Assembly (NCBI GenBank): GCA_002490665.1
Contig: DKUL01000059.1
Span: 53,704-117,703, forward strand
Length of the DNA stretch: 64,000 bases
From: Lachnospiraceae bacterium UBA7205
GTDB lineage: Bacteria > Bacillota > Clostridia > Lachnospirales > Lachnospiraceae
Reading direction: 5' to 3'
Below, one piece after another: positions 1-64,000 of this stretch (positions within the stretch are counted from its first letter, which is position 1; each line of letters starts with the position of its first letter). The notes under the pieces are model-generated. The model made no database searches, was not told where the DNA came from, and saw only the letters and a list, made by a program, of their open reading frames with translations. A program made the translations under genes and the position numbers.

Positions 1-1
1 A

Positions 2-1246
2 GCGCTTCGGTATGGGGTGGATGATTATCTGTTAAAACCGTTGTCAATTGATGATATCAGGGACATGCTTGTCAGGGTGGAAGAGAAGATTAAAAAAGAA
101 CAGATGACAAATGGGACGCCGGGACAGCATATGAGGAACCTGATTGCCGGGGCAGAGAAGGATTCGGGGAAGCACTGTAGCATTTTAAAAGAACTCTGCG
201 GATTTCCGGCTGAAGCGGACTATGAACTTTTTGTGGGGTATATCGGTTCGGCAGAATTGTCTTATCGGGAAGTGTTAGAGCATTTTGTGGAGCGTGTGCG
301 GGAGGAGTATCAGGAGTTTGCGCTCTGTTATTTCTATGTGGAAAACCAGCAGAGGGCATATCTTCTCGGATATGGCGGACAGGGCACAATGGATGTGCTG
401 GAGGAACAGGTCAGCCGCCGGCTGATTCTCAGGTATCAGGACAGAACGGAGCGTGCGATCTGGACAAGAAAGCGGATAAACTGTCCGGAACAGATCAGGG
501 AGGCAGCAGCAGAGCTTGACAGTCTGTTTGCATATGCACTGGTGTTAAATCCGAAGGGATGGCTGGACATGGAGATGGTAAAACAGTATTGCCCGATGCC
601 ATTTCAGGCACCTGCGCAGATCTACAGCGCAATACGCAATGCCATCTGTCAGGACAATGTCCAAAAGCTCGAGAAGGCGGCAGGGGCGTTTCTTTCCTAT
701 ATGGCGGAGGGGCATTTTGAGATAGGCGAGGTCCGCAAGGCTTTTGTGAAGTGCTATTACCTGATCGGGGACACATTGCAGGAGATTGACAGCACATTGT
801 ATCAGCACTTGAAAAACAGAAATCTGCTGCGCAATATTGAGACTGCCGTGACATGGAATGAGCTGGCTCAGGCGTACAGGGATGTGATTCAGGTAATGGC
901 GGGGACACAGGTAAAACGGGAGGATATCAGCAATTATGTGATAAAACGTGCAATTAATTATATCAGGGAGCATTATCAGGAGGGGCTGACGCAGGAGGAG
1001 GTGGCATCTGTCCTGGAAATTACACCCGAGTATTTAAGTACGCTCTTTAATCGGGAGATGGGGGTCAATTTCTCTGTTTTTTTGAAGCAGTTTCGGATGA
1101 GTCATGCAAAGCGCCTGTTAAAAGGAACAGATATGAAGATATACGAGATTGCAGATGCTGTTGGATACAGTGATCCGAAATATTTTCAGCGGGTATTTAA
1201 GGAAGAAATCGGCGTGTCGCCGGGTGAATACCGCCAGATGAAGTAG
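2..1246 (+). CDS. YesN-like two-component response regulator with C-terminal AraC HTH (5'-partial)
   Basis: Frame is open from the window start (ALRYGVDDYLLKP = end of a receiver domain); C-terminal AraC motif (AINYIREHY...YLSTLF...KIYEIADAVGYSDPKYFQRVFK). Confidence 0.9.
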   Translation, partial: ALRYGVDDYLLKPLSIDDIRDMLVRVEEKIKKEQMTNGTPGQHMRNLIAGAEKDSGKHCSILKELCGFPAEADYELFVGYIGSAELSYREVLEHFVERVREEYQEFALCYFYVENQQRAYLLGYGGQGTMDVLEEQVSRRLILRYQDRTERAIWTRKRINCPEQIREAAAELDSLFAYALVLNPKGWLDMEMVKQYCPMPFQAPAQIYSAIRNAICQDNVQKLEKAAGAFLSYMAEGHFEIGEVRKAFVKCYYLIGDTLQEIDSTLYQHLKNRNLLRNIETAVTWNELAQAYRDVIQVMAGTQVKREDISNYVIKRAINYIREHYQEGLTQEEVASVLEITPEYLSTLFNREMGVNFSVFLKQFRMSHAKRLLKGTDMKIYEIADAVGYSDPKYFQRVFKEEIGVSPGEYRQMK

Positions 1247-1254
1247 GAGGGGAT

Positions 1255-2481
1255 ATGAAAAATTCTATGAAAAAACTGCTGGTCTGTGTGCTGGTCATGA
1301 TGATTGCTGCTGGACAATCAGGCTGTGCAATTGTCAGTGACGAGGGTGGAACAGAGGGGAAGAATGGCAGGACGGAACTTGTCCTCTGGACGTATTATGA
1401 GACGGAAATGCAGAAAAAATCAATGGATGAACTTGTGGCTGGATTCAACAAATCACAGGAGGAATATCACCTGACGTGGGAGTATCATGGCCCGGTTACG
1501 GAATTTAACAAGAAACTGGCAATTGCGATGACGCAGAACCAGCTCCCGGACATGGTGATTCTGGACAATCCTGACATGCCTTTGTATATCAGCATGGATA
1601 AGCTGGAAGATATGACAGACATAATAGTAGATTTAGATAATCTGGACCAGTATTTTCCTGTCGCCATGGAATCGGTGAAATATGGGGGAAAGTATTATGG
1701 ACTGCCATTTTGCTGTAATAATATTGTGTTAGTCTACAATAAGGATATGCTGGCGGAAAAAGATATTGACGTGCCCCGATCATGGCAGGATCTTTGGGAT
1801 GCGGCGGAAAAACTTACCGATTCTGACCACTATGGTTTTGCGATGTCCGCGGTCGACGGAGAGCAGGGCGTCTTTCAGTTTGGGACGCTGATGCTGTCTG
1901 CCGGAGACAGTCTGGAACAGGCAGGAGGAACGGGGACACTGGAAGCATTCCGGTTTGTGCGCGATCTGACAGAGCAGGGATGGATGTCTCGCGATTGTGT
2001 GAACTGGTCCCAGAATGACGTGGCAAGAATATTTATTGAGGGGAAATGCGCCATGATGGAAAACGGCCCATGGGTGTTTCCTGCGCTGGATGAGTCCGAT
2101 ATTAATTATGGGATTGCCATCTTTCCGGCTATAGGGCAGAGCAGGGGATTTCTTGGCGGGGAAAATATTGCCGTGATCAAGGGAAAAAACATAGAGGGAT
2201 GCGAAGCGTTTCTACAGTACTACAGCCAGCCTGATACCATGCTCAATATCAACCTGTGCGCCAGTTCGCTTCCTCCGAGAATGGACGCGGCGCAGTTTTT
2301 TTTGAAGGCAAAACCACAGTATGCCGTGATACTGGAGCAGATGGAGCACTGTATTTCCAGAACCAGCGTTGACAACTGGTCAGAGCTGTCAGAGCAGTTA
2401 TCAGACGCACAATATCGCATTATGATCGGGGAGAGCACGCCGGAGCAGGTGTGTGAAGAAATTAGGAATCAAAGACCGTAG
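1255..2481 (+). CDS. Sugar ABC substrate-binding lipoprotein (family 1), probably TCS-associated
   Basis: Lipobox QSGC; family-1 SBP motifs (YYGLPF, ENGPW, GGEN); directly follows the RR and is not adjacent to permeases. Confidence 0.85.
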   Translation: MKNSMKKLLVCVLVMMIAAGQSGCAIVSDEGGTEGKNGRTELVLWTYYETEMQKKSMDELVAGFNKSQEEYHLTWEYHGPVTEFNKKLAIAMTQNQLPDMVILDNPDMPLYISMDKLEDMTDIIVDLDNLDQYFPVAMESVKYGGKYYGLPFCCNNIVLVYNKDMLAEKDIDVPRSWQDLWDAAEKLTDSDHYGFAMSAVDGEQGVFQFGTLMLSAGDSLEQAGGTGTLEAFRFVRDLTEQGWMSRDCVNWSQNDVARIFIEGKCAMMENGPWVFPALDESDINYGIAIFPAIGQSRGFLGGENIAVIKGKNIEGCEAFLQYYSQPDTMLNINLCASSLPPRMDAAQFFLKAKPQYAVILEQMEHCISRTSVDNWSELSEQLSDAQYRIMIGESTPEQVCEEIRNQRP

Positions 2482-2551
2482 AGGGGTTTAGAAAGTTAAG
2501 TTGTAGTAAAGGCAGGTAAGATTGCAATAATGGTACAATCGGAGGGAAAAG

Positions 2552-3199
2552 ATGAATCAAACTATATCAGGTGAAAACGAGGAAACGCTGTATTCAGGGA
2601 AGTCTGGGAAAAAAGCGGGAGGAAAAGTTTTATTAATCCTGTTTTTCGCAGTCTTTGTGCTGGGGTTTGGCGCTGCGGGAGTCCTTATGCTGCATTCCAC
2701 ATACATAAAAGGGAAAGCATGTAGCGCAGAGACTGACGGTATCGTAATTGATTACAACAGGAATTATAAGCACATGTACACCCCGATCGTAGAATATCAG
2801 GTGGGAGATCAAATGTTTACCAGTGGTACAAATACACGTTCTAATCATCGCCCCTTCAAAAAGGGAGAGTCTGTATCAATTTATTATAATCCCAAAAATC
2901 CTGATGAATTTTATCTCAAAGGATATGACTTGAAGGTAACATACAGTCTGGGTGTGATTTTTGTGGTTTTCAGTATGGGAGTTCTTACTGTTTCTGTGCT
3001 GTTTGCAGTAATCAGCAGGACAAAAATGGATAAAGAAAGGAAAGAACGAATTCTGGCAAATATTTTTCTGTCTGCGGCAGTGCTGATTATTTTGACTGCA
3101 TTTCTCTGTTTGGCAGGGCCGGGTATCACAATATGTATTTTGATTTTCATGGTTCTTTTTGCTTTGTATGGAAGGCATCAGAACAGGCGTAGACAATAA
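2552..3199 (+). CDS. DUF3592-like membrane protein
   Basis: TM, then beta-rich segment (YTPIVEY...GESVSIYYNPKNP), then further TM helices. Confidence 0.65.
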   Translation: MNQTISGENEETLYSGKSGKKAGGKVLLILFFAVFVLGFGAAGVLMLHSTYIKGKACSAETDGIVIDYNRNYKHMYTPIVEYQVGDQMFTSGTNTRSNHRPFKKGESVSIYYNPKNPDEFYLKGYDLKVTYSLGVIFVVFSMGVLTVSVLFAVISRTKMDKERKERILANIFLSAAVLIILTAFLCLAGPGITICILIFMVLFALYGRHQNRRRQ

Positions 3200-3225
3200 A
3201 AAGAGTTTTTAACGCTTAGATAATG

Positions 3226-3263
3226 CAGGGTGGAAATTCAGTTAAAGAATTTCCACCCTGTTT
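3226..3263 (+). terminator. Intrinsic terminator-like hairpin
   Basis: Perfect 14-bp stem CAGGGTGGAAATTC / GAATTTCCACCCTG, 7-nt loop, followed by TTT. Confidence 0.7.
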
Positions 3264-3355
3264 AAGTATTTAGAGTATCAAATCCACCTTTCTTTTTTTA
3301 TACTTAATTTATCAAGGAAATCAGTAACATCAATAAAAGAAAGGCAGGAAAAATT

Positions 3356-4693
3356 ATGAAGAAGAAAATGTTAAGCATACTTTTATGTCTGACAATGGCG
3401 GCAGGGGTAATGACAGGATGCGGCGGCGGAAGTAAGAACAGCGGCTCGCAGACAGCCTCAAATCAGCAGGCAGCAGACGGTCAGACAGCCTCAAATGACC
3501 AAGCGTCTAATCAGGCATCATCCGACCAGCCGTCATCGTCGACCAGCGCAGAAACGGTTGTTATATGGGATTACTTTGAGACGGACGCGCAGAAAAACAT
3601 GATGCAGGACTTGATCAATGGATTTAATGAATCCCAGGACAAATACGAAGCAACTCATGTTTATGTACCGTTTGCGGATTACGAGAAACAGCTGACACTG
3701 GGAATGGCGTCAGGGGAACTTCCTGATCTGGTTATCTTAGATGGGTGCGGAATGGCGTCCTTTATCGAGATGGATCTCTTTGGGGATGTATCGAGTGCAA
3801 ATATCCAGTGGGATGAATACATGGAAGGACCGATGGCATCCACGATGGCAGACGGAAAACATTACGGGATTCCGTTCGCGACAAACTGTACGGCACTGTT
3901 CTACAATAAAGATATTTTTGACGCAGCGGGTATGGCTTATCCGGATGAGAATACCACATGGGAAGAATTCCGCGAGATGGCAAAGGCGCTCACAAAGGAT
4001 GGTGTGACCGGTTTTGGAAATGCGGCGACAGGTACAGACGAGGGTACATTCCAGTGCCTGCAATGGCTGTACACCGCAGGTGGCGATTATCAGAATATCG
4101 GCGCAGGGATTGATGCCTATAAGCTGATGCAGGAGATGGTGGCGGAAGGTTCATGGTCTAAGGATTGCGTGAACTGGACACAGTCGGATGCGAACAACAA
4201 TTTTGTTGCCAGGAACCTTGCCATGCAGCAGAACGGTCCGTGGCAGATACCCGGAATTGAGAAGGATGCTCCGAACCTGAACTATGGTGTGACAGTTCTG
4301 CCCAAGAAGGATGCTTCTTCCGGTCAGGCGACATCCATTCTTGGCGGCGAGAATATGGGTGCGGTGAAGCAGGATAATATGGATGGGGCAATTGCATTTT
4401 TGGAGTATTACAATAGGACAGATGTCATGGTGGAATGCATGAAACAGTATGGTTCATTCCCACCAAAGACTGAGGCGGCACAGGATTCTTACTGGACAGA
4501 TGACCCAATTCAGAAAGCATTTATTACACAGCTTGACACATCCATCCCGAGAGGACCAAGCGCATCATGGCCGGCATATTCAGACGCAATCCAGACAGGC
4601 TTTCAGGAGGTCATGATTTCTGCAAAGACTCCTGAGAAAGCGGCAGAAGATACACAGGCTGCAGTCGATAAGGTAAAGGCTGCGGAAAAATAA
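3356..4693 (+). CDS. Sugar ABC transporter substrate-binding lipoprotein
   Basis: Lipobox MTGC, S/Q/A-rich linker, SBP motifs (YGIPF, QNGPW, GGEN); upstream of two permeases. Confidence 0.9.
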   Translation: MKKKMLSILLCLTMAAGVMTGCGGGSKNSGSQTASNQQAADGQTASNDQASNQASSDQPSSSTSAETVVIWDYFETDAQKNMMQDLINGFNESQDKYEATHVYVPFADYEKQLTLGMASGELPDLVILDGCGMASFIEMDLFGDVSSANIQWDEYMEGPMASTMADGKHYGIPFATNCTALFYNKDIFDAAGMAYPDENTTWEEFREMAKALTKDGVTGFGNAATGTDEGTFQCLQWLYTAGGDYQNIGAGIDAYKLMQEMVAEGSWSKDCVNWTQSDANNNFVARNLAMQQNGPWQIPGIEKDAPNLNYGVTVLPKKDASSGQATSILGGENMGAVKQDNMDGAIAFLEYYNRTDVMVECMKQYGSFPPKTEAAQDSYWTDDPIQKAFITQLDTSIPRGPSASWPAYSDAIQTGFQEVMISAKTPEKAAEDTQAAVDKVKAAEK

Positions 4694-4715
4694 AAAGGAT
4701 ACTTATACTGTAATC

Positions 4716-4742
4716 AAGGGACAGGTCAACCCTGTCCCTTTT
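4716..4742 (+). terminator. Stem-loop between SBP and permease genes (mRNA stabiliser or partial terminator)
   Basis: AAGGGACAGG-TCAAC-CCTGTCCCTT followed by TT. Confidence 0.65.
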
Positions 4743-4780
4743 CATAAAATAATTTAAAGATAGAGAAAGGATGGCGTGAA

Positions 4781-5686
4781 ATGAATAAAAAGAACCATTT
4801 AAGCGTAAAAACAGGTTTTCTATTTGCGCTCCCCGCAGTCGTCTATATGCTGGTCTTTGTCGGTTATCCGATGATTCAAAACTTTATATTGAGTGTTAAA
4901 AACGTGGATGTATATACATTTGCAGATGCATCCAAACAGGAATTTGTCGGTCTCAAAAATTATTTGGAACTGTTCGATGGAGAGGATTCCATTCTGCTGA
5001 CAGCAATCTCCAACACATTAATCTTTACGGTGATGTCAATCTTCTTTCAGTTTTTTATCGGTTTCGGGCTGGCGCTTCTTTTCAACAAGAAGTTCAAGGG
5101 CAGTTCCTTTTTCAGGGGTGTTACCATGATATCATGGCTGCTCCCTGTGACGGTTGCCGGTCTGCTGTTTAAGTTTATGTTTGCAAGCAAGGGCGGCATT
5201 ATCAACCAGCTCTTCATGTCCCTGCATTTGATTGATGCACCGCTGGAATGGCTGCTGGAGCCAAAACTTGCAATGATAGCGATTGTGGTGGCAAATATAT
5301 GGATTGGAATTCCCTTTAATATGATGCTGCTGATTACAGGTCTCACTACCATACCAGAGGAAATCTATGAAAGTTCCAAGCTGGACGGCGCAAGTAAATT
5401 GCAGACGCTGTTCCTGATTACGATTCCTATGATTAAACCGGCAATCATGTCGGTGCTGACACTGGGATTCGTCTACACGTTCAAGGTGTTTGATCTGGTG
5501 TGGGTTATGACAAAGGGCGGACCAATCAATGCGACAGAGCTGGTGTCCACCTACGCATATAAGCTGTCCTTTGACCAGTTCCAGTTCAGCAAGGGTTCAG
5601 CGGCGGCAAACATATTGTTCCTGATTCTGTTTGTGGTAGGTATCTTTTACATTAAACTGATCAATGACGAGGAAGAGGTGATGTGA
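4781..5686 (+). CDS. Carbohydrate ABC transporter permease
   Basis: Six TM helices; EAA loop (IPEEIYESSKLDGAS). Confidence 0.92.
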   Translation: MNKKNHLSVKTGFLFALPAVVYMLVFVGYPMIQNFILSVKNVDVYTFADASKQEFVGLKNYLELFDGEDSILLTAISNTLIFTVMSIFFQFFIGFGLALLFNKKFKGSSFFRGVTMISWLLPVTVAGLLFKFMFASKGGIINQLFMSLHLIDAPLEWLLEPKLAMIAIVVANIWIGIPFNMMLLITGLTTIPEEIYESSKLDGASKLQTLFLITIPMIKPAIMSVLTLGFVYTFKVFDLVWVMTKGGPINATELVSTYAYKLSFDQFQFSKGSAAANILFLILFVVGIFYIKLINDEEEVM

Positions 5687-5687
5687 T

Positions 5688-6518
5688 ATGAAGAATGAAA
5701 AAGGCAATTGGAAATATTTTATCATTGGCGCGATTGTATTTGTAATCTTTATTTTCCCACTATACTGGATGGTTGTCACGGCGCTCAAGACGCAGGTTGA
5801 GATATTCCAGATTCCGACACCGCTGTGGCCGAAAGACCTGACCTTTGAAGCCTTTGCAGACCAGATGTCCTCTTCCAGCGATACCTTTCAGGGATTTAAG
5901 AATAGTCTGATTATCGGATGCGGTGCTACGATTATTTCTACGATACTGTCCATTCCGGCAGCATATGGACTGGCAAGATTTAAGTTCAAGGGAAGGAAGC
6001 TGTTGATTCTATTTTTCTTAATGACGCAAATGCTTCCGTCCACTCTGATTCTTACTTCGCTGTACATCATGTTTTCGCGCATGGGGCTTTTGAATTCCTA
6101 TCTGGCACCGATCCTTGCGGATGCGACACTCGGAATACCGTTTAGTATTATTATACTGAGGACATATTTCCTGTCCATTCCGAAGGAGCTGGACGAAGCA
6201 GCGAAGATCGACGGCTGTAACAGCATCACTTCGTTTACCAAAATCATGCTCCCAATTGCAAAACCGGGTGTTGTTGTGGCAGCGGTGTTTTCTTTTGTGT
6301 ATGCATGGGGAGATTTGATTTACGGAATTACCTTTATTACAGATCCAACGAAACGCCCGATTACATCCAGCATTTATAATTACGTGCAGCAGTACCAGAC
6401 GTTGTGGAACGCAACGATGGCATTTGGTATCATTGCCATCATGCCGGTCGTATTAATCTTTATATTTATGCAGAAATATATCGTCAGCGGTTTGACAAAC
6501 GGCGCTGTCAAAGCATAG
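5688..6518 (+). CDS. Carbohydrate ABC transporter permease
   Basis: EAA loop IPKELDEAAKIDGC; TM pattern. Confidence 0.92.
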   Translation: MKNEKGNWKYFIIGAIVFVIFIFPLYWMVVTALKTQVEIFQIPTPLWPKDLTFEAFADQMSSSSDTFQGFKNSLIIGCGATIISTILSIPAAYGLARFKFKGRKLLILFFLMTQMLPSTLILTSLYIMFSRMGLLNSYLAPILADATLGIPFSIIILRTYFLSIPKELDEAAKIDGCNSITSFTKIMLPIAKPGVVVAAVFSFVYAWGDLIYGITFITDPTKRPITSSIYNYVQQYQTLWNATMAFGIIAIMPVVLIFIFMQKYIVSGLTNGAVKA

Positions 6519-6530
6519 GAGGTAATCGGA

Positions 6531-8471
6531 ATGGAACAACAGAAACTGCATTCAATTGACTTAAAAAAAATAAGGATAAAGGATTCATTTTGGTCAAAGC
6601 ATGTAAATCTGGTCAAAGATGAGATTATCCCTTACCAGTGGGATGCCATGAATGACCGTATTCCGGGCGCAGAGCCGTCACACTGCCTTGATAATTTTGC
6701 GATTGCGGCAGGAAGGCAGACAGGAGAACATTACGGGGCAGTATTTCAGGATACGGATATCGCAAAATGGCTGGAGGCTGTCGGATTTTCCCTGGCGGCA
6801 AATGCAGACAGTAAACTGGAGGAAACGGCTGATGAGGTGATTGACCTGATTGCAGAGGCACAGCAGGACGACGGTTATCTGGATACCTATTTCATCATCA
6901 AGGAGCCGAACCGCAAGTGGAAAAACCTTTGCGAAGGACATGAGCTTTATACGGCGGGGCACATGATGGAAGCCGCCGTAGCTTATTATCAGGGAACGGG
7001 AAAGGAGAAATTCCTGAACGTGGTTAAAAAACTTGCTGACCTGCTCTGTGAGACATTTGGGGAAGAAGAGGGAAAAATCCATGCATACCCCGGGCATCAG
7101 GAGGTAGAAGTCGGACTGATTAAGCTCTATTATGTGACGGGGGAGCGCAGGTATCTGGACCTTGCAAAATACTTTATTGATGCGCGGGGCGTGGGCGAGA
7201 ATTATTTCCTGCGGGAAAGAAAAGAACCCGGTTATCGGAATATCTTTCCGGAGCTTGTCGATTACCAGCCCACTTATTCGCAGTCAGACCGCCCCGTGCG
7301 GGAACAGAATGCTGCCGAAGGGCACGCAGTCAGGGCGGCATACATGTATTCAGCCATGGCGGAGCTTGCCTATGAATATCAGGATCAGGAGCTGATGGAC
7401 GCGTGCGTCAGGCTCTGGAATAATATTGTGGGAAAGCAGATGTATATCACCGGCGGCATTGGTGCGTCCGGCATTCTTGAGCGGTTTACCACGGACTATG
7501 ACCTGCCCAACGACTGCAATTATTCTGAGTCCTGTGCGTCGATTGGGCTTGCCATGTTTGGTATTCGTATGGCAAATATCACAAGGGATGCCGCCTATAT
7601 TGATACGGTGGAGAGGGCGCTTTACAACACGGTGCTTGCCGGTATCGCGCTGGACGGAAAGAGTTTCTTTTACGTGAATCCCCTTGAAGTATGGCCGGAC
7701 AACTGCATGGAGCGTACTTCTAAGGAGCATGTGAAGCCAGTCCGGCAGAAATGGTTTGGCGTCGCGTGCTGCCCTCCCAATATTGCAAGGACGCTGGCGT
7801 CAATGGGACAGTATATCTATTCGGCAGGGGAAGCGGAGCTGTATGTCAATTTGTTTATTTCGAATGAGGCAGAGATTGATTTAGGCAGTGTGTCCGTACA
7901 GGCAGAAATTAATACAAAGTTTCCGTTTGAAAATGAGGTGGAAATTACAGTGAACCATGTTCCGCTTGACGGGATGACACTCGCGGTCAGAATCCCGCAG
8001 TATGCCCGCAATTATCAGGTGATGACGGACGGTAAGGCGGCAGCGTACTGTGTAGAGAAAGGGTATGCGCTGCTTACACTGGACAAAGACATCAGGATTA
8101 CCGTCTCCTTTGAGGCGCCGGCAGAGTATGTCCGTGCAAATCCGAATGTGCGCGCGGACTGCGGAAAGGCGGCAGTCGTCAGGGGACCTCTCGTGTACTG
8201 TCTCGAGGAGATTGACAATGGAAAGAATTTGTCGGAGCTGTATGTAGATACGTCCAGAGAAATAGAAGAAACAGATTCGGAACTTTTCGGCGGTATTAAA
8301 AAGCTGACACTGAAAGGAAAACGCATTGGAGAAGCGGACTGGAATGAGGGTGAACTCTACGGCAGGCATCCGCTGACACTGACAGATGTCACATTGCAGG
8401 CAATCCCTTATGCGTATTGGAATAACCGGGGCATGGGAGAGATGACGGTGTGGGTGAGAGAACTGGTGTAG
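6531..8471 (+). CDS. hypBA1: GH127 beta-L-arabinofuranosidase
   Basis: FQDTDIAKWLEA, HELYTAGH, GHQE, EGHAVR, YSESCAS and ACCPPN zinc/Cys motifs typical of GH127. Confidence 0.9.
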   Translation: MEQQKLHSIDLKKIRIKDSFWSKHVNLVKDEIIPYQWDAMNDRIPGAEPSHCLDNFAIAAGRQTGEHYGAVFQDTDIAKWLEAVGFSLAANADSKLEETADEVIDLIAEAQQDDGYLDTYFIIKEPNRKWKNLCEGHELYTAGHMMEAAVAYYQGTGKEKFLNVVKKLADLLCETFGEEEGKIHAYPGHQEVEVGLIKLYYVTGERRYLDLAKYFIDARGVGENYFLRERKEPGYRNIFPELVDYQPTYSQSDRPVREQNAAEGHAVRAAYMYSAMAELAYEYQDQELMDACVRLWNNIVGKQMYITGGIGASGILERFTTDYDLPNDCNYSESCASIGLAMFGIRMANITRDAAYIDTVERALYNTVLAGIALDGKSFFYVNPLEVWPDNCMERTSKEHVKPVRQKWFGVACCPPNIARTLASMGQYIYSAGEAELYVNLFISNEAEIDLGSVSVQAEINTKFPFENEVEITVNHVPLDGMTLAVRIPQYARNYQVMTDGKAAAYCVEKGYALLTLDKDIRITVSFEAPAEYVRANPNVRADCGKAAVVRGPLVYCLEEIDNGKNLSELYVDTSREIEETDSELFGGIKKLTLKGKRIGEADWNEGELYGRHPLTLTDVTLQAIPYAYWNNRGMGEMTVWVRELV

Positions 8472-8519
8472 GATTCAACAAGGTGAATAACACAAAAATG
8501 TATATCAGGAGGACAAATC

Positions 8520-10016
8520 ATGTTGGAAATAAAGAATTACAAATTTTGGTTTTGTACAGGTTCACAGGACCTGTATGGAGAGGAATGCTTAAAAAATGTG
8601 GCGGAGCATTCAAAAAAGATCGTGGATGTGTTAAATACATTCGGGAAACTGCCTTTTGAAGTCGTGTGGAAGCCGACGTTGATTGATCAGGCGTCAATCA
8701 GGCGGACTTTTAACGAGGCAAACAATGATGGGGAATGTGCAGGCATTATCACGTGGATGCATACTTTTTCACCTGCAAAGATGTGGATTATCGGCCTTCA
8801 GGAGTATCACAAGCCATTGTGCCATCTGCACACGCAGTTTAACATGGAAATTCCGTATGATACCATTGACATGGATTTCATGAATGAAAACCAGTCTGCC
8901 CATGGTGACAGGGAATACGGTCATATTGTCAGCCGTATGGGGATAGAGCGCAAAATTATCGTAGGTCATTTCACCAATGAGGGCGTACAGGAAAAACTGG
9001 CGGACTGGATGCGCACGGCAGTCGGCATCATGGAATCTTCCCATATCCGTGTTGTCCGTATTGCGGACAACATGAGAAACGTAGCCGTGACAGAAGGCGA
9101 TAAAGTGGAGGCACAGATAAAGTTCGGCTGGGAAATTGATGCGTATCCGGTCAATGAAATCGTAGAATATGTGGATGCTGTCTCCCAGGCGGACAGGGAT
9201 GCGCTCGTGGAAGAATACTACGGCAAATATGAAATCCTTCTGGAAGGCAGGGATGAAAAAGAGTTTCGGGAGCATGTTGCCGTACAGGCGGGGATTGAGC
9301 TTGGTTTTGAAAAGTTTTTGACAGAGAAGAATTATCAGGCAGTTGTGACGCATTTTGGTGATTTGGGAGGCTTAAAACAGCTTCCGGGGCTTGCAATACA
9401 GAGGCTGATGGAAAAAGGATATGGATTTGGCGCGGAAGGGGACTGGAAGACTGCGGCAATGGTGCGCCTTATGAAACTGATGTCGGCAAATACACCGAAC
9501 GCAAAAGGAACTTCTTTCATGGAGGACTACACATATAACCTTGTTCCGGGCAAAGAGGGCATTTTGCAGGCGCATATGCTTGAGGTATGCCCGACAATTT
9601 CGGACGGCTCGGTTGCCATCAAGTGCCAGCCGCTCTCCATGGGCGACAGGGAAGATCCGGCTCGTTTGGTATTTACAAGCAAGACCGGCCCGGCAGTGGC
9701 AACTTCCCTGATTGATCTCGGAACCCGTTTCCGTCTGATTATCAATGCGGTTGACTGCAAAAAGTGCGAGAAACCCATGCCAAAACTTCCTGTAGCGACA
9801 GCATTCTGGACGCCACAGCCTTCTTTGGAGGTTGGCGCACAGGCATGGCTTCTTGCGGGCGGCGCACACCATACGGCATTTTCCTATGACCTGACCGTGG
9901 AACAGTTGGAGGACTGGGCAGCGGCAATGGGAATTGAGAGCGTTGTCATAGATAACAATACGACAATCCGTGATTTTAAGAATGTACTTAGATGGAATTC
10001 CTTTGCATATCGTTAA
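8520..10016 (+). CDS. araA: L-arabinose isomerase
   Basis: GSQDLYG, WMHTFSP, LHTQFN, NQSAHGDRE, GFGAEGDWK, FMEDY, HMLEVCP, GGAHH motifs. Confidence 0.96.
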   Translation: MLEIKNYKFWFCTGSQDLYGEECLKNVAEHSKKIVDVLNTFGKLPFEVVWKPTLIDQASIRRTFNEANNDGECAGIITWMHTFSPAKMWIIGLQEYHKPLCHLHTQFNMEIPYDTIDMDFMNENQSAHGDREYGHIVSRMGIERKIIVGHFTNEGVQEKLADWMRTAVGIMESSHIRVVRIADNMRNVAVTEGDKVEAQIKFGWEIDAYPVNEIVEYVDAVSQADRDALVEEYYGKYEILLEGRDEKEFREHVAVQAGIELGFEKFLTEKNYQAVVTHFGDLGGLKQLPGLAIQRLMEKGYGFGAEGDWKTAAMVRLMKLMSANTPNAKGTSFMEDYTYNLVPGKEGILQAHMLEVCPTISDGSVAIKCQPLSMGDREDPARLVFTSKTGPAVATSLIDLGTRFRLIINAVDCKKCEKPMPKLPVATAFWTPQPSLEVGAQAWLLAGGAHHTAFSYDLTVEQLEDWAAAMGIESVVIDNNTTIRDFKNVLRWNSFAYR

Positions 10017-10058
10017 AACATTCAATGGAAAACCGACTGGGCAGGAATGGAGGAAGAA

Positions 10059-11693
10059 ATGGAAGGCAGCGGAGAAATTAAGAGAGCCATAACAGAGGGA
10101 AAGACTGCGCTTGGGATTGAGTTTGGTTCGACAAGGATTAAGGCAGTTCTTGTGACGCAAGATCATGTTCCCATAGCTTCCGGCAGCCATGAGTGGGAAA
10201 ACCAGCTTGAGGGAAATATCTGGACATACAGCCTTGATGATATATGGAAGGGCTTGCAGGATGCTTATGCGCAGATGGCAGGGGATGTAAAAAAACAGTA
10301 TGGAGAAACGCTGACTACGACGGGCGCAATTGGTTTCAGCGGTATGATGCACGGTTATATGGCATTTGACAAAAACGGTGAATTGCTGGTTTCTTTCCGC
10401 ACATGGCGCAATACGATTACGGAAATGGCGGCGCAGAAGCTGACAGAAGAATTTCACTATAATATTCCCCAGAGGTGGAGTATTGCCCATTTGTATCAGG
10501 CGATTTTAAACGGTGAGGAGCATGTAAAGGATATTGCCTTTCTGACGACGCTGGCAGGCTACATTCACTGGAAGTTGACCGGAGAAAAAGTGCTCGGCGT
10601 GGGAGAGGCTTCCGGTATGTTTCCGATTGATGTGCAGACGAAAGACTTTGATAAGAATATGATAGGGCGTTTTGACAAAATGACGGCAGACAGAAATTTT
10701 CCATGGACGCTTTCCCAAATTCTTCCAAAAGTTCTGGTGGCAGGGGAGCACGCAGGAAACCTGACGGAAGAGGGGAGCAGACTGCTGGATGTGAGCGGCA
10801 ATCTGAAGGCGGGGATTCCGCTCTGTCCGCCGGAAGGCGACGCAGGAACGGGAATGGCGGCGACCAACAGCATTGCAAAGCGCACTGGGAATGTATCCGC
10901 AGGAACCAGTATTTTTGCAATGATTGTTTTGGAAAAAGAGCTGACGAAAGTATATCCTGAAATTGACCTTGTCACGACACCCGATGGGAATCTGGTAGGA
11001 ATGGTACACTGCAATAACTGCACTTCCGATCTGAATGCGTGGGTAAATCTTTTTAAGGAATTTGCAGAGAGCCTTGGCATGAAAGTGGATAGAAATGCGT
11101 TATTCGGAACATTATACAAAAAAGCGCTGGAAGGCGATGCTGCGTGCGGAGGCCTGCTTGCCTATAATTACGTTTCAGGGGAACCCGTTACCGGATTTGC
11201 GGAAGGAAGGCCGCTCTTTGTGCGGACGCCGGAGAGCAGTTTTAATCTTGCAAATTTTATGCGTGTCAATCTGTTTACCGCGCTTGCGTCCTTAAAAGTG
11301 GGACTTGATATCATGCTGAAAGAAGAGGGTGTCCGGGTAGACAGGATTTTTGGCCACGGCGGACTTTTCAAGACAAAAGAAGTGGGGCAGAGGATTATGG
11401 CGGCAGCGATGAATGCGCCGGTTTCCGTGATGGAGACTGCGGGAGAAGGCGGCGCGTGGGGAATTGCTCTGCTGGCATCTTATATGCTTCATAAAGAAAA
11501 GGGGGAGTCGCTGGACGCTTACCTGCAAAACAAAGTGTTTGCCGGGCAGACAGGGGAAGAAATGCAGCCGTCGCAGGCGGACGTGGACGGTTTTGATATC
11601 TTTATCGAGCGTTATAAAAAAGGATTTTCCATTGAACGTGCAGCGGTCGAGCATCTAAGAAACGAGTACTGGAACTGCAATATTGACTTGTAG
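10059..11693 (+). CDS. araB: FGGY-family carbohydrate kinase, probable L-ribulokinase
   Basis: [42 protein letters not shown]; follows araA. Start moved to the ATG after GGAGG. Confidence 0.8.
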
Positions 11694-11734
11694 GTATGAA
11701 GCAACGTATAAAACGCTTCGGGATGGAGGAAAAA

Positions 11735-12571
11735 ATGAATAACTTAGAACTTGCAAAGGCAGCAAATGAAGTCCGCAAAGGAATTGTGACCAGCGTGCAC
11801 AGCGCAAAAGCAGGGCATCCGGGCGGTTCACTTTCCGCAGCAGATATTTTCACGTTTCTGTATTTTGAGGAAATGAATATAGATCCGAAAAATCCGAAGA
11901 AAGAAGACAGGGACCGTTTTGTGCTGTCCAAAGGACATACGGCACCGGGACTTTATGCTGCTTTGGCAAACAGGGGATTTTTTCCTGTAGAGGATTTAAA
12001 GACACTCCGTAAATTAGGCTCTTATCTTCAGGGGCATCCTGATATGAAACACATTCCGGGTGTGGATATGTCCAGCGGTTCCCTGGGACAAGGGATTTCC
12101 GCAGCAGTGGGCATGGCGCTTGGCGCTAAAATGGACCGCAAAGCTTTTAGGGTATATACACTTCTGGGAGATGGCGAGCTTGAAGAAGGACAGGTCTGGG
12201 AGGCATCAATGTTTGCCGGACATAGAAAACTGGATAATCTCTGCGTGATTATAGATAATAATGGCTTGCAGATTGACGGTAAAGTTGAGGATGTGTGTTC
12301 CCCGTATCCGATTGACAAGAAATTTGAGGCATTCAACTTTCATGTAATCAATGTGGATGCGCATGATTTTGAGGCTTTAAGGGCGGCATTCAAAGAAGCA
12401 AGGGAAATGAAAGGAATGCCGACGGCGATTATCGCACACAGCCTGAAAGGAAAAGGCGTTTCTTTCATGGAAGGAAACTGTGGCTGGCATGGCAAGGCGC
12501 CAAATGATGAAGAATACGCGATCGCAATGGCAGACCTTGAGAAAGTGGGGGCAGAATTATGTCAGAAGTAA
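11735..12571 (+). CDS. Transketolase, N-terminal (TPP-binding) subunit
   Basis: GHPGGS, DRFVLSKGH, LQGHP, GSLGQG, GDGE...WEA motifs. Confidence 0.93.
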   Translation: MNNLELAKAANEVRKGIVTSVHSAKAGHPGGSLSAADIFTFLYFEEMNIDPKNPKKEDRDRFVLSKGHTAPGLYAALANRGFFPVEDLKTLRKLGSYLQGHPDMKHIPGVDMSSGSLGQGISAAVGMALGAKMDRKAFRVYTLLGDGELEEGQVWEASMFAGHRKLDNLCVIIDNNGLQIDGKVEDVCSPYPIDKKFEAFNFHVINVDAHDFEALRAAFKEAREMKGMPTAIIAHSLKGKGVSFMEGNCGWHGKAPNDEEYAIAMADLEKVGAELCQK

Positions 12572-13521
12572 AGACAGACAAAGTTGTTACAAGAATTGCA
12601 ACAAGGGAAAGCTATGGAAATGCCCTTGTGGAGCTGGGAGCAGAATATCCGAATCTGGTTGTTCTGGATGCCGACCTTGCCGCGGCGACCAAGACAGGTA
12701 TTTTTAAGAAAGCATATCCCGACCGGCATATTGACTGCGGCATTGCAGAATGTAACATGACGGGTATCGCGGCAGGACTTTCAACTGTAGGCAAGATTCC
12801 GTTTATCAGTTCCTTTGCCATGTTTGCGGCGGGACGCGCTTTTGAGCAGGTTCGCAATTCCATAGGGTATCCGCATCTGAATGTAAAGATTGGCGCAACC
12901 CATGCAGGAATCACTGTCGGCGAGGATGGGGCATCCCACCAGTGTAATGAGGATCTGGCGTTAATGAGAAGCATTCCCGGAATGGTCGTCATCAATCCGT
13001 CAGATGATGTGGAGGCAAGGGCAGCCATGCGTGCGGCAGTGGCGTATGAAGGTCCTGTATATCTGCGTTTTGGTCGTGCGGCAGTGCCTGTGATCAATGA
13101 CAGGGCGGACTATCACTTTGAGATTGGAAAAGGCGTCCTGCTTCGCGAGGGGACGGATGTTACAATCGTAGCTACCGGAATCTGTGTGGACAGCGTTCTC
13201 GGCGCGGCAGAGAGGCTTGCAGCGGAAGGCGTCAGCGCGGAAGTGATCAATATACATACGATCAAACCGTTTGATAAGGAGCTCGTAGCCGCTTCCGCAA
13301 AAAAGACCGGAAAAGTAGTGACGGTGGAAGAGCATTCCGTGATTGGCGGACTGGGGAGTGCAGTCTGTGACGCGCTTTGTGAACTGGCGCCAACACCTGT
13401 CAGGAAAATCGGTATGCAGGATGTGTTTGGCGAGTCCGGTTCTGCGGCAGCCCTGATTCAGAAGTACGGACTGGATGCGGAAGGCGTGTATAAGAGCGTA
13501 AACGAATTTTTGGCGGTTTAA
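12559..13521 (+). CDS. Transketolase, C-terminal subunit
   Basis: [28 protein letters not shown] motifs; overlaps the N-terminal subunit gene. Confidence 0.93.
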
Positions 13522-13550
13522 AATGCAAAGATAAATGCGGAGGAGTGTCA

Positions 13551-15653
13551 ATGAAAAAGAAACTAATGCTGCACAATAAAGGGACAAATTATTTCCTATT
13601 CAGCATCAGAAATAAAATAATCATTTGTTTTCTGGTTCCCTTATCCTTTATGATTATCATTGGGTATTCTGCATATCAGAAGGCGGCAGAGGGAATGCAG
13701 CAGAAATTTCAGGAATCGACACTTCAGACCCTAAGAATGGTGACAGAGTATGTGGACATGGGCTGTGACTTTATTGAGGCAGAGGGAACCAAGTACGCTT
13801 TTAATACCGAGCTGGCAAAGTACTATCTGGGTTTTTTTGAGGATGATTTGATTGGAAAAAAGGATTTGATCGAGAAAACGAAATATGATATTCTGTCTGC
13901 CCAGATTATCAACCCATTTATCAGCAATATACATATTATTACCATGGAAGGAATTTCTATGCTTTCGACCAGGGATACAGCTTCCGCAGATGGTTTTTAT
14001 GAAAGCTATATGGAATCCATGTCAACGGGGGACAGTACAATTGACAAATGGGTTGACAGACATACGATATTGGATGAATATCTGGGACTCGATGAAAATG
14101 ACTATATTCTGTCCCTGCAGGTTCTGTCCCAGTCTAAGAATGCGTGTATTGTGATTGATGTGAAACAGGAGGAGATCAAGAAGCTTTTGGAGAATCTGGA
14201 CATCGGCGAGGGCAGTATGGTCGGTTTTGTTACTGGAAGTGGAAAAGAGATTGTCTGTGTGAAAGCAGCAGAGGGACAGGAAAGTGACCTGGTGGAAGGC
14301 GGAAATGTATTTTGGGGACAGGAGTTTTATGCCGGTATCAGCAATGAGACTGATGAGTCTGTCGGGGAAGAATTATTGGAAGGCTCTAAGGAAGTATCAT
14401 TAGACGGGAAAAAATATCTGTTCCTTTTCAGCAAAAGTGAAAAAATAGGAGCAACCGTGTGTGCGTTGATTCCGGTTTCCGTTGTCACGAACCAGGCGGG
14501 TGAAATAGGCAGTCTGACAATTGTTCTGGTGCTCATTGCAAGTGCGATTGTTTTATGTGTAGGATTTGTGACAGTATCAGGTATTCAAAATAATATGAAG
14601 CGCATCTCAAAGAAGTTTGGAGAGGTGGAAAAAGGAGATTTAACAGTAAAAATTGCGGTAAAGGGCCGGGACGAGTTCAGAGGGCTTGCCGGTTCTGCCA
14701 CACACATGATTGCAAATACAAAGAATCTTGTGAACAAAGTGAGATATGCGACTGTCCAGCTGGGGGAATCTGCCAATGACGTAAACGCAGTTTCCGGCGT
14801 GATTGAAGAACACTCCCATGAAATAACAAAAGCTGTCAGGGAAATTAATGCGGGTATGGCGAAGCAGTCAGAGCACGCGCAGGAATGTGTGGCAAAGACA
14901 GATATATTGTCCGGTGAAATCCAGAAAGTCGGTCATATTCTAGGAGATGTTGAAAAAATGGTAAGGGCGACAGATGGCATGATTGCCCATGGAATGGAAC
15001 TGATTCAGGTTTTGGGCAGCAGGGCGGCGGAAACAACTGATATTACGGACAAGGTCAGCGAGAGCATTGATGTGCTAAGCGAAGAAAATCAGAAAATCAA
15101 TGCATTTGTGGAAATCATTACAGACATCAGCGAACAGACAAACCTGCTTTCTTTAAACGCTTCCATTGAGGCTGCGAGAGCCGGAGCGGCAGGGCGTGGA
15201 TTTTCGGTAGTCGCAGAAGAGATTCGCAAGCTGGCGGATGATTCGGCAAGGGCGGCAGGTGAAGTACGTAATAATGTAAAACAGATTAACACACAGGTTA
15301 GGAACAGCATGGAAAATGCAGGTCAGGCGCGTTCCATGGTTGATCTGCAATCGAAATCTGTTGGGGAAGTCATTGCTGTATTTCACAAGATGCAGGAACA
15401 CATGAACCAGCTTGTGGAAGGGCTGGATCATATCATGAACAGTATGGAAAGTGCGGACAGCGAGAGAAGCGACACGGTAAATGCAGTAAAACATATTTCT
15501 GACATCATAGAGTCCGCCGCCGCCAGTGCCGAGGTCGTCAATGAAGTCGCGGACGGTCTGATGAGAAATGTTACAAATCTGGGACGCACAGCAGCGACGC
15601 TCGGCGAGAATATGGAGGAATTGAGGGCAGAAATCTCTGTTTTTAAAACATGA
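13551..15653 (+). CDS. Methyl-accepting chemotaxis protein (extracellular sensor domain, HAMP)
   Basis: Two TMs flanking a sensor domain, HAMP (GDLTV...DEFRGL), signalling hairpin [17 protein letters not shown]. Confidence 0.92.
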
Positions 15654-15697
15654 ATCGTTCAAATGGATTTGGAAACGGCAGGGAAAGGAAATAAGAC

Positions 15698-15997
15698 ATG
15701 GTAAGCAGAAATATTATTTTGAAGAATCAGAAGGAGACGATAGAATTTGTTTCAATTGTTGAGCAGTATCCCTATTCAGTAACAATCTGTGCTGGTCATT
15801 GTACCATGAATGCAAAGTCGATTCTTGGAATGCTGGCTATGGGCTTTCATCGTATCATGAAAATGGATATCCATGCTGAGACAGCCGATGATTTGCTTGG
15901 GGCAGTCGGTAAATTTATCTGTAGGGAGAATAGGCAGTCGGTTTTGTGTTGTTGCAATTATTTGTCTAATGCATTAATTTCTTCGTCTATCACATGA
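15698..15997 (+). CDS. HPr-like phosphocarrier-family protein lacking His15
   Basis: NAKSILGM (Ser46 motif) present; no His15 segment. Confidence 0.7.
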   Translation: MVSRNIILKNQKETIEFVSIVEQYPYSVTICAGHCTMNAKSILGMLAMGFHRIMKMDIHAETADDLLGAVGKFICRENRQSVLCCCNYLSNALISSSIT

Positions 15998-16050
15998 AAT
16001 TTCATGGAACACGAAACACCCCATATATTTCACAAAATAAACACACCAAA

Positions 16051-16083
16051 TTTAAGCTTCACTTAAGCTTGCCGCCATATACT
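16051..16083 (+). promoter_or_regulatory. CiaR-like direct-repeat box plus -10 element
   Basis: TTTAAG-N5-CTTAAG followed 10 bp later by TATACT, upstream of the VTC operon. Confidence 0.65.
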
Positions 16084-16184
16084 TTTCTCATCACAAACCA
16101 ATATGCATATGGGGTACTATAGATGACATTACATTGCTGTTATTGCGTTTGTGCAAATTCAAGATTGGTGAATGGAGGAGTATA

Positions 16185-16955
16185 ATGGCATATCAGGCAG
16201 TTTTTAAACGTTATGAGATGAAATATAAGATGACAAGGAAGCAGCGGGCTGCGGTATTAGAAGCAATGCTTCCGCATATGCGGCTCGACGATTTCGGGCA
16301 TACGACCATCCGAAATATCTATTTCGATACGGATACATACCGGCTGGTGCGGCGTTCCATAGAGAAGCCGGTTTATAAAGAAAAGCTGCGCATCAGGAGT
16401 TACAGACAGGCAGCGCCGCAGGATAAGGTTTTTATCGAGCTTAAGAAAAAATATGATGATGTGGTCTATAAGCGGCGCGAGTCACTTTCCCAGATTGAAA
16501 CCCTGGAATGGCTGGTGAAGGGAACGCCGTTTCCAAAAGCGACACAGATAGGAACTGAAATTGATTATTTTTTTTCATTTTACCAGACACTGAAACCAAA
16601 GGTGTTTCTGTCCTATGAGCGCGAAGCATTTTATGCGCTGGACGGCAGCGACTTCCGCGTGACGTTTGATGAAAATATCCTTGCCCGCCAGGAAGAGCTT
16701 TCCCTCTCGCGGGAGGTGTGGGGAGAGCCGCTGATGGATGAGGACGACGTGCTGATGGAAATCAAGACTTCGGGCGGCATTCCGCTCTGGATGACGGAGG
16801 CGCTGACGCGTGAAAAAATTTACAAGACATCTTTTTCAAAATATGGGACAGCATACGAAAATATATACTGGCGCTCGAAAAGACTGACCGCCCAGCATAA
16901 GGTGATGGGCAGACAGACGAATAGCCAGTACACTGGCAGGATATTTATAGCCTGA
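16185..16955 (+). CDS. VTC-domain (polyphosphate polymerase / CYTH-like) protein
   Basis: RYEMKY, IRNIYFDT, EKLRIRSY, FIELKKK, YEREAF, RVTFD, LMEIK, FSKY motifs; start after GGAGGAG. Confidence 0.85.
   Translation: MAYQAVFKRYEMKYKMTRKQRAAVLEAMLPHMRLDDFGHTTIRNIYFDTDTYRLVRRSIEKPVYKEKLRIRSYRQAAPQDKVFIELKKKYDDVVYKRRESLSQIETLEWLVKGTPFPKATQIGTEIDYFFSFYQTLKPKVFLSYEREAFYALDGSDFRVTFDENILARQEELSLSREVWGEPLMDEDDVLMEIKTSGGIPLWMTEALTREKIYKTSFSKYGTAYENIYWRSKRLTAQHKVMGRQTNSQYTGRIFIA
16863..16933. repeat. REP-like palindromic element, copy 1 (inside the VTC gene 3' end)
   Basis: 16863-16895 matches 39040-39072 at 31/33 nt; 16863-16933 folds into a long imperfect hairpin. Confidence 0.6.
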
Positions 16956-16969
16956 GGAGGAGAGGAAAA

Positions 16970-17665
16970 ATGGAAAATATTTTCAGGGGATTGTTTGACG
17001 CGGAGACGGCAAGCATCATATCAGTTGCCGATTTTATGATTTGCATTGTCAGTTCGCTTGTTATAGGATTGATAATATCAGTGATGTACATGTACAGGAA
17101 TACATACTCCAAAAGCTTTATCGTGACGATTGCCACCATTCCTGCGATTGTGTGCGCAGTGATTATGATGGTGAACGGAAATGTGGGCGCGGGCGTGGCA
17201 GTAGCAGGGGCTTTCAGTCTGGTAAGGTTCCGCTCCGCACCGGGGACGGCAAAGGAAATCGGCGTGTTGTTCATGGCGATGGGGGCAGGAATTATCACCG
17301 GAATGGGATATATTGCGTATGCGTTTCTGTTTGCTGTCATTATGGGGCTTGTCGACATGCTCTATGCACAGATAGGCTTCGGGACAAAGAAGCATGCGGA
17401 CTTGGACAGGACACTGCATGTCACAATACCGGAGGATTTGGATTATGTGGAAGTGTTTGACGACTTGTTTGCCCGGTTCACGAAAAAAAGTGAGCTTGTC
17501 AACGTGAAAACGACCAATATGGGAAGCCTGTTTAAGCTGACCTATCATATAACATTTCAGGAATCAGGCACGGAGAAGGCTTTCATTGATGCCGTGCGCT
17601 GCCGGAATGGGAATCTGGAAATTGCACTGTCAAACCAGGAGAGCAGCATAACGGACATGATGTGA
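16970..17665 (+). CDS. DUF4956 membrane protein
   Basis: VNGNVGAGVAVAGAFSLVRFRSAPGTAKEI motif; TM helices; C-terminal soluble domain. Confidence 0.85.
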   Translation: MENIFRGLFDAETASIISVADFMICIVSSLVIGLIISVMYMYRNTYSKSFIVTIATIPAIVCAVIMMVNGNVGAGVAVAGAFSLVRFRSAPGTAKEIGVLFMAMGAGIITGMGYIAYAFLFAVIMGLVDMLYAQIGFGTKKHADLDRTLHVTIPEDLDYVEVFDDLFARFTKKSELVNVKTTNMGSLFKLTYHITFQESGTEKAFIDAVRCRNGNLEIALSNQESSITDMM

Positions 17666-17733
17666 GATATTTCCTTGCCGGATTGCTGGCGAGTATCAGG
17701 GGAAAATGTAATGTTGGAAAAAGGAGTACAATA

Positions 17734-19362
17734 ATGGGGCGATGGAATAAAAAGCAGTATTGGATGATGGCAGTATGCCTTCTTGCGGCCGTGTCTGCAA
17801 CGGCATGTGCGAATGATGGGACGGTGAATGTAAATGCTGCCAGTGAGAATAATGAAAGTGACACAAATGTCATTTCGGACGTGGTGGCGGATGAGTCCGG
17901 ACTTTTCTCGAAGCGTGACCTGGGCGGGGAATATGATGCATCAAAATGTGAACATATCACGCTTTCTGATGCAGGCTGCACGACGGATTCCAAGAATGTG
18001 GTGATAGAGGAGAGCAGGGTCACGATAACAGGGGAAGGGGACTATCTGGTAAGTGGTTCGCTCAGTGACGGAATGATTACCGTGGATGTCGACAAGACCG
18101 AAAAGGTTCAACTGGTGCTGGACGGTGTGGACATCAGCTGTGCGACGTCGGCTGCCATCTATGTAAAAAGCGCAGACAAGGTGTTTGTCACGCTTCCCGA
18201 CGCAACAGAAAACACACTCACAAACGGCGGTTCCTTTGTGGCAGTGGACGATAATAACATTGACGCGGTAATCTTTTCAAAGGATGATTTGACACTCAAT
18301 GGAACAGGAAAGCTTACAGTCGATTCCCCTGCCGGGCATGGAATCGTGTCAAAAAATGACCTTGTCATCGCGGATGGGACATATGATATTACTGCTGCAT
18401 GTCATGGGATGACTGGAAAGGACAGCGTGGCTGTCGCGGACGGTGATTTTCACATTCAGGCGGGAGAGGATGCCATAAAATCGGACAATAATGATGATGA
18501 CACAATGGGCAGTGTGCATATTCTGGGCGGAACTTATACGCTCGCAGGCGAGAGCGATGGGATCAATGCCCTAAATGAAATCAACATTTCCGGTGGTAAA
18601 ATCGTCGTGGAGCAGTCCGGTGAGGGGATTGAGGCGCGGATTATCAATATCTCCGGTGGGGAAATTGACATCATGTCGTCTGATGACGGATTAAATGCCA
18701 CGGACAAACGCCAGTCCGCAAAGGAGGAGACAGCCGATGTCCAGGCGGCGGACAAAAAAGGCGGTCGTGGCGGAATGAGTGACAATGACCCGGAAGCATC
18801 CATCAATATTTCGGGAGGCGTTCTGCGCGTGGATGCCGAGGGCGACGGTCTTGACTCGAACGGTTATATCCTGGTAAGCGGCGGGGAAGTTTATGTGACG
18901 GGACCTTCTCATGGCGGTGATGCCGCGCTTGACTATGGGATTGATGCCACGATAACGGGCGGAATCGTGGTGGCGGCAGGACAGGGCAGTATGGCGCAGA
19001 ATTTCGGCGCGGATTCGACACAGGGCAGTATTCTGGTAAGCACGCAGCAGCAGAATGTGGCAGGAAGCGACATTACTCTTTTGGACGCGGATGGCGGTGA
19101 AATTCTTGCATGGACAATGAAAAAAAGTTATAATTCAGTTACAATCAGCTGCCCGGAAATTAAGTCCGACGGTTCGTACACTGTGAAAATGGGTGAAAAC
19201 GCAGTGGATGTGGCTATGGACGGACTCATATACGGACAAGGATTTTCCTTTGGCGGAGGAAAACGCGGATTTGGCAGCGGGAAGAGACAGGGAGAACGCC
19301 CGGAAGGAATGCCGGAACCGCCCGATATGCCGAACGGAGAGAAGATGAACCGGACAGAATAA
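17734..19362 (+). CDS. DUF4353 / Cthe_2159-like carbohydrate-binding beta-helix lipoprotein
   Basis: Lipobox ATAC; ITGEGDYLVSGSLSDG, LVLDGVDI, repeated GDG(I/L)D/N beta-helix turns; G/P/E-rich tail. Confidence 0.8.
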   Translation: MGRWNKKQYWMMAVCLLAAVSATACANDGTVNVNAASENNESDTNVISDVVADESGLFSKRDLGGEYDASKCEHITLSDAGCTTDSKNVVIEESRVTITGEGDYLVSGSLSDGMITVDVDKTEKVQLVLDGVDISCATSAAIYVKSADKVFVTLPDATENTLTNGGSFVAVDDNNIDAVIFSKDDLTLNGTGKLTVDSPAGHGIVSKNDLVIADGTYDITAACHGMTGKDSVAVADGDFHIQAGEDAIKSDNNDDDTMGSVHILGGTYTLAGESDGINALNEINISGGKIVVEQSGEGIEARIINISGGEIDIMSSDDGLNATDKRQSAKEETADVQAADKKGGRGGMSDNDPEASINISGGVLRVDAEGDGLDSNGYILVSGGEVYVTGPSHGGDAALDYGIDATITGGIVVAAGQGSMAQNFGADSTQGSILVSTQQQNVAGSDITLLDADGGEILAWTMKKSYNSVTISCPEIKSDGSYTVKMGENAVDVAMDGLIYGQGFSFGGGKRGFGSGKRQGERPEGMPEPPDMPNGEKMNRTE

Positions 19363-19402
19363 GCCGGATAGGCTGTCCCGAAGTTTGAGGAGGAAACTTA
19401 CC

Positions 19403-20101
19403 ATGAGACTCTTACTTGCAGAGGACGAGGCATCGCTGTCAAAAGCGATTGTGACAATCCTCAGACGCAGCAATTATACAGTGGATGCGGCATGCGATGG
19501 CGTGGAGGCGCTGGAATTTCTGGAAATGAATTCGTATGACGGCGTCATTCTGGACGTGATGATGCCGCGCATGGACGGAATCAGCGTCCTGCAGGAGATC
19601 CGCAAAGCGGGAAACCAGGTGCCGGTCATCCTGCTCACGGCAAAGGCGGAGGTGGACGACAAGGTACTGGGACTTGACAGCGGCGCAAATGATTATCTCA
19701 CCAAGCCGTTTGCGTCAAAGGAGCTTCTGGCGCGCATCCGCGCCATGACAAGAAGCGCTGCGTCGGCAGTACAGCCCGATACGAAGCTGCGGTTTGGCAA
19801 TCTCTCGCTGGACTGTGCAACGTTTGAACTGTCCTCGCCGTTCGGGACATTTGTCCTTGCGAACAAGGAATTCCAGATGCTGGAATTTCTGATGCGCAAC
19901 CCGAGACAGATTATTTCCGCAGAGCAGTTTATGGACAAAATATGGGGCTTTGAGGCAAATGCGGAGAGTAATGTCGTGTGGACATATATTTCTTATCTGC
20001 GCAAGAAGCTCACGGCGCTCAAGGCAGACGTGGAAATCAGGGCAAGGCGCGGGGCAGGATATTCCATCGAGCATCTGAGGACGGAAACATCAGCTGACTG
20101 A
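19403..20101 (+). CDS. OmpR-family response regulator (CiaR-like)
   Basis: LLAEDE, ILDVMMP, DYLTKPF; winged helix with NVVWTYISYLRKKL. Confidence 0.92.
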   Translation: MRLLLAEDEASLSKAIVTILRRSNYTVDAACDGVEALEFLEMNSYDGVILDVMMPRMDGISVLQEIRKAGNQVPVILLTAKAEVDDKVLGLDSGANDYLTKPFASKELLARIRAMTRSAASAVQPDTKLRFGNLSLDCATFELSSPFGTFVLANKEFQMLEFLMRNPRQIISAEQFMDKIWGFEANAESNVVWTYISYLRKKLTALKADVEIRARRGAGYSIEHLRTETSAD

Positions 20102-20160
20102 AAAAAGTTTTCCGGTAGGCATGGCGCCGGTGTTGGAACATGCAGCGTTTGGAGGGGTAT

Positions 20161-21453
20161 ATGATAAGGAAACTGCGGAAAAAGTTCGTTATTTTATCGA
20201 CAATATCATTGTTATTGCTGCTGGGTATTATTGTGGTATCCAGCAATTTTCTGACTTACAGGGAACTTGTGGATAAGGCGGATGTTGTGCTGGACATGAT
20301 TGTGGAAAACGGTGGGCGCCCTGTGCATTTGCTTCCGCCTGAAAAAAAGGAAATTCCGCGGGAAGGCATGCCCGGCGAGCGCGGCAGATTCTTCGGAAAA
20401 AAGCTTCTGTCACCTGAAATCATGTATGAGGCGCGATTTTTCACTGCGACTGTCTCGGGGGACGGACAGATGATATCCGTCGATACGCAGAGCATTGCCA
20501 TGGTGGATGATGCCGAGGCGCAAAACTATGCAAAACAGGCATATGGTAAAAAGAGTGACAGGGGATTTATTAACGATTTCCGGTATATAAAATATATTGA
20601 CGGAAATGACATTCGTGTCATTTTACTCGACTGCGGCAGGAATCTTTTTACCTTTAAGAATGCCCTTCTCATCAACTGTCTGATATCGTTTGCCGGGCTG
20701 CTTGTGATTTTTGTCATCATCGTCATTTTTTCAGCGAAAATTGTCAGGCCGGTTTCGGAGAGCTACAACAAACAAAAACAGTTTATTTCCGTGGCAGGGC
20801 ATGAGATTAAGACACCGATTACGGTTATCGACGCGGACGCGGAGGTTCTTGCCATGGAAATCGGCGAGGACAATGAGTGGCTTTTGGATATCCGCAAGCA
20901 GACAAAGCGGATGGCGGTGCTTACGAACGACCTGCTTGCGCTGTCACGCATGGATGAGAACAGGCAGCAGTATACCATGATTGATTTTCCGGTGTCGGAT
21001 GTCGTCGGGGAGATGGTCAGATCCTTTCAGACCCTTGCGCGAAGCAGGGGGAAAACCATCAGGGCAGAGATAACGCCAATGCTGTCATATTACGGCGATG
21101 AAAATTGTTTCCGGCAGCTTGTGGGCATTCTTCTGGACAATGCCATCAAGTACACACCGACCGCAGCGGATGGCAGCTGTGATGCCATCCGGATGACGCT
21201 GGAAAAGAAGAACCATAATATCTGTCTGTCTGTAAGGAACAGCTCGGATCCCGTGAGCAATGAGCAGCTGGGGCGTTTCTTTGACCGCTTTTACAGGACG
21301 GAGCAGTCAAGGAGCTCCGAAAGCGGCGGGTATGGGCTGGGACTGTCCATAGCAAAATCAATTGTCGAGGCGCATAAGGGCAGGATTACCGCGACGGCGC
21401 CTGATGCAAAAACGGTACAGATATCCGTCGTTCTGCCGTCAAGAAGCCGCTGA
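20161..21453 (+). CDS. Sensor histidine kinase (CiaH-like)
   Basis: Two TMs, H-box AGHEIKTP, N-box LLDNAIKY, FDRFYR, GYGLGLSIA. Confidence 0.92.
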   Translation: MIRKLRKKFVILSTISLLLLLGIIVVSSNFLTYRELVDKADVVLDMIVENGGRPVHLLPPEKKEIPREGMPGERGRFFGKKLLSPEIMYEARFFTATVSGDGQMISVDTQSIAMVDDAEAQNYAKQAYGKKSDRGFINDFRYIKYIDGNDIRVILLDCGRNLFTFKNALLINCLISFAGLLVIFVIIVIFSAKIVRPVSESYNKQKQFISVAGHEIKTPITVIDADAEVLAMEIGEDNEWLLDIRKQTKRMAVLTNDLLALSRMDENRQQYTMIDFPVSDVVGEMVRSFQTLARSRGKTIRAEITPMLSYYGDENCFRQLVGILLDNAIKYTPTAADGSCDAIRMTLEKKNHNICLSVRNSSDPVSNEQLGRFFDRFYRTEQSRSSESGGYGLGLSIAKSIVEAHKGRITATAPDAKTVQISVVLPSRSR

Positions 21454-21470
21454 CAAAGAAAAGCTGCGCA

Positions 21471-21800
21471 TCAGCGTTCCAGATGCTCCTGATATGCCTT
21501 TAGCATATGGTAAAAGAGCTTCTGGTCGCGTCTTGGCAGCTGCTGGTACAAGTCATAAAAATCTAAAGAGTTATCTTCACTCGGAATTGCGGACTGCTCA
21601 ATCAAGTCGGCGGGGGAGCAGCCGATGAAATCGCAGATGTCCACAAATGTATCCAGGCTCATTTTTGTAACGCCGCGTTCAATCTGGCTGATAAAGCTCA
21701 GGGACAGGTCAAGCTGCTCTGCCATCTGTTCCTGGGTGATATGCATCTGTTTTCTGTAAAATTTAATTCGTTTTCCCAAAGTTTTATAATCTAAAGCCAT
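21471..21800 (-). CDS. XRE-family HTH transcriptional regulator
   Basis: LGKRIKFYRKQMHITQEQMAE...ISQIERG; divergent from the polysaccharide operon. Confidence 0.88.
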   Translation of the reverse strand: MALDYKTLGKRIKFYRKQMHITQEQMAEQLDLSLSFISQIERGVTKMSLDTFVDICDFIGCSPADLIEQSAIPSEDNSLDFYDLYQQLPRRDQKLFYHMLKAYQEHLER

Positions 21801-21879
21801 ACTGATTCTCCATATTCGTTATTTTATCCATAAAGTAAAACTATTATTATTTTCTATTAAGTTGATAATATAGTGACAG

Positions 21880-21976
21880 ACACTATTACTGCGTTTTCTT
21901 TCAGAAATTCGCACTAATACTATTGATTTTTGACAGTATTAGTGTTAAACTGCTATAGAAATCGCAATAATAGTGT
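21880..21976. promoter_or_regulatory. Nested inverted repeats enclosing a sigma-70 promoter of the polysaccharide locus
   Basis: Outer IR 21880-21899 / 21957-21976 (18/20); inner perfect 10-bp IR 21912-21921 / 21935-21944; both centred on 21928. TTGACA at 21930, TATAGA at 21954. Confidence 0.65.
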
Positions 21977-22053
21977 TATTTTTTGTCATGTAAAGAGGAT
22001 AAAAGCGACATGTGGGAAAACGACTTCAAAAGAAAACCGGAGGAGATTGCGGA

Positions 22054-22830
22054 ATGGGGCGAATAAGGGAACTGGTCGAATACAGGGAGATGACTGCAAG
22101 TCTTGTGAGGCGGGAACTCCGCGGGAAATATAAGGGCTCGATTCTCGGCTTTCTGTGGACATTTATCAACCCACTGTGCCAGATTGTCATCTATACGGTT
22201 GTATTTTCGATGATTATGCGAAGCGGCCTGGAAAATTTTAATATATACATGATTTCGGGAATGATACCATGGTTCTTTTTCAGCGGCTCCGTTTTGCAGG
22301 GGGCAGGCTGCATCAGGGCGCACGCGAACATGGTGAAGAAAATTTATTTTCCGCGGGAAGTGCTGCCGGTTGTCGTGACGACTTTTCAGTTTATCAATAT
22401 GCTGCTGAGCTTTATCTTCATTATCGCGGTGGTCATTGTGGAAAAAGGACGCTTTAATCCCGTTGCATGGGGATATCTTCCGCTGGTGATGCTGACGGAG
22501 TATCTGCTTGCCCTGGGGCTTGCACTGCTGATATCGGCATGTACCGTTTATTTCCGTGACTTGGAGCATATCACAAGCGTCCTGCTGATGGCATGGGTTT
22601 ACCTGACACCGATATTTTATTCGATGGAGACGATACCCGACTATCTGCTTCCGATATTCCGTTGCAACCCGATGACGCCCGTGATAGAGATGTACCACAG
22701 CATTATTTACTATGCAAAACCGCCTGAAACGGCGGCACTTGCACAGGCTTTCCTGTCCGCCATTGCTTTTCTGGTACTGGGAAGCCTTGTGTTTGGAAAA
22801 CTTGAAGAGAATTTTGCGGAGGAACTGTGA
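22054..22830 (+). CDS. wzm: Polysaccharide ABC exporter permease (Wzm/TagG-like)
   Basis: RGKYKGSILGFLW, KKIYFPRE, YFRDLEHI, YLTPIFY, NPMT motifs. Confidence 0.9.
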   Translation: MGRIRELVEYREMTASLVRRELRGKYKGSILGFLWTFINPLCQIVIYTVVFSMIMRSGLENFNIYMISGMIPWFFFSGSVLQGAGCIRAHANMVKKIYFPREVLPVVVTTFQFINMLLSFIFIIAVVIVEKGRFNPVAWGYLPLVMLTEYLLALGLALLISACTVYFRDLEHITSVLLMAWVYLTPIFYSMETIPDYLLPIFRCNPMTPVIEMYHSIIYYAKPPETAALAQAFLSAIAFLVLGSLVFGKLEENFAEEL

Positions 22831-23567
22831 TGGAAACGATATCCGTGTGTGAAGTCAAAAAAAGCTTCAAGGTGTATTTTGACAAAGGAAACATGCTCAA
22901 GGAAAGAATCCTTTTCCCGAACCGGAACCGTTATGAGCGGCGGGAAGTCCTGCGCGGCATCAGCTTTGCGTGCCAGAAGGGGGAGGCGGTCGGACTAATC
23001 GGGAAAAACGGCTGCGGCAAGAGCACCATACTCAAACTCCTGTCCAGAATCCTGCGCCCCAATGAGGGAACGATTACCGTGAATGGCAGGGTATCAAGCC
23101 TGATAGAGCTTGGCGCGGGTTTCCATATGGACATGACAGGCAGGGAAAACATCTATATCAATGCCGCCATCTTTGGCTTAAAGAAAAAGGAAATCAACGC
23201 GCGTCTGGACGACATCATCCGGTTTTCGGAGCTTGGGGAATCCATAGACAATCCTGTCAGAACCTACTCGTCCGGCATGTACATGCGGCTTGCGTTTTCT
23301 GTTGCGATTAATGTGGATGCGGACATCCTGCTCGTGGATGAAATCCTTGCGGTGGGGGATGTCAATTTCCAGAGTAAGTGTTTTGAAAAACTTAGGGAAA
23401 TCAAACGTGCAGGAACGACAATTGTAATTGTGTCACATGCAATGGAGCAGTTGTATGAAATCTGTGACAGGCTGATTTGGATAGAAGATGGCATGGTTCG
23501 AATGGATGGGGATGTGAGACAGATAGCTGAGGCATATCTTGTCAGCATGGAGAGTAGAAGAACATAA
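22830..23567 (+). CDS. wzt: Polysaccharide ABC exporter ATPase (Wzt/TagH-like, no C-terminal carbohydrate-binding domain)
   Basis: GKNGCGKST, TGRENI, YSSGMYMRLAF, LLVDE; about 245 aa. Confidence 0.9.
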   Translation: METISVCEVKKSFKVYFDKGNMLKERILFPNRNRYERREVLRGISFACQKGEAVGLIGKNGCGKSTILKLLSRILRPNEGTITVNGRVSSLIELGAGFHMDMTGRENIYINAAIFGLKKKEINARLDDIIRFSELGESIDNPVRTYSSGMYMRLAFSVAINVDADILLVDEILAVGDVNFQSKCFEKLREIKRAGTTIVIVSHAMEQLYEICDRLIWIEDGMVRMDGDVRQIAEAYLVSMESRRT

Positions 23568-23580
23568 ATAGGAGGAACGT

Positions 23581-25371
23581 ATGAAGCTACAGGAGATATT
23601 ATGGCCAAAGGATGGGATATGTACTGACATTGAAATGTATTTTCATTCTAATTATAAGGTCAATCTGATTCAGACGGAGCATACGCATATTCGGTTCAGA
23701 AGGGGTGGCGTGATTACCACCGATACATATTTTAATAGCCTGTCGGTAGAAAAATGGAAAAAATATACGAACATTCAGAGTCTTTCGCTTACAGTGGCAG
23801 TTCAGGGAACATTTCACATCAGCCTGTGCTGGAAAAGGAAGATAAATGACATGTTTATTGAAAGGGAGCTAAAAAATATTGTTGTCAATGCGCCTGAGAG
23901 ACAGGAAGTGACATTGGCGTTTCCGGATGAGACAAAAGGCATGCTCTTTTTTCGAATAGAGTCTTTGGAGAAAGGCGGGAAATTTTATGGCGGTTATTAT
24001 CAGACAATGGTGCAGCCTGACGGAATCAGGCCTGTAAAGCTTGGAATTGTCATCTGTACCTACAAGCGTGAAAAATATGTCAGGGACAATATCAGTCTCT
24101 TGAACAAGGATATCATTCAGAATAAGGACAGTCCGCTTTTCGGGAAACTGGAAGTATTTATTTCGGATAATGGACAGAGCCTGGAATCATATCACCTTGA
24201 AAGTGAGAGGATTCACATCATAAAAAATAAAAATGCGGGCGGTGCGGGCGGCTTTACGCGTGGGTTGATGGAGATAATCAGGAAGCCGGACAGGGCGGGA
24301 ATAACCCATGCGCTCCTGATGGATGATGATATCGTGGTAGACACTGCGTCCATCGTGAGAACCGCCACGATACTCGCACTTTTGAAGGATGCTTATCAGG
24401 ATGCGTTTGTGGGCGGAGCGATGCTGCGTGCCGACCAGCGCAATATCCAGGTGGAGGCAGGCGCTTCCTGGAATGCAGGGAAATTGATTTCATTAAAGGC
24501 TGATTTGGACTTACGGTTATGGGAGAACTGTCTTAGAAATGAACAGGAGGAGTACAGTGAATTCAATGCGTGGTGGTATTGCTGTTTTCCGATTGACATT
24601 GTGGAGGAGGACAATCTGCCGCTTCCGATTTTTATTCGGGGGGACGATTTGGAATATGGACTGCGCAACATGAAAACATTGATTCTGATGAATGGTATCT
24701 GTGTGTGGCATGAGCCGTTTGAGAATAAGTATTCTTCTTTTCTGGAGTACTATGTTATCCGAAACAGACTGATTGACAATGCCTTTCATTTTCCAGGGTG
24801 GGGAAAGAAGGAGCTAATCCGGACGCTGATTGGCGAGTACAGGCGGGAGGCTTATCTTTATCGGTATAAAAACGTGGAATTGTACATAAAAGGAATCCGG
24901 GATTTCTTAAAAGGCATTGATTTTCTTGAGCAGACAGACCCGGAATGGCTTCATGAGGAGATTATGGCATCCGGTTATAAGGCGCTTCCGGCAGAGCAGC
25001 TCGAGGTACCGTTTATGGAAAGTGAGTATGAACGGGGAAGGACGGAAGAACATCCCCGTCTGCATGAGATTGTGCGAAAGTTTACACTGAATGGGTATCT
25101 GCTTCCCGCCAAGCATATAAGGACGGTTCCGGTGGCCCAGGCAAGACCGGAGTTCGTGTGGCGTGCAAAAACAATTTTATTTTATGACATTGTGGAAAAT
25201 AAAGGATTTGTTACGCACAGGAGTCTGCGGAAATTTATAGGACAGGGATTTCAGGTGCTGGGCACAATCATTGCGATACTGACGCAGTATGACAAGGCAA
25301 AAAAATCATATCAGGACAGGAGAAAAGAAGTTACCTGTATGACGTTTTGGGAGCATTACCTGGATATATAG
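23581..25371 (+). CDS. GT2 glycosyltransferase, GlfT2-like galactofuranosyltransferase
   Basis: N-terminal beta domain (TDTYFNS...KWKKYT), NAGGAGGFTRG, MDDDI, AWWYCC, LPLPIFIRGDDLEYGLR, VWHEPF. Confidence 0.75.
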   Translation: MKLQEILWPKDGICTDIEMYFHSNYKVNLIQTEHTHIRFRRGGVITTDTYFNSLSVEKWKKYTNIQSLSLTVAVQGTFHISLCWKRKINDMFIERELKNIVVNAPERQEVTLAFPDETKGMLFFRIESLEKGGKFYGGYYQTMVQPDGIRPVKLGIVICTYKREKYVRDNISLLNKDIIQNKDSPLFGKLEVFISDNGQSLESYHLESERIHIIKNKNAGGAGGFTRGLMEIIRKPDRAGITHALLMDDDIVVDTASIVRTATILALLKDAYQDAFVGGAMLRADQRNIQVEAGASWNAGKLISLKADLDLRLWENCLRNEQEEYSEFNAWWYCCFPIDIVEEDNLPLPIFIRGDDLEYGLRNMKTLILMNGICVWHEPFENKYSSFLEYYVIRNRLIDNAFHFPGWGKKELIRTLIGEYRREAYLYRYKNVELYIKGIRDFLKGIDFLEQTDPEWLHEEIMASGYKALPAEQLEVPFMESEYERGRTEEHPRLHEIVRKFTLNGYLLPAKHIRTVPVAQARPEFVWRAKTILFYDIVENKGFVTHRSLRKFIGQGFQVLGTIIAILTQYDKAKKSYQDRRKEVTCMTFWEHYLDI

Positions 25372-25391
25372 GCAGGAGGGGACAACAAAAA

Positions 25392-27476
25392 GTGAAGGGA
25401 TTATATCGTCTTATTTTTGTGGCTGTTTTTGTTGAGGTCATAATATGTAATTTTAGGACATGGGAATCCATGGGGTGGACTTCATATGACATGGTTGAGA
25501 ATGGTTCGTTTTTGTTAAAGGATGGACAGTTTGTGACCACGGAAGCAGACAAAAGCTCGGTTGTCGCGCCGTTCAGGGAAGATGGATGGTGTGATGTGAC
25601 CGCATTTGACGGAATGTATCCTGTCAAAAATATATATTTATTATGCCGGTATTTGGATTCGGACAGCCAGCCGATTGAAAATAGTTATGTTACGGTGTAC
25701 ATGAAGGTGCGGGATGAAGGAAATGCAATCAGCTATCAGCTGCCGGACAGGGTGGTAGCGCCCGAAATCAGGAGGACGCAGTACAATCGCCTGAATCCTT
25801 GCGGGCAGTTAAAGGGACTGGAGCTGACTTTCCTGAAACCTGATTATAGGGACATTGCCGCGGTAGAAATAGTGGCGTGCCAGTTTAACGTGCATGTGGC
25901 GTTCCGGTTTTCATTGCTCCGCTGCTGTATTGTGCTGCTGTTAATCTTGTCCGTATATTACTTGCGTCCGGGTTCGCGGATATATCAGAGGGCAGTTGAT
26001 GAAAAGTTTCGCGGAAAAAAGACTGTGGTAATCATATGCCTGATGGGATGTATTTTGTTTTCCTTATTTTTTGCAAACATAAATCCACAGTACTATTACA
26101 AAAATTACCGGACACAGTATCACGACCTGGCAGAGGCATTTATGGAGGGAAATCCGTATCTAAATGAAAAACCGGCAAATTCACTTGCGACAATGGAAAA
26201 TCCGTATGACACCAATTTACGGGAGGCCGTTACAAGGGAAGCCGGCGAAACATGGAGACTGGACTGGGCTTATTTTAACAACCGGTATTATGTTTATTTT
26301 GGCGTGGTTCCTGTCCTGATGCACTTTCTCCCTTATTATGCGCTTACGGGTACCCATTTGTCGGTGAATGCTTCGGTGTCTTTCTTTGGCATTTTCTATA
26401 TAGCAGGCTGTTTTGCACTGCTTTGGATGATTTTTAAGAGGAAATTTTCAAAAGCCCCTTTTGCGCTTTACCTGTTGGGCTGCGGTATGCTTGTATTCTG
26501 CTCGGGAATGTTCTATGCCTTTAGGGGGCCTGCCTTTTATGGACTGCCGATATTGGCGGCGGCAGCTTTTTCGGTGTGGGGACTCTGGTTCTGGTATGGT
26601 TCAAGGGGGGAAGGGCAGTATCCGGTTTCATGCAGAAAAGTGATGTGTGGTTCGCTCTGTATTGCGATGACAGCGGGGTGCCGTCCGCAGTTTTTAATTG
26701 TTTCCGCTGTTTCGATATTTATATTTTACGACTGTCTGTCTGATAAAAATTTTGTGTTCTCAAAACAGGGAAGGAAATTTTTGGCGGCATGGGTTGTTCC
26801 GGCGCTTGTTGTCGCGTCAGGAATTATGTACTACAACTTTATTCGGTTTGGTTCGCCGATGGATTTTGGGGCTAATTATAACCTCACGTCAAACGACATG
26901 ACACACAGGGAATGGCATTGGGACCGAACCATCCTGGGAATCTATATGTACTTGTTTGAGCCGACAAAAATAAGCGCCGTTTTTCCATTTATTCTGGATT
27001 CACTTATGCCGGCAGACTGTGTAATACCATTTACAAATTATATGGGAATTACAATATTTGAAGGAAACTTTGGCGGTATTGTTTTTAACCATCCTGTCCT
27101 GGCACTGCCGTTTCTGGCGCTGCCATTGAGGAAATATTGTAAAAAAGATGTCTATCGGACGAGTTTGTTTTTTATGGCTTCGGCAGTAGTGATTATTGTT
27201 GCCGATACGCAGATGGCAGGCCTGGTGGGACGTTACCTGATGGATTTTGGGTGGCTGTTCTGCCTGGCGGCGGTTTTGCTGGTTTCCTCGGTGGAAGAGC
27301 GCTGCGGGGATAATACATTTAAGATGCTGATAAGAAGTGCGGTGCTGATAAGTGTGCTATGGGGCGTCATTTATGAGTTTCTGCTCGCCTTTAATGCACA
27401 TACCAATTCTTCGCTGCGGGCATTTTGCCCCAGCCTGTATTACCGGGTTCAGTCAGCAGTTGCGTTCTGGCTGTAG
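25392..27476 (+). CDS. Multi-pass membrane protein, probable GT-C glycosyltransferase
   Basis: Many TM helices; DWAYFNNRYYVYFGVVP, AGCRPQ, RFGSPMDFG, GRYLMDF motifs; polysaccharide-locus context. Confidence 0.65.
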   Translation: MKGLYRLIFVAVFVEVIICNFRTWESMGWTSYDMVENGSFLLKDGQFVTTEADKSSVVAPFREDGWCDVTAFDGMYPVKNIYLLCRYLDSDSQPIENSYVTVYMKVRDEGNAISYQLPDRVVAPEIRRTQYNRLNPCGQLKGLELTFLKPDYRDIAAVEIVACQFNVHVAFRFSLLRCCIVLLLILSVYYLRPGSRIYQRAVDEKFRGKKTVVIICLMGCILFSLFFANINPQYYYKNYRTQYHDLAEAFMEGNPYLNEKPANSLATMENPYDTNLREAVTREAGETWRLDWAYFNNRYYVYFGVVPVLMHFLPYYALTGTHLSVNASVSFFGIFYIAGCFALLWMIFKRKFSKAPFALYLLGCGMLVFCSGMFYAFRGPAFYGLPILAAAAFSVWGLWFWYGSRGEGQYPVSCRKVMCGSLCIAMTAGCRPQFLIVSAVSIFIFYDCLSDKNFVFSKQGRKFLAAWVVPALVVASGIMYYNFIRFGSPMDFGANYNLTSNDMTHREWHWDRTILGIYMYLFEPTKISAVFPFILDSLMPADCVIPFTNYMGITIFEGNFGGIVFNHPVLALPFLALPLRKYCKKDVYRTSLFFMASAVVIIVADTQMAGLVGRYLMDFGWLFCLAAVLLVSSVEERCGDNTFKMLIRSAVLISVLWGVIYEFLLAFNAHTNSSLRAFCPSLYYRVQSAVAFWL

Positions 27477-27500
27477 GGAAAAAATTTTAAAGGAGGCAGT

Positions 27501-28457
27501 ATGGATAAAATAGCTGTTCTTGTGCCTTGTTACAATGAGGCGAAAACTATAGGAAAGGTGGTAAGGGATTTTAAGGAAATTCTTCCGGAGGCAGTGGTGT
27601 ATGTGTATGACAATAATTCCAGTGACAACACGGTACAGGAAGCAGAGCAGGCGGGAGCCATAGTGCGTCACGAATACCAGCAGGGAAAAGGGAATGTGAT
27701 ACGGCGCATGTTTCGGGAAATAGAGGCAGAAGTCTATGTCATGGTGGATGGGGATGATACGTATCCTGCAAAGGCAGCTTTCGAGATGGTCAGGCTGGTG
27801 CGCGAGCGTCAGTCGGACATGGTGGTTGGCGACCGTCTTTCAGGTACATATTTTACGGAAAACAAAAGACCTTTCCACAATTTTGGGAACACACTGGTCA
27901 GGGAGAGCATCAACCGTCTGTTCCATGCATCGATTCAGGATATTATGACAGGTTATCGCGCATTTAGTTATCAGTTTGTGAAATCCTTTCCGGTTCTTTC
28001 AAAAGGATTTGAGATTGAGACGGAGATGACCATCTTTGCCGTCGACAGAAATATGAAAGTGGACAACATTGTTGTGGAGTACCGGGACAGACCAGAGGGA
28101 AGCACATCAAAACTCAATACCTTTTCGGACGGCGGCAGGGTGCTTCTGACAATGATAAATCTATATAAAAACTACAGGCCATTTGGTTTCTTTGGCAGTC
28201 TGGCGTTTTTGCTGGCTGCTGTGGGAGGCGGGTTTTTTGTCCCTGTTTTTGCAGACTTCCTGCGGACAGGGATTGTCGACAGGTTTCCGACACTGATTGT
28301 ATGTGGTTTTGTCATGGTTCTGGCAATGATTTTGTTTGCAGTTGGAGTGATTCTTGCAACGCTCAGGGTAAAAGACAGGCAGGACTTCGAGTATCGTCTG
28401 CAGGAAATTAACAGGACAAAAATATACTGCCGGAGCAGGGATGGATATGGACAATAA
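27501..28457 (+). CDS. GT2 polyprenol-phosphate glycosyltransferase (GtrB/Dpm1-like)
   Basis: VPCYNE, DNNSSD, QGKG, VDGDDTY, DIMTGYR, GFEIETE, two C-terminal TMs. Confidence 0.85.
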   Translation: MDKIAVLVPCYNEAKTIGKVVRDFKEILPEAVVYVYDNNSSDNTVQEAEQAGAIVRHEYQQGKGNVIRRMFREIEAEVYVMVDGDDTYPAKAAFEMVRLVRERQSDMVVGDRLSGTYFTENKRPFHNFGNTLVRESINRLFHASIQDIMTGYRAFSYQFVKSFPVLSKGFEIETEMTIFAVDRNMKVDNIVVEYRDRPEGSTSKLNTFSDGGRVLLTMINLYKNYRPFGFFGSLAFLLAAVGGGFFVPVFADFLRTGIVDRFPTLIVCGFVMVLAMILFAVGVILATLRVKDRQDFEYRLQEINRTKIYCRSRDGYGQ

Positions 28458-30042
28458 AAAAGAGATAAAAAGATGTAAAATTGCGCTTTTGGCGCTTATA
28501 TGCCTGGGAATTGCCTTTATGGTGTATTATGTGGCGGGGTCTGTCAGGGATTATTTCTCATCGGACTATGCGGCGTACATTCTTCTTGCGCGGGAGCAGA
28601 ATCGGCTGGGACAATTCTTTCCGGACGGTTTTCATTACAGCACGGGTCTGTTTATCTTTACACCAAATCTGTTGATAGCCCCGCTGCTTTATATTATTGA
28701 GGACTGGATAGTGTGCAGGCAGATAGCCGTGGCTGTGTATGCCGCTGTCCTGCTTGTTCTGGCTAGAATGTTCTTTTGCAGGATATTGCAGGAAAAGGAA
28801 AGCAAAACTGTGTCGTTCCTGATTTTTACGGTCTTGTTTCTGATGCCGCTTAGCTTTACGCAGATGGAGGAGTGGTTCTTTGAGGCGGGTTATCTGAACA
28901 ATATGATTTATGAACTGATGATTCTGCTTTGCTTTGCCTGTTTTTGGGAGGAACATGGCTCCCCGAAAAAAATGTGGATGACAGGAATATTGTTTTTCGG
29001 GGCATTGGTTGTGGGGAATATGGAAAGCAGCAGGAACTATCTGCTTATCAATATTCCGCTTTTCGGGGCGCTGGCGCTATACCAGCTCATTGAAAACTGG
29101 GAAGATTTTTCCACGGTGTGCAAAAACCAGAAGGTGAATCGCTCCATGGTCATTGTCGTGGCGGGCACGGTCAGCGCGTTTTTGCTATTTTCGGGAATAT
29201 CCAGATCTGTCGGACTGCGGGCCGGACTTGGCAATGCCGCGTTTGCAGATTCTTATAATATTGCGGGAAACCTGGATGCGTTTCTGAACCGGATAGTTTT
29301 GTTTCATGGCGCTTCGGGGCGGGATGAGATTATCACTATAAAAGGTGTATCCAACATGGTGAATTTTCTTATTATGACAGTGCTGACAGTAGTGTTTCCG
29401 CTTCTGGCGCTTGCAAGGTACAAAATGCTGGACAGCTCCCTTTTGAAACTATTTGTGCTGTTTCTCTGGATAAGTAACTTCCTGGATATTTATATGATGA
29501 TTTTCTGTGACTTGTGGTCGGTAAATCCGGCAAGATATTTTCAGACAGCATATTTTAACAACATTATACTGGCGTCGGTAATTTTCACCCATATGATATC
29601 TGTGAACCGGAATGGGATGGCATATCTGATTGTGCTGGTTTTGTCTGTATCAACCGGCATCAACCAGATAAACACATATACCAATGAAATATTACCTGTC
29701 AGGGAAGAATGCAGGGGAGCGTATATAGACGGATTTATTCAGTTTCTGGAGGACAACCATCTGACATATGGATATGCAAGCTTCTGGAACGCATATAAGT
29801 ATACTGCACTCTCAAGTGGAAAAGTCAATATTGCTGCCTTTGAAGGTGTGCCGGACAATCCATATAAATGGCTTACGTCGGATTCCTATTACGATCCGAA
29901 TGTGTTCAGCGGAAGATGTTTTATTTTACTGGACATGAATGTGGGAGAAAATGTGGATGACACATACCGAAACAGAGCTGTTGAGATATTGCAGTACAGC
30001 AATTATGAGATTCTTGTGTTTGAGAATAGTATTTACGGATAA
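28441..30042 (+). CDS. Multi-pass membrane protein, probable GT-C glycosyltransferase
   Basis: SSDYAAYILLARE early loop, about 11 TMs, C-terminal soluble domain (LTYGYASFWNA); follows a GtrB-like gene. Confidence 0.6.
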   Translation: MDMDNKKEIKRCKIALLALICLGIAFMVYYVAGSVRDYFSSDYAAYILLAREQNRLGQFFPDGFHYSTGLFIFTPNLLIAPLLYIIEDWIVCRQIAVAVYAAVLLVLARMFFCRILQEKESKTVSFLIFTVLFLMPLSFTQMEEWFFEAGYLNNMIYELMILLCFACFWEEHGSPKKMWMTGILFFGALVVGNMESSRNYLLINIPLFGALALYQLIENWEDFSTVCKNQKVNRSMVIVVAGTVSAFLLFSGISRSVGLRAGLGNAAFADSYNIAGNLDAFLNRIVLFHGASGRDEIITIKGVSNMVNFLIMTVLTVVFPLLALARYKMLDSSLLKLFVLFLWISNFLDIYMMIFCDLWSVNPARYFQTAYFNNIILASVIFTHMISVNRNGMAYLIVLVLSVSTGINQINTYTNEILPVREECRGAYIDGFIQFLEDNHLTYGYASFWNAYKYTALSSGKVNIAAFEGVPDNPYKWLTSDSYYDPNVFSGRCFILLDMNVGENVDDTYRNRAVEILQYSNYEILVFENSIYG

Positions 30043-30068
30043 AACAGTGGAAAAATGACTTATGGAAA

Positions 30069-31232
30069 ATGCGGGAAGAGGAAAGGGGCAAGAGGAAATT
30101 GGTTTATTTTAACGTACCTCTCGTAGTGGGCGGGGAAATGGATTTTATTGAGGATGCAATCAGGACAAGAAAGATTTGTGGTGATGGCAGGTACACGCAT
30201 ATGTGCAATGACTGGATTCAAAAAAAGACGAAATCGGAGGGGGTTCTTCTTACGACGTCCTGCACGCATGCAACGGAGCTGGCGGCAATTTTGTGCGACA
30301 TCAAGGCGGGCGACGAGGTTATTATGCCGTCTTATACGTTTGTTTCGACGGCGGATGCCTTTGTTTTGCGTGGAGCAAGGGCAGTGTTTGTGGACATTCG
30401 TCCGGACACAATGAATATTGATGAAAATCTGATTGAGCCGGCAATTACGGGTCGGACAAAGGCGATTGTCCCGGTTCATTATGCAGGCGTGTCATGTGAA
30501 ATGGATCGGATTATGGCAATAGCAGCGAAATACCATCTTTATGTCATCGAGGACGCGGCGCAGGGAATGATGGCATCCTATAAGGGACGGCAGCTTGGAA
30601 CGATTGGTGACATTGGATGCTACAGCTTTCACGAGACAAAAAATTTTAGCATGGGGGAGGGCGGAGCGATACTGCTTAAAAATGGAGCAATGCTCGAGCA
30701 GGCAGAAATCATCAGGGAAAAGGGAACAAACCGGAGCAAGTTTTTCCGTGGGCAGATTGACAAGTATACCTGGGTGGCAGCAGGCTCTTCTTATTTGCCA
30801 AGTGAACTGAATGCGGCATATTTGTGGGCACAGCTTCAAAAGGCGGACGAGATCTGTGACAACCGGATGGCTTCATGGCGCAGGTACCAGGATGAACTGG
30901 GTGCACTGGAACAGGCAGGCTATATTGACCTTCCGTATGTTCCGGAAGCGTGCATGCATAATGCACATATGTTTTACATAAAGGCAAAGGACTTGGAAGA
31001 ACGGACAAGGCTGATTGCATATTTGAAAGAAAAAGGGATTATGGCAGTATTTCACTATATTCCGCTGCATACGGCGCCAGCGGGACAAAAGTATGGGGAA
31101 TTCAGGGGAGAGGACAGGTATACTACGGCGGAGAGCGAGCGCCTGGTGAGGCTGCCGTTATATTATGGGCTGAGTGAACAGGATCAGACAATGGTCATAG
31201 AGGCAGTCCGGAAGTTTTACACGTCATTATAA
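30069..31232 (+). CDS. wecE: dTDP-4-amino-4,6-dideoxygalactose transaminase
   Basis: TTSCTHA, PSYTFVSTA, VPVHYAG, EDAAQG, SFHETKN (PLP lysine), GSSYLPSE, AVFHYIPLH, characteristic of WecE/RffA. True start may be TTG at about 30099. Confidence 0.9.
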   Translation: MREEERGKRKLVYFNVPLVVGGEMDFIEDAIRTRKICGDGRYTHMCNDWIQKKTKSEGVLLTTSCTHATELAAILCDIKAGDEVIMPSYTFVSTADAFVLRGARAVFVDIRPDTMNIDENLIEPAITGRTKAIVPVHYAGVSCEMDRIMAIAAKYHLYVIEDAAQGMMASYKGRQLGTIGDIGCYSFHETKNFSMGEGGAILLKNGAMLEQAEIIREKGTNRSKFFRGQIDKYTWVAAGSSYLPSELNAAYLWAQLQKADEICDNRMASWRRYQDELGALEQAGYIDLPYVPEACMHNAHMFYIKAKDLEERTRLIAYLKEKGIMAVFHYIPLHTAPAGQKYGEFRGEDRYTTAESERLVRLPLYYGLSEQDQTMVIEAVRKFYTSL

Positions 31233-31261
31233 TCAGCAGCGCGAAGGAACGGAGGATTTGG

Positions 31262-31675
31262 ATGGACAATAAAATTGATGACATGTACATAGGGCAGGAA
31301 TACAGCAAGACATTTTGTGTGACGGAAGAAAAAGGACACATGTTTGCGGAGGTATCACAAGATTACAATTTACTGCATCTGGATGAGGAGTACGCCCGCG
31401 ACACGATGTTTCATGGAAGAATCGCACATGGAATGCTTGTTGCAAGCTTTATTTCCGGTGTCCTGGGAAATGACTTTCCAGGAGTGGGAACCATATATAT
31501 GGGACAGGAACTGCAATTTATCCGTCCGGTTCGCTATGGGGACGAGATTCTGGTCACAGTCAGGGTAATTGAGATGGATAATGAGACGGGGAAAATGAAA
31601 TTGTATACGGAATGCAGAAACCAGACGGGCAAGAATGTCATTGAAGGCTATGCGTACATTATGAAGAAAGGATAA
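31262..31675 (+). CDS. MaoC-family (R)-specific enoyl-CoA hydratase/dehydratase
   Basis: FAEVSQDYNLLHLDEEYA...IAHGML...PGVGTIY...FIRPVRYGD hot-dog motif. Confidence 0.88.
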   Translation: MDNKIDDMYIGQEYSKTFCVTEEKGHMFAEVSQDYNLLHLDEEYARDTMFHGRIAHGMLVASFISGVLGNDFPGVGTIYMGQELQFIRPVRYGDEILVTVRVIEMDNETGKMKLYTECRNQTGKNVIEGYAYIMKKG

Positions 31676-31686
31676 GGAACAGGAAC

Positions 31687-32601
31687 ATGCAAAAGATATC
31701 GTTTGTGGATAATAATCTGCTTTTGGGAGACTGTCATGTAAAAAGGGACTACGGACAGCTACGGCAGCAAATTATAGGCGGCAGCCATGGTGTGACAGAG
31801 CAACTGACAAATAACGGAGAGGTGTTCGGCTACCATGTAACAAAAAATGAAAATGTGTCCAATATTTACGGCATGGACTGTTATGTCGTGAAATTTATTT
31901 TTTCAGGTGTCTCGCAGCTGCATGACAATTGCCAGGAAGACATCCTGTGTCAGCTGGTCGACAAGGTAAAAGCATATGTCGATGCCCACAAAGGGTATTA
32001 TAACCTGCGGATCCCGACACACATTGTCGACCTGATTAAGGCGGTCAATGCAAAGTTTTCCAATACGATTTTTTGCGGCGGCACCGTTGAGGAAATTGTG
32101 CACGGAAAATATGTGGATGACCACAACGCAAATCACCTTGTCATTGAATTTGCAGACGAGGATGACATTGAGCGGTATCAGGATGATTTGATGGCGATGA
32201 CGCTCGAGTCATTCAGGACATATCAGGGGCAGTACCATATATCAAGTGTCACGCAGAATAAGGCAGGCGTCATTTATGAAAACTGGATTAAGGGAACAAT
32301 GGAGTCACTGAATAATGAAGGGGTTGTCATCGCAAAGAAAAATGACATCCCTGTCGGTTTTGTGACAGTGAAGGAAGCGGACAACGCCGTTGAGGGTGTC
32401 CTGTCTGCCGTTGACCCGGCAAACAGAAAACTGGGGGCTTATAAGGCGATGATTGCATATTTAATAAATGACGCGAACCGAAAGGAAAAAAGCTTTGTCA
32501 CCAGTACGCAGTTCGACAATTTTATCGTGCAGGGTGTGTGGAATTCACTGGGGTTAAGACCATTTTATTCCATATACAATATCCATATTGACAACAGATA
32601 G
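31687..32601 (+). CDS. WecD-like GNAT acyltransferase
   Basis: C-terminal GNAT (PVGFVT...AVDPANRKLG...TSTQFDN...WNSLG) and FRTYQGQYH...YENWI segment; next to wecE. Confidence 0.65.
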   Translation: MQKISFVDNNLLLGDCHVKRDYGQLRQQIIGGSHGVTEQLTNNGEVFGYHVTKNENVSNIYGMDCYVVKFIFSGVSQLHDNCQEDILCQLVDKVKAYVDAHKGYYNLRIPTHIVDLIKAVNAKFSNTIFCGGTVEEIVHGKYVDDHNANHLVIEFADEDDIERYQDDLMAMTLESFRTYQGQYHISSVTQNKAGVIYENWIKGTMESLNNEGVVIAKKNDIPVGFVTVKEADNAVEGVLSAVDPANRKLGAYKAMIAYLINDANRKEKSFVTSTQFDNFIVQGVWNSLGLRPFYSIYNIHIDNR

Positions 32602-32630
32602 TTTTTCAGGTAGATGAGGAGAGTACGGTT

Positions 32631-33563
32631 ATGAAAATTTCCTTTGTGATTCCCTGTTACCGTTCGGAGCATACGCTGGAAACAGTAGTAAATGAGATAA
32701 GGGACAAGATGCTGCTTATGCATAAGGAGACGTATGAAATCATTCTGGTCAATGACTGTTCGCCGGATAATACATTTGCTGTTATACGGAAATTATGTGC
32801 CGGGGACAAAAGGATTATCGGACTTGACCATGCTAAGAATTTCGGACAACATGCGGCGCTGATGGCGGGGTTTCATTTTGTGTCGGGGGATGTTATTGTC
32901 TGCATGGATGATGATGGGCAGACTCCGGCGGATGAGGTGGACAGGCTGCTGGACAGGATAGAGGAAGGCTATGATGTGGTTTATGCCGAATATGAGGACA
33001 AACGGCACTCTGTGTTTCGCAATATTGGCAGCAGCGTCAATCGGAAAATGACTGAGGTAATGCTGGGAAAGCCCAGGGAGTTATATATATCCAGCTACTT
33101 TGCCGCAAAGCGGTTTGTGGTGGATGAGATGATAAAATACCAGAATGCATATCCGTATGTGCTGGGACTGGTTCTGCGGACAACAAAAAATATCTGTAAC
33201 GTGAAAGTGACCCACAGGGACAGGCTCGAGGGAATATCCGGTTATTCCCTGAAGAGACTTACTGCCTTGTGGGTTAACGGATTTACCTCTTTTTCCGTAA
33301 TGCCTCTTCGGATTGCATCATATGGAGGCGTGTTCGTGGCTGTGATGGGGTTTCTGTATGCGGTATATACGATTATAAGCAAGGTGTCGAACCCGGACAG
33401 GGTGATTGGATGGAGTTCGACAATTTCTATCATATTGATTCTGGGTGGTTTTACATTACTGGTACTTGGGATGATCGGGGAATATGTGGGCAGGATTTAT
33501 ATCAGCCTTAACAATTCACCGCAATATGTAATCCGCACGGTTATCAATTATGAGGAACATTGA
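32631..33563 (+). CDS. GT2 undecaprenyl-phosphate glycosyltransferase (ArnC/GtrB-like)
   Basis: VIPCY, VNDCSPD, NFGQHAALMAG, MDDDGQ, SFSVMPLR, GMIGEYVGRIY; two C-terminal TMs. Confidence 0.88.
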   Translation: MKISFVIPCYRSEHTLETVVNEIRDKMLLMHKETYEIILVNDCSPDNTFAVIRKLCAGDKRIIGLDHAKNFGQHAALMAGFHFVSGDVIVCMDDDGQTPADEVDRLLDRIEEGYDVVYAEYEDKRHSVFRNIGSSVNRKMTEVMLGKPRELYISSYFAAKRFVVDEMIKYQNAYPYVLGLVLRTTKNICNVKVTHRDRLEGISGYSLKRLTALWVNGFTSFSVMPLRIASYGGVFVAVMGFLYAVYTIISKVSNPDRVIGWSSTISIILILGGFTLLVLGMIGEYVGRIYISLNNSPQYVIRTVINYEEH

Positions 33564-33593
33564 ATAAAATGCATTTAAGGGCAGGGGTAAACA

Positions 33594-34191
33594 ATGAAGA
33601 AAGAAGTGGTAGGCATAGCAGCATGTGTGGTGACAATATTATTGCTGACTTATGCAATTGTGATTCGGCAGATGGGATATGAGGATTCTGATTTTCGTAT
33701 ACACACTGATGCTGTTATGTATGCAGTATGCAGCCGCTTTTTTGGTGGATTCAGGGGAGGGAGGCAGTGTTGAGTTTGCATGGTTTGCTGTCTGGAAATC
33801 ATGGTCGCCGGATATAAAGGTATCGTTTGTGATTAGCCTGCTGTTTCCGATATATTACTATGTGGTACTTGCCAGCCGGTATAAAACTTTCGGAATGGAC
33901 GATGTGTTTGCAGGCTGCATTTTCCTATGCGGTGTCCTGGAATATGGTATGCTTGCAGAGACGGGAGAACGCAGATACCATGGCAATTTTGCATGGGGAT
34001 TACAGCTTGCGGTATTTCTGGTGTGGTTTGTCAGTGTCAAAAAATTTTGCAGATTCAACAGGGATTACAATGTCGATGGTAAGTGGGAAAGAAGGAAGGT
34101 ACTGGCAGGCTGGATTATCTTGCTGATGCAGGGGTTTTCCGGAATATATTACATTGCCCAGTTGCTGTGCATAGAGGGGAAATGGTATTAG
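33594..34191 (+). pseudogene. Internally deleted, frameshifted GT-C-like membrane gene
   Basis: 59-codon N-terminal piece (TM + SDFRIH, stop at about 33773) in one frame; C-terminal piece (...ETGERRYHGNFAW...) in another frame; junction near 33706. Confidence 0.6.
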
Positions 34192-34203
34192 AATGGAATA
34201 TAT

Positions 34204-35610
34204 TCAGGACTTTTCAAGCGTAAAGATAAACTCCGTGCCAACCCCCTCCGTGCTGACGACATTGATATTTTCATTGTGGGACTGGATGATTTCCTTTGTG
34301 ATGGAAAGCCCTAATCCGGTTCCCTTTTTGTCTTTCCCGCGCGAGAGGTCGGTCTTGTAGAAACGGTCCCAGATAAGGCGGATGCTGTCCTTGGGAATGC
34401 CGATGCCGTTGTCCTTTACAGAGACCATCAGCTTGTTGGATTTTTCCACCGTCTCAATTTTAATCGCGGAGTTGCGGTGGCTGAACTTGATGGCGTTATC
34501 CACGAGATTGTAGAGTACCTGCTGGATTTTGACCATGTCCGCGTTGACGTACATCTCGTCCCCGGTGAGGACAAGCTCAATGGAAATCAGCCGCTGGCGG
34601 CACGTTCCCTCAAAGGACATTGCCGTGTTTTTGATGACCTGGTTGATGTCAAAATTGCTCCTGTCGAGAATCATGCCCTTGGTCGTCAGGTTGTTGAGCG
34701 TGAGCAGGGAGTTGGTCAGTTTCGTCAGGCGGTCTGTCTCGTTTAACACCACGCCGATATATTTTTCGTGCATCTCGGGAGGAATCGTGCCGTCAAGCAT
34801 TGCCTCGAGATAGCCGCGCATGGAAGTGAGCGGGGAGCGGAAATCGTGGGAGATGTTTGCGACAAGGCGTTTCTGGTTGTCCTCACTTTTTGCGACCTCG
34901 CTTGCCATATAGGCGAGGGATGCCGCCAGGTAACCGATTTCATCCTCGCTGTCCACCTGGAATTCATACCGGAAATTGCCGATGGCGTACTGTTCGGTTG
35001 CGTGTGTGATCTTGCGCAGCGGCAGATAGACCATCTCCGTGAAAAAGAGCAGGATGATAAGCGACAGCAGAAAAAGGATGACCAGCGTGATGTACGAAAT
35101 ATTCAAAAGGGAGTTGCACGAGTACTGCAGGTCGTCGATGGAGCCGTGGATGACGACATAGCCCTTTACCTTGTACTGGGAGGAAATCGGGGCGAATGCC
35201 GATATCATTTCCGTGTCAAACATGCCGAAAAAGTTTCCGACGGTGTAAAAGGAATTTCCGGTGATGGTGGGGCTGAAGTTCGGGATGGTGACAGGATTTT
35301 CGATGTCAGGCGGCGAGCTGGAATCCAGCACAATAAGCCCCGACGGATTGACAATCCATATCGAGGCATCAAGAAAGGTTCCGATGGCTTCAATCTGACG
35401 CCACACGGATTCCAGCGTAATTTCGCTGTTGTAGAGGTCGGCGGCGTAGGAGTCGGCTATCAGAAGCGCTTCCTTGTACAGGGAATCGGCGCGCTCGCGC
35501 TTCATGTGTTCCAGTGTCATGCTAGAGGTAAACGTCGCGACCACGATAAAGCCAAAAAAAGCAAAAATAAAGTATGCCAGCACAAATTTCAGATACAGTG
35601 TCTTTTTCAT
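34204..35610 (-). CDS. Sensor histidine kinase with HAMP domain
   Basis: ISHDFRSPL, LVDNAIKF, IWDRFYK, GTGLGLSI. Confidence 0.93.
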   Translation of the reverse strand: MKKTLYLKFVLAYFIFAFFGFIVVATFTSSMTLEHMKRERADSLYKEALLIADSYAADLYNSEITLESVWRQIEAIGTFLDASIWIVNPSGLIVLDSSSPPDIENPVTIPNFSPTITGNSFYTVGNFFGMFDTEMISAFAPISSQYKVKGYVVIHGSIDDLQYSCNSLLNISYITLVILFLLSLIILLFFTEMVYLPLRKITHATEQYAIGNFRYEFQVDSEDEIGYLAASLAYMASEVAKSEDNQKRLVANISHDFRSPLTSMRGYLEAMLDGTIPPEMHEKYIGVVLNETDRLTKLTNSLLTLNNLTTKGMILDRSNFDINQVIKNTAMSFEGTCRQRLISIELVLTGDEMYVNADMVKIQQVLYNLVDNAIKFSHRNSAIKIETVEKSNKLMVSVKDNGIGIPKDSIRLIWDRFYKTDLSRGKDKKGTGLGLSITKEIIQSHNENINVVSTEGVGTEFIFTLEKS

Positions 35611-36308
35611 GATTTGACCTCGAACTTGTAGCCCACGCCCCAGATGGTCGAGATGCGCCAGGACTCATGGTCCTTGATTTTTTCGCGCAGCCGCTTGATG
35701 TGGACATCAACGGTGCGCGTGTCCCCGACATATTCATAGCCCCAAATCTGGTCAAGCAGCTGCTCCCTTGTGTACACATGGTTTGGGGATGCGGCGAGGA
35801 AGTACAGCAGTTCAAGCTCCTTGGGGGGCATTTCAATTGTTTTCCCGTTATAGATGACCGAATAATTTGTCAGGTTAATTGTCAGGTTTGGATAAGTGAC
35901 CTGTTTGGCGTCCGAGGCAGGCTCTGCGGGGGCAGCAGCCTTATAGCGGCGCAGGACTGCCTTGACGCGCGCCACAAGCTCTTTGGTGTCAAATGGTTTC
36001 TCAAGGTAATCGTCAGCCCCGAGCTCGAGGCCGAGCACCTTGTCAAAGACTTCCCCCTTTGCAGAGAGCATGATAATCGGTGTCTGCGATTTCTGGCGGA
36101 CTTCCCGGCACACCTGATAGCCGTCGATGCCCGGGAGCATCAGATCCAGCAGGATTAAATCCGGGGCAAAGCTGTTTGCTTCCAGCAGGGCGGATTCCCC
36201 GTCATACACGATTTTCGTCTCAAAACACTCCTTTGTCATGTAGAGGGAAATCAGCTCCGCAATATTTTCGTCGTCGTCCACAATTAATATTTTCTGTTTG
36301 TTTGCCAT
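35607..36308 (-). CDS. OmpR-family response regulator
   Basis: ILIVDDD, LLDLMLP, DYLEKPF, RTVDVHIKRLREK. Confidence 0.94.
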   Translation of the reverse strand: MANKQKILIVDDDENIAELISLYMTKECFETKIVYDGESALLEANSFAPDLILLDLMLPGIDGYQVCREVRQKSQTPIIMLSAKGEVFDKVLGLELGADDYLEKPFDTKELVARVKAVLRRYKAAAPAEPASDAKQVTYPNLTINLTNYSVIYNGKTIEMPPKELELLYFLAASPNHVYTREQLLDQIWGYEYVGDTRTVDVHIKRLREKIKDHESWRISTIWGVGYKFEVKS

Positions 36309-36322
36309 TATGGGTATCCTTT

Positions 36323-38725
36323 CTATTTGAATTCCGCAATTGTCACGCCGGCATCGCCCTCGCCAAATTCCCCGAGGTGGTAGGACTTCACGTAGGAAAT
36401 GCGTTTCAGGTACTGCTGTACAGCCTGTCTGAGTGCGCCAGTTCCCTTGCCGTGCACGATGCGGACACTCGGCGCGTGTGACAGATAGGCGTCGTCAAGG
36501 TATTTGTCAAGCTCCGCGAGCGCCTCGTCCACGGTTTTGCCAAGCAGGTTAATCTCCGTGGAAATCGTTGCCGTCTTGGACATGCCGATTCGTCCGCTTC
36601 CAGAGCTTTTGGAGCCGCCGCCGAATCCTTTTTTATAGCCGGAAACACCGGGCATGGCATCCTCGTTTATCAGCACAAGATCCTTGATATTGACCTTTGA
36701 ACGGATAATGCCGCACTGGACGAAAAGGTCGCCCTTGGCATCCGGTTTTGAGGAGACGGTGCCCTTGAGTCCCATGGAAACGACCCTGACCATATCGCCG
36801 GGTTTAATCTGGTTTGGTTTGAGTACCTTGTGCGTGGGCTTTTCGGCAGGGGCTGCCAGCTTTGTATTTTTTTCGGAAATTTTGTCGCGCACCTTTGTGC
36901 GTGCTTTTTCCAAATCCTTGATGGAGGCGTTGTTGAGATTGACCTTCTGGAAATCGCGGATGGTCTCGTCAGCGACGTCCTTTGCCTCCTGCAATATTTT
37001 GCGCGCTTCCTCGTTTGCCTCGCGCAGTATCTTGTCTTTCTGTGCCTCGAGCCGTTCCTGTTTCTGCTCGAGCTTTTTCTTTAACGATTCGACTTCCGCC
37101 TTGTAACGCTGGATTTCGTTCTGTTCGTTTTCGATGGTGCGTCGGCTTGTCTCAAGGTCGGACAATAAATCCTCGAAGCTTTCGTCCTCCTCGCTGATAT
37201 GTTCCTTTGCGGATGCGATAATTTCGTCAGGCAGTCCAAGCTTTGATGAAATGGCAAAAGCGTTGCTCTTGCCGGGAATGCCAATCAGCAGGCGGTAGGT
37301 CGGACGCAGCGTTTCCACATCAAATTCACAGCAGGCGTTTTCCACATACGATGTCGTGAGTGCAAAAACCTTGAGCTCGCTGTAATGTGTGGTAGCCATA
37401 GTGCGGATACCCTTGTCATGCAGATGCTTGAGGATGGCGATGGCAAGCGCGGCGCCCTCCGTGGGGTCTGTTCCGGCGCCCAGCTCATCAAAAAGGCAGA
37501 GTGCGTTTTCGTCGGCATGTTTTAAAATGGAGATGGTGTTTGTCATATGGGCAGAGAACGTGGAGAGATTCTGCTCAATGCTCTGCTCATCCCCGATATC
37601 AGCATAAACCTCCGTAAAGACACCAAGCTCCGATCGGTCAAGTGCAGGAATGTGAAGCCCCGACTGACCCATCAGGGTGAACAGTCCCACCGTTTTGAGG
37701 GAGACTGTCTTACCGCCGGTGTTTGGACCTGTCACAACCAGAAGGTCAAAGTCCTTTCCCAGACAGATGTCGATGGGAACTACATTTTTTTTGTCCAGCA
37801 GCGGATGGCGTCCTTTCCGGATATTGATGGAATGTTCCATGTTAAAAAGCGGCCGTGACGCATTCATGTCAACGGCAAGTCCTGCCCTCGCAAAGATGAA
37901 GTCCAGCTTTGTCAGCAGGCGCAGATTGTTTTCGAGCTCCTCTGTGTGTTCTCCGGCGCTTGCGCTCAGGGTGGCAAGAATCCGTTCAATTTCTTCCTGT
38001 TCCTGCATTGCCAGCTCCTTGAGCTGGTTGTTGAGGTTGACAATCACTGCCGGCTCGATAAAAAGAGTGGAACCAGTGGAAGACTGGTCGTGAATCATGC
38101 CGGGCACATTCCCCTTGTGCTCGGATTTGACGGGAATGCAGTAACGGTTGTTGCGCATGGTAATGACGGCATCCTGCAGGTAAGTGCGGTAGCTGCCGTT
38201 GACCATGCCGGTAAGCTGGTTGTGTATTTTTTCATTTGTGAGGCCGATGCTGCGCCGGATGTGCTTTAACGTGGAGCTGGCATCGTCGGCGATTTCCTCC
38301 TCGGAAATAATACAGCGGGTAATTTCGTTTTGCAACGGAGTCAGCGGCTCAAGATTTTCGAAATAAGCCTGAAGGCTGTCCGTGATCTCCTCGCCGCGCT
38401 CCGAGCGGGCAAATGCTTTTGCCCTTGCGGCACAGGAGAGCGAGGCGGCAATTTTGAGCAGCTCGCTGGCGGAAAGTGCGCTTCCGATTTCCAGCGACTT
38501 GATGCTGAAGCTGATGTCCTTGTTTCCGCTAAAGTGGATGCGCCCGCCTTTTACAAGCCTTGTGAATGCATCGGCTGTCTGCTGCTGCGCTTCCTCAATG
38601 TTGCTAATATCTGTCATCGGTGTCAGTTTCTGGCACAGCTCTTTTCCAGGTGCAGAGCTTGCCTTGTCAACTAACATGTCGATTATTTTATGGTATTCAA
38701 GAATTCGTAATACTCTGTCGTTCAT
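36323..38725 (-). CDS. mutS2: Endonuclease MutS2
   Basis: TGPNTGGKT, IGDEQSI, LFDELGAGTDP, TTHY, C-terminal Smr domain (IVHGKGTG...GDAGVT). Confidence 0.96.
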   Translation of the reverse strand: MNDRVLRILEYHKIIDMLVDKASSAPGKELCQKLTPMTDISNIEEAQQQTADAFTRLVKGGRIHFSGNKDISFSIKSLEIGSALSASELLKIAASLSCAARAKAFARSERGEEITDSLQAYFENLEPLTPLQNEITRCIISEEEIADDASSTLKHIRRSIGLTNEKIHNQLTGMVNGSYRTYLQDAVITMRNNRYCIPVKSEHKGNVPGMIHDQSSTGSTLFIEPAVIVNLNNQLKELAMQEQEEIERILATLSASAGEHTEELENNLRLLTKLDFIFARAGLAVDMNASRPLFNMEHSINIRKGRHPLLDKKNVVPIDICLGKDFDLLVVTGPNTGGKTVSLKTVGLFTLMGQSGLHIPALDRSELGVFTEVYADIGDEQSIEQNLSTFSAHMTNTISILKHADENALCLFDELGAGTDPTEGAALAIAILKHLHDKGIRTMATTHYSELKVFALTTSYVENACCEFDVETLRPTYRLLIGIPGKSNAFAISSKLGLPDEIIASAKEHISEEDESFEDLLSDLETSRRTIENEQNEIQRYKAEVESLKKKLEQKQERLEAQKDKILREANEEARKILQEAKDVADETIRDFQKVNLNNASIKDLEKARTKVRDKISEKNTKLAAPAEKPTHKVLKPNQIKPGDMVRVVSMGLKGTVSSKPDAKGDLFVQCGIIRSKVNIKDLVLINEDAMPGVSGYKKGFGGGSKSSGSGRIGMSKTATISTEINLLGKTVDEALAELDKYLDDAYLSHAPSVRIVHGKGTGALRQAVQQYLKRISYVKSYHLGEFGEGDAGVTIAEFK

Positions 38726-38739
38726 TATACTCCTCCATT

Positions 38740-38905
38740 CTAGAGCGTGTTTGAAAAATCATTCCTGACATCTGCACGTCCCACTTTGCGTGATATCTGC
38801 ACCAAATTCAGGTTGCATAGCCCACTATGCGCCCTTCATTTGGCACAAATCTCCCACAAATTGTGACGCACATCTGACAGAAAGCATTTTTCAGACACGC
38901 TCTAG
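38740..38905. mobile_element. 166-bp MITE-like element
   Basis: Terminal IRs CTAGAGCGTGTTTGAAAAA / TTTTTCAGACACGCTCTAG (18/19), CTAG at both ends, internal nested hairpins, no ORF. Confidence 0.75.
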
Positions 38906-38940
38906 CCAAAGCCTGCGAATTTGGGCGTAAGCACAAATTT

Positions 38941-38969
38941 ATTATATCATACTAATCTGTTTTAATCAA
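38941..38969 (-). promoter_or_regulatory. Sigma-70 promoter for the mutS2-RR-HK operon
   Basis: Minus strand TTGATT-N17-TATAAT with an extended -10 TG. Confidence 0.65.
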
Positions 38970-38997
38970 AGAAAAAGAGCGGGTGGCTCAAAAATCA

Positions 38998-39026
38998 TTG
39001 ACCGCCGAAAATCTATCCGCTATACT
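38998..39026 (+). promoter_or_regulatory. Sigma-70 promoter for the HtrA-like/yhaM/rlmD genes
   Basis: TTGACC-N17-TATACT. Confidence 0.6.
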
Positions 39027-39039
39027 TATGGAAGTAGAA

Positions 39040-39072
39040 ATATACTGGCGGTCGGAAAGACTGACCGCCCAG
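39040..39072. repeat. REP-like palindromic element, copy 2
   Basis: 31/33 identity to 16863-16895; GGCGGTC...GACCGCC stem. Confidence 0.6.
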
Positions 39073-39121
39073 GTCGTGAGTATCATTACACCAAGGCTGC
39101 AACAGAAAGGCAAGGACGGTC

Positions 39122-40693
39122 ATGAAAAACGAGAAAAGAAATGAGGAAAAAGAAGATAAAAGACAGGCTTCGGAGCCGAAAACGGAAGATTTTTCGGATG
39201 CAGTAAGTGATTTTGAGTTTTTGCAGGAAAAGATTAAGGAGCGCCCGGTAGACAAGAAAAAGCTTTTGCGCAGAACCATCACGACTGCTTCGCTGGCAGT
39301 ACTTTTTGGCGTGCTTGCCTGCCTGTCGTTCCTGCTTCTGGAGCCGGTTCTCAATAACTGGCTGTACCCTGAGGAGGAGCCTGAGGTGGTCACGTTCCCG
39401 CAGGAGAAGAATGAAATGCTTCCGGAGGATATGCTCACAGAGGGCACGACAACTGGTCAGGAAGAGAGCGGGGAGACGGACGAAAGCGAAAGCCAGACGG
39501 AAAACGGAACAGAAGCTTCGGAAACCGGGACGCTGCCGACGGACGCGACGGAGACAGAAAGTACGGCAGCTGCGAGTACGGAAACAGTTGAAGGAAGCCA
39601 GTCGGAAGAGGAATCCTCCGATGAAGGGAACCCACAGGAAACGCATGGCAGTGTGGAAAGCTCCAATGCGGAAGCCGTGTCAGACGTTCCGGAGACAGAG
39701 GTGATAGAGCCGCTCAGGCCGTATCAGACACAGTATGAGGAGCTTTACAATATTTACCGGGAAGTGGAGTCCAGCATGGTCACGGTTACCGGGGTACGCT
39801 CAAACGTGGACTGGTTTAACAACCCCTATCAGAGCGAGGGCAGTACGGCAGGCGTCATCATCGCAAACAATAACAGGGAGCTGCTGATATTAAGCAGGAA
39901 GTCCCCGCTCGATGGCGCGGAGACAATCCGTATTCGTTTTTTCAATAATATGAGTGCTGACGCGGTGATGAAGCAGTACGACAAAAATACGGACCTGGCG
40001 GTTCTGGCAGTGGATTTAAAGTATATTGGCGGCAATACACTACAGCAGATTCTGGTAGCGACACTGGGAAGCTCGGTTTCTCACGGAACATCAGGAATTA
40101 CGGGCACGCCAGTCATCGCCATAGGAAACCTGTTCGGATACAAAGATACGGTATGCTATGGAATCGTCACATCAAATGGAAATGTGGTATCAATGGCAGA
40201 CAATGAATATAAACTGATTACGACAGATATCTATGCCGGTACAAGCCCGAGCGGCATCCTGGTAAACATGGACAGGGAGGTAATCGGAATCATCGATAAC
40301 AGCCACAATCATGATGACACGCGAAATCTTTTGTCTGCAATTGGGATTACCGAATTGAAGGAGACGATTGCGAAGCTCTCCAACGGAGAACCAATTCCAT
40401 ATCTTGGCATTTATGCGCAGGACATTGATGTCAGGATACGGAATGAACAAGGGCTTCCCCAGGGCGCGTATATCTTTGACATTGACATGGATTCGCCGGC
40501 GATGCTCAAGGGCATACAGAAGGGAGATATCCTGGTCAGGGTTGGCGTGCAGGAGATTCGAAGCGCTGCCGACTATATGAATGCACTCAGGAATGCCCCG
40601 ACAGACAGGAGCATAACTATAGTAGTACAGAGGGCAAGCATGAATGCGTATGAAGAAATGCAGTTTGCCATACAGCCTGCAATAAGACAATAG
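39122..40693 (+). CDS. Membrane-anchored HtrA-like trypsin/PDZ protein with a degenerate active site
   Basis: TM, acidic linker, DLAVL, VIAIGN, PDZ (PYLGI...SPAMLKGIQKGDIL); the TNxH and GNSGG motifs are not preserved. Confidence 0.8.
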   Translation: MKNEKRNEEKEDKRQASEPKTEDFSDAVSDFEFLQEKIKERPVDKKKLLRRTITTASLAVLFGVLACLSFLLLEPVLNNWLYPEEEPEVVTFPQEKNEMLPEDMLTEGTTTGQEESGETDESESQTENGTEASETGTLPTDATETESTAAASTETVEGSQSEEESSDEGNPQETHGSVESSNAEAVSDVPETEVIEPLRPYQTQYEELYNIYREVESSMVTVTGVRSNVDWFNNPYQSEGSTAGVIIANNNRELLILSRKSPLDGAETIRIRFFNNMSADAVMKQYDKNTDLAVLAVDLKYIGGNTLQQILVATLGSSVSHGTSGITGTPVIAIGNLFGYKDTVCYGIVTSNGNVVSMADNEYKLITTDIYAGTSPSGILVNMDREVIGIIDNSHNHDDTRNLLSAIGITELKETIAKLSNGEPIPYLGIYAQDIDVRIRNEQGLPQGAYIFDIDMDSPAMLKGIQKGDILVRVGVQEIRSAADYMNALRNAPTDRSITIVVQRASMNAYEEMQFAIQPAIRQ

Positions 40694-40712
40694 GAAAGGA
40701 TAAGACAGGACA

Positions 40713-41651
40713 ATGAAGTATATTAAGGATTACAAGGATGGAGACCGTATTTTTGACATTTATTTCTGCAAATTTAAGAGCTCCGCAGTAACAAAGAATG
40801 GAAAAAATTATGACAATGTCATTATACAGGACAAGACAGGGACGCTCGACGCGAAAATCTGGGATCCAAACAACGCAGGAATTGCCGATTTTGACGCGAT
40901 GGACTATATCGAGGTGTACGGCGATGTCACAAGCTTTAACGGCGCATTGCAGGTCAACGTGAAACGTGTGCGCAAATGCGAGGAAGGCGAGTATGATGAG
41001 GGTGAATATATGCCTGTGAGCAGCAAAAACCTTGATGAAATGTATGCGGAGCTTCTCAAAATCATAGGGAGTATCGGAAATACATATCTGAAAGCGCTGC
41101 TCGATAAATTTTTTGTCGAGGACGAGGCGTTTGCGGCAAGATTCAGAAAGGCATCCGCGGCAAAGTCCATCCATCATGGATTTATCGGCGGACTGCTTGA
41201 GCATACGCTCAGTGTGGCGAAGCTTTGCGATTATTATTGTACGGCGTACCCGATACTGAACCGCGACCTCCTGCTGACGGCGGCAATCTGCCATGACATA
41301 GGAAAAGTACATGAAATCAGCCCATTTCCGACAAACGATTATACGGATGCAGGGCAGTTTCTGGGACATATTGTGGTGGGCTCTGAGATGGTCGGCAAAA
41401 AGGCGGCGGAAATCCCGGGATTTCCGGAGATGCTGGAAATGCAGCTGAAGCACTGCATCCTTGCGCACCATGGGGAATTTGAGTACGGTTCACCGAAAAA
41501 ACCGGCGCTTATTGAGGCAGTGGCGTTAAGCCATGCCGACGACACGGATGCCAAGATGGAAACCTTTACGGAAATTTTACAGTCGTCACAGGAGACTGGA
41601 TGGCTTGGATACAACAGGCTGTTTGAATCCAATCTGAGACGAACCGTATGA
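40713..41651 (+). CDS. yhaM: 3'-5' exoribonuclease YhaM (OB fold + HD domain)
   Basis: DKTGTLDAKIW OB fold; IHH...GGLLEH, CHDIGK, ILAHHGE.EYGSP. Confidence 0.88.
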   Translation: MKYIKDYKDGDRIFDIYFCKFKSSAVTKNGKNYDNVIIQDKTGTLDAKIWDPNNAGIADFDAMDYIEVYGDVTSFNGALQVNVKRVRKCEEGEYDEGEYMPVSSKNLDEMYAELLKIIGSIGNTYLKALLDKFFVEDEAFAARFRKASAAKSIHHGFIGGLLEHTLSVAKLCDYYCTAYPILNRDLLLTAAICHDIGKVHEISPFPTNDYTDAGQFLGHIVVGSEMVGKKAAEIPGFPEMLEMQLKHCILAHHGEFEYGSPKKPALIEAVALSHADDTDAKMETFTEILQSSQETGWLGYNRLFESNLRRTV

Positions 41652-41764
41652 AAAACAGGTGGGCACGTATAGTGTATTATTTAGGAACTGTTCAGAAATT
41701 ACGTATGACAATTACCTGTCACAAGTAATTTTTGAACAGTTCCTTAGGATGGCGGAGGATTGGA

Positions 41765-43159
41765 ATGAAATACGAAAAGGATGACAGTGTTACGCTGGTT
41801 ATCGAGGATATGGGGTCAGACGGCGAGGGCATTGGGAAAATAGACGGTTTTGCCTTTTTTGTGAAGGATGCGCTAATCGGTGACAAGGTGGAAGCAAAAG
41901 TCATGAAAGTCAAAAAGGGATATGCGTATGCCCGGCTGATGCGTATCGTGTCCCCCTCCCCGAACCGCACAGAGCCAGAATGCCCATACCATAAACAGTG
42001 CGGCGGATGCCAGATTCAGGCGCTCGATTACAGCGCGCAGCTTTTATATAAGGAAAAGAAGGTCAGAAACAATCTGATGCGAATCGGCGGATTTTCAGAA
42101 AAACTGCTTGACAGTGTAATGGAGCCGATTGTTGGGATGGAGCATCCGTACCACTACAGGAATAAGGCGCAGTTTCCGATTGGAACCGACAAAAACGGTG
42201 AAATTGTGACAGGATTTTATGCGGGAAGAACCCATACCATCATACCGAATACGGACTGTGTGCTTGGCATTTCCGAGAACCGGGATATTTTGGAGATTTT
42301 TATCAATTACATGAAACGTTGTAACGTGAAACCATATGACGAAACCACTGGGACAGGACTGGTCAGGCATGTCCTGATTCGAAAAGGATTTACAACAGGT
42401 GAAATCATGGTATGCGCTGTCATCAACGGCGAACACCTTCCGCAGGAAGACAGGCTTGTCGAAGCACTCAGGAAAATTGAGGGAATGGCGAGCATATCCA
42501 TCAACATCAATACAGAAAAAACAAATGTAATTATGGGAGGCAGATGCCGCACCATCTGGGGAAGCGATACAATCAGTGACGTGATTCATATGAGGGATGG
42601 GGAAGGAATTACATTTGCCATCTCGCCACTGTCCTTTTATCAGGTGAACCCTATCCAGACAGAAAGGCTCTACGGCATTGCCCTGGATTACGCGGGGCTG
42701 ACCGGGACGGAGACTGTCTGGGATTTATACTGCGGCATCGGCACCATCAGCCTGTTTATGGCGAAAAGGGCAAAACAGGTATACGGTGTTGAAATCGTGG
42801 AACAGGCAATTCTCGACGCGCGCAGGAACGCAGTGCGAAACGGCATCGACAATGCCAGCTTTTATGTGGGAAAGGCAGAGGAGGTTCTGCCAGGGCTATA
42901 TGAAAAGGAAGGCATTTATGCTGATGTAATCTGTGTCGACCCGCCACGCAAGGGGTGCGACAGTGCCTGTCTGGAAACGATATGCAAAATGATGCCTGAC
43001 CGCATTGTTTATGTAAGCTGTGACAGCGCCACCCTCGCAAGGGATCTGAAGTATCTGTGTGCAAATGGTTATGAACTGCGGTGCGCGCGGGCAGTGGATT
43101 TGTTTGGGCATACGGTGCATGTTGAAGTCGCATGTTGTCTACAAAGGAAGGATTCGTAG
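41765..43159 (+). CDS. rlmD: 23S rRNA (uracil-5-)-methyltransferase RlmD/RumA
   Basis: TRAM domain, CxxxxxCGGC cluster, YRNK, SFYQVN, DLYCGIG, DPPRKG, YVSCD. Confidence 0.95.
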   Translation: MKYEKDDSVTLVIEDMGSDGEGIGKIDGFAFFVKDALIGDKVEAKVMKVKKGYAYARLMRIVSPSPNRTEPECPYHKQCGGCQIQALDYSAQLLYKEKKVRNNLMRIGGFSEKLLDSVMEPIVGMEHPYHYRNKAQFPIGTDKNGEIVTGFYAGRTHTIIPNTDCVLGISENRDILEIFINYMKRCNVKPYDETTGTGLVRHVLIRKGFTTGEIMVCAVINGEHLPQEDRLVEALRKIEGMASISININTEKTNVIMGGRCRTIWGSDTISDVIHMRDGEGITFAISPLSFYQVNPIQTERLYGIALDYAGLTGTETVWDLYCGIGTISLFMAKRAKQVYGVEIVEQAILDARRNAVRNGIDNASFYVGKAEEVLPGLYEKEGIYADVICVDPPRKGCDSACLETICKMMPDRIVYVSCDSATLARDLKYLCANGYELRCARAVDLFGHTVHVEVACCLQRKDS

Positions 43160-43447
43160 AAATCCTTGAATTTGCGCACTTAACGAGGATTTCAAAGTTT
43201 AACCGAACACCTGAATATCGGAAGGATAGTTTGGTATTCAACTATTTGTTAAGAAGAAAGATATGGAATATGAAGGTGTAATTAAGCATTGGAAAAGTCA
43301 TAACATTTTTGGTTAGCGAGGTGCGTCAAAGGGTTATTGAAAATTGGCAGCTATGCAACGAACCAGTGACAATTTTGTATCTTGAAAGCGGTAGCTTGTG
43401 CGGAATATGTTTGATATAATTATACCTGATGATTGGAGGTATTTTTT

Positions 43448-44125
43448 ATGGAATTACAGGACAAATTACAGCTTTTGAGAAAACAGAAAGGTTATTCACA
43501 GGAACAGCTTGCGGATAAATTGGGAATTGCTCGCCAGACGCTTAGTAAATGGGAAAATGGTCAGGCTGTGCCTGAATTGAATAATTTGATTTCGCTGAGT
43601 AATCTGTATGGAATAACCATAGACCGAATAGTGAAAGAAGACGATGAATGCAATCTTTCTTTGTGTAGGAATGCCAGTATAGATATCAATGGAATTATTG
43701 ATTTTCTTCTTATGGCAAAAAAGAATACCTATGCAGCGGCAAATAATAAAGCTGAATCATGTAGAATGAATTCTCAGGATTATCGTTATGAAGACAAAAA
43801 TGGATTTACCTATCTTGACTCCTACTTGGGCGGGGAATGTTTTGTCGGTGAGGAAGCGGTATGGCTGCATGAAAAGCCGGTTTGGAGTATGAACTATGCA
43901 GGACGTGTGACAGGAGAAAATTTTAGTGGCGATTTCTTGAAAGAGGTGCTTATGGAAGTTCCGGAAAATTTGCCATTTCGTGGCCCGGAGATTTATACAA
44001 AAGGGGATTACCATTATCACTGCAAAGCAGATGGCGGGTTTGTATGGTTTCAGGGATATGAAGAAATATTTTACATGAATGAAAAAATATATGATTGCTA
44101 TTTTCATGGAGGAACTATTCGGTAA
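43448..44125 (+). CDS. XRE HTH fused to a DUF5680-like domain
   Basis: N-terminal HTH (SQEQLADKLGIARQTLSKWENG); C-terminal AKKNTYA...YLDSYLGG...GEEAVW...WSMNYAGR. Confidence 0.75.
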   Translation: MELQDKLQLLRKQKGYSQEQLADKLGIARQTLSKWENGQAVPELNNLISLSNLYGITIDRIVKEDDECNLSLCRNASIDINGIIDFLLMAKKNTYAAANNKAESCRMNSQDYRYEDKNGFTYLDSYLGGECFVGEEAVWLHEKPVWSMNYAGRVTGENFSGDFLKEVLMEVPENLPFRGPEIYTKGDYHYHCKADGGFVWFQGYEEIFYMNEKIYDCYFHGGTIR

Positions 44126-44961
44126 TGAATATAATTGAAAAGGAAATCGAGGTAAAGGATTATCTGACAAAATCCAGTCTCCCTGCCAGTGATTATGTTA
44201 TTAATCCGTATGTGGGCTGCCCCCATGGATGTAAATACTGTTATGCCAGCTTTATGAAAAGATTTACAGGGCACAAGGAAGAATGGGGTACATTTATAGA
44301 TGTGAAAAGATGTTCGAAACCGATAAGCAAAAAGAAATTAAAGGGGAGGACGGTTTTTCTTGCATCTGTTACAGACTGTTATAATCCCTGTGAGGAAAAA
44401 TATTGTATAACGCAAAGTATATTAAGGCAGCTTACGGATGTGGACTGTACAGTTAGTATTTCAACAAAATCATCACTGGTTTTGAGGGATGTGGAATTGC
44501 TAAAGCAATTTAAGGATATATCGGTAGCGGTGTCTGTTAATACGCTGGATGAAAGTTTTAAGGATGATATGGATAAAGCAAGCAGTATTAAGGTCCGCAT
44601 GAAGACGCTTAAAGTATTGCATGAAAACGGAATTCATACGGTGCTATTCATGTCGCCAATATTTCCGGCAATAACAGATTATAAGAAAATTATCAAAAAA
44701 AGCAGGCTGTTTGTTGATGAGTACTGGTTTGAAAATCTGAATCTTAGAGGGGGATATAAGGCTTGGATACTTGGGTATATAGATGAAAAATATCCCCAAT
44801 ATACTGACTTGTATAAACAAATATATGTGGAAGGAAATAAAGGCTATTGGAATAAACTGGCAGAAGAGATAGAGGCGTATTGTGCCAGTCATTCTGTTCC
44901 GCACACAAATTACTTTTACCATGAGCAGCTTGTGGCGCAGAAGAAGGAAAAAATATTATAA
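44125..44961 (+). CDS. Radical SAM protein, SplB/COG1533-like
   Basis: INPYVGCPHGCKYCYA (CxxxCxxC), VTDCYNP, STKS; ATG overlaps the upstream TAA. Confidence 0.85.
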   Translation: MNIIEKEIEVKDYLTKSSLPASDYVINPYVGCPHGCKYCYASFMKRFTGHKEEWGTFIDVKRCSKPISKKKLKGRTVFLASVTDCYNPCEEKYCITQSILRQLTDVDCTVSISTKSSLVLRDVELLKQFKDISVAVSVNTLDESFKDDMDKASSIKVRMKTLKVLHENGIHTVLFMSPIFPAITDYKKIIKKSRLFVDEYWFENLNLRGGYKAWILGYIDEKYPQYTDLYKQIYVEGNKGYWNKLAEEIEAYCASHSVPHTNYFYHEQLVAQKKEKIL

Positions 44962-45204
44962 AATCATGGGAAAGATTCCGCTTCGGAGTTGGCGAAGTGC
45001 TCGCATTTATTGGGAATTTAAGGGATGCAATTCCATGGATATACACAAGGCTGGAAGCATTGCTTTCAAGGATGTCGGAAATATACAAGATGTTTTTATA
45101 AAAATTTTGTATAATTCTGGTATTCGGACAGACAGGAAAGGATGAAAAATTTAACGAAACTGTAGCGATGAGAGTACAGGTATTAAAAAGGAACGGAGGT
45201 ATTT

Positions 45205-45528
45205 ATGGCAAAGAACAAAGAACTTGCAGATTATGTAATGAACCAATTGTCTGATTTGGGAGATATACGAAATATTCCCATGATGGGCGGCTACGTTTTT
45301 TACTATAAAGAGCGGATATTTGGCGGGATTTATGGCAATGGTTTTATGGTAAAGATTACAGAGGCAAGCAAGAAGTTTATGCCGGATAGCGAACCTGAAC
45401 CACCATATGAGGGTGCAAAACCTATGTTAGCGGTAACCATTTTGGATGACAGGACTGCGTTGCAGAATATGGTGGAAGAAATGTATCCGGAGTTGCCGGA
45501 AAGGGAACCCAAAAAGAAAAAAGTGTAA
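45205..45528 (+). CDS. TfoX/Sxy N-terminal-domain protein
   Basis: IPMMGGYVFYYKERIFGGIYGNGFMVK...PYEGAKP. Confidence 0.75.
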   Translation: MAKNKELADYVMNQLSDLGDIRNIPMMGGYVFYYKERIFGGIYGNGFMVKITEASKKFMPDSEPEPPYEGAKPMLAVTILDDRTALQNMVEEMYPELPEREPKKKKV

Positions 45529-45583
45529 ATCGTGGAACAATTCTACTGCCCCCGGCTGTTTCACCCGGTTACTGTAACCACTT

Positions 45584-46906
45584 TCAATCAGGGGGATACA
45601 TATTCCGTTTGCTCATGGCACACACAATGCCAAAATAGCAAGTATAAAAAACTACAATACATGCCCCGAACGCACCGGTTAACTTGAGCAGAATATTCTT
45701 CAAAGAAGCTGGCAATATTAAGTTCATTTTTCCGTTCAGTAACGGTATGCAGAATAAAATAATCAATAATGCCATTATCATTGGAGTGGTCAGCTTGATT
45801 GCTATCTGCCGATTCACAAGTCTTGCTGTCTGCTTATTGCTTTTTCCCAGACAGCGCATTATCTGATTGCTTTTTGAATTTTGCCGAATCTCTATAATCT
45901 GCTGCAAGGATAATATTGAAAAATAAATAACCAGAAACACGATGCAGATACTTATCTGTGAAGTTCCCATCCACTGCTGCATAGCCGCATCAAAAAGCTG
46001 AAATTCCGGATGCAGCATCAATAGTCCGGTCACGAAAGAACATCCGGAAAATAAAAAGCATATGCAGAAAATGGCATTAACGGTAGCAGCCGTTTGTATA
46101 TTGGATGTTACATTTGCCACAATATATAGCCTGTCTTTTTGATAGATTTGAACGGATTTCATTTGCCTGTACGCATATAAATAACCAAACACCCATTTGT
46201 AAAAAGCAAAGACAGATATAAGCAGGGGTATTGCCGCAACAGATATGGGATAAACAACATAAACCGCTGGCAAAAAAACAATGCCACAAACGCAGCCTAT
46301 TAGGCAGATAAAACACAATAAGAAGACAATGCCCCATTTTTTATAGCTTTCTATTTCTTTTACGCCTTGGCTGCGGTTTCCTTCATACATCAGTTCCCTT
46401 ATTTGCAGCCTGTCTATGCGCTGCTTCAACCGAAAAGAACACACTGTTTCAATAAGGCAAAAAAACAGGAACGTATAGAGCATACTTTTTCCATAAAGGA
46501 ATCCGTAATGGTTCATTTCATGCAGCGGTTCATGGAAGTACCAAAAGCCATATATGGAAAAACCTATTGTTGCGCCTGCCATGTAACAGCAAAAGCCGAT
46601 CAGCAAAACTTCGCACAGGAACAGCCGGGTTAATCTCTTTTTTTCCATACCCAGTAATAAATAGCTTGCAAACTCTTTTGCCCGCTGCCTCAGCAGAAAT
46701 AAGTCGATATATCCGGCTAAAACTATTTGGATGGCTGCTATCAGCAATGGCAGGGAAATTACCTGAAAACCGGCTGATTTTCCTGTGATGGTTATACAGT
46801 TAGATACCTCCATAACCGCCAAAAGGACGGTCATGGTAACAACATATAAAAGGTAATTTATAAAAGAACGCCTGGCATTACGGATTGACAGCTTCAAGTA
46901 CATCAT
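45584..46906 (-). CDS. FtsX/BceB-like ABC permease lacking the large extracellular domain
   Basis: RQRAKEFASYLLLGM and IMRCLGKS FtsX-like loops; about 10 TMs; ATG overlaps the ATPase TGA. Confidence 0.7.
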   Translation of the reverse strand: MMYLKLSIRNARRSFINYLLYVVTMTVLLAVMEVSNCITITGKSAGFQVISLPLLIAAIQIVLAGYIDLFLLRQRAKEFASYLLLGMEKKRLTRLFLCEVLLIGFCCYMAGATIGFSIYGFWYFHEPLHEMNHYGFLYGKSMLYTFLFFCLIETVCSFRLKQRIDRLQIRELMYEGNRSQGVKEIESYKKWGIVFLLCFICLIGCVCGIVFLPAVYVVYPISVAAIPLLISVFAFYKWVFGYLYAYRQMKSVQIYQKDRLYIVANVTSNIQTAATVNAIFCICFLFSGCSFVTGLLMLHPEFQLFDAAMQQWMGTSQISICIVFLVIYFSILSLQQIIEIRQNSKSNQIMRCLGKSNKQTARLVNRQIAIKLTTPMIMALLIILFCIPLLNGKMNLILPASLKNILLKLTGAFGACIVVFYTCYFGIVCAMSKRNMYPPD

Positions 46907-48000
46907 GGCATTTTTCTCCTCTCTATCCATTCTATTTTCTTCAAAATATCCGCGAAAAAGTTCTGTTTGTTTTCATGTTCCCGGTTTAAGGAAGCTTTTA
47001 TTTCGCCGTCTTCCATAAATAAAATCCTGTCACAATAGCTTGCCGCCATGACGTCATGTGTGACCATCAGTATTGTTGCGCTGTACTCTCTGCAAAGCAT
47101 GGAAAGGGTGTCTAAAAGCTGTCTGGCAGCATGGGAATCCAATGCCCCGGTAGGCTCATCCGCAAGTATGATATCCGGATTTAACACAATGGCACGGGCG
47201 CAGGCGCAGCGCTGCCGTTGTCCTCCCGATACCTCATATGGAAATTTATCTAATATTGCCGATATATTCAGCTTTTCAGATAAACCTTGAATCATTGGAC
47301 GAATATTTTCTTTTGCAACCTCTTTAATTGTCAGGGCAAGCGCAATGTTTTCATAGATAGTCAGGGTTTCAAGTAAGTTGTATTCCTGGAAAACAAAACC
47401 TAAATGGCTGCGGCGAAATTCTGCGGCAGCTGCATCTGGCATATCCGCGATGTCCTGCCCGCTAATTCGTATCGTCCCATTCGTTGGCTTGTCTATTGTG
47501 GCGATTAAATTAAGCAGTGTTGTTTTCCCGGAACCGGAAGCACCCATGATTCCAACAAAGCTGCCGTGCGGTATCTGAAAACTTACGTCATTTACAGCTA
47601 ATACAGAATTATTTTCTGTTTCGTGCCCTGACGAAATGGTTTCATAGAGCTTGGAAACATTTACGACCTCCAAAACATTTTGGGGTGCTGTATCACTTTC
47701 CTTAAATTCCCATTTATCATGTCCTAACCAATTCGTAATCACGTCCATAAGTACCTCGTCTGCTTTCTCTTTCAGCTTATCTTCCGCAATGCGCTCACCC
47801 GCAAATAGTTCATTTAAAGTAACGTCTAAAAGAGTGCATAAAGGCAAAAACAAAGATAAATCCGGCATGGACCGTCCGGTTTCCCATTTTGAAATAGCCT
47901 TATCGGTTATTTCCAGTTTTTCTGCTAACTGGCTTTGCGTCCAGCCTTTTGCTTTCCGGCGCTCGGAAATAAAAGCGCCAATCTTAACTTGATTCATCAT
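46903..48000 (-). CDS. XRE HTH - ABC ATPase (BceA/LolD-like) fusion
   Basis: N-terminal XRE (TQSQLAEKLEITDKAISKWETG) in frame with GASGSGKT, FVFQEYNL, VSGGQRQR, LADEPTG, MVTHD. Confidence 0.85.
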   Translation of the reverse strand: MMNQVKIGAFISERRKAKGWTQSQLAEKLEITDKAISKWETGRSMPDLSLFLPLCTLLDVTLNELFAGERIAEDKLKEKADEVLMDVITNWLGHDKWEFKESDTAPQNVLEVVNVSKLYETISSGHETENNSVLAVNDVSFQIPHGSFVGIMGASGSGKTTLLNLIATIDKPTNGTIRISGQDIADMPDAAAAEFRRSHLGFVFQEYNLLETLTIYENIALALTIKEVAKENIRPMIQGLSEKLNISAILDKFPYEVSGGQRQRCACARAIVLNPDIILADEPTGALDSHAARQLLDTLSMLCREYSATILMVTHDVMAASYCDRILFMEDGEIKASLNREHENKQNFFADILKKIEWIERRKMP

Positions 48001-48051
48001 TCAGCCCTCCTGCTTGTGGTAATTATATAAATCCGGCATAAAAATGAACAC

Positions 48052-48104
48052 CTACCAGCGGTAGAGTTGGATAAAAGGGGGGTTTTTAACGCTACCAGTC
48101 GTAT
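48052..48104. promoter_or_regulatory. Putative XRE operator pair
   Basis: CTACC-N3-GGTAG perfect IR at 48052-48064 and a degenerate copy at 48092-48104, just upstream of the XRE-ATPase promoter. Confidence 0.45.
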
Positions 48105-48264
48105 AGTTCTGTACGGAATTTGATGAAATATAAGGAAATATGTATATTTCGATTATATCATTGCGCTATCCCGAAATCTATCTTGTTTTGTCAGGGCAGT
48201 CTGACCGGCTTTTTTTAAAAACAATTCTAAAGACGTTTTTGTAGAAAAAGCTTTCATTATCTGG

Positions 48265-48286
48265 AATATTATGGTACTATAATATT
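48265..48286. promoter_or_regulatory. 22-bp palindrome overlapping the -10 of the hydrolase-KAS III-MCP operon
   Basis: AATATTATGGTACTATAATATT, one mismatched pair, contains TATAAT. Confidence 0.5.
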
Positions 48287-48340
48287 AGCTATAATGCGCT
48301 TAAAAAAAGAAAAACATATGATGCGAAGGGGGAACGCAAG

Positions 48341-49120
48341 ATGAATTCAAAAAAAATACTGCCATATGAGAGGATAGGAAATTGTGCAAGCAGCACGACG
48401 TTGATTTTCCTGCACGGTTCTACCATGTCCATGGGTGGGATGCATCCGTTTGCAAGTGCATTCGACGCGTACAACTGCATTGTTTTTGACCTGACGGGTC
48501 ATGGGAAGTCGGATGAGAAAGAACCGGAAGCAGTAAGCGGTTTTGCGGAGGATGTGGAATATTCGGTTAACCAGCTCAGGGAACAAAATATTGTCACGGA
48601 GAAAGTCATCCTGCTGGGCTATTCAATGGGCGGTGCAATTACCTGTGAGACTGCCATCCGTGGGAAATTAAAGCTTGACGGCATCGTACTGCTAAGCAGT
48701 GGCGCCGATTTGAAGCATTATACGCCTTTGGTCGACAATCTTAAGACAATGCCGATGGAAGCGTTTCGGACAGAGGATATTCTGGACGCCCTATTCGGCC
48801 CGGATGCCGCAGACGAGGACAAGGCAAGCATTAAAGGGCTGTTTCTTTCCACAAAGTCAGCAGACACGACAGGCTATATGGATTTGATGGTTTCCAATGC
48901 ATACGACAACCTTGAAGCAAGCAGGGGAATCAAAATTCCGGCGCTTATGGTGCACGGCAGCAGTGACGTCATTGTCGAGCCGATGGCGGCAGTCGAGACA
49001 TGGCGGGCAATAGAAGGCAGCCAGCTTCTCATGGTTCCATACAAAGGGCACAGCGCCATTTTTGAGGATACCGAAATGATAAGGGATAAGATTGTTTCAT
49101 TTATAAATATGTGTTCTTAA
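48341..49120 (+). CDS. Alpha/beta-fold hydrolase
   Basis: IFLHG, FDLTGHG, nucleophile elbow GYSMGG, HGSSD (Asp), KGHS (His): intact triad. Confidence 0.9.
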   Translation: MNSKKILPYERIGNCASSTTLIFLHGSTMSMGGMHPFASAFDAYNCIVFDLTGHGKSDEKEPEAVSGFAEDVEYSVNQLREQNIVTEKVILLGYSMGGAITCETAIRGKLKLDGIVLLSSGADLKHYTPLVDNLKTMPMEAFRTEDILDALFGPDAADEDKASIKGLFLSTKSADTTGYMDLMVSNAYDNLEASRGIKIPALMVHGSSDVIVEPMAAVETWRAIEGSQLLMVPYKGHSAIFEDTEMIRDKIVSFINMCS

Positions 49121-49166
49121 ACAAGGCGCCTGTTAGTATCGATAGTTGAAAGGCGGAATGATAAAT

Positions 49167-50168
49167 ATGGAAAACAATGCTGTCATTAAAGGAGTTTCAT
49201 ATTACCATCCGGACAATGTGGTGGATAATGAGTTTTTTATAGAACATTTTAAGAAACAGGGGAAAGACATAGAAGGGCTGCTGCGTGCGACGGGAAGGAA
49301 AAGCAGATATATTTCAAATGACGATGAAGAAAACATGCTGACAATGGGGTATCAGGCAAGCCTTAAGGTACTGGAGCAGACGCACGTAAAGGTTTCGCAG
49401 ATTAATATGATTGTATTTTCTTCCGGAACGCCCGAGTACATAGCGCCGACAAACGCGCTGAAGCTGCATTCCATGCTGAGCGCGGGGCAGAAGTGCGCAG
49501 TCTATGACCTGAATGCCAACTGCGCAGGCATGGTGGTTGCACTTGACCAGATTGCGAGGCTGATGCGGAGCAATCCGGATGTAAAGTATGCCCTTCTGGT
49601 CGGCTCTGACCAGCTGAACCGGTATGTGCGGTACAATGAAGTCGTCCCGTACTCAAATTTTGCAGATTCGGCATGTGCCATGGTAATCGAAAATGTTTTT
49701 TCGACGACCAGGGGATTTGTTGATTCCGACTTTTATACCAATTCAAGCCATCATGATAAAATCCTTATGCCGGCAAAAGGGATGTCCACCGTGACAAGGG
49801 AAAAGAATCTGCCGACGAAGGACAAGCTGGTCAAGTGGGTTCCGTTTGACTTCGGGGGTGCGTTCCACAGTGCAAAGATATCCGTGGAGGAGCTGCTGTT
49901 CAAGAACAGCCTGCACAAGGATGATATCAAGAGGTATTATTTTTCACAGCTTGCCTGGAAAAATATTGTCCATGCCTGTGAGGACATGGAGGAAGACATA
50001 GCAAAGTTCAAGTTTGTCGGTGACGAATTCGGATACACGGGGACGACAAGCCCGATGCTTGCCTACGCAAGGTCACTGGAGGAGAACGAACTGCAAATCG
50101 GGGACTATGTCATTTTTTGGACGGTTGGCGCAGGGACGACATGTGCGACAGTTTTATATCAATATTAA
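49167..50168 (+). CDS. Atypical KAS III (FabH-like) thiolase-fold enzyme
   Basis: YDLNANCAG (catalytic Cys), GSD, FWTVGAG; FSQL replaces HQAN and GYTG replaces GNTS. Confidence 0.85.
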   Translation: MENNAVIKGVSYYHPDNVVDNEFFIEHFKKQGKDIEGLLRATGRKSRYISNDDEENMLTMGYQASLKVLEQTHVKVSQINMIVFSSGTPEYIAPTNALKLHSMLSAGQKCAVYDLNANCAGMVVALDQIARLMRSNPDVKYALLVGSDQLNRYVRYNEVVPYSNFADSACAMVIENVFSTTRGFVDSDFYTNSSHHDKILMPAKGMSTVTREKNLPTKDKLVKWVPFDFGGAFHSAKISVEELLFKNSLHKDDIKRYYFSQLAWKNIVHACEDMEEDIAKFKFVGDEFGYTGTTSPMLAYARSLEENELQIGDYVIFWTVGAGTTCATVLYQY

Positions 50169-50180
50169 GGAGAATAGAAT

Positions 50181-51668
50181 ATGCAGACACAATCAGCAAA
50201 CAGTGAGGAAAGACTCATCAATAATATTATGTTTATTTACATTTTTGGCGTTGCAGTTTCAGGCTTCAGTTTTGTCATGATTTTTTTGCACGGCGGAATA
50301 CGGGAATGTATCTTCCTTCTGTCCGGCTTATGTGCCATCCTGACCAAATTACTTGAAAAGCCGCTGGGAAAGAATGCAAAATATGTATATGCCTGCATTC
50401 CACCGATTATCGGGGCTATTACTGCCGCAGTCTGTAATACGGACACCAGTGACAGTTATGTCTGCCTGACCCATTACTATTTTGTAGCAACATTGCTGCT
50501 GGTGCCGTATTATTCGCAAAAGCTAATCCGTGTGAGCGTTACAGTGACCGTGCTGGTCAATGCGGGGATGATGATTCTGTTTCCGGCAGGATTTTTAAAG
50601 CTCCACAGTGTTATCGGCTGGATATTTACGGGAATTGTGTACATCGTGCTCTTTGCCGCGTGCAGTTTTATCATATACCGCACAATCGCCCTTTTTAAGA
50701 TTGTGGAAGAGCAGGGACAGGATGCGGAGAATGTGCTGCACAACGTGCAGGCTGCGTTTGACAGTCTGGAGGAGTCCTCTGAAGCAATATATACTTCCCT
50801 GCAGGAATTTGAGGGCAATACAGAGGAAATTGCAGCTTCCACGCAGCAGATTAGTGAGAGCGCTGATTCCCAGATTAGCGAGGTTGAAAACAGCCTGACA
50901 ATTTTTAGCGAGTTAAATGATAAGATTGTAAAATCCGAAGAACGTGTGAACCAGACGGTTGAGACGATTAAAAATCTGAAAAACAAAAATGATGAGGGAT
51001 TTTCCGTGATAGACGCACTCTCAGAGCAGTTTGAGGAGAACATCAGGACAACACAGACTGCGGCGGATGGCGTTGAGGAGCTGTCCCGCAAATCAAGTGC
51101 GATTGGCGGCATTATAGAGAGCATCCGGCAAATTGCAAGGCAGACCAACCTTCTTGCGCTCAATGCATCCATCGAGGCTGCGAGGGCAGGGGAGGCAGGA
51201 AAGGGATTTGCGGTCGTCGCGGACGAAATTAATTCCCTTTCGAATGAATCTTCAAATGCAACCGGAAAAATAGATGCCATTTTGAAAGATATTATCGAGA
51301 CGGTAGAATCGACGCACAAGGTCATGAACCACAATAACGATGTGGTAAATGATTCCAGCGGAAGACTGGACGATACCGTGAAAATCTTTAAGGTCATGCT
51401 GGAATCCTCGGAGGAGGTTATTGATATCACACAGCTGCTGAAATCAGAGCTTGAGGATATCGTTGCCATAAAGGAGCAGCTTCTGGGCGTGATGAAGCGC
51501 GTTGAGGACGGTTCCAAAAACTTTGTGCTTACGACAGAAGGCATTAGTGCATCGACGGAAGAACAGGTTGCCGGTCTGGACAATATTGTGAAGTCAATGA
51601 AGAATATGCAGGCGGGGATGGAACGTCTTTCCAGTGTGCTGCACAGTGAAAAGGAGAATGGGAAATAA
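50181..51668 (+). CDS. Methyl-accepting chemotaxis protein with an approximately 6-TM membrane-embedded sensor domain
   Basis: About six hydrophobic segments in the first 190 aa, then [27 protein letters not shown]. Confidence 0.9.
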
Positions 51669-51705
51669 CCGGGAAAATGCAATAATATAATCAAATGAAG
51701 CGGAC

Positions 51706-51744
51706 AAAAGTGCCATATCCCATCGAAAGGGTGTGGCGCTTTTT
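51706..51744 (+). terminator. Intrinsic terminator after the MCP gene
   Basis: AAAAGTGCCATATCCC-loop-GGGTGTGGCGCTTTT with G-U pairs and a T tract. Confidence 0.7.
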
Positions 51745-51800
51745 GCGCGAAGGGAATGTCTTCCCTGTTTGATTTGCAAATTATTGCAGAAACAGATATC

Positions 51801-51829
51801 TTGTGAAATATGTCAAATCGTGCTAAAAT
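51801..51829 (+). promoter_or_regulatory. Sigma-70 promoter for the hybrid kinase
   Basis: TTGTGA-N17-TAAAAT with an extended -10 TG. Confidence 0.5.
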
Positions 51830-51909
51830 ATAAAAACGGAATAATAAAGGTAAGGTTGTAAGGAACTGTTAACGGTTCTTAAGTTAATGGTTCTTAAAAG
51901 GGGTATTTT

Positions 51910-54900
51910 ATGAAAAAAAAGAAATCAGTACGGGAAATCGGTTCCATTTTATTTCTTCTGGCGGCAATTATCATTATCTTTTGCTGGTATACCGCACAAA
52001 ACAGCAGCCGCATCGAAACGCGGAATAAGAGCTATGCAGCGGATTCAGCGCGCCAGACATCGACGCGCATCAATGAGGAAATGAAGAACGCGTTGGAACT
52101 GATTGATACCTATGCGTATTTTGTGGGAGAGGGGCTGTATAAGCCTGATATTGATGAGCAGATGCTCAAGGATATCGAGCATAATGCGCTGTTTGACGCG
52201 GTATTGTTTACTGATGCCTCCGGAATAAACCATACCTCTGACGGACGAACATCAAATGCAGCGGAACGCGATTATTACCTGAATGGAATGAGGGGGGAGA
52301 GCGGTATCGCGGTTATATTCGACTCTTATTTCTTTAACGAGACAATGGTCAGCTTCTATGCACCTGTCCGGTATAACGGAAAAATCATCGGCGTGCTGCG
52401 GGGTTCCTTCCTTGCAGAGGAGTATCTTAAAAACATGCTGACAACCACTTATTTTGGCGAGGCGGCAGATGTGTACCTGTGCATGCCCGATGGGAGGGCG
52501 ATTGCAAGTTCCGGTGAAAATATATATAAAAATAACCTGATTGATATGCTGGAATCAGATAATGTGATTGACGGCAATGCTGCCAGTGATTCAAGGGGAA
52601 TTTTTATGCATGGGGGGGAAGGCTCCTTTATCTGCGGTCCTGGAAGCAGGACTGACAATATCTGTGTAATGAACCTTGCAGATAACGATTTTGTCCTGGT
52701 GCAGACATTTCCCAAAAGTGTCACACAGCGCATGATAAAGGACGAAAACATGATCGGAATCCAGCTGGAAATGATGCTGATTGGATTGTTTGTCATCTAT
52801 ATTATCACGCTTGTAGTTCGCGCGGGACAGGAGAAAAAGCTGCTTGAACATGAAAACCGTGAGATGGGATATATTATCAAGGGTGTCATGACGCTGTTTT
52901 CGCGCTTTGCGCTGGTCGATTTTGAGGCGGATACATACCAATATCTTGCCGGAACAAGCGCAGAGGACAGCACACTGAATACCCAGGGACAGTATGAGGA
53001 GCTTGCGGCATATATGAGTGACATTTTAACGGATAAGGATGAGCGTGAGGAGTTTTTGCGCCTGATTGAAAGGGAATCCGTTATCAGTGCGTTGTCAGAA
53101 CACAGCGATATGCGGCTTGAGCGCCATGTGATGCGGAATGGGCAGGAAGAGTGGGAGCATATGAACATCATCTGCCTGGAAAGGAAGGATGGAAAGGCGG
53201 TGAAAGCGCTGATTATCCGCCAGAATATCACGGAGGTAAAGGAAAAGGAGCTGATGATACAGGCACAGATTTCTCTTGCCAGCCGTAAAGAGCGCCAGTA
53301 TCAGATTGCAATTACATCCAACGCAATCTGTACCTTTGAGTTCAATCTCACAAAGGATATGATAGAGCAGGATATCCAATTCAGCCAGGATGATGAGCAG
53401 ATACGTTTGCTGGATATGGCAGCCCTGAAGGCACCGTGTGAAGCATCCGGGTGGTTTGCGCAGTGCAGAAAACATGTATCAAAGGAATCACTGGAGAACT
53501 ATGACACGACAGTCAATGTGGCATATCTGAGGGAATGCTTTGGGCGGGGCGAGTCGGAAGTGAGCGCCGAGTACTGGTGCAGGGATCTTGACGAGCGTGA
53601 AATTTGTGTCCGCCAGTCATTTCTTATGACGCAGGATGACACGACAGGCGACACGATGGTCATGGTGGTGATAAAAGAGGTTACGGAGAGCGTCAGAAAA
53701 CAGCGTGAACAGACACAGGCCTTGCAGGATGCACTGATGCAGGCACAGCATGCAAACAGGGCAAAAACGACATTCCTGTCAAATATGTCCCATGACATCC
53801 GGACACCGATGAACGCGATTATCGGGTTTACAACGATTGCGGTAAGCCACATTGACAACAAGGATCAGGTCAGGGACTGCCTGCAGAAGGTCCTGTCCTC
53901 GAGCAACCATCTCCTGAGCCTGATTAATGACATCCTTGACATGAGCCGGATAGAGAGCGGAAAAGTGCAGATTAAGGAGCAGGACTGCAATATTTCCGAA
54001 CTGATGCACAACCTTGTCAATATTATCCAGCCGCAGGTTAAGGCAAAGCAGCTGGAGCTGTTTATTGACACCTTTGAGATTGTAAACGAAGATGTGGTGG
54101 CAGATTCACTTAAGCTCAACCAGGTATTTATCAATCTCCTGAGCAACGCGGTTAAATATACGCCGGCGGGCGGGAGCATTGCATTCCGGATTATGCAGAA
54201 GACAACGTTCCGTCACGGATACGGTGATTACATTTTTATTATCAAGGACAACGGCATCGGTATGTCCAAGGAGTTTGTGAACCATATATTTGAACCGTTC
54301 GAACGTGAGTCGACAGTGACACAGTCGGGAATTCAGGGAACCGGTCTTGGAATGGCAATCACAAAGAATATAGTAGAGATGATGGGTGGCGAGATTCATG
54401 TTGACAGCGAGGTCGGCAAAGGCAGTACCTTTACCGTGGAGATATCCCTGAAGCTACAGGATGTTGAAAAAAATGCGGAACAGATTAAGGAGCTTGACGG
54501 CCTGCGTGCGCTTGTGGTGGATGATGACTTCCATGTCTGCGACAGCGTGAGCAAAATGCTCAAACAGATTGGAATGCGTTCGGAGTGGACGACATCCGGC
54601 AGGGAAGCGGTTTACCGCGCACAGATGGCATATGAGGAAGGGGACGCCTACCATACGTACATTATCGACTGGCAGATGCCGGAAACAAGCGGCATTGAAA
54701 CGGCAAGAAAGATTCGCATCGTAGTGGGAAATGACGCGCCGATTATCATCCTGACAGCATATGACTGGACGGATATTGAGGAGGAGGCGCTGGCTGCGGG
54801 CGTCACCGCATTCTGTGCAAAACCGCTCTTTATGTCTGACTTAAAATCTGCGCTGCTTGCTGCAAACAACCTGGTTGACAATGAGGATGAGGCGGCTGCG

Positions 54901-55299
54901 TGGACACTGGCAGATTTCAGTGGGAAGCGTGTCCTGCTTGTGGAGGATATTGAGCTAAACCGTGAAATCGCGCAGGTGATACTGGAAGAGGCGGGATTTG
55001 TCGTTGAATCAGCGCCGGACGGAACAGATGCGGTTGCAATGGTGGAGAATTCAGAGGAAAACTACTATGATGTCGTTTTGATGGATGTACAGATGCCGAT
55101 TATGAATGGCTATGAAGCCACAAGAACCATCCGGAGCATGCCGAGAAAGGATGTCAGGGATCTGCCGATTATCGCCATGACAGCCAACGCATTGGAGGAA
55201 GACAAGGAAGCGGCACTGAAGAACGGAATGAATGCCCACATTTCAAAACCGCTGAATATGGATATTTTCATTTCCGTGCTGAAACAGTTTGTAAAATGA
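51910..55299 (+). CDS. Hybrid sensor histidine kinase with two receiver domains
   Basis: TM-Cache-like domain-TM, PAS-like region, FLSNMSHDIRTPMN, NLLSNAVKY, GTGLGM, REC1 (IIDWQMP), REC2 (LMDVQMP). Confidence 0.93.
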   Translation: MKKKKSVREIGSILFLLAAIIIIFCWYTAQNSSRIETRNKSYAADSARQTSTRINEEMKNALELIDTYAYFVGEGLYKPDIDEQMLKDIEHNALFDAVLFTDASGINHTSDGRTSNAAERDYYLNGMRGESGIAVIFDSYFFNETMVSFYAPVRYNGKIIGVLRGSFLAEEYLKNMLTTTYFGEAADVYLCMPDGRAIASSGENIYKNNLIDMLESDNVIDGNAASDSRGIFMHGGEGSFICGPGSRTDNICVMNLADNDFVLVQTFPKSVTQRMIKDENMIGIQLEMMLIGLFVIYIITLVVRAGQEKKLLEHENREMGYIIKGVMTLFSRFALVDFEADTYQYLAGTSAEDSTLNTQGQYEELAAYMSDILTDKDEREEFLRLIERESVISALSEHSDMRLERHVMRNGQEEWEHMNIICLERKDGKAVKALIIRQNITEVKEKELMIQAQISLASRKERQYQIAITSNAICTFEFNLTKDMIEQDIQFSQDDEQIRLLDMAALKAPCEASGWFAQCRKHVSKESLENYDTTVNVAYLRECFGRGESEVSAEYWCRDLDEREICVRQSFLMTQDDTTGDTMVMVVIKEVTESVRKQREQTQALQDALMQAQHANRAKTTFLSNMSHDIRTPMNAIIGFTTIAVSHIDNKDQVRDCLQKVLSSSNHLLSLINDILDMSRIESGKVQIKEQDCNISELMHNLVNIIQPQVKAKQLELFIDTFEIVNEDVVADSLKLNQVFINLLSNAVKYTPAGGSIAFRIMQKTTFRHGYGDYIFIIKDNGIGMSKEFVNHIFEPFERESTVTQSGIQGTGLGMAITKNIVEMMGGEIHVDSEVGKGSTFTVEISLKLQDVEKNAEQIKELDGLRALVVDDDFHVCDSVSKMLKQIGMRSEWTTSGREAVYRAQMAYEEGDAYHTYIIDWQMPETSGIETARKIRIVVGNDAPIIILTAYDWTDIEEEALAAGVTAFCAKPLFMSDLKSALLAANNLVDNEDEAAAWTLADFSGKRVLLVEDIELNREIAQVILEEAGFVVESAPDGTDAVAMVENSEENYYDVVLMDVQMPIMNGYEATRTIRSMPRKDVRDLPIIAMTANALEEDKEAALKNGMNAHISKPLNMDIFISVLKQFVK

Positions 55300-55374
55300 C
55301 AGGTGCCATGTGCAGGAATGCATCGGGCAGACAGGGCATAGTTATGAATAAATATGTGGAGTGAGGCGTTTGTG

Positions 55375-56580
55375 ATGCATGACAAAATGAGGCATGGTTT
55401 GGTGCTTTTTGTCCTGATACCGTTTCTCATGCTTGCAGTATGCGGGTTTTGTCTGGGGAATCGGACAGGGGACACAAAAAATGGGACGGATATTGCACAG
55501 GATGCTGTGAATGAGGTGTTGCTTGAGAAGCAGGAAGAGGAGCTGCTGGCGGCAATGTCCTTGGAGCAAAAGATTGCGCAGATGTTCATTGTGACGCCGG
55601 AGTCCCTGACGGATGGTGCAAATGTAACAACAGCTGACGGCGCGATGCGTGCCGGCATGCAATTATATCCGGTTGGCGGACTGGTCTACTTTTCCAAGAA
55701 CCTGACAGACGCCGGGCAGACAAAGGAGATGCTGCGCTGCACGCAGGAGTTTTCCCTGGAAATACAGGGTCTGCCGTTGTTTCTGTGTGTGGATGAGGAG
55801 GGCGGAAGGGTTGCGCGCATTGGAAACAATAAGGGCTTTGATGTGCCAAAGGTAGGACCGATGGGAAACATTGCATCAAAGGAGGCGGCACATGAGGCAG
55901 GGAGCAAGGTCGGCAGATATTTAAGGGAGCTGGGGTTTAACCTGGATTTCGCACCTGATGCGGATGTGCTCACGAACAATAAAAACACAGTGATTGGAAA
56001 CCGCTCTTTTGGAAGCGACGCACAGACCGTGCTGCAATATGCCCGCGCCTATTCTGACGGGCTGCATGAGAATGGGGTATTGAGTACGTTCAAACATTTT
56101 CCGGGGCACGGCGCCACTGAGGCAGACACGCACGAAGGTTTTGCGTACACGGATAAAACCTACGAGGAACTGATGCAGGCAGAGCTGCTGCCGTTTGCCG
56201 GTGCCGGGGAAGCTGGCATTGACTGTGTGATGGTTTCCCATATAGCAGTGCCAAACATTACGAGGGACAATGTACCCTGTACGTTGTCTTACAGAATGAC
56301 AGGCGAAATCCTGCGCGGGGATTTGGGCTATGATGGCATCATTGTCACGGATGCCATGAACATGGGGGCGGTTACCCAAAACTATTCCAGCAACGAAGCC
56401 GCGGTAGCGGCAGTCAAGGCGGGTGTGGACATGATACTGATGCCGGAGGACTTCCATCTGGCAGTGCAGGGTGTCCGGAATGCCGTACAGAACGGCGAGA
56501 TTTCCGAGGAGCGCATTGATGAGTCCGTGAGACGGATAATCAAAGTGAAACTGGGGAAACTGATGGGAAACACGCTCTAG
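55375..56580 (+). CDS. GH3 beta-N-acetylhexosaminidase (NagZ-like), membrane-anchored or secreted
   Basis: VDEEGGRVAR, APDADV, KHFPGHG, TDAMNMGAV; N-terminal hydrophobic segment. Confidence 0.85.
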   Translation: MHDKMRHGLVLFVLIPFLMLAVCGFCLGNRTGDTKNGTDIAQDAVNEVLLEKQEEELLAAMSLEQKIAQMFIVTPESLTDGANVTTADGAMRAGMQLYPVGGLVYFSKNLTDAGQTKEMLRCTQEFSLEIQGLPLFLCVDEEGGRVARIGNNKGFDVPKVGPMGNIASKEAAHEAGSKVGRYLRELGFNLDFAPDADVLTNNKNTVIGNRSFGSDAQTVLQYARAYSDGLHENGVLSTFKHFPGHGATEADTHEGFAYTDKTYEELMQAELLPFAGAGEAGIDCVMVSHIAVPNITRDNVPCTLSYRMTGEILRGDLGYDGIIVTDAMNMGAVTQNYSSNEAAVAAVKAGVDMILMPEDFHLAVQGVRNAVQNGEISEERIDESVRRIIKVKLGKLMGNTL

Positions 56581-56613
56581 TATAATCCGCTGGGATTTTA
56601 TACCACAAGTATA

Positions 56614-56642
56614 ATGACATTTCCCCCAAGGTATGCTATAGT
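56614..56642 (+). promoter_or_regulatory. Sigma-70 promoter upstream of the rtcB leader
   Basis: ATGACA-N17-TATAGT with an extended -10 TG. Confidence 0.5.
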
Positions 56643-56694
56643 ATTGTAAAAGCAAAAAAAGGCATGCCGACAGGATGCCGGAAAGGAAACGACG

Positions 56695-56847
56695 ATGAAC
56701 AGGACAATATCAATCAACGGATTACATTACCCAATTAGCAAAGCATTTGAACAGGCGCTGGATTCAAAACAGAGTCTATCTTTTGCATGTCCATATAAGA
56801 GGGAAAAAAGTTGGTTGAGTCGTGCCGGTATCAGGCTTGTTGTGTAA
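56695..56847 (+). CDS. Putative 50-aa leader peptide (uORF) upstream of rtcB
   Basis: AAAGGA RBS; MNRTISINGLHYPISKAFEQALDSKQSLSFACPYKREKSWLSRAGIRLVV; below the ORF-track cutoff. Confidence 0.5.
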   Translation: MNRTISINGLHYPISKAFEQALDSKQSLSFACPYKREKSWLSRAGIRLVV

Positions 56848-56889
56848 AATGCACCACAAAAAGGCATGGAGTATCATATTTATGGTTTT

Positions 56890-56951
56890 GACCGCTTATC
56901 TTGTATGGAGAAAGTCCCATGAACAAGGTAGGTGGTTTTCTTTTTGTTTTT
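56890..56951 (+). terminator. Attenuator-like terminator in the rtcB leader
   Basis: About 19-bp G-U-rich stem (56890-56908 / 56917-56937) followed by TTCTTTTTGTTTTT, about 40 nt before the rtcB ATG. Confidence 0.6.
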
Positions 56952-56992
56952 GGAATTTATGAACGGTTCCTTATATATCAGGAGGAGGAAAG

Positions 56993-58210
56993 ATGTTGGA
57001 GAACAATATATTGGAAATCAAGGGAAAAGTAAACACGGCGCTCTGCTACGCAAAAGTCGTGGAGGAGGAAGCGGTCGAGCAGATTCGCAGGATGTGTGAT
57101 TACGAGTTCACGCAGGGAAGCAGAATCCGCATCATGCCTGACGTCCATGCAGGAAAGGGGTGTACCATCGGGACGACCATGACAATCACCGACAAGGCAG
57201 TGCCCAATATTGTCGGCGTGGATATCGGCTGCGGCATGTACACGGTGAACCTCGGAAAGGACGATATTGATTTCGGGAAAATGGATGCGGCGGCGCACTT
57301 TATCCCATCGGGGATGAATGTGTGGGCAGGCAGGCAGGAGCGTTTTGATTTGCTGCAGCTTCGCTGCTACAGGAACTTAAAGGATGCAAAACGTCTCGAG
57401 CGCAGCCTTGGGACACTGGGCGGCGGAAACCATTTTATTGAGGTGGATGTGGCACAGGACGGGACGAAATATCTCGTGATTCATTCCGGCAGCAGAAATC
57501 TCGGGAAGCAGGTTGCGGAATTCTACCAGCAGCTGGCAATCGAGCTGCACACAGGCAAGGAAGAATATTTTAAGAAAAGGGATGCCCTGATTGTGGCGTA
57601 CAAGGCGGCAGGGCGCAGGAAGGAAATCCAGAAGGCGCTGAAGGAACTCAAGTGGGAGCACAGGGACTGCCTGATTCCGGAGGACTTGCGCTACCTGTAC
57701 GGAACGTTTCTTGAGGATTATCTGCATGACGTGGAGCTCTGCCAGCAGTTTGCGAGACGAAACCGTGAGAAGATGGCAGAGGTGATTCTGGAAAAGACTG
57801 GAATGACAGGCACGGACGCATTTCATACAATCCACAACTACATTGACACCGACGAGATGATTCTGCGAAAGGGAGCAATCGCCGCCCATAAGGGCGAGAA
57901 AGTGTTAATTCCGATTAACATGAGGGACGGCAGCGTGCTTGCCGTCGGCAGGGGCAACCCGGAGTGGAACTACTCCGCGCCCCACGGAGCCGGACGGCTG
58001 ATGTCACGCACCAAGGCAAAAGAAAATCTGTCCATGGAGGACTACCGCAGGATGATGGAGGGCATTTACACCACTTCTGTCAACGAGGCGACGCTTGATG
58101 AGGCACCGATGGCATACAAATCGCTTGCGGACATTATCGACGTCATCAGGGAATCCGTGGACGTCATCGACATTATGAAACCAATTTATAATTTTAAGGC
58201 ATCCGATTAG
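56993..58210 (+). CDS. rtcB: RtcB-family RNA ligase
   Basis: IMPDVHAGKGCTIG, GVDIGCG, GTLGGGNHFIE, IHSGSR, HNY, HGAGR, LDEAPMAYK. Confidence 0.94.
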   Translation: MLENNILEIKGKVNTALCYAKVVEEEAVEQIRRMCDYEFTQGSRIRIMPDVHAGKGCTIGTTMTITDKAVPNIVGVDIGCGMYTVNLGKDDIDFGKMDAAAHFIPSGMNVWAGRQERFDLLQLRCYRNLKDAKRLERSLGTLGGGNHFIEVDVAQDGTKYLVIHSGSRNLGKQVAEFYQQLAIELHTGKEEYFKKRDALIVAYKAAGRRKEIQKALKELKWEHRDCLIPEDLRYLYGTFLEDYLHDVELCQQFARRNREKMAEVILEKTGMTGTDAFHTIHNYIDTDEMILRKGAIAAHKGEKVLIPINMRDGSVLAVGRGNPEWNYSAPHGAGRLMSRTKAKENLSMEDYRRMMEGIYTTSVNEATLDEAPMAYKSLADIIDVIRESVDVIDIMKPIYNFKASD

Positions 58211-58265
58211 TGCAGGACAAAAAAGTCCTCCTGTGCTGGCAGATGCCGGAACAGGAGGAACAAAA

Positions 58266-58517
58266 ATGGTCACAATACCGACAATCGACATGATAAAGAC
58301 GGGTCAGCACATCACGGAGCTGCGGATTCGGGCAGGGCTGTCCGTGCGGCAGCTGCAGGATATCTTCGGCTTTTCCACACCGCAGGCACTGTACAAGTGG
58401 CAGCACGGAACTGCGCTGCCGACAATCGACAACCTGGTCGTGCTGGCAGCAGTGCTCGGCGTGAAGGTCGATGACATCCTTGTCATGACCGACACCCCCA
58501 TGCAGGTGAGCGCCTGA
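58266..58517 (+). CDS. XRE-family HTH regulator
   Basis: GLSVRQLQDIFGFSTPQALYKWQHGTALPTIDNL. Confidence 0.85.
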   Translation: MVTIPTIDMIKTGQHITELRIRAGLSVRQLQDIFGFSTPQALYKWQHGTALPTIDNLVVLAAVLGVKVDDILVMTDTPMQVSA

Positions 58518-58544
58518 TTTTGGCAAAAATATCCTGCTCCATCA

Positions 58545-58573
58545 TTGATATTACGCTGAAAAGCAAGTATAAT
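58545..58573 (+). promoter_or_regulatory. Sigma-70 promoter for bsh
   Basis: TTGATA-N17-TATAAT. Confidence 0.6.
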
Positions 58574-58655
58574 AAGTACAGAGGTGTTCCGCGCCATGGG
58601 AGCTATTGCTTTGAAGCGGGCACAGGGCTTGAGTTGGAGAATGGAGAGATGGATT

Positions 58656-59633
58656 ATGTGCACAGCGGCAGCTTACAAGACAGAAGATTTTTATTTTGGA
58701 CGCACACTCGATTATGAATTTTCCTATGGGGATGAGGTGACGGTCACACCCCGAAACTATCCGCTTCATTTCAGGGAAAAAGAGGACATCGGGCAACATT
58801 ACGCGATGATCGGCATGGCGTATGTGGCGGAGGATTACCCGCTGTATTATGATGCGGTAAATGAAAAAGGACTGGCGATGGCGGGTCTTAACTTTGTGGG
58901 AAATGCAGTGTATGGGGCGTATATGCCGGATAGGGACAATGTCGCACAGTTTGAACTGATACCGTGGATACTCACCCAGTGCGCTACCGTGAAGGAGGCG
59001 CGTGCATTGCTTGGGAAAATTAATATAAGGGATACAAGGTTTGCGGCGGATCTTCCCGTGGCACAGCTGCACTGGATGATTGCCGACAGGGAGGAAACGA
59101 TTACGCTGGAGGCGGTGGCGGATGGCGTGAAGATTTATGACAATCCGGTGGGCGTGCTGACAAACAACCCGCCGTTTGACGAGCAGCTGTTTGCATTAAA
59201 CAACTATATGCATCTGTCCGCGAAGCCGCCAGTGGATACATTTGCCCCGGGGCTGAAGCTTCGGCAGTACAGCCGCGGAATGGGGGCGCTCGGGCTTCCG
59301 GGCGATTTGTCGTCCCAGTCGCGTTTTGTGCGGGCTGCCTTTACAAAAATGAACGCTGTCTGTGGCGGGGGCGAGATGGAGAGCGTCAGCCAGTTTTTCC
59401 ATATTCTGGGCGCCGTGGATCAGCAGCGGGGATGCTGTGTGCTGGACGACGGCAAGTACGAGATTACGCTTTATACGTCGTGCTGTAACACGGACAGAGG
59501 AATTTATTACTATACAACGTATGATAACCATCAGATTACTGCGGTTGACATGCACAGGGAAAATTTGGACGGTGAAAAGCTGGTGCGCTACCCGGCAATC
59601 AAGGAAGAACAAATTTTTGTGCAGAATGCGTGA
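58656..59633 (+). CDS. bsh: Choloylglycine hydrolase (bile salt hydrolase, Ntn hydrolase)
   Basis: N-terminal MCT (Cys nucleophile), FYFGRTLDYE, DAVNEKGL, LTNNP, LGLPGDLSSQSRF; start at 58656 places Cys at residue 2. Confidence 0.9.
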   Translation: MCTAAAYKTEDFYFGRTLDYEFSYGDEVTVTPRNYPLHFREKEDIGQHYAMIGMAYVAEDYPLYYDAVNEKGLAMAGLNFVGNAVYGAYMPDRDNVAQFELIPWILTQCATVKEARALLGKINIRDTRFAADLPVAQLHWMIADREETITLEAVADGVKIYDNPVGVLTNNPPFDEQLFALNNYMHLSAKPPVDTFAPGLKLRQYSRGMGALGLPGDLSSQSRFVRAAFTKMNAVCGGGEMESVSQFFHILGAVDQQRGCCVLDDGKYEITLYTSCCNTDRGIYYYTTYDNHQITAVDMHRENLDGEKLVRYPAIKEEQIFVQNA

Positions 59634-59683
59634 TAATAAGCGTGTGAAAAACGTAATAAATGGAGATAGGATGAGGCGCTGAT

Positions 59684-60112
59684 ATGGAAAGAGAAAGAGA
59701 GCTGTCAAAAAATGTGTCAGACCTCCTTGCTGGAATGAAGGTTTTGGTCGTCGAGGACAATGAACTGAACCTCGAAATCGTCACGGAGGTTTTAAGGGAG
59801 CGTGGTCTGCTGGTCACCACGGCGGGGAATGGGCAGGCTGCGGTCGGGCTGTTCCGGGACAGTGCGCAGGGGACGTTTGACGTGATTCTGATGGATGTGC
59901 ATATGCCCGTCATGGGCGGTCTGGAAGCGACGAGAATCATCCGGGCGATGGAGCGCGCAGACGCACGCACGATACCGATTCTGGCGCTGACCGCAAATGA
60001 CTTTGAGGAGGACATACGCCAGACAAGGGAGGCGGGCATGAATGACCATCTGACCAAGCCCTTTGACATGGAGAAAATATTCGGCGCGCTCGCAGCCTAT
60101 GCGGGGAAATGA
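59684..60112 (+). CDS. Stand-alone receiver-domain protein
   Basis: VLVVEDNELN...ILMDVHMP...DHLTKP; no output domain. Confidence 0.85.
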   Translation: MERERELSKNVSDLLAGMKVLVVEDNELNLEIVTEVLRERGLLVTTAGNGQAAVGLFRDSAQGTFDVILMDVHMPVMGGLEATRIIRAMERADARTIPILALTANDFEEDIRQTREAGMNDHLTKPFDMEKIFGALAAYAGK

Positions 60113-60188
60113 AAGTAACAAAAAATGTATTCTGTGATGAGTGTTATCTCATGGCGGAATACATTTTTTTATAAGTGAAATTTACTTG

Positions 60189-60249
60189 TTGACAAAACAA
60201 TTTCGAAGTGATATTATAATGATATCAAAAGCAATCAAAACCAATCAAC
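60189..60249 (+). promoter_or_regulatory. Promoter and operator of the SPFH operon
   Basis: TTGACA-N17-TATTAT; TGATAT-N7-ATATCA IR over the -10; three ATCAA(A/C)A repeats at a 10-bp period. Confidence 0.55.
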
Positions 60250-60272
60250 ATACACATAGAGGAGGAAACACT

Positions 60273-61277
60273 ATGGAAGAGAAAGTATTATCAAGGAAAA
60301 AGAACGGAATGGCTGCATTGTGTGGCATACTGGTATTGTATGCCGTCTCGCTGGCGGTGATTGTTTTCGGCGCGCGGAATGCCTATGTCTCAATCGTGGT
60401 GGCAGGCAGTCTCATTGTTGTCGTGGCAACGGTACTCCTGGCAGGACTGAAGGTCTTAAAGCCCCAGGAAGCGCTGGTGCTCACGCTGTTTGGCAAGTAT
60501 GTGGGCACATTGAAGGAGGAGGGCTTCTATTTTGTGAATCCGTTCTGTACCAGCGTCAATCCGGCGGCGCGCACAAAGCTGAACCAGAGCGGCGATGTGA
60601 ATGATTCCGCCGCGCTGCTGGCAATCGCAAACAAGACGGCAGGCACGGGTGTGGAAGCCGCAAGCAACAAGATTTCACTGAAAATCATGACGCTGAACAA
60701 CAACAAACAGAAGATTAACGACTGTCTTGGCAACCCGATTGAGATAGGGATTGCCGTCACATGGAAGGTCGTGGACACGGCAAAGGCAGTGTTCAACGTG
60801 GACAATTACAAGGAGTTCCTGTCATTGCAGTGCGACAGTGCGCTGCGTGACATCGTGCGTATCTATCCCTATGACGTGGCGCCGAATGTCGACACGACCG
60901 GGGACGGGGTGTCGGATGAGGGAAGCCTGCGCGGTTCCAGCGAAATTGTGGCAGGCAGAATCCGCGACGAGATACAAAAGAGGGTTGAGGAGGCAGGAAT
61001 CAAGGTTGTCGAGGCGCGCATTACATATCTTGCCTATGCGCCGGAAATTGCGGCAGTAATGCTTCAGCGGCAGCAGGCATCGGCGATTATTGACGCCCGG
61101 AAAATGATTGTGGACGGCGCGGTCGGCATGGTTGAGATGGCATTGGAGCGCCTGAACGAAAACCACACGGTTGAGCTGGACGAGGAGCGCAAGGCGGCAA
61201 TGGTGTCGAACCTGTTAGTCGTACTCTGTGGCAACCGCGACGCACAGCCGATTGTAAATTCAGGCAGCTTATATTAA
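60273..61277 (+). CDS. SPFH (band 7/stomatin-like) domain membrane protein
   Basis: Two TMs, LFGKYVGT...GFYFVNP, KVNDCLGNPIEI-like segment, LAYAPEIAAVMLQRQQA. Confidence 0.88.
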   Translation: MEEKVLSRKKNGMAALCGILVLYAVSLAVIVFGARNAYVSIVVAGSLIVVVATVLLAGLKVLKPQEALVLTLFGKYVGTLKEEGFYFVNPFCTSVNPAARTKLNQSGDVNDSAALLAIANKTAGTGVEAASNKISLKIMTLNNNKQKINDCLGNPIEIGIAVTWKVVDTAKAVFNVDNYKEFLSLQCDSALRDIVRIYPYDVAPNVDTTGDGVSDEGSLRGSSEIVAGRIRDEIQKRVEEAGIKVVEARITYLAYAPEIAAVMLQRQQASAIIDARKMIVDGAVGMVEMALERLNENHTVELDEERKAAMVSNLLVVLCGNRDAQPIVNSGSLY

Positions 61278-61353
61278 AGACCTGTAGGAAACAGTGCCAG
61301 GTGCAGAAAAGCACAGGGGCTGTGCTCCGAAATGGCAAAAAAGGAATGATGTT

Positions 61354-61554
61354 ATGGGTGATTCTGGAAAAAAACAAGTCCCGCTCAGGCTGTCGTCAAA
61401 GCTGTATGAGGCGATTGCCGCGTGGGCGGAGGATGATTTCCGCTCTGTCAATGGGCAGATAGAGTATCTGCTGACAGAGTGTGTCCGGCAGCGGAAGAAA
61501 AATGGGAAGTATGTTTCCGATGAAATCGACAGACCGCTGGAAATTGAGATTTGA
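61354..61554 (+). CDS. Arc/ribbon-helix-helix DNA-binding protein
   Basis: [35 protein letters not shown]. Confidence 0.85.
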
Positions 61555-61628
61555 GAAGGGGAATAAAAAGAGTGCATGAAGAAAACGTGTTGGCATCGCA
61601 GGCGTGCAATAAAAAAGAAAGGAGCGTG

Positions 61629-61862
61629 ATGCGGGTGAAACATTGGAAGAAAATGGCTGCGCCAATTGTGATTGCTTCTATTATAATTGTTTACTATATT
61701 GGAATGGCAGCAGTTTTTATGGCAGTACCCGGCATCCCGACAGCTATCAAGATACTCATGATAGTGGTGCCATTGATTTTGGCGGCAGTGATGCTCGGTG
61801 TGCTGATAAGCAGAATAAAAGAGATTCAAGGAGGAGAAGAAGATGATCTTAGTCAATACTGA
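61629..61862 (+). CDS. Small two-TM membrane protein
   Basis: Two hydrophobic helices, ending RIKEIQGGEEDDLSQY; overlaps the next gene. Confidence 0.65.
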   Translation: MRVKHWKKMAAPIVIASIIIVYYIGMAAVFMAVPGIPTAIKILMIVVPLILAAVMLGVLISRIKEIQGGEEDDLSQY

Positions 61863-62154
61863 TTACATTAGCGGAAAAGAACTGGAAATGCTGGGAATGG
61901 TGAAAGGGAGTACCATTCAGTCGAAAAATGTCGGAAAGGACATCACACAGAGTTTTAAGACATTGGTGGGCGGCGAGCTGACAGCCTACACGGAGATGAT
62001 GAACGAGGCGCGTGCACTCGCGACAAAGCGCATGGTCGAGGAGGCTGAAAAGCTCGGCGCCGACGCGGTTGTCAATATCCGTTACGCGTCGGCGGCAGTC
62101 ATGCAGGGCGCCGCGGAGGTCATGGCATATGGCACTGCCGTAAAGTTCAGATAA
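61843..62154 (+). CDS. YbjQ (UPF0145) family protein
   Basis: LGMVKGS...VGGELTAYTEM...LGADAVVNIRY...AYGTAV. Confidence 0.9.
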   Translation: MILVNTDYISGKELEMLGMVKGSTIQSKNVGKDITQSFKTLVGGELTAYTEMMNEARALATKRMVEEAEKLGADAVVNIRYASAAVMQGAAEVMAYGTAVKFR

Positions 62155-62171
62155 AGCTTATGGGGAAATTT

Positions 62172-62187
62172 CTTACATTTTTGTAAC
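62172..62187. promoter_or_regulatory. BceR-like binding box
   Basis: CTTACA-TTTT-TGTAAC matches TNACA-N4-TGTAA; lies upstream of a TTTCCA-N17-TATAAT promoter. Confidence 0.6.
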
Positions 62188-62279
62188 ATTGGCGTTTTCC
62201 ATTTCCAGATTTCCTTTGGCAGGCTATAATATAAGGAAAGAACAGATATTAACAGATGAAATGAATGGAGAACGACGCA

Positions 62280-63020
62280 ATGGACACAGGGTTAAGGATT
62301 ATGATTATTGAGGACGATGCCGCGCTTGCGAGGGAGCTTGGCGGGTTCCTTGAAAAATGGCAGTATGAGACGGTCATGGCAGAGCGGTTTGATGATATTT
62401 TGCAGGAATTTATGGAAAAGAGACCACAGCTTGTCCTGATGGACATTAACCTTCCCTGCCATGACGGATTTTACTGGTGCAGCCGGCTCAGGCAGGTTTC
62501 AAAGGTGCCCGTCATCTACATCAGCAGCCGCAGTGATGACAGGGATAAAATCATGGCAATCGCGCAGGGCGGTGATGATTATGTGGAAAAACCGTTCCGT
62601 ATGGAGCTTTTGAAGGCAAAAATCGAGGCAATGCTGCGGCGGACTTACGAGTACAAGGTGCGTGAGCGCGTTTTCCTGAATGCAGGGCTGTGCTTTGACA
62701 GTGCAGTACAGAGTCTGTATCATACACGCAGCGCAGCCTCGGATAAAAGCAGCATGTCCGATATGACTGGTGAGAAGGCAGACACAGATGCGGAAGTAGA
62801 CCTCACAAAATCAGAGAGACGGCTGCTTGCGCGGCTGGTGGAGAACAGACCGGACGTCGTGACGCGCGACGAGCTGATGATGGCGCTGTGGAACACGGAT
62901 GAGTATGTCACGGATGCCGCGCTCACCACCATTATCAGCAGACTGCGCACCAAGCTCAAGTCCGTGTGTGGCGAGGAAGTCATTTTTACGAAAAAGGGAC
63001 AGGGCTATTTTGTGGAATAA
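62280..63020 (+). CDS. OmpR-family response regulator (BceR-like)
   Basis: IIEDD, LMDINLP..DGFYWC, GGDDYVEKPF, FTKKGQGY; alternative start at 62265. Confidence 0.9.
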   Translation: MDTGLRIMIIEDDAALARELGGFLEKWQYETVMAERFDDILQEFMEKRPQLVLMDINLPCHDGFYWCSRLRQVSKVPVIYISSRSDDRDKIMAIAQGGDDYVEKPFRMELLKAKIEAMLRRTYEYKVRERVFLNAGLCFDSAVQSLYHTRSAASDKSSMSDMTGEKADTDAEVDLTKSERRLLARLVENRPDVVTRDELMMALWNTDEYVTDAALTTIISRLRTKLKSVCGEEVIFTKKGQGYFVE

Positions 63021-63045
63021 GTGGAAAACGGAGGATGAATACAAA

Positions 63046-64000
63046 ATGACAGTCGTTCGGTGGCTGAAAAGAAAATGGAAGGATTATCTGGCTCGCAGCA
63101 GCATCATGCTCGGCTTCAACCTGTATTTTATTTTTTTAATGCGGACGGCGCAAATTGGTTATCTGCTGTATCTTGACGTGATTTTGCTGGTGCTTCAGGC
63201 AATTGCGGAAGGTAGGGCTTTTTTTGCGTTCAGGGAGAGGGAACGCCGCAAAGCCATCTTTTTGCAGGAAAAGGAACTTATTTATGAGGTGCTTGGCAGA
63301 CCGGAGGACAGCGCAGTCTTTGCGCATGACATGCAGATTATGGAACAGCGCATCCGGGAAAAGTTTGGGGAAAACTGCGAACTGCAGGACTATGTGGCAA
63401 AGTGGTGCCATGAGTTCAAGATACCGCTCGCGGCGGCATTTCTCATCGCGGAGAAAATAAAGGACGCGGATGCCCGGACTGATTTGCGGGAACAGCTCGA
63501 GCGGATGAACTGGCAGATGAGCATGATGATGCAGGGCTGCCGGCTGCAAAGCCCGCTGTTTGACCTCCAGGTCAGGCAGGTTCCGCTGGCAGCGTGTGTC
63601 AGGGCTTCGATTAAAAACAACCAGTTCTTCCTGATTCAGAAAAAATTCCGGATGGATCTGTCCGTTGAGGATGTGACAGTCTATACAGATGAAGTTTGGC
63701 TGACCTACATTTTAGACCAGATTATCAACAATGCCGTCAAGTATGCAAAGCCCGGCGCCAGTCACTGCATCCGGTTCTGGACAGAACAGGCCGCGGAAGA
63801 ATCATACCTGTGGCTTTATATAGAGGATAACGGGGAGGGCATACAGGAGTGCGACCTGCGCCGTATCTTCGAAAAGGGCTACACAGGCAGCAACTACCAC
63901 AACGGCAGATACAAGTCCACCGGAATGGGGCTGTACATGGCAGATAAAATCGCAAAAAGACTGGAACACAAGCTGACCGCCGAGAGCCGCTATGGGGAGT
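63046..64000 (+). CDS. BceS-like intramembrane-sensing histidine kinase (3'-partial)
   Basis: Two closely spaced TMs, WCHEFKIP, QIINNAVKY, IFEKGYTG, STGMGLY; runs off the window end. Confidence 0.88.
   Translation, partial: MTVVRWLKRKWKDYLARSSIMLGFNLYFIFLMRTAQIGYLLYLDVILLVLQAIAEGRAFFAFRERERRKAIFLQEKELIYEVLGRPEDSAVFAHDMQIMEQRIREKFGENCELQDYVAKWCHEFKIPLAAAFLIAEKIKDADARTDLREQLERMNWQMSMMMQGCRLQSPLFDLQVRQVPLAACVRASIKNNQFFLIQKKFRMDLSVEDVTVYTDEVWLTYILDQIINNAVKYAKPGASHCIRFWTEQAAEESYLWLYIEDNGEGIQECDLRRIFEKGYTGSNYHNGRYKSTGMGLYMADKIAKRLEHKLTAESRYGE

Follow-up and report, generated by a model that had tools for sequence, protein, structure and literature searches.

Among the inducible defences of Firmicutes against bacitracin, lantibiotics and related peptides, transporters of the BceAB type rank first, and how these report their "workload" to the kinase BceS is under active structural study. 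A two-gene locus of Lachnospiraceae bacterium UBA7205, located in a 64,000-nucleotide stretch of contig DKUL01000059.1 (hereafter the window), raises the question of whether a transporter of this lineage could do without such a kinase and act directly on its own promoter by means of an ATPase-borne DNA-binding domain, as was suggested in a first-pass annotation of the DNA.

A self-contained two-gene cassette

The region 43000-51000 of the window was compared by blastn with 10 orthologous loci, which gave 64–88% DNA identity within 45580-48188 and unrelated flanks. As the DNA homology ends at 45580 and 48188, the two genes form a self-contained cassette that includes its own upstream region. 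The cassette and the parts of its first gene are:

45580..48188, minus strand: two-gene cassette, comprising both genes and about 190 nt upstream (blastn homology limits)
46903..48000, minus strand: gene for the HTH-BceA fusion, 365 aa and a stop codon (ORF listing; Pfam HTH_3 and ABC_tran)
47791..48000, minus strand: XRE/Cro-C1 HTH domain, residues 1-70, five helices (Pfam HTH_3, AF2 and orthologue alignment)
47722..47790, minus strand: conserved linker helix, residues 71-93 (AF2 helix 73-91; W91 and G93 invariant)
47683..47721, minus strand: first part of a variable flexible spacer, residues 94-106 (indels, low conservation, pLDDT below 50)
46906..47682, minus strand: BceA-type nucleotide-binding domain (NBD), residues 107-365 (PDB alignment to BceA, residues 125-354)

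The neighbours of the cassette code for TfoX_N, radical SAM, HTH-DUF5680, RlmD-like, alpha/beta hydrolase, KAS III and MCP proteins, and no histidine kinase or response regulator was found among the window genes from 41732 to 51668. Both are absent within 7 kb of the cassette at locus L040, and locus L041 carries split kinase fragments downstream of it; judging from gene content, no consistent two-component system accompanies the cassette loci.

Both domains are present together in at least 120 protein clusters (84–96% identity), and the gene pair is kept at eleven genomic loci with identity down to 63%, so the possibility raised at first that no other genome has the fusion can be dismissed. 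A chance deletion or assembly artefact is likewise ruled out by the many orthologues, the intact reading frames and the low dN/dS. The latter amounts to 0.02-0.06 for the HTH, which indicates strong purifying selection and is equal to or below that of the NBD, and to 0.26-0.70 for residues 94-135. Among 66 species of the genus seven possess the full-length fusion, as do three of 151 genera of the family, with one further member of the fusion family in a 401-genome sample of the phylum. The distribution of the cassette is thus patchy, as in mobile elements, although gut metagenomes commonly contain the cassette. No plasmid carriage was seen among the best PLSDB tblastn matches, which cover the NBD only; 103 records reach at least 80% coverage and may represent joined neighbouring genes.

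The fused ATPase and the shortened permease

The fusion protein matches Pfam HTH_3 at residues 11-65 (E 5e-14) and ABC_tran at residues 136-284 (E 3e-34), its HTH being matched by HTH_31 and HTH_19 as well, and the best partial matches in NCBIfam are L_ocin_972_ABC, DarD, LolD, FtsE and MacB. The top PDB sequence matches are BceA (7tcg_B, 8s5g_B) and PsdA with 235–240 bits, the next ones scoring about 180, and the NBD shows 52% identity to unfused BceA paralogues from the same genome. The ATPase has the complete set of motifs, namely Walker A, Q-loop, signature, Walker B and H-loop (GASGSGKT at residue 153, FQ at 204, SGGQ at 258, ILADE at 278, THD at 314), and these are unchanged across orthologues. 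The original description of a single 365-aa ORF joining an XRE HTH to an intact BceA/LolD-type ATPase is therefore correct with regard to the fusion and the motifs, although the HTH proper takes up about 70 residues instead of about 95 and is followed by the linker helix and the spacer.

The N-terminal part possesses the five-helix HTH_3-type domain characteristic of XRE regulators, with AF2 helices at residues 4-17, 22-29, 33-40, 48-58 and 62-67 (pLDDT 65-93) and the majority of residues unchanged in an alignment of 10 orthologues. The variability of the spacer reaches approximately residue 135, i.e. into the first strands of the NBD. The AF2 model of the whole fusion is poor (pLDDT 58) and represents a monomer only. 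No membrane segment was detected in the fusion, the maximum Kyte-Doolittle average over 19 residues being 1.49 and falling within the HTH, so any attachment to the membrane would go via the permease, which is encoded by the second gene:

45584..46906, minus strand: BceB-fold permease without ectodomain, 440 aa, 10 transmembrane (TM) helices (Pfam FtsX, alignment and AF2)
45947..46012, minus strand: short extracellular loop between TM7 and TM8, approximately residues 299-320 (alignment gap), which replaces an ectodomain of 200-250 aa

The TGA stop codon of the fusion gene overlaps the ATG of the permease gene (ATGA). Pfam FtsX matches the permease in two stretches and its hydropathy profile contains 10 segments. 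The protein can be aligned over its full length to the two canonical BceB paralogues of its own genome (699 and 743 aa), the gap being just the TM7-TM8 ectodomain of about 250 aa, of which a loop of about 20 aa remains; identity to canonical BceB over TM1-7 does not exceed 30%. The short loop is kept in the nine other orthologues aligned and contains the invariant residues W312-x-G314-x-x-Q317, and in the AF2 model of the permease (pLDDT 77) the stretch 299-306 is non-helical. When this model was searched against the PDB, the top five fold matches were BceB chains (7tch_A, TMq 0.71, E 3e-7), with YbbP the first match of another kind (E 6e-2). The first-pass reading of an ATGA-coupled, BceB-like permease of 440 aa with a greatly reduced loop is thus confirmed by the overlap, the paralogue alignment and the fold.

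Full-length matches to the short permease, about 440 aa long, were found in all three fusion-bearing genomes and in none of the 148 others, the remaining permease homologues in 148 genera being BceB proteins of 600-755 aa; as far as such joint occurrence indicates, the fusion and the short permease co-evolve. With an FtsX-domain permease and an ATPase of the MacB/LolD/BceA clade, the pair belongs to the type VII ABC systems.

A Bce module is defined by a BceA-type NBD, a 10-TM FtsX-like permease with a TM7-TM8 domain of 200-250 residues, a cognate intramembrane-sensing kinase with an OmpR-type regulator, a BceR-type box and resistance to peptide antibiotics of the lipid II cycle (PMC11009047). 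The cassette possesses the NBD and the 10-TM FtsX-like permease and lacks the ectodomain, a kinase and regulator in the locus and the BceR-type box. It therefore resembles the BceRS-BceAB systems (BceAB, PsdAB and YxdLM of B. subtilis, NsrFP of Streptococcus agalactiae) in the type of ATPase, the permease fold and an expression apparently dedicated to the transporter, and differs from them in having no ectodomain, adjacent kinase and regulator or BceR box and in carrying an HTH on the ATPase. Two canonical Bce modules are also present in the genome that harbors the cassette.

The upstream region and related HTH genes

The following elements were found upstream of the fusion gene:

48005..48010, minus strand: ribosome-binding site GGAGGG (read from the sequence; kept in orthologues)
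48022..48027, minus strand: probable -10 hexamer (TATAAT), with the palindrome 24 nt upstream
48052..48064, no strand assigned: palindrome CTACC-N3-GGTAG, proposed operator of the fused HTH (orthologue upstream regions)
48092..48098, minus strand: upstream half-site CTGGTAG, the second "operator" of the first-pass annotation (not conserved)
48152..48160, minus strand: extended -10-like TGATATAAT, possible second promoter (kept in L001, L009, L011 and L013)

The box TNACA-N4-TGTAA is absent from the 200 nt upstream of the fusion gene even when two mismatches are allowed, in agreement with what had been noted before, and the sequence TTACA-N4-TGTAA lies upstream of both canonical bceA genes of the same genome (C71:105123 and C74:57321).

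The palindrome is located in the conserved block CTCTACC-N3-GGTAGGTGT and is present in nine of ten orthologous upstream regions, the displayed stretch in L012 being shifted by an insertion. Its distance of 24 nt to the -10 hexamer is invariant in L001, L009-L011 and L013-L017, with the surrounding sequence diverging and the hexamer itself varying between TATAAT, TATACT and TATGAT. The -35 position is occupied by TGTTCA, which agrees with the consensus at three of six positions and is too weak for the promoter to be recognized by a consensus promoter scan. Counted from the predicted -10, the palindrome would be centred near -43, and such a location beside a weak -35 fits an activator at least as well as a repressor, and on balance better. 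Repression from a site overlapping the -35 is the less likely role, and the label "repressor" attached to the HTH at first lacks support.

The same applies to the idea of two operators flanking the promoter. There is only one perfect palindrome; the half-site, in the form (C/T/A)GGTAG or CAGTAG, was found only in L001, L009, L010 and L011 (four of ten loci) and is absent from L013-L017, and the palindrome and the half-site are alike located upstream of the -10. The extended -10-like TGATATAAT is likewise missing from the more distant loci.

The palindrome CTACC-N3-GGTAG is single-copy in the 4.1-Mb genome, where about three occurrences would be expected, so it is not statistically rare in itself and draws its weight from conservation and position. 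A composite motif consisting of the palindrome and the spaced -10 matched the cassette site and one site inside the coding region of a PP-loop ATPase, and a wider regulon was rejected on these grounds. We propose that the palindrome is the DNA operator of the fused HTH; some other conserved promoter element would fit the conservation as well.

A very improbable alternative is that the locus is no transporter-regulator at all and represents a defence or toxin-antitoxin-like module, with an XRE antitoxin and an AbiEii-, AriA- or Mads-type ATPase, or that the palindrome acts as an RNA hairpin, i.e. a terminator or attenuator. PADLOC did match mad3 (E 1e-30), HTH_VI and RmrA, and the patchy distribution would suit a mobile element, but these matches reflect generic ABC or HTH similarity, the permease has none, and the ATPase is clearly BceA-like with a partner of the BceB fold; a defence system was rejected, the matches being generic only. 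As for the hairpin, a terminator scan picks out TCTACCGCTGGTAGG with a T-run after it, but the hairpin has only six pairs, both arms are conserved in sequence without compensatory changes, L010 has no T-run, and the feature that is kept is the distance of the palindrome to the -10. An intrinsic terminator was rejected in view of the T-run-less L010, the conserved arms and this distance.

The HTH and linker helix of the fusion share 51–58% identity with the HTH and juxtamembrane helix of membrane-anchored XRE proteins, which are the nearest relatives of this unit, possess two to four TM helices after the HTH and have the same promoter layout. Related HTH-TM genes in L024 and L026 also have the ACC-N3-GGT core upstream. 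With the closest relatives permanently anchored, this HTH clade evidently works from the membrane.

A second family of HTH_3-ABC_tran fusions, P0257/P0292, was found with a length of 295 aa and an N-terminal HTH about 53% identical to that of the cassette. Its gene overlaps a gene for an FtsX permease and is followed by a third gene of 277 aa, and upstream of it there is an ACC-N3-GGT core 26 nt from the -10, which is the same spacing as in the cassette. The NBD is of the MacB/LolD type, with about 31% identity to the cassette NBD and 72% to unfused ATPases of 229 aa, and neither the linker helix nor the spacer is present. The permease of 437 aa has a single TM helix at its N-terminus and a non-hydrophobic stretch next to it, and is assigned to the MacB type from this start alone. 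The two families are thus alike in the HTH clade, the N-terminal fusion to a type VII ABC ATPase, the overlapping FtsX permease and the core spacing, and differ in that P0257/P0292 has the MacB/LolD-type NBD, no linker helix or spacer and the additional 277-aa gene. Such a comparison of the domains indicates that the P0257/P0292 fusion arose independently of the cassette fusion.

Possible modes of regulation

XRE regulators bind as dimers to palindromic operators, usually in their own promoters. Since BceAB complexes combine one permease with two ATPase subunits (BceA2:BceB1) and undergo large ATP-dependent NBD movements (PMC9169098), an assembled transporter of the cassette type would present two HTH domains. 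The cassette may thus be pictured as a horizontally mobile pair of genes of the BceAB lineage, in which the HTH at the N-terminus of the ATPase would replace the separate BceRS. The HTH pair would bind CTACC-N3-GGTAG as a dimer some 43 bp upstream of the start site of the cassette itself and most likely activate, or less likely repress, both genes. The ATPase cycle would be the switch, substrate-stimulated closing and opening of the NBDs altering the distance or orientation of the HTH domains, so that promoter activity might track the workload of the transporter. This would follow the same "need-based" logic as flux-sensing control through BceS and BceR (bioRxiv 10.1101/2020.02.28.969956; PMC10314905), the sole output of the circuit being more transporter. 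Due to the loss of the ectodomain, recognition of the substrate or signal, which could be a lipid-cycle intermediate or a membrane-active compound, probably takes place within the membrane.

On balance we lean towards this reading, namely a self-regulating cassette whose fused HTH acts at its own palindrome, most likely as an activator, with the ATPase cycle as the switch. We infer from the comparisons above the binding of the HTH at the palindrome, the sign of regulation, the coupling to ATP and substrate and the nature of the physiological substrate. The earlier suggestion that the transporter directly regulates its own transcription without BceRS gains in this way from the selected fusion, the cassette's own upstream region, the absence of a Bce box and of a two-component system and the palindrome, and loses only the repressor and the pair of operators. 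Considerably more tentative is the idea that the opening and closing of an ATP-driven motor gates the fused HTH pair, so that one polypeptide would serve as motor, flux sensor and transcription factor with the promoter held at the membrane, an arrangement to which type VII ABC systems might have come on at least two occasions (BceA-type and MacB-type) and which would make the ectodomain and BceRS dispensable in the Bce lineage.

Many XRE proteins are simple autorepressors, and it is conceivable, though rather unlikely, that the palindrome is constitutively occupied by the HTH, in the simplest case an autorepressor setting a steady level, with no feedback from transport and with the fusion merely co-producing both parts. 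The palindrome touches the -35 region and its occupancy could block RNA polymerase, and the long, variable spacer that separates the HTH-helix unit from the NBD, being under relaxed selection, speaks against rigid mechanical coupling. However, such a task could be performed by a free-standing HTH gene, yet the fusion has persisted through at least 37% protein divergence, and a second one originated independently, with no spacer, on an ATPase of the MacB type. Moreover, the weak -35 and the identical distance of the site in all the loci and in the second family fit activation, and a transporter regulated in this way, having neither the ectodomain nor BceRS, would possess no inducibility.

In the MalK-MalT and PtsG-Mlc systems, a separate regulator is captured by the transporter. 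By analogy, the free soluble HTH-ATPase might bind DNA and be removed from it by docking on the permease, and the promoter would then read the ATPase:permease ratio or the docking state; membrane sequestration was one of the options named in the first-pass annotation, next to control by ATP state. The fusion itself is devoid of membrane segments, translational coupling of both genes fixes their stoichiometry, and transporter-dependent precedents of this kind are generally known. Nevertheless, we regard such sequestration as quite unlikely, as the relatives of the HTH-helix unit are permanently anchored in the membrane and share the promoter layout, and NBDs of the BceA type are normally stably bound to BceB (PMC9169098).

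If the self-regulating reading is right, the cassette can be likened to MalK-MalT, PtsG-Mlc, PutA and BirA in that the state of a transport or enzyme activity would be read directly at a promoter. The regulator of the Mal and Mlc systems is a separate protein, whereas the cassette HTH is part of the transporter; the "trigger enzymes" PutA and BirA, in which a DNA-binding domain is joined to a catalytic one, are not transporter subunits.

BcrR of Enterococcus faecalis is a membrane-bound one-component regulator of the XRE type (PMC3968067; PMC10269533). Its N-terminal XRE-type HTH, comparable to that of the fusion, is held at the membrane and controls an antibiotic ABC operon without phosphotransfer, but BcrR senses via its own four TM helices and is separate from BcrAB, a transporter of an unrelated ABC type. 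The combination of an HTH and a TM segment in one polypeptide, as in BcrR, is not found in the fusion; unlike in BcrR, ToxR and CadC, the cassette HTH lacks a TM segment and forms a covalent part of the motor subunit of the transporter. In the full-text literature searched, which does not include most subscription journals, there was no description of a DNA-binding domain on the ATPase of an ABC exporter or of a BceB protein devoid of the ectodomain, and the wiring suggested here, an HTH on a BceA-type ATPase with direct control of its own promoter, appears to be previously undescribed.

If true, a direct path from the ATPase to DNA would make the cassette the smallest known need-based circuit, with two genes and one operator, and a simple system for converting the conformational cycling of an ABC transporter into transcriptional output. 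It would also reveal the function of a BceB permease without an ectodomain and supply a compact, portable and self-regulating efflux or sensor part. Given how common the cassette is in metagenomes of the gut, the finding bears on the exchange of resistance-type functions among gut Lachnospiraceae.

The HTH-ATPase fusion and its short permease partner

The cassette comprises the fusion gene, the permease gene overlapping it and their upstream region, with the following features:

45584-46906, minus strand: permease gene, a 440-codon frame whose ATG overlaps the stop codon TGA of the fusion gene
46903-48000, minus strand: fusion gene, an open frame of 365 codons with GGAGGG before the start
48005-48010, minus strand: ribosome-binding site of the fusion gene, upstream of the ATG at 48000
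48022-48027, minus strand: predicted -10 hexamer TATAAT, 24 nt from the palindrome
48052-48064: perfect palindrome CTACC-GCT-GGTAG, candidate operator

According to Pfam, the fusion protein possesses an HTH_3 domain (residues 11-65, E 5e-14) and an ABC_tran domain (residues 136-284, E 3e-34), and its top matches among the sequences of all solved structures are Bacillus subtilis BceA (240 bits) and PsdA (235 bits), the next scoring about 180 bits. The ATPase motifs are all intact, namely Walker A (GASGSGKT, 153), the signature (SGGQ, 258), Walker B (ILADE, 278), the H-loop (THD, 314) and the Q-loop, and a scan of the protein for hydrophobic segments found none. Between the HTH and the motor lie a conserved helix (71-93) and then a loose spacer; the structure model of the protein was of poor quality. 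Among ten orthologues (63-92% identity) the ATPase motifs are invariant and the HTH residues mostly so. Pairwise dN/dS amounts to 0.02-0.06 for the HTH, 0.06-0.11 for the NBD and 0.26-0.70 for residues 94-135, which cover the spacer and the first NBD strands and also vary in length. Given this ratio and the conservation among orthologues, the HTH is under strong purifying selection. Database entries name the fusion merely 'ATP-binding cassette domain-containing protein'.

The permease has two FtsX stretches (Pfam) and ten hydrophobic segments and aligns over its whole length with both canonical BceB paralogues (699 and 743 aa) encoded in this genome, except for a gap of about 250 residues at the TM7-TM8 ectodomain, where its own loop is about 20 residues long. 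The five best PDB fold matches of its AlphaFold2 model (pLDDT 77) are BceB chains (7tch_A, TM-score 0.71 (query), E 3e-7), followed by YbbP (E 6e-2). Reading frames, Pfam domains, structure matches and the BceB alignment thus bear out the anatomy proposed in the first-pass annotation, an XRE HTH joined to an intact BceA-type ATPase with an overlapping, reduced-loop permease.

Relation to Bce modules and distribution

A Bce module is defined by a 10-TM permease with a 200-250-residue ectodomain and by a two-component system (PMC11009047). The cassette resembles such modules in motor type and permease fold, and a non-transport role of the pair is unlikely; it differs in having no ectodomain, no adjacent two-component system and no Bce box. 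Compared with ten other loci, the window shows DNA similarity from 45580 to 48188 or earlier, with unrelated flanks, which marks a self-contained cassette. The neighbours in the window encode TfoX_N, radical SAM, HTH-DUF5680, an RlmD-like methyltransferase, an alpha/beta hydrolase, KAS III and MCP, with no histidine kinase or response regulator among them, nor is there one within 7 kb in locus L040. Downstream of the cassette in the metagenomic locus L041 (5529-6358) lie the two pieces of a split histidine kinase, HisKA (172 aa) and HATPase_c (104 aa), and after them an ABC-2 transporter pair, an arrangement absent from the other loci.

Two textbook Bce modules are present in the same genome, RR-HK-BceA-BceB on contig C71 and the same set with an intervening gene on C74, both with a TTACA-N4-TGTAA box upstream of bceA. 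As had been noted from the sequence, the fusion promoter has no such box, none being found in the 200 nt upstream of the gene with two mismatches allowed. As it lacks these three defining features, all of which were tested, the cassette is not filed as a Bce module; it is a derived variant of the Bce lineage. A Bce-type box TTACATTTTTGTAA (62173; C82:115876 on the window's contig) is located close to the window's right end, and just beyond that end (C82:118133-118852) comes a gene coding for a BceA-like ATPase 44% identical to the fusion's NBD; together they probably represent a third Bce-like module. A 230-aa XRE HTH_3 and DUF5680 fusion protein (E 2.5e-35) is encoded 1.5 kb from the cassette (43433-44125, plus strand).

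Among 5.8 billion proteins searched, at least 120 clusters matched the fusion at 84-96% identity; every one carries the HTH and the ABC domain (Pfam), and the names of several refer to uncultured Acetatifactor or Lachnospiraceae. In a library of 50%-identity representatives, no more than a handful of clusters are of this fusion family. In whole-genome searches, full-length fusions occur in 7 of the 66 species of the genus (two copies in one species) and 3 of the 151 genera of the family, and a phylum sample of 401 genomes added a single fusion genome, of the same family. By these counts the cassette is rare and patchy across species, yet abundant in metagenomes. The overlapping gene for the short-loop permease (~440 aa) directly follows the fusion gene in every locus examined, so that homologs with conserved synteny do exist, and the many clusters, the ten orthologues and the low HTH dN/dS rule out a chance deletion unique to the UBA7205 genome.

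In the same 151 genera, permease frames of ~440-460 aa with full-length coverage were found only in the three genomes with the fusion; the remaining matches are BceB-type frames of 600-755 aa, aligning at 23-30% identity over TM1-7 only; stop codons or contig ends shorten a few frames in the search. HTH-ATPase fusion and ectodomain loss occur together. Genome G015, with a 93%-identical fusion, also carries fragments of a second short-permease copy (C9:917-1357 and C15:515-691; 53-55% identity), one of them interrupted by an in-frame TAA, which suggests a decayed second cassette. No description of an ABC exporter ATPase carrying a fused HTH, or of a BceB lacking the ectodomain, was found in the full-text literature searched, in agreement with the first reading; as most subscription journals lay outside this search, the claim is 'not found' rather than 'never described'.

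The palindrome and the HTH clade

Two operators had been proposed to flank the promoter. The perfect palindrome is conserved as the block CTCTACC-N3-GGTAGGTGT in 9 of 10 orthologous upstream regions, at a constant 24 nt from a hexamer (TATAAT, TATACT or TATGAT) and amid diverging sequence; in L012 it is displaced by an insertion of ~118 nt. The second, at 48092-48098, is no more than a half-site and is restricted to four loci; both sites are upstream of the promoter. Across the 4.1-Mb genome there is a single copy of the palindrome (about 3 expected), and a composite search for the core with a -10 at the right distance gave only this site and one match within a coding region. At the -35 position the loci have TGTTCA, TGTTAA or TGTCCC, too weak for a consensus scan to call a promoter. 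A terminator scan flags the palindrome and the T-run after it, a reading rejected because the T-run is missing in L010 and what is conserved in the arms is the sequence, not the pairing.

Other elements include an extended -10-like TGATATAAT within the conserved upstream region (48152-48160, minus strand) and a terminator-like hairpin GTCAGGGCAGTCTGAC followed by a T-run just beyond the cassette border (48190-48215, plus strand). Another palindrome, TGACA-N4-TGTCA, in many cases as AAATGACAC..GTGTCATTT, has 209 sites in the genome (17859, 20607 and 58472 in the window), versus 6 with N3 and 23 with N5 spacing; it may be a global regulator's site or a dispersed repeat.

The closest relatives of the fusion's HTH and helix (51-58% identity) are small proteins with an HTH and two to four TM helices. 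One is encoded outside the window (C74:53625-54365, minus strand) by the overlapping third gene of a canonical BceRS-BceAB locus and consists of an XRE HTH, about 2 TM helices and a C-terminal CxxC...CxxC motif, its HTH and helix being 51% identical to the fusion's. Its relatives occur in L021-L026, and similar HTH-TM proteins across the phylum. In L024 and L026 these genes have CTCAACC-AAC-GGTA or CCACC-GCC-AGT 26 nt from their -10.

The search of 50%-identity representatives also revealed P0257 (295 aa), with an HTH ~53% identical to the fusion's joined directly to a MacB/LolD-type NBD (~31% identical). This likewise uncharacterised family comprises at least 30 clusters and is 72% identical to unfused 229-aa ATPases, so its fusion arose separately. 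Downstream of its gene come an overlapping FtsX permease gene (437 aa) and one for a 277-aa protein without a Pfam match; members are found at L018 889-1776, L038 5001-8018 and L039 1681-4698, amid further HTH_3 genes. The sequence AACC-TCA-GGT or AACC-TTA-GGT upstream of it is separated from an extended -10 by exactly 26 nt, just as GGT is from TATAAT in the cassette promoter. The ACC-N3-GGT motif thus travels with this HTH clade, in front of the gene encoding the HTH, as expected of an autoregulatory operator. Plain autoregulation with no coupling to transport is considered rather unlikely.

A transporter that may control its own promoter

In BceAB, two BceA subunits per BceB undergo large ATP-dependent NBD movements (PMC9169098), and transport activity is signalled to BceS within the BceAB-S complex (PMC10314905; bioRxiv 10.1101/2020.02.28.969956). 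BcrR demonstrates that a membrane-located XRE-type HTH can control the operon of a bacitracin transporter (PMC3968067, PMC10269533). The cassette would resemble such one-component systems in its mode of working and differs from them in that the fusion has no TM segment of its own; that it regulates as a free, undocked ATPase seems quite improbable. The assembled transporter would instead display two HTH domains on flexible tethers, and the pair would bind the 13-bp palindrome as a dimer. Counted from the predicted -10, the site would be centred near -43, beside the weak -35. Class II activators, e.g. lambda cI at PRM, sit near -43, and because of this placement activation is somewhat more likely than repression.

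The ectodomain of NsrFP binds bacitracin (PMC12484072); with the ectodomain absent, signal recognition in the cassette would have to occur within the membrane. DNA binding or activation may be coupled to NBD closure, which would provide need-based control without BceRS.

Follow-up and report, generated by a model that had tools for sequence, protein, structure and literature searches.

Organization and transcription of the locus

The locus lies within a 64,000-nt stretch of Lachnospiraceae DNA, here called the window, and consists of three open reading frames, all on the plus strand, which span positions 48341-51668 and encode a hydrolase, a KAS III-fold enzyme and a chemoreceptor (MCP). Its features are as follows:

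48255..48296, plus strand: promoter region, with a TATAAT -10 box at 48279-48284 within the near-palindrome ATTATGGTACTATAAT and a weak -35 element
48341..49120, plus strand: α/β-fold serine hydrolase, 259 aa; Pfam Abhydrolase_1/Hydrolase_4; predicted cytoplasmic
49167..50168, plus strand: KAS III (FabH)-fold enzyme, 333 aa; Pfam ACP_syn_III and ACP_syn_III_C; invariant Cys119-Ser260-Tyr290
49234..50151, plus strand: segment lost in a sister lineage by an in-frame 918-nt deletion of nearly the whole KAS III gene
50181..50720, plus strand: six-TM sensor domain of the MCP, residues 1-180; no Pfam model; AF2 pLDDT 91.3
50721..51668, plus strand: cytoplasmic signaling domain of the MCP, ~315 aa, no HAMP domain; Pfam MCPsignal; conserved hairpin tip
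51709..51766, plus strand: intrinsic terminator with a long stem-loop and U-run, behind which lies a second short hairpin

RNA contigs cover all three genes on one transcript whose ends match the promoter and the terminator, which bears out the single transcription unit proposed in the initial annotation of this DNA. The contigs start at 48305 and 48331, 15-40 nt 3' of a conserved block with TATAAT, and stop at 51703, 51713 and 51823. The promoter block (GGAATATTATGGTACTATAAT), with TATAAT inside it, is kept in four close relatives, and the conserved block of the promoter feature, GCTTTcTTTATcTGGAATATTATGGTAcTATAAT, is common to L007-L010. The palindrome originally ascribed to this promoter holds up less well, as the inverted repeat at 48255-48296 is imperfect (76% complementary) and lies in AT-rich DNA. 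The terminator expected after the MCP gene is predicted to fold at -38 kcal/mol (z = -5.4), with none of 200 shuffled sequences as stable, and a terminator-like site was also called at 51751-51766. The KAS III frame opens at a TTG codon at 49146 (49146-50168), and we place its likely true start at the ATG at 49167 because the homologues are 333 aa long; the intergenic gaps then measure 46 nt between the hydrolase and KAS III genes (25 nt with the TTG start) and 12 nt between the KAS III and MCP genes.

In agreement with the initial annotation, no ACP or other fatty acid genes are found near the cassette in the window, and none is conserved across 34 related loci. PKS genes are likewise absent from the window and from the 34 loci, where no exporter or other biosynthetic gene is conserved near the cassette either. 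The lack of a conserved ACP, exporter or biosynthetic neighbor implies that the substrates of the encoded enzymes must be common metabolites.

An intact hydrolase and a KAS III-fold enzyme with a substituted active site

The first gene product matches Pfam Abhydrolase_1 (E = 1.4e-19) and combines the fold, nucleophile-elbow Ser, acid and His of an α/β serine hydrolase. Ser95 (in GYSMGG), Asp209 and His236, together with an HG oxyanion motif, are shared by 95% or more of the 26 orthologues, and the Ser-Asp-His triad described at the outset is therefore intact. The protein reaches no specific equivalog cut-off; its best PDB match, 3E0X, is 100% identical to CA_C0816, the orthologous cassette hydrolase of C. 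acetobutylicum, whose crystal structure it represents. Neither the hydrolase nor the KAS III-fold enzyme has a signal peptide or TM segment visible in its sequence, which makes the once-suggested quenching of an external signal by the hydrolase unlikely.

The second gene carries the automated label ketoacyl-ACP synthase III, and the AF2 model of its product matches FabH structures with a TM of ~0.8, confirming a thiolase-type fold. Upon alignment with E. coli FabH, its NANCAG motif falls on Cys112, F-S-Q on His244 and G-Y-T on Asn274, so that the Cys-His-Asn triad of FabH is replaced by a retained Cys with Ser in the His position and Tyr in the Asn position. These are the substitutions that had been noted from the sequence, and ~120 family members, with identities as low as 57%, all share the same Cys, Ser and Tyr; as identity to FabH is just 20-23%, positions in the C-terminal half rest on a weak alignment. 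By the same comparison the enzyme has lost the FabH residues for CoA-adenine binding (W32, R151) and ACP docking (K256, K257). The invariant Cys, Ser and Tyr, together with a median pairwise identity of 71% among members, point to an active enzyme under strong constraint, not to a FabH paralogue in decay, and the predicted Cys-Ser-Tyr active site is a fixed trait of this KAS III subfamily. From the same active-site residues we infer that the enzyme is nondecarboxylating.

The automated label and the FabH-like fold could also be taken to mean that this is an ordinary or redundant FabH paralogue that initiates fatty acid synthesis and lies by chance beside a chemoreceptor gene, a case whose probability we consider next to negligible. 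No member retains the His and Asn on which malonyl-ACP decarboxylation depends, the scores stay well short of the FabH thresholds (TIGR00747, 117.7 vs 292.1 bits; NF006829, 126.8 vs 249 bits), and, as detailed below, adjacency to the sensor gene is kept across two families of Clostridia despite shuffled gene order, while the enzyme co-evolves with the sensor and, in C. acetobutylicum, shares its regulation with the MCP.

Two known classes were rejected as assignments for the enzyme. Its scores are far below the cut-offs of the StlD/DarB model NF005293 (26.7 vs 450 bits) and of NF053539 (22.3 vs 550 bits), and the His and Asn are absent, which excludes a StlD/DarB-type signal KAS III; a CerJ/DpsC-type acyltransferase was set aside for the Ser in place of His and for the missing ACP and PKS genes in the window and the 34 loci. 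Among PDB sequences, PqsD, OleA and CorB are matched only weakly (E of 1e-6 to 1e-7).

A six-helix membrane sensor with interchangeable outputs

The MCP as a whole (50181-51668, 495 aa) matches MCPsignal (PF00015) with E = 1.5e-31 and 110 bits vs a cut-off of 34.6, and the tip motif is visible in the translation. Hydropathy and the AlphaFold model (pLDDT 91) agree on six N-terminal membrane helices connected by loops of at most 11 residues, corroborating the proposed sensor of about six TMs with no outside domain; a HAMP domain is absent, and TM6 continues directly into the signaling helix. No Pfam model covers the sensor, a PDB fold search with it gave no match at E ≤ 1e-3, and its family is small, with 83 representatives among 1.84 billion proteins, and has E10, N14, F18, K67, Y68, Y70, P75, T123 and W147 as invariant residues. 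The domain is a new family, unannotated until now and defined here on three types of output, namely MCP, AgrC-type GHKL kinase and HisKA hybrid kinase, and behaves as a portable input module that co-evolves with KAS III. A second MCP is encoded within the window at 13545-15653.

Conservation and co-evolution of the enzyme-receptor pair

The KAS III gene adjoins the sensor-MCP gene in 32 of the 34 species-level loci, which display three gene orders and unrelated flanks across two families of Clostridia. Enzyme and receptor, in near-obligate adjacency, are the core of the cassette. The initial proposal would have been undermined had its three genes rarely co-occurred, and in this regard the core pair stands; the hydrolase is found at only 26 of the 34 loci, is the least conserved member and diverges without correlation to KAS III, so that the obligate three-gene triad first envisaged gives way to an enzyme-receptor pair with the hydrolase as an optional accessory.

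Among 19 dereplicated Lachnospiraceae loci, KAS III divergence correlates with that of the sensor (rho = 0.60, Mantel p ~2e-4) and not with that of the MCP signaling domain (rho = 0.00), and sensor types correspond approximately one-to-one to KAS III clades. The sensor is equally uncoupled from its own signaling domain (rho = -0.03), a pattern that points to output swapping. The KAS III-sensor correlation could partly reflect co-inheritance of adjacent DNA, with the 3' half of the MCP gene recombining.

In the sister lineage that has lost most of the KAS III gene, the deletion joint (49233→50152) is present in contigs of runs X2, X10, X18 and X23, with a near-identical joint in X24, and the hydrolase and MCP genes are retained and transcribed; DNA runs X25, X30, X32, X36 and X28 carry the intact locus. 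As the deleted lineage is naturally present in laboratory rodents, it provides a ready comparison of a candidate producer with a nonproducer.

Orthologues in C. acetobutylicum and LytTR-linked relatives

CA_C0814-CA_C0816 of C. acetobutylicum are true orthologues of the window cassette (60% identical for KAS III, 38% for the sensor and 24% for the hydrolase), arranged in the order hydrolase-MCP-KAS and annotated in generic terms only, in a genome that also has cheA, cheW and cheY. In transcriptomes, the three genes change together (0.11/0.13/0.17 and 0.02/0.04/0.04), and agrB and the Agr-controlled CA_C0082 change alongside them (PMC4845359; PMC10301443). Our literature searches retrieved no functional study of CA_C0814-CA_C0816 and no prior description of a cassette of KAS III and a six-TM chemoreceptor. 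With a manipulable, motile host and the hydrolase structure 3E0X in hand, these genes offer a tractable model.

At L013, L039, L041, L043 and L045 the sensor is fused to a HATPase_c_5 kinase beside a Response_reg-LytTR regulator, and L013 unites sensor-kinase, LytTR regulator, hydrolase, KAS III and sensor-MCP. Direct repeats of the form ATTTTCGY...ATTTTCGY with 21-bp spacing occur only in LytTR-bearing loci, and such LytTR-box-like repeats precede the cassette at L013, L016 and L031 and, at L013, the kinase operon as well. LytTR wiring is found in 3 of the 34 loci, and there is no LytTR system near the window cassette. No AgrB protease or AgrD precursor is encoded in any cassette, the gaps in the window measure 12-46 nt, and no other family is conserved.

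A possible enzyme-made signal with a dedicated receptor

We propose that the locus may constitute a signaling cassette in which an enzyme-made lipophilic signal is sensed by a dedicated membrane receptor, and we tentatively assign this reading a probability of about 0.45. The cytoplasmic KAS III-fold enzyme would load an acyl group on Cys119 and then perform an acyl transfer or a nondecarboxylative condensation of common acyl-thioesters, the replacement of the His/Asn decarboxylation pair by Ser/Tyr implying a reaction other than malonyl-ACP condensation. The product, conceivably the acylated lipophilic cue of the initial annotation, would be a small molecule that, having partitioned into the membrane, is recognized by the six-TM sensor, and because the latter is fused directly to the MCP signaling domain, the expected output is the CheA/CheW chemotaxis pathway. 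In some relatives, the sensor type also sits on an AgrC-type kinase paired with a LytTR regulator, and putative repeats for that regulator precede both its own and the cassette operons, which would amount to autoinduction-style wiring. The hydrolase, an optional accessory, might serve to free the product from a thioester or ester linkage or, alternatively, contribute to intracellular turnover of the signal. The quorum-like synthase/receptor idea put forward earlier gains from the AgrC/LytTR circuit and its putative boxes in some relatives, and the adjacency and co-evolution of enzyme and sensor lend a synthase/receptor pairing further indirect support.

Several results count against the signaling-cassette proposal: the restriction of LytTR wiring to few loci, the window excluded; the persistence of a KAS III-deleted lineage that expresses the other two genes; the sensor-family members without an adjacent KAS III, described below; the share that co-inheritance could have in the KAS III-sensor correlation; and the lost CoA-adenine and ACP-docking residues, which put the acyl donor in doubt. 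Furthermore, invariant sensor residues (E10, N14, F18, E59, K67, Y68, Y70 and Y110) lie on loops or helix ends predicted to face the cytoplasm, and not in any obvious pocket open to the outside.

Some of these observations fit a second explanation, in which KAS III, rather than making a signal, works with the receptor in the cytoplasm: charged on Cys119 with an acyl group from cellular acyl-thioesters, it would either dock on the cytoplasmic face of the sensor or transfer the acyl group onto it, so that the MCP or kinase would report the lipid or energy state of the metabolism and the hydrolase would reset the system. We regard such direct coupling as somewhat unlikely, if a serious contender. 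Both enzymes are predicted to be cytoplasmic, K67, Y68 and Y70 are grouped with other invariant residues at the predicted cytoplasmic interface, the co-evolution of KAS III involves the sensor and not the output domain, the canonical CoA- and ACP-binding residues of FabH are not retained in the enzyme, no exporter is conserved in the cassette, and residues 194-229 of KAS III, highly conserved and modeled with low confidence, could be a partner-binding lid. Eight representatives of the sensor family that were chosen without regard to KAS III all lacked an adjacent KAS III gene, with informative flanks at L043 (±8 kb) and L047 (±6 kb); taken with the cytoplasm-facing residues, such sensors keep alive a reading in which the enzyme acts on the receptor, but those in loci without a nearby KAS III retain the same invariant residues, which speaks against it. 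The sensor cysteines are not conserved, arguing against S-acylation, and direct coupling is further weakened by a hydrolase that is missing from 8 of the 34 loci and does not co-evolve, by a KAS-deleted lineage that keeps and expresses the receptor, and by AgrC/LytTR wiring and promoter repeats that look more like autoinduction than metabolic sensing.

The Cys119 thioester might also acylate the sensor reversibly on the invariant Lys/Tyr cluster of its cytoplasmic face (K67, Y68, Y70), with the hydrolase as eraser. Such a system would parallel CheR/CheB methylation with lipid groups and would tune chemoreceptor and kinase signaling to the acyl-thioester pool of the cell, and the cytoplasmic location of the enzymes, the exclusive co-evolution of KAS III with the sensor, the cytoplasm-facing conserved residues and the loss of the usual CoA and ACP acceptor features in KAS III are consistent with it. 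As the hydrolase is optional and non-co-evolving and sensor proteins exist without a neighboring KAS III, we consider it very improbable.

Finally, the hydrolase and KAS III could process a lipophilic ester or acyl compound from the host, the diet or neighboring cells, with the MCP sensing that compound or its product, much as chemoreceptor genes are embedded in catabolic clusters. The hydrolase resembles esterases, enol-lactonases and PHA depolymerases, all below family cut-offs, a membrane-embedded sensor suits hydrophobic ligands, in at least one case, L047, a sensor-MCP without KAS III lies beside an uptake system, a sugar ABC transporter, and the Clostridia that carry the cassette live in the gut, where they meet lipids from the diet and the host. 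Taxis to such an exogenous compound is nevertheless rather improbable, given that no transporter, CoA ligase or β-oxidation genes are conserved with the cassette, that thiolase-fold KAS III enzymes are, as far as we know, biosynthetic or acyl-transferring rather than catabolic, that the hydrolase is both dispensable and the least conserved of the three, and that neither enzyme-sensor co-evolution nor an autoregulatory LytTR layout is expected for a nutrient.

Comparison with known systems

CqsA/CqsS of Vibrio (CAI-1) and LqsA/LqsS of Legionella are pairs of an autoinducer synthase and a six-TM sensor kinase, and they share with the cassette a cytoplasmic enzyme that makes, or in the cassette would make, a lipophilic signal from acyl-thioesters, encoded next to a receptor whose sensor is a six-helix membrane bundle with no outside domain. 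CqsA is a PLP-dependent acyl-CoA transferase, whereas the cassette enzyme has a thiolase fold; CqsS feeds a phosphorelay rather than chemotaxis, and the cassette sensor returned no significant hit when its fold was searched against the PDB. The kinase circuits of L013, L039, L041, L043 and L045, with their 21-bp-spaced repeats, resemble AgrC/AgrA (an HPK10 GHKL kinase with a LytTR regulator), but AgrB and AgrD are lacking, there is no room for a peptide-precursor ORF, and the output in the window is an MCP. Unlike in Agr, the cassette enzyme is KAS III-like, which implies a nonpeptide signal. The intercellular signals known from Clostridia are, to our knowledge, chiefly peptides (Agr, RRNPP), with AI-2 in addition, and an enzyme-made lipophilic signal with its own membrane receptor family would, if real, be a new signaling chemistry for a group whose members range from the Lachnospiraceae, abundant commensals of the gut, to solvent producers used in industry.

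The enzyme shares a KAS III fold, a catalytic Cys and a role outside fatty acid synthesis with PqsD/PqsBC (alkylquinolones), PpyS (photopyrones), DarB/StlD (dialkylresorcinols) and OleA (head-to-head condensation), and its pairing with a hydrolase recalls OleA with the α/β hydrolase OleB. Enzymes of the PqsD, PpyS, DarB/StlD and OleA types, as far as we know, keep the His and usually the Asn where the cassette enzyme has Ser and Tyr, and, unlike it, none is genetically hard-wired to a chemoreceptor. CerJ, ChlB6, DpsC and MupB have similarly lost Cys-His-Asn, which makes acyl transfer rather than decarboxylative condensation the plausible reaction by analogy; these enzymes have Cys/Ser-His-Asp triads and belong to large polyketide clusters with ACPs, whereas the cassette enzyme lacks the His and has no ACP or PKS genes around it.

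AI-2 chemotaxis, in which the signal is sensed via LsrB/Tsr or dCache chemoreceptors, likewise involves a chemoreceptor responding to a self-produced signal, here a candidate one (PMC5056481; PMC7584622). Those receptors detect AI-2 through periplasmic binding proteins or dCache domains, and their genes lie apart from that of the synthase, in contrast to the membrane-embedded sensor described here, which is co-operonic with a candidate synthase and would, if the proposal is correct, provide a compact genetic example of cells swimming toward or away from a cue that they make themselves, of a kind rarely identifiable from sequence.

An expressed operon and its proposed role

The cassette occupies window positions 48341-51668 and consists of three open reading frames on the same strand:

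48341-49120, + strand: alpha/beta hydrolase of 259 aa (open reading frame; Pfam Abhydrolase_1/Hydrolase_4)
49146 (TTG) or, as the likely start, 49167 (ATG; MENNAV...) to 50168, + strand: KAS III-fold protein (open reading frame; Pfam ACP_syn_III + ACP_syn_III_C)
50181-51668, + strand: methyl-accepting chemotaxis protein (MCP) of 495 aa (open reading frame; Pfam MCPsignal)

We favor the ATG as the start of the KAS III gene because the homologues are nearly all 333 aa long, which leaves intergenic gaps of 46 nt (25 nt with the upstream TTG) and 12 nt; none of the three proteins reaches the NCBIfam equivalog cut-offs. The cassette is an expressed operon: a single mouse-gut metatranscriptome contig covers 48397-51713, and further RNA contigs have their 5' ends at 48305 and 48331 and their 3' ends at 51703 and 51823. 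The 5' ends are consistent with a TATAAT element at 48279-48284, within a block kept in four close relatives, and the 3' ends with a strong terminator spanning ~51709-51745 (-38 kcal/mol, z = -5.4). The initial annotation had described the promoter as palindrome-bearing, and one palindrome does overlap the conserved -10 element; the palindromes are, however, imperfect (76%) and AT-rich, and the overlapping one may or may not be an operator. An Rfam E-value scan of the locus for riboswitches, leader RNAs or sRNAs returned nothing credible.

We consider an enzyme-receptor signaling pair to be the most economical reading of the cassette, with a probability of roughly 0.45. The remodeled KAS III would use common acyl-thioesters to make a lipophilic molecule, which the dedicated six-TM sensor of the MCP would detect; the output would be chemotaxis and, in some species, also LytTR-driven transcription with positive feedback, with the hydrolase acting as an optional maturation or turnover enzyme.

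A remodeled KAS III and a conserved hydrolase

Aligned to E. coli FabH, the NANCAG, FSQ and GYT motifs singled out in the initial annotation indeed fall at Cys112, His244 and Asn274, and the Cys, Ser and Tyr found at these triad positions do not vary in ~120 family members, the most distant of them at 57% identity. An AlphaFold model of the enzyme (pLDDT 77.8, pTM 0.83) matches FabH structures at TM ~0.8 and 20-23% identity, and fold comparison found no specialized KAS III-like enzyme closer than these. Further substitutions, which at such low identity are indicative only, affect the CoA-adenine sandwich residues W32 and R151 of FabH (Gly and Ala/Val in KAS III), the basic ACP-docking residues K256 and K257 (acidic) and the Phe87 gate (Ala, Ser or Leu). 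The family alignment reveals two more invariant cysteines besides the nucleophile Cys119, namely C170, within an NF(A/G)DSACA stretch in place of the FabH GDGAGA loop, and C326, which follows the GAG loop. Residues 194-229 form a highly conserved 35-residue segment of very low model confidence, suggestive of a lid or partner-binding element. An ordinary FabH was rejected on the altered triad, the family cut-offs (117.7 vs 292.1 bits) and the conserved gene context, and the chance adjacency of such an enzyme to a receptor gene is a highly improbable account of the cassette. Membership tests likewise place the enzyme outside both the DarB/StlD-type enzymes and the CerJ-type acyltransferases, and the flanks hold no ACP or fatty-acid genes.

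The intact catalytic triad noted in the hydrolase holds as well: its HG motif, GYSMGG (Ser95), Asp209 and His236 are each kept by 95% or more of 26 orthologues. PDB entry 3E0X is the C. acetobutylicum orthologue CA_C0816 itself (100% identity; 3571-4299 of the C. acetobutylicum locus L001), a structural-genomics crystal structure under a generic name for which we found no linked functional study in the literature.

A new family of membrane-embedded sensors

The predicted six-TM sensor holds: both the hydropathy pattern and a model with pLDDT 91.3 point to a membrane bundle of six helices in which no loop exceeds 11 residues, and the cassette MCP is without HAMP, its sixth helix running on into the signaling domain. 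No Pfam model covers this domain, and comparing its high-confidence model with PDB folds gave no significant match; the best hit, to the membrane portion of ImcA, a diguanylate cyclase, was rejected as too weak (TMq 0.53, probability 0.66). An exhaustive HMMER search with sensor residues 1-180 retrieved just 83 representatives among 1.84 billion proteins, and the Pfam-assigned outputs of 20 of these comprise 12 MCPs, five AgrC-type kinases (HATPase_c_5) and one HisKA-HATPase_c hybrid kinase with two receiver domains, the other two having no domain hit. The sensor is a portable domain of a new family, outside every described one. In a separate set of hits, apparent extra architectures all proved to be truncated fragments of the same MCPs.

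The invariant residues of the sensor are E10, N14, F18, K67, Y68, Y70, P75, T123 and W147, whereas its cysteines vary across the family, which led us to reject their S-acylation. By the positive-inside rule, most of the invariants lie where helices 1, 3 and 4 end on the cytoplasmic side. This cytoplasmic conserved face counts against a signaling pair, as do the cytoplasmic appearance of both enzymes and the lack of a conserved exporter. The main rival is direct coupling, in which the acyl-enzyme would either bind to the cytoplasmic face of the receptor or acylate it, and thereby report metabolic state; we regard it as possible, though on the unlikely side.

Conservation and co-evolution of enzyme and sensor

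We compared the cassette across 34 species-level loci: the window, the C. acetobutylicum locus and 32 that a genome scan returned. The counts are lower bounds because this pattern-based scan missed C. acetobutylicum. KAS III adjoins an MCP with the six-TM sensor domain in 32 of the 34, the MCP lying downstream of it in most of the Lachnospiraceae but upstream in Clostridium and in some other loci, and the hydrolase is found in 26; the flanks are otherwise unrelated, with no further family conserved. The gene order is hydrolase-MCP-KAS in C. acetobutylicum, and a goat-gut Lachnospiraceae genome shares the order of the window. Two loci lack the adjacency: in a Clostridium species KAS III lies beside ordinary 4HB-HAMP MCPs (L036), and in a Clostridiaceae MAG it has no MCP beside it (L037). 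The three-gene unit proposed in the initial annotation is thus upheld for the KAS III and sensor-MCP pair but not as an obligate triad: the conserved unit is KAS III plus sensor domain.

Conversely, none of eight sensor-family representatives sampled independently of KAS III has the enzyme next door, so that, with the sensor side drawn from these eight loci, the enzyme is nearly always accompanied by the sensor and not vice versa. Locus L043 combines a LytTR regulator, a sensor-kinase and a sensor-MCP at 7257-10943 with no KAS III within 8 kb, its sensor domains being mutually 29% identical, and in L047 a sensor-MCP follows a sugar ABC transporter with no adjacent KAS III. A stand-alone 93-aa LytTR-only protein is encoded nearby in L043 (5691-5972). 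Another reading of the cassette, in which it would serve taxis to a lipid or ester of exogenous origin, we hold to be quite improbable.

Median pairwise identity is 71% for KAS III, 40% for the sensor domain and 50% for the MCP signaling domain. Mantel comparisons over 19 dereplicated Lachnospiraceae loci reveal a correlation of KAS III with the sensor domain (Spearman rho 0.60, Mantel p about 2e-4) and none with the MCP signaling domain (rho 0.00, p 0.47) or, over 15 loci, the hydrolase (rho 0.08, p 0.24); nor does the sensor correlate with its own signaling domain (rho -0.03, p 0.57). Sensor types correspond approximately one-to-one with KAS III clades. Since the signaling domain is part of the same polypeptide as the sensor, it acts as an internal control and the enzyme is tied specifically to the sensor module; closer physical linkage, together with recombination in the MCP gene's 3' half, could still explain part of the correlation.

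LytTR wiring in relatives, and expression in C. acetobutylicum

In locus L013 a GHKL kinase bearing the sensor domain comes first, then a Response_reg-LytTR regulator, followed by the hydrolase, KAS III and the sensor-MCP; the kinase and MCP sensor domains are 57% identical. An orthologous LytTR regulator lies immediately upstream of the cassette in L016 and L031. Direct repeats with 21-bp periodicity (ATTTTCGY...ATTTTCGY), a geometry familiar from Agr/Com-type LytTR promoters, precede the cassette in all three loci as well as the L013 kinase-regulator operon, and the extended motif occurs nowhere else in 684 kb of loci; the window has neither such repeats nor a LytTR gene. At 2900-2960 of L013, just before the hydrolase ribosome-binding site, a 19-nt palindrome-containing unit, TTTTACACAAATGTAAAA, stands twice in perfect tandem and may be an operator. 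An AgrD-like peptide precursor within the cassette was rejected, there being no room and no conserved small ORF.

In C. acetobutylicum, CA_C0814-0816 (KAS III, MCP and hydrolase) drop together in two adhE mutants (0.11/0.13/0.17; 0.02/0.04/0.04) along with agrB, CA_C0079, CA_C0082 and a large secondary-metabolite cluster, and are flagged as repressed under butanol stress (PMC4845359); the level of CA_C0814 is raised in strain EA 2018, which does not sporulate (PMC3044671). CA_C0082 is Agr-controlled (PMC10301443), and CA_C0814-0816 are absent from the accessible supplement of the Agr/CA_C0082 paper. Our literature searches found no functional study of the C. acetobutylicum cassette and no description of a KAS III linked to a chemoreceptor or to quorum sensing. 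Functionally, the closest analogues of the cassette are CqsA/CqsS-type pairs and Agr-type circuits, and its interpretation as a signaling pair of synthase and membrane receptor, built from new parts and feeding into chemotaxis, is partly supported.

A natural KAS III deletion

Some contigs join 49233 to 50152 and define the following feature:

49234-50151, + strand: in-frame 918-nt deletion of KAS III

The deletion, which spares the first 67 and last 17 nt of the gene, was recovered in five runs from at least five studies, one of them aligned as 49237 to 50162. Three of the runs are metatranscriptomes and two are of unrecorded type, with contigs of 4-5 kb that extend into a different upstream flank. 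The sister lineage that carries the deletion, from mouse-gut samples, is ~97% identical to the window in the hydrolase part and ~99.8% in the MCP part, and still transcribes the hydrolase and sensor-MCP. Together with the intact locus in other DNA runs, these contigs indicate that a receptor-bearing lineage without the enzyme circulates in laboratory rodents.

Flanking genes and host

Four further features of the window lie outside the cassette:

45584-46930, - strand: FtsX-type permease gene, overlapping the HTH-ABC ATPase gene
46903-48000, - strand: XRE-type HTH and ABC-transporter ATPase fusion, just upstream of the cassette and divergent
51910-56580: dCache hybrid histidine kinase (two receiver domains) and GH3 glycosidase, downstream of the cassette
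13545-15653: second MCP of 702 aa, unrelated to the cassette MCP

The dCache kinase and GH3 glycosidase are not cassette members, since their conservation is confined to the closest relatives (L007 and L008), and the second MCP indicates a multi-receptor chemotaxis repertoire. The nearest genomes are uncultured Lachnospiraceae of the rodent gut, and a rat-gut metagenome carries the locus at 100% identity. A search for anti-phage defense systems with PADLOC returned just weak coiled-coil noise on the MCP. The N-terminal fusion of an XRE-type HTH to an ABC-transporter ATPase is an unusual architecture, and a related ABC ATPase lies near the cassette, at varying positions, in 12 loci. Within this fusion gene, contigs of two RNA runs (X2 and X10) contain an opposite-strand joint of 47240/47241 to 47688/47689, which could reflect either an inverted segment of ~450 bp in related strains or an error of assembly.
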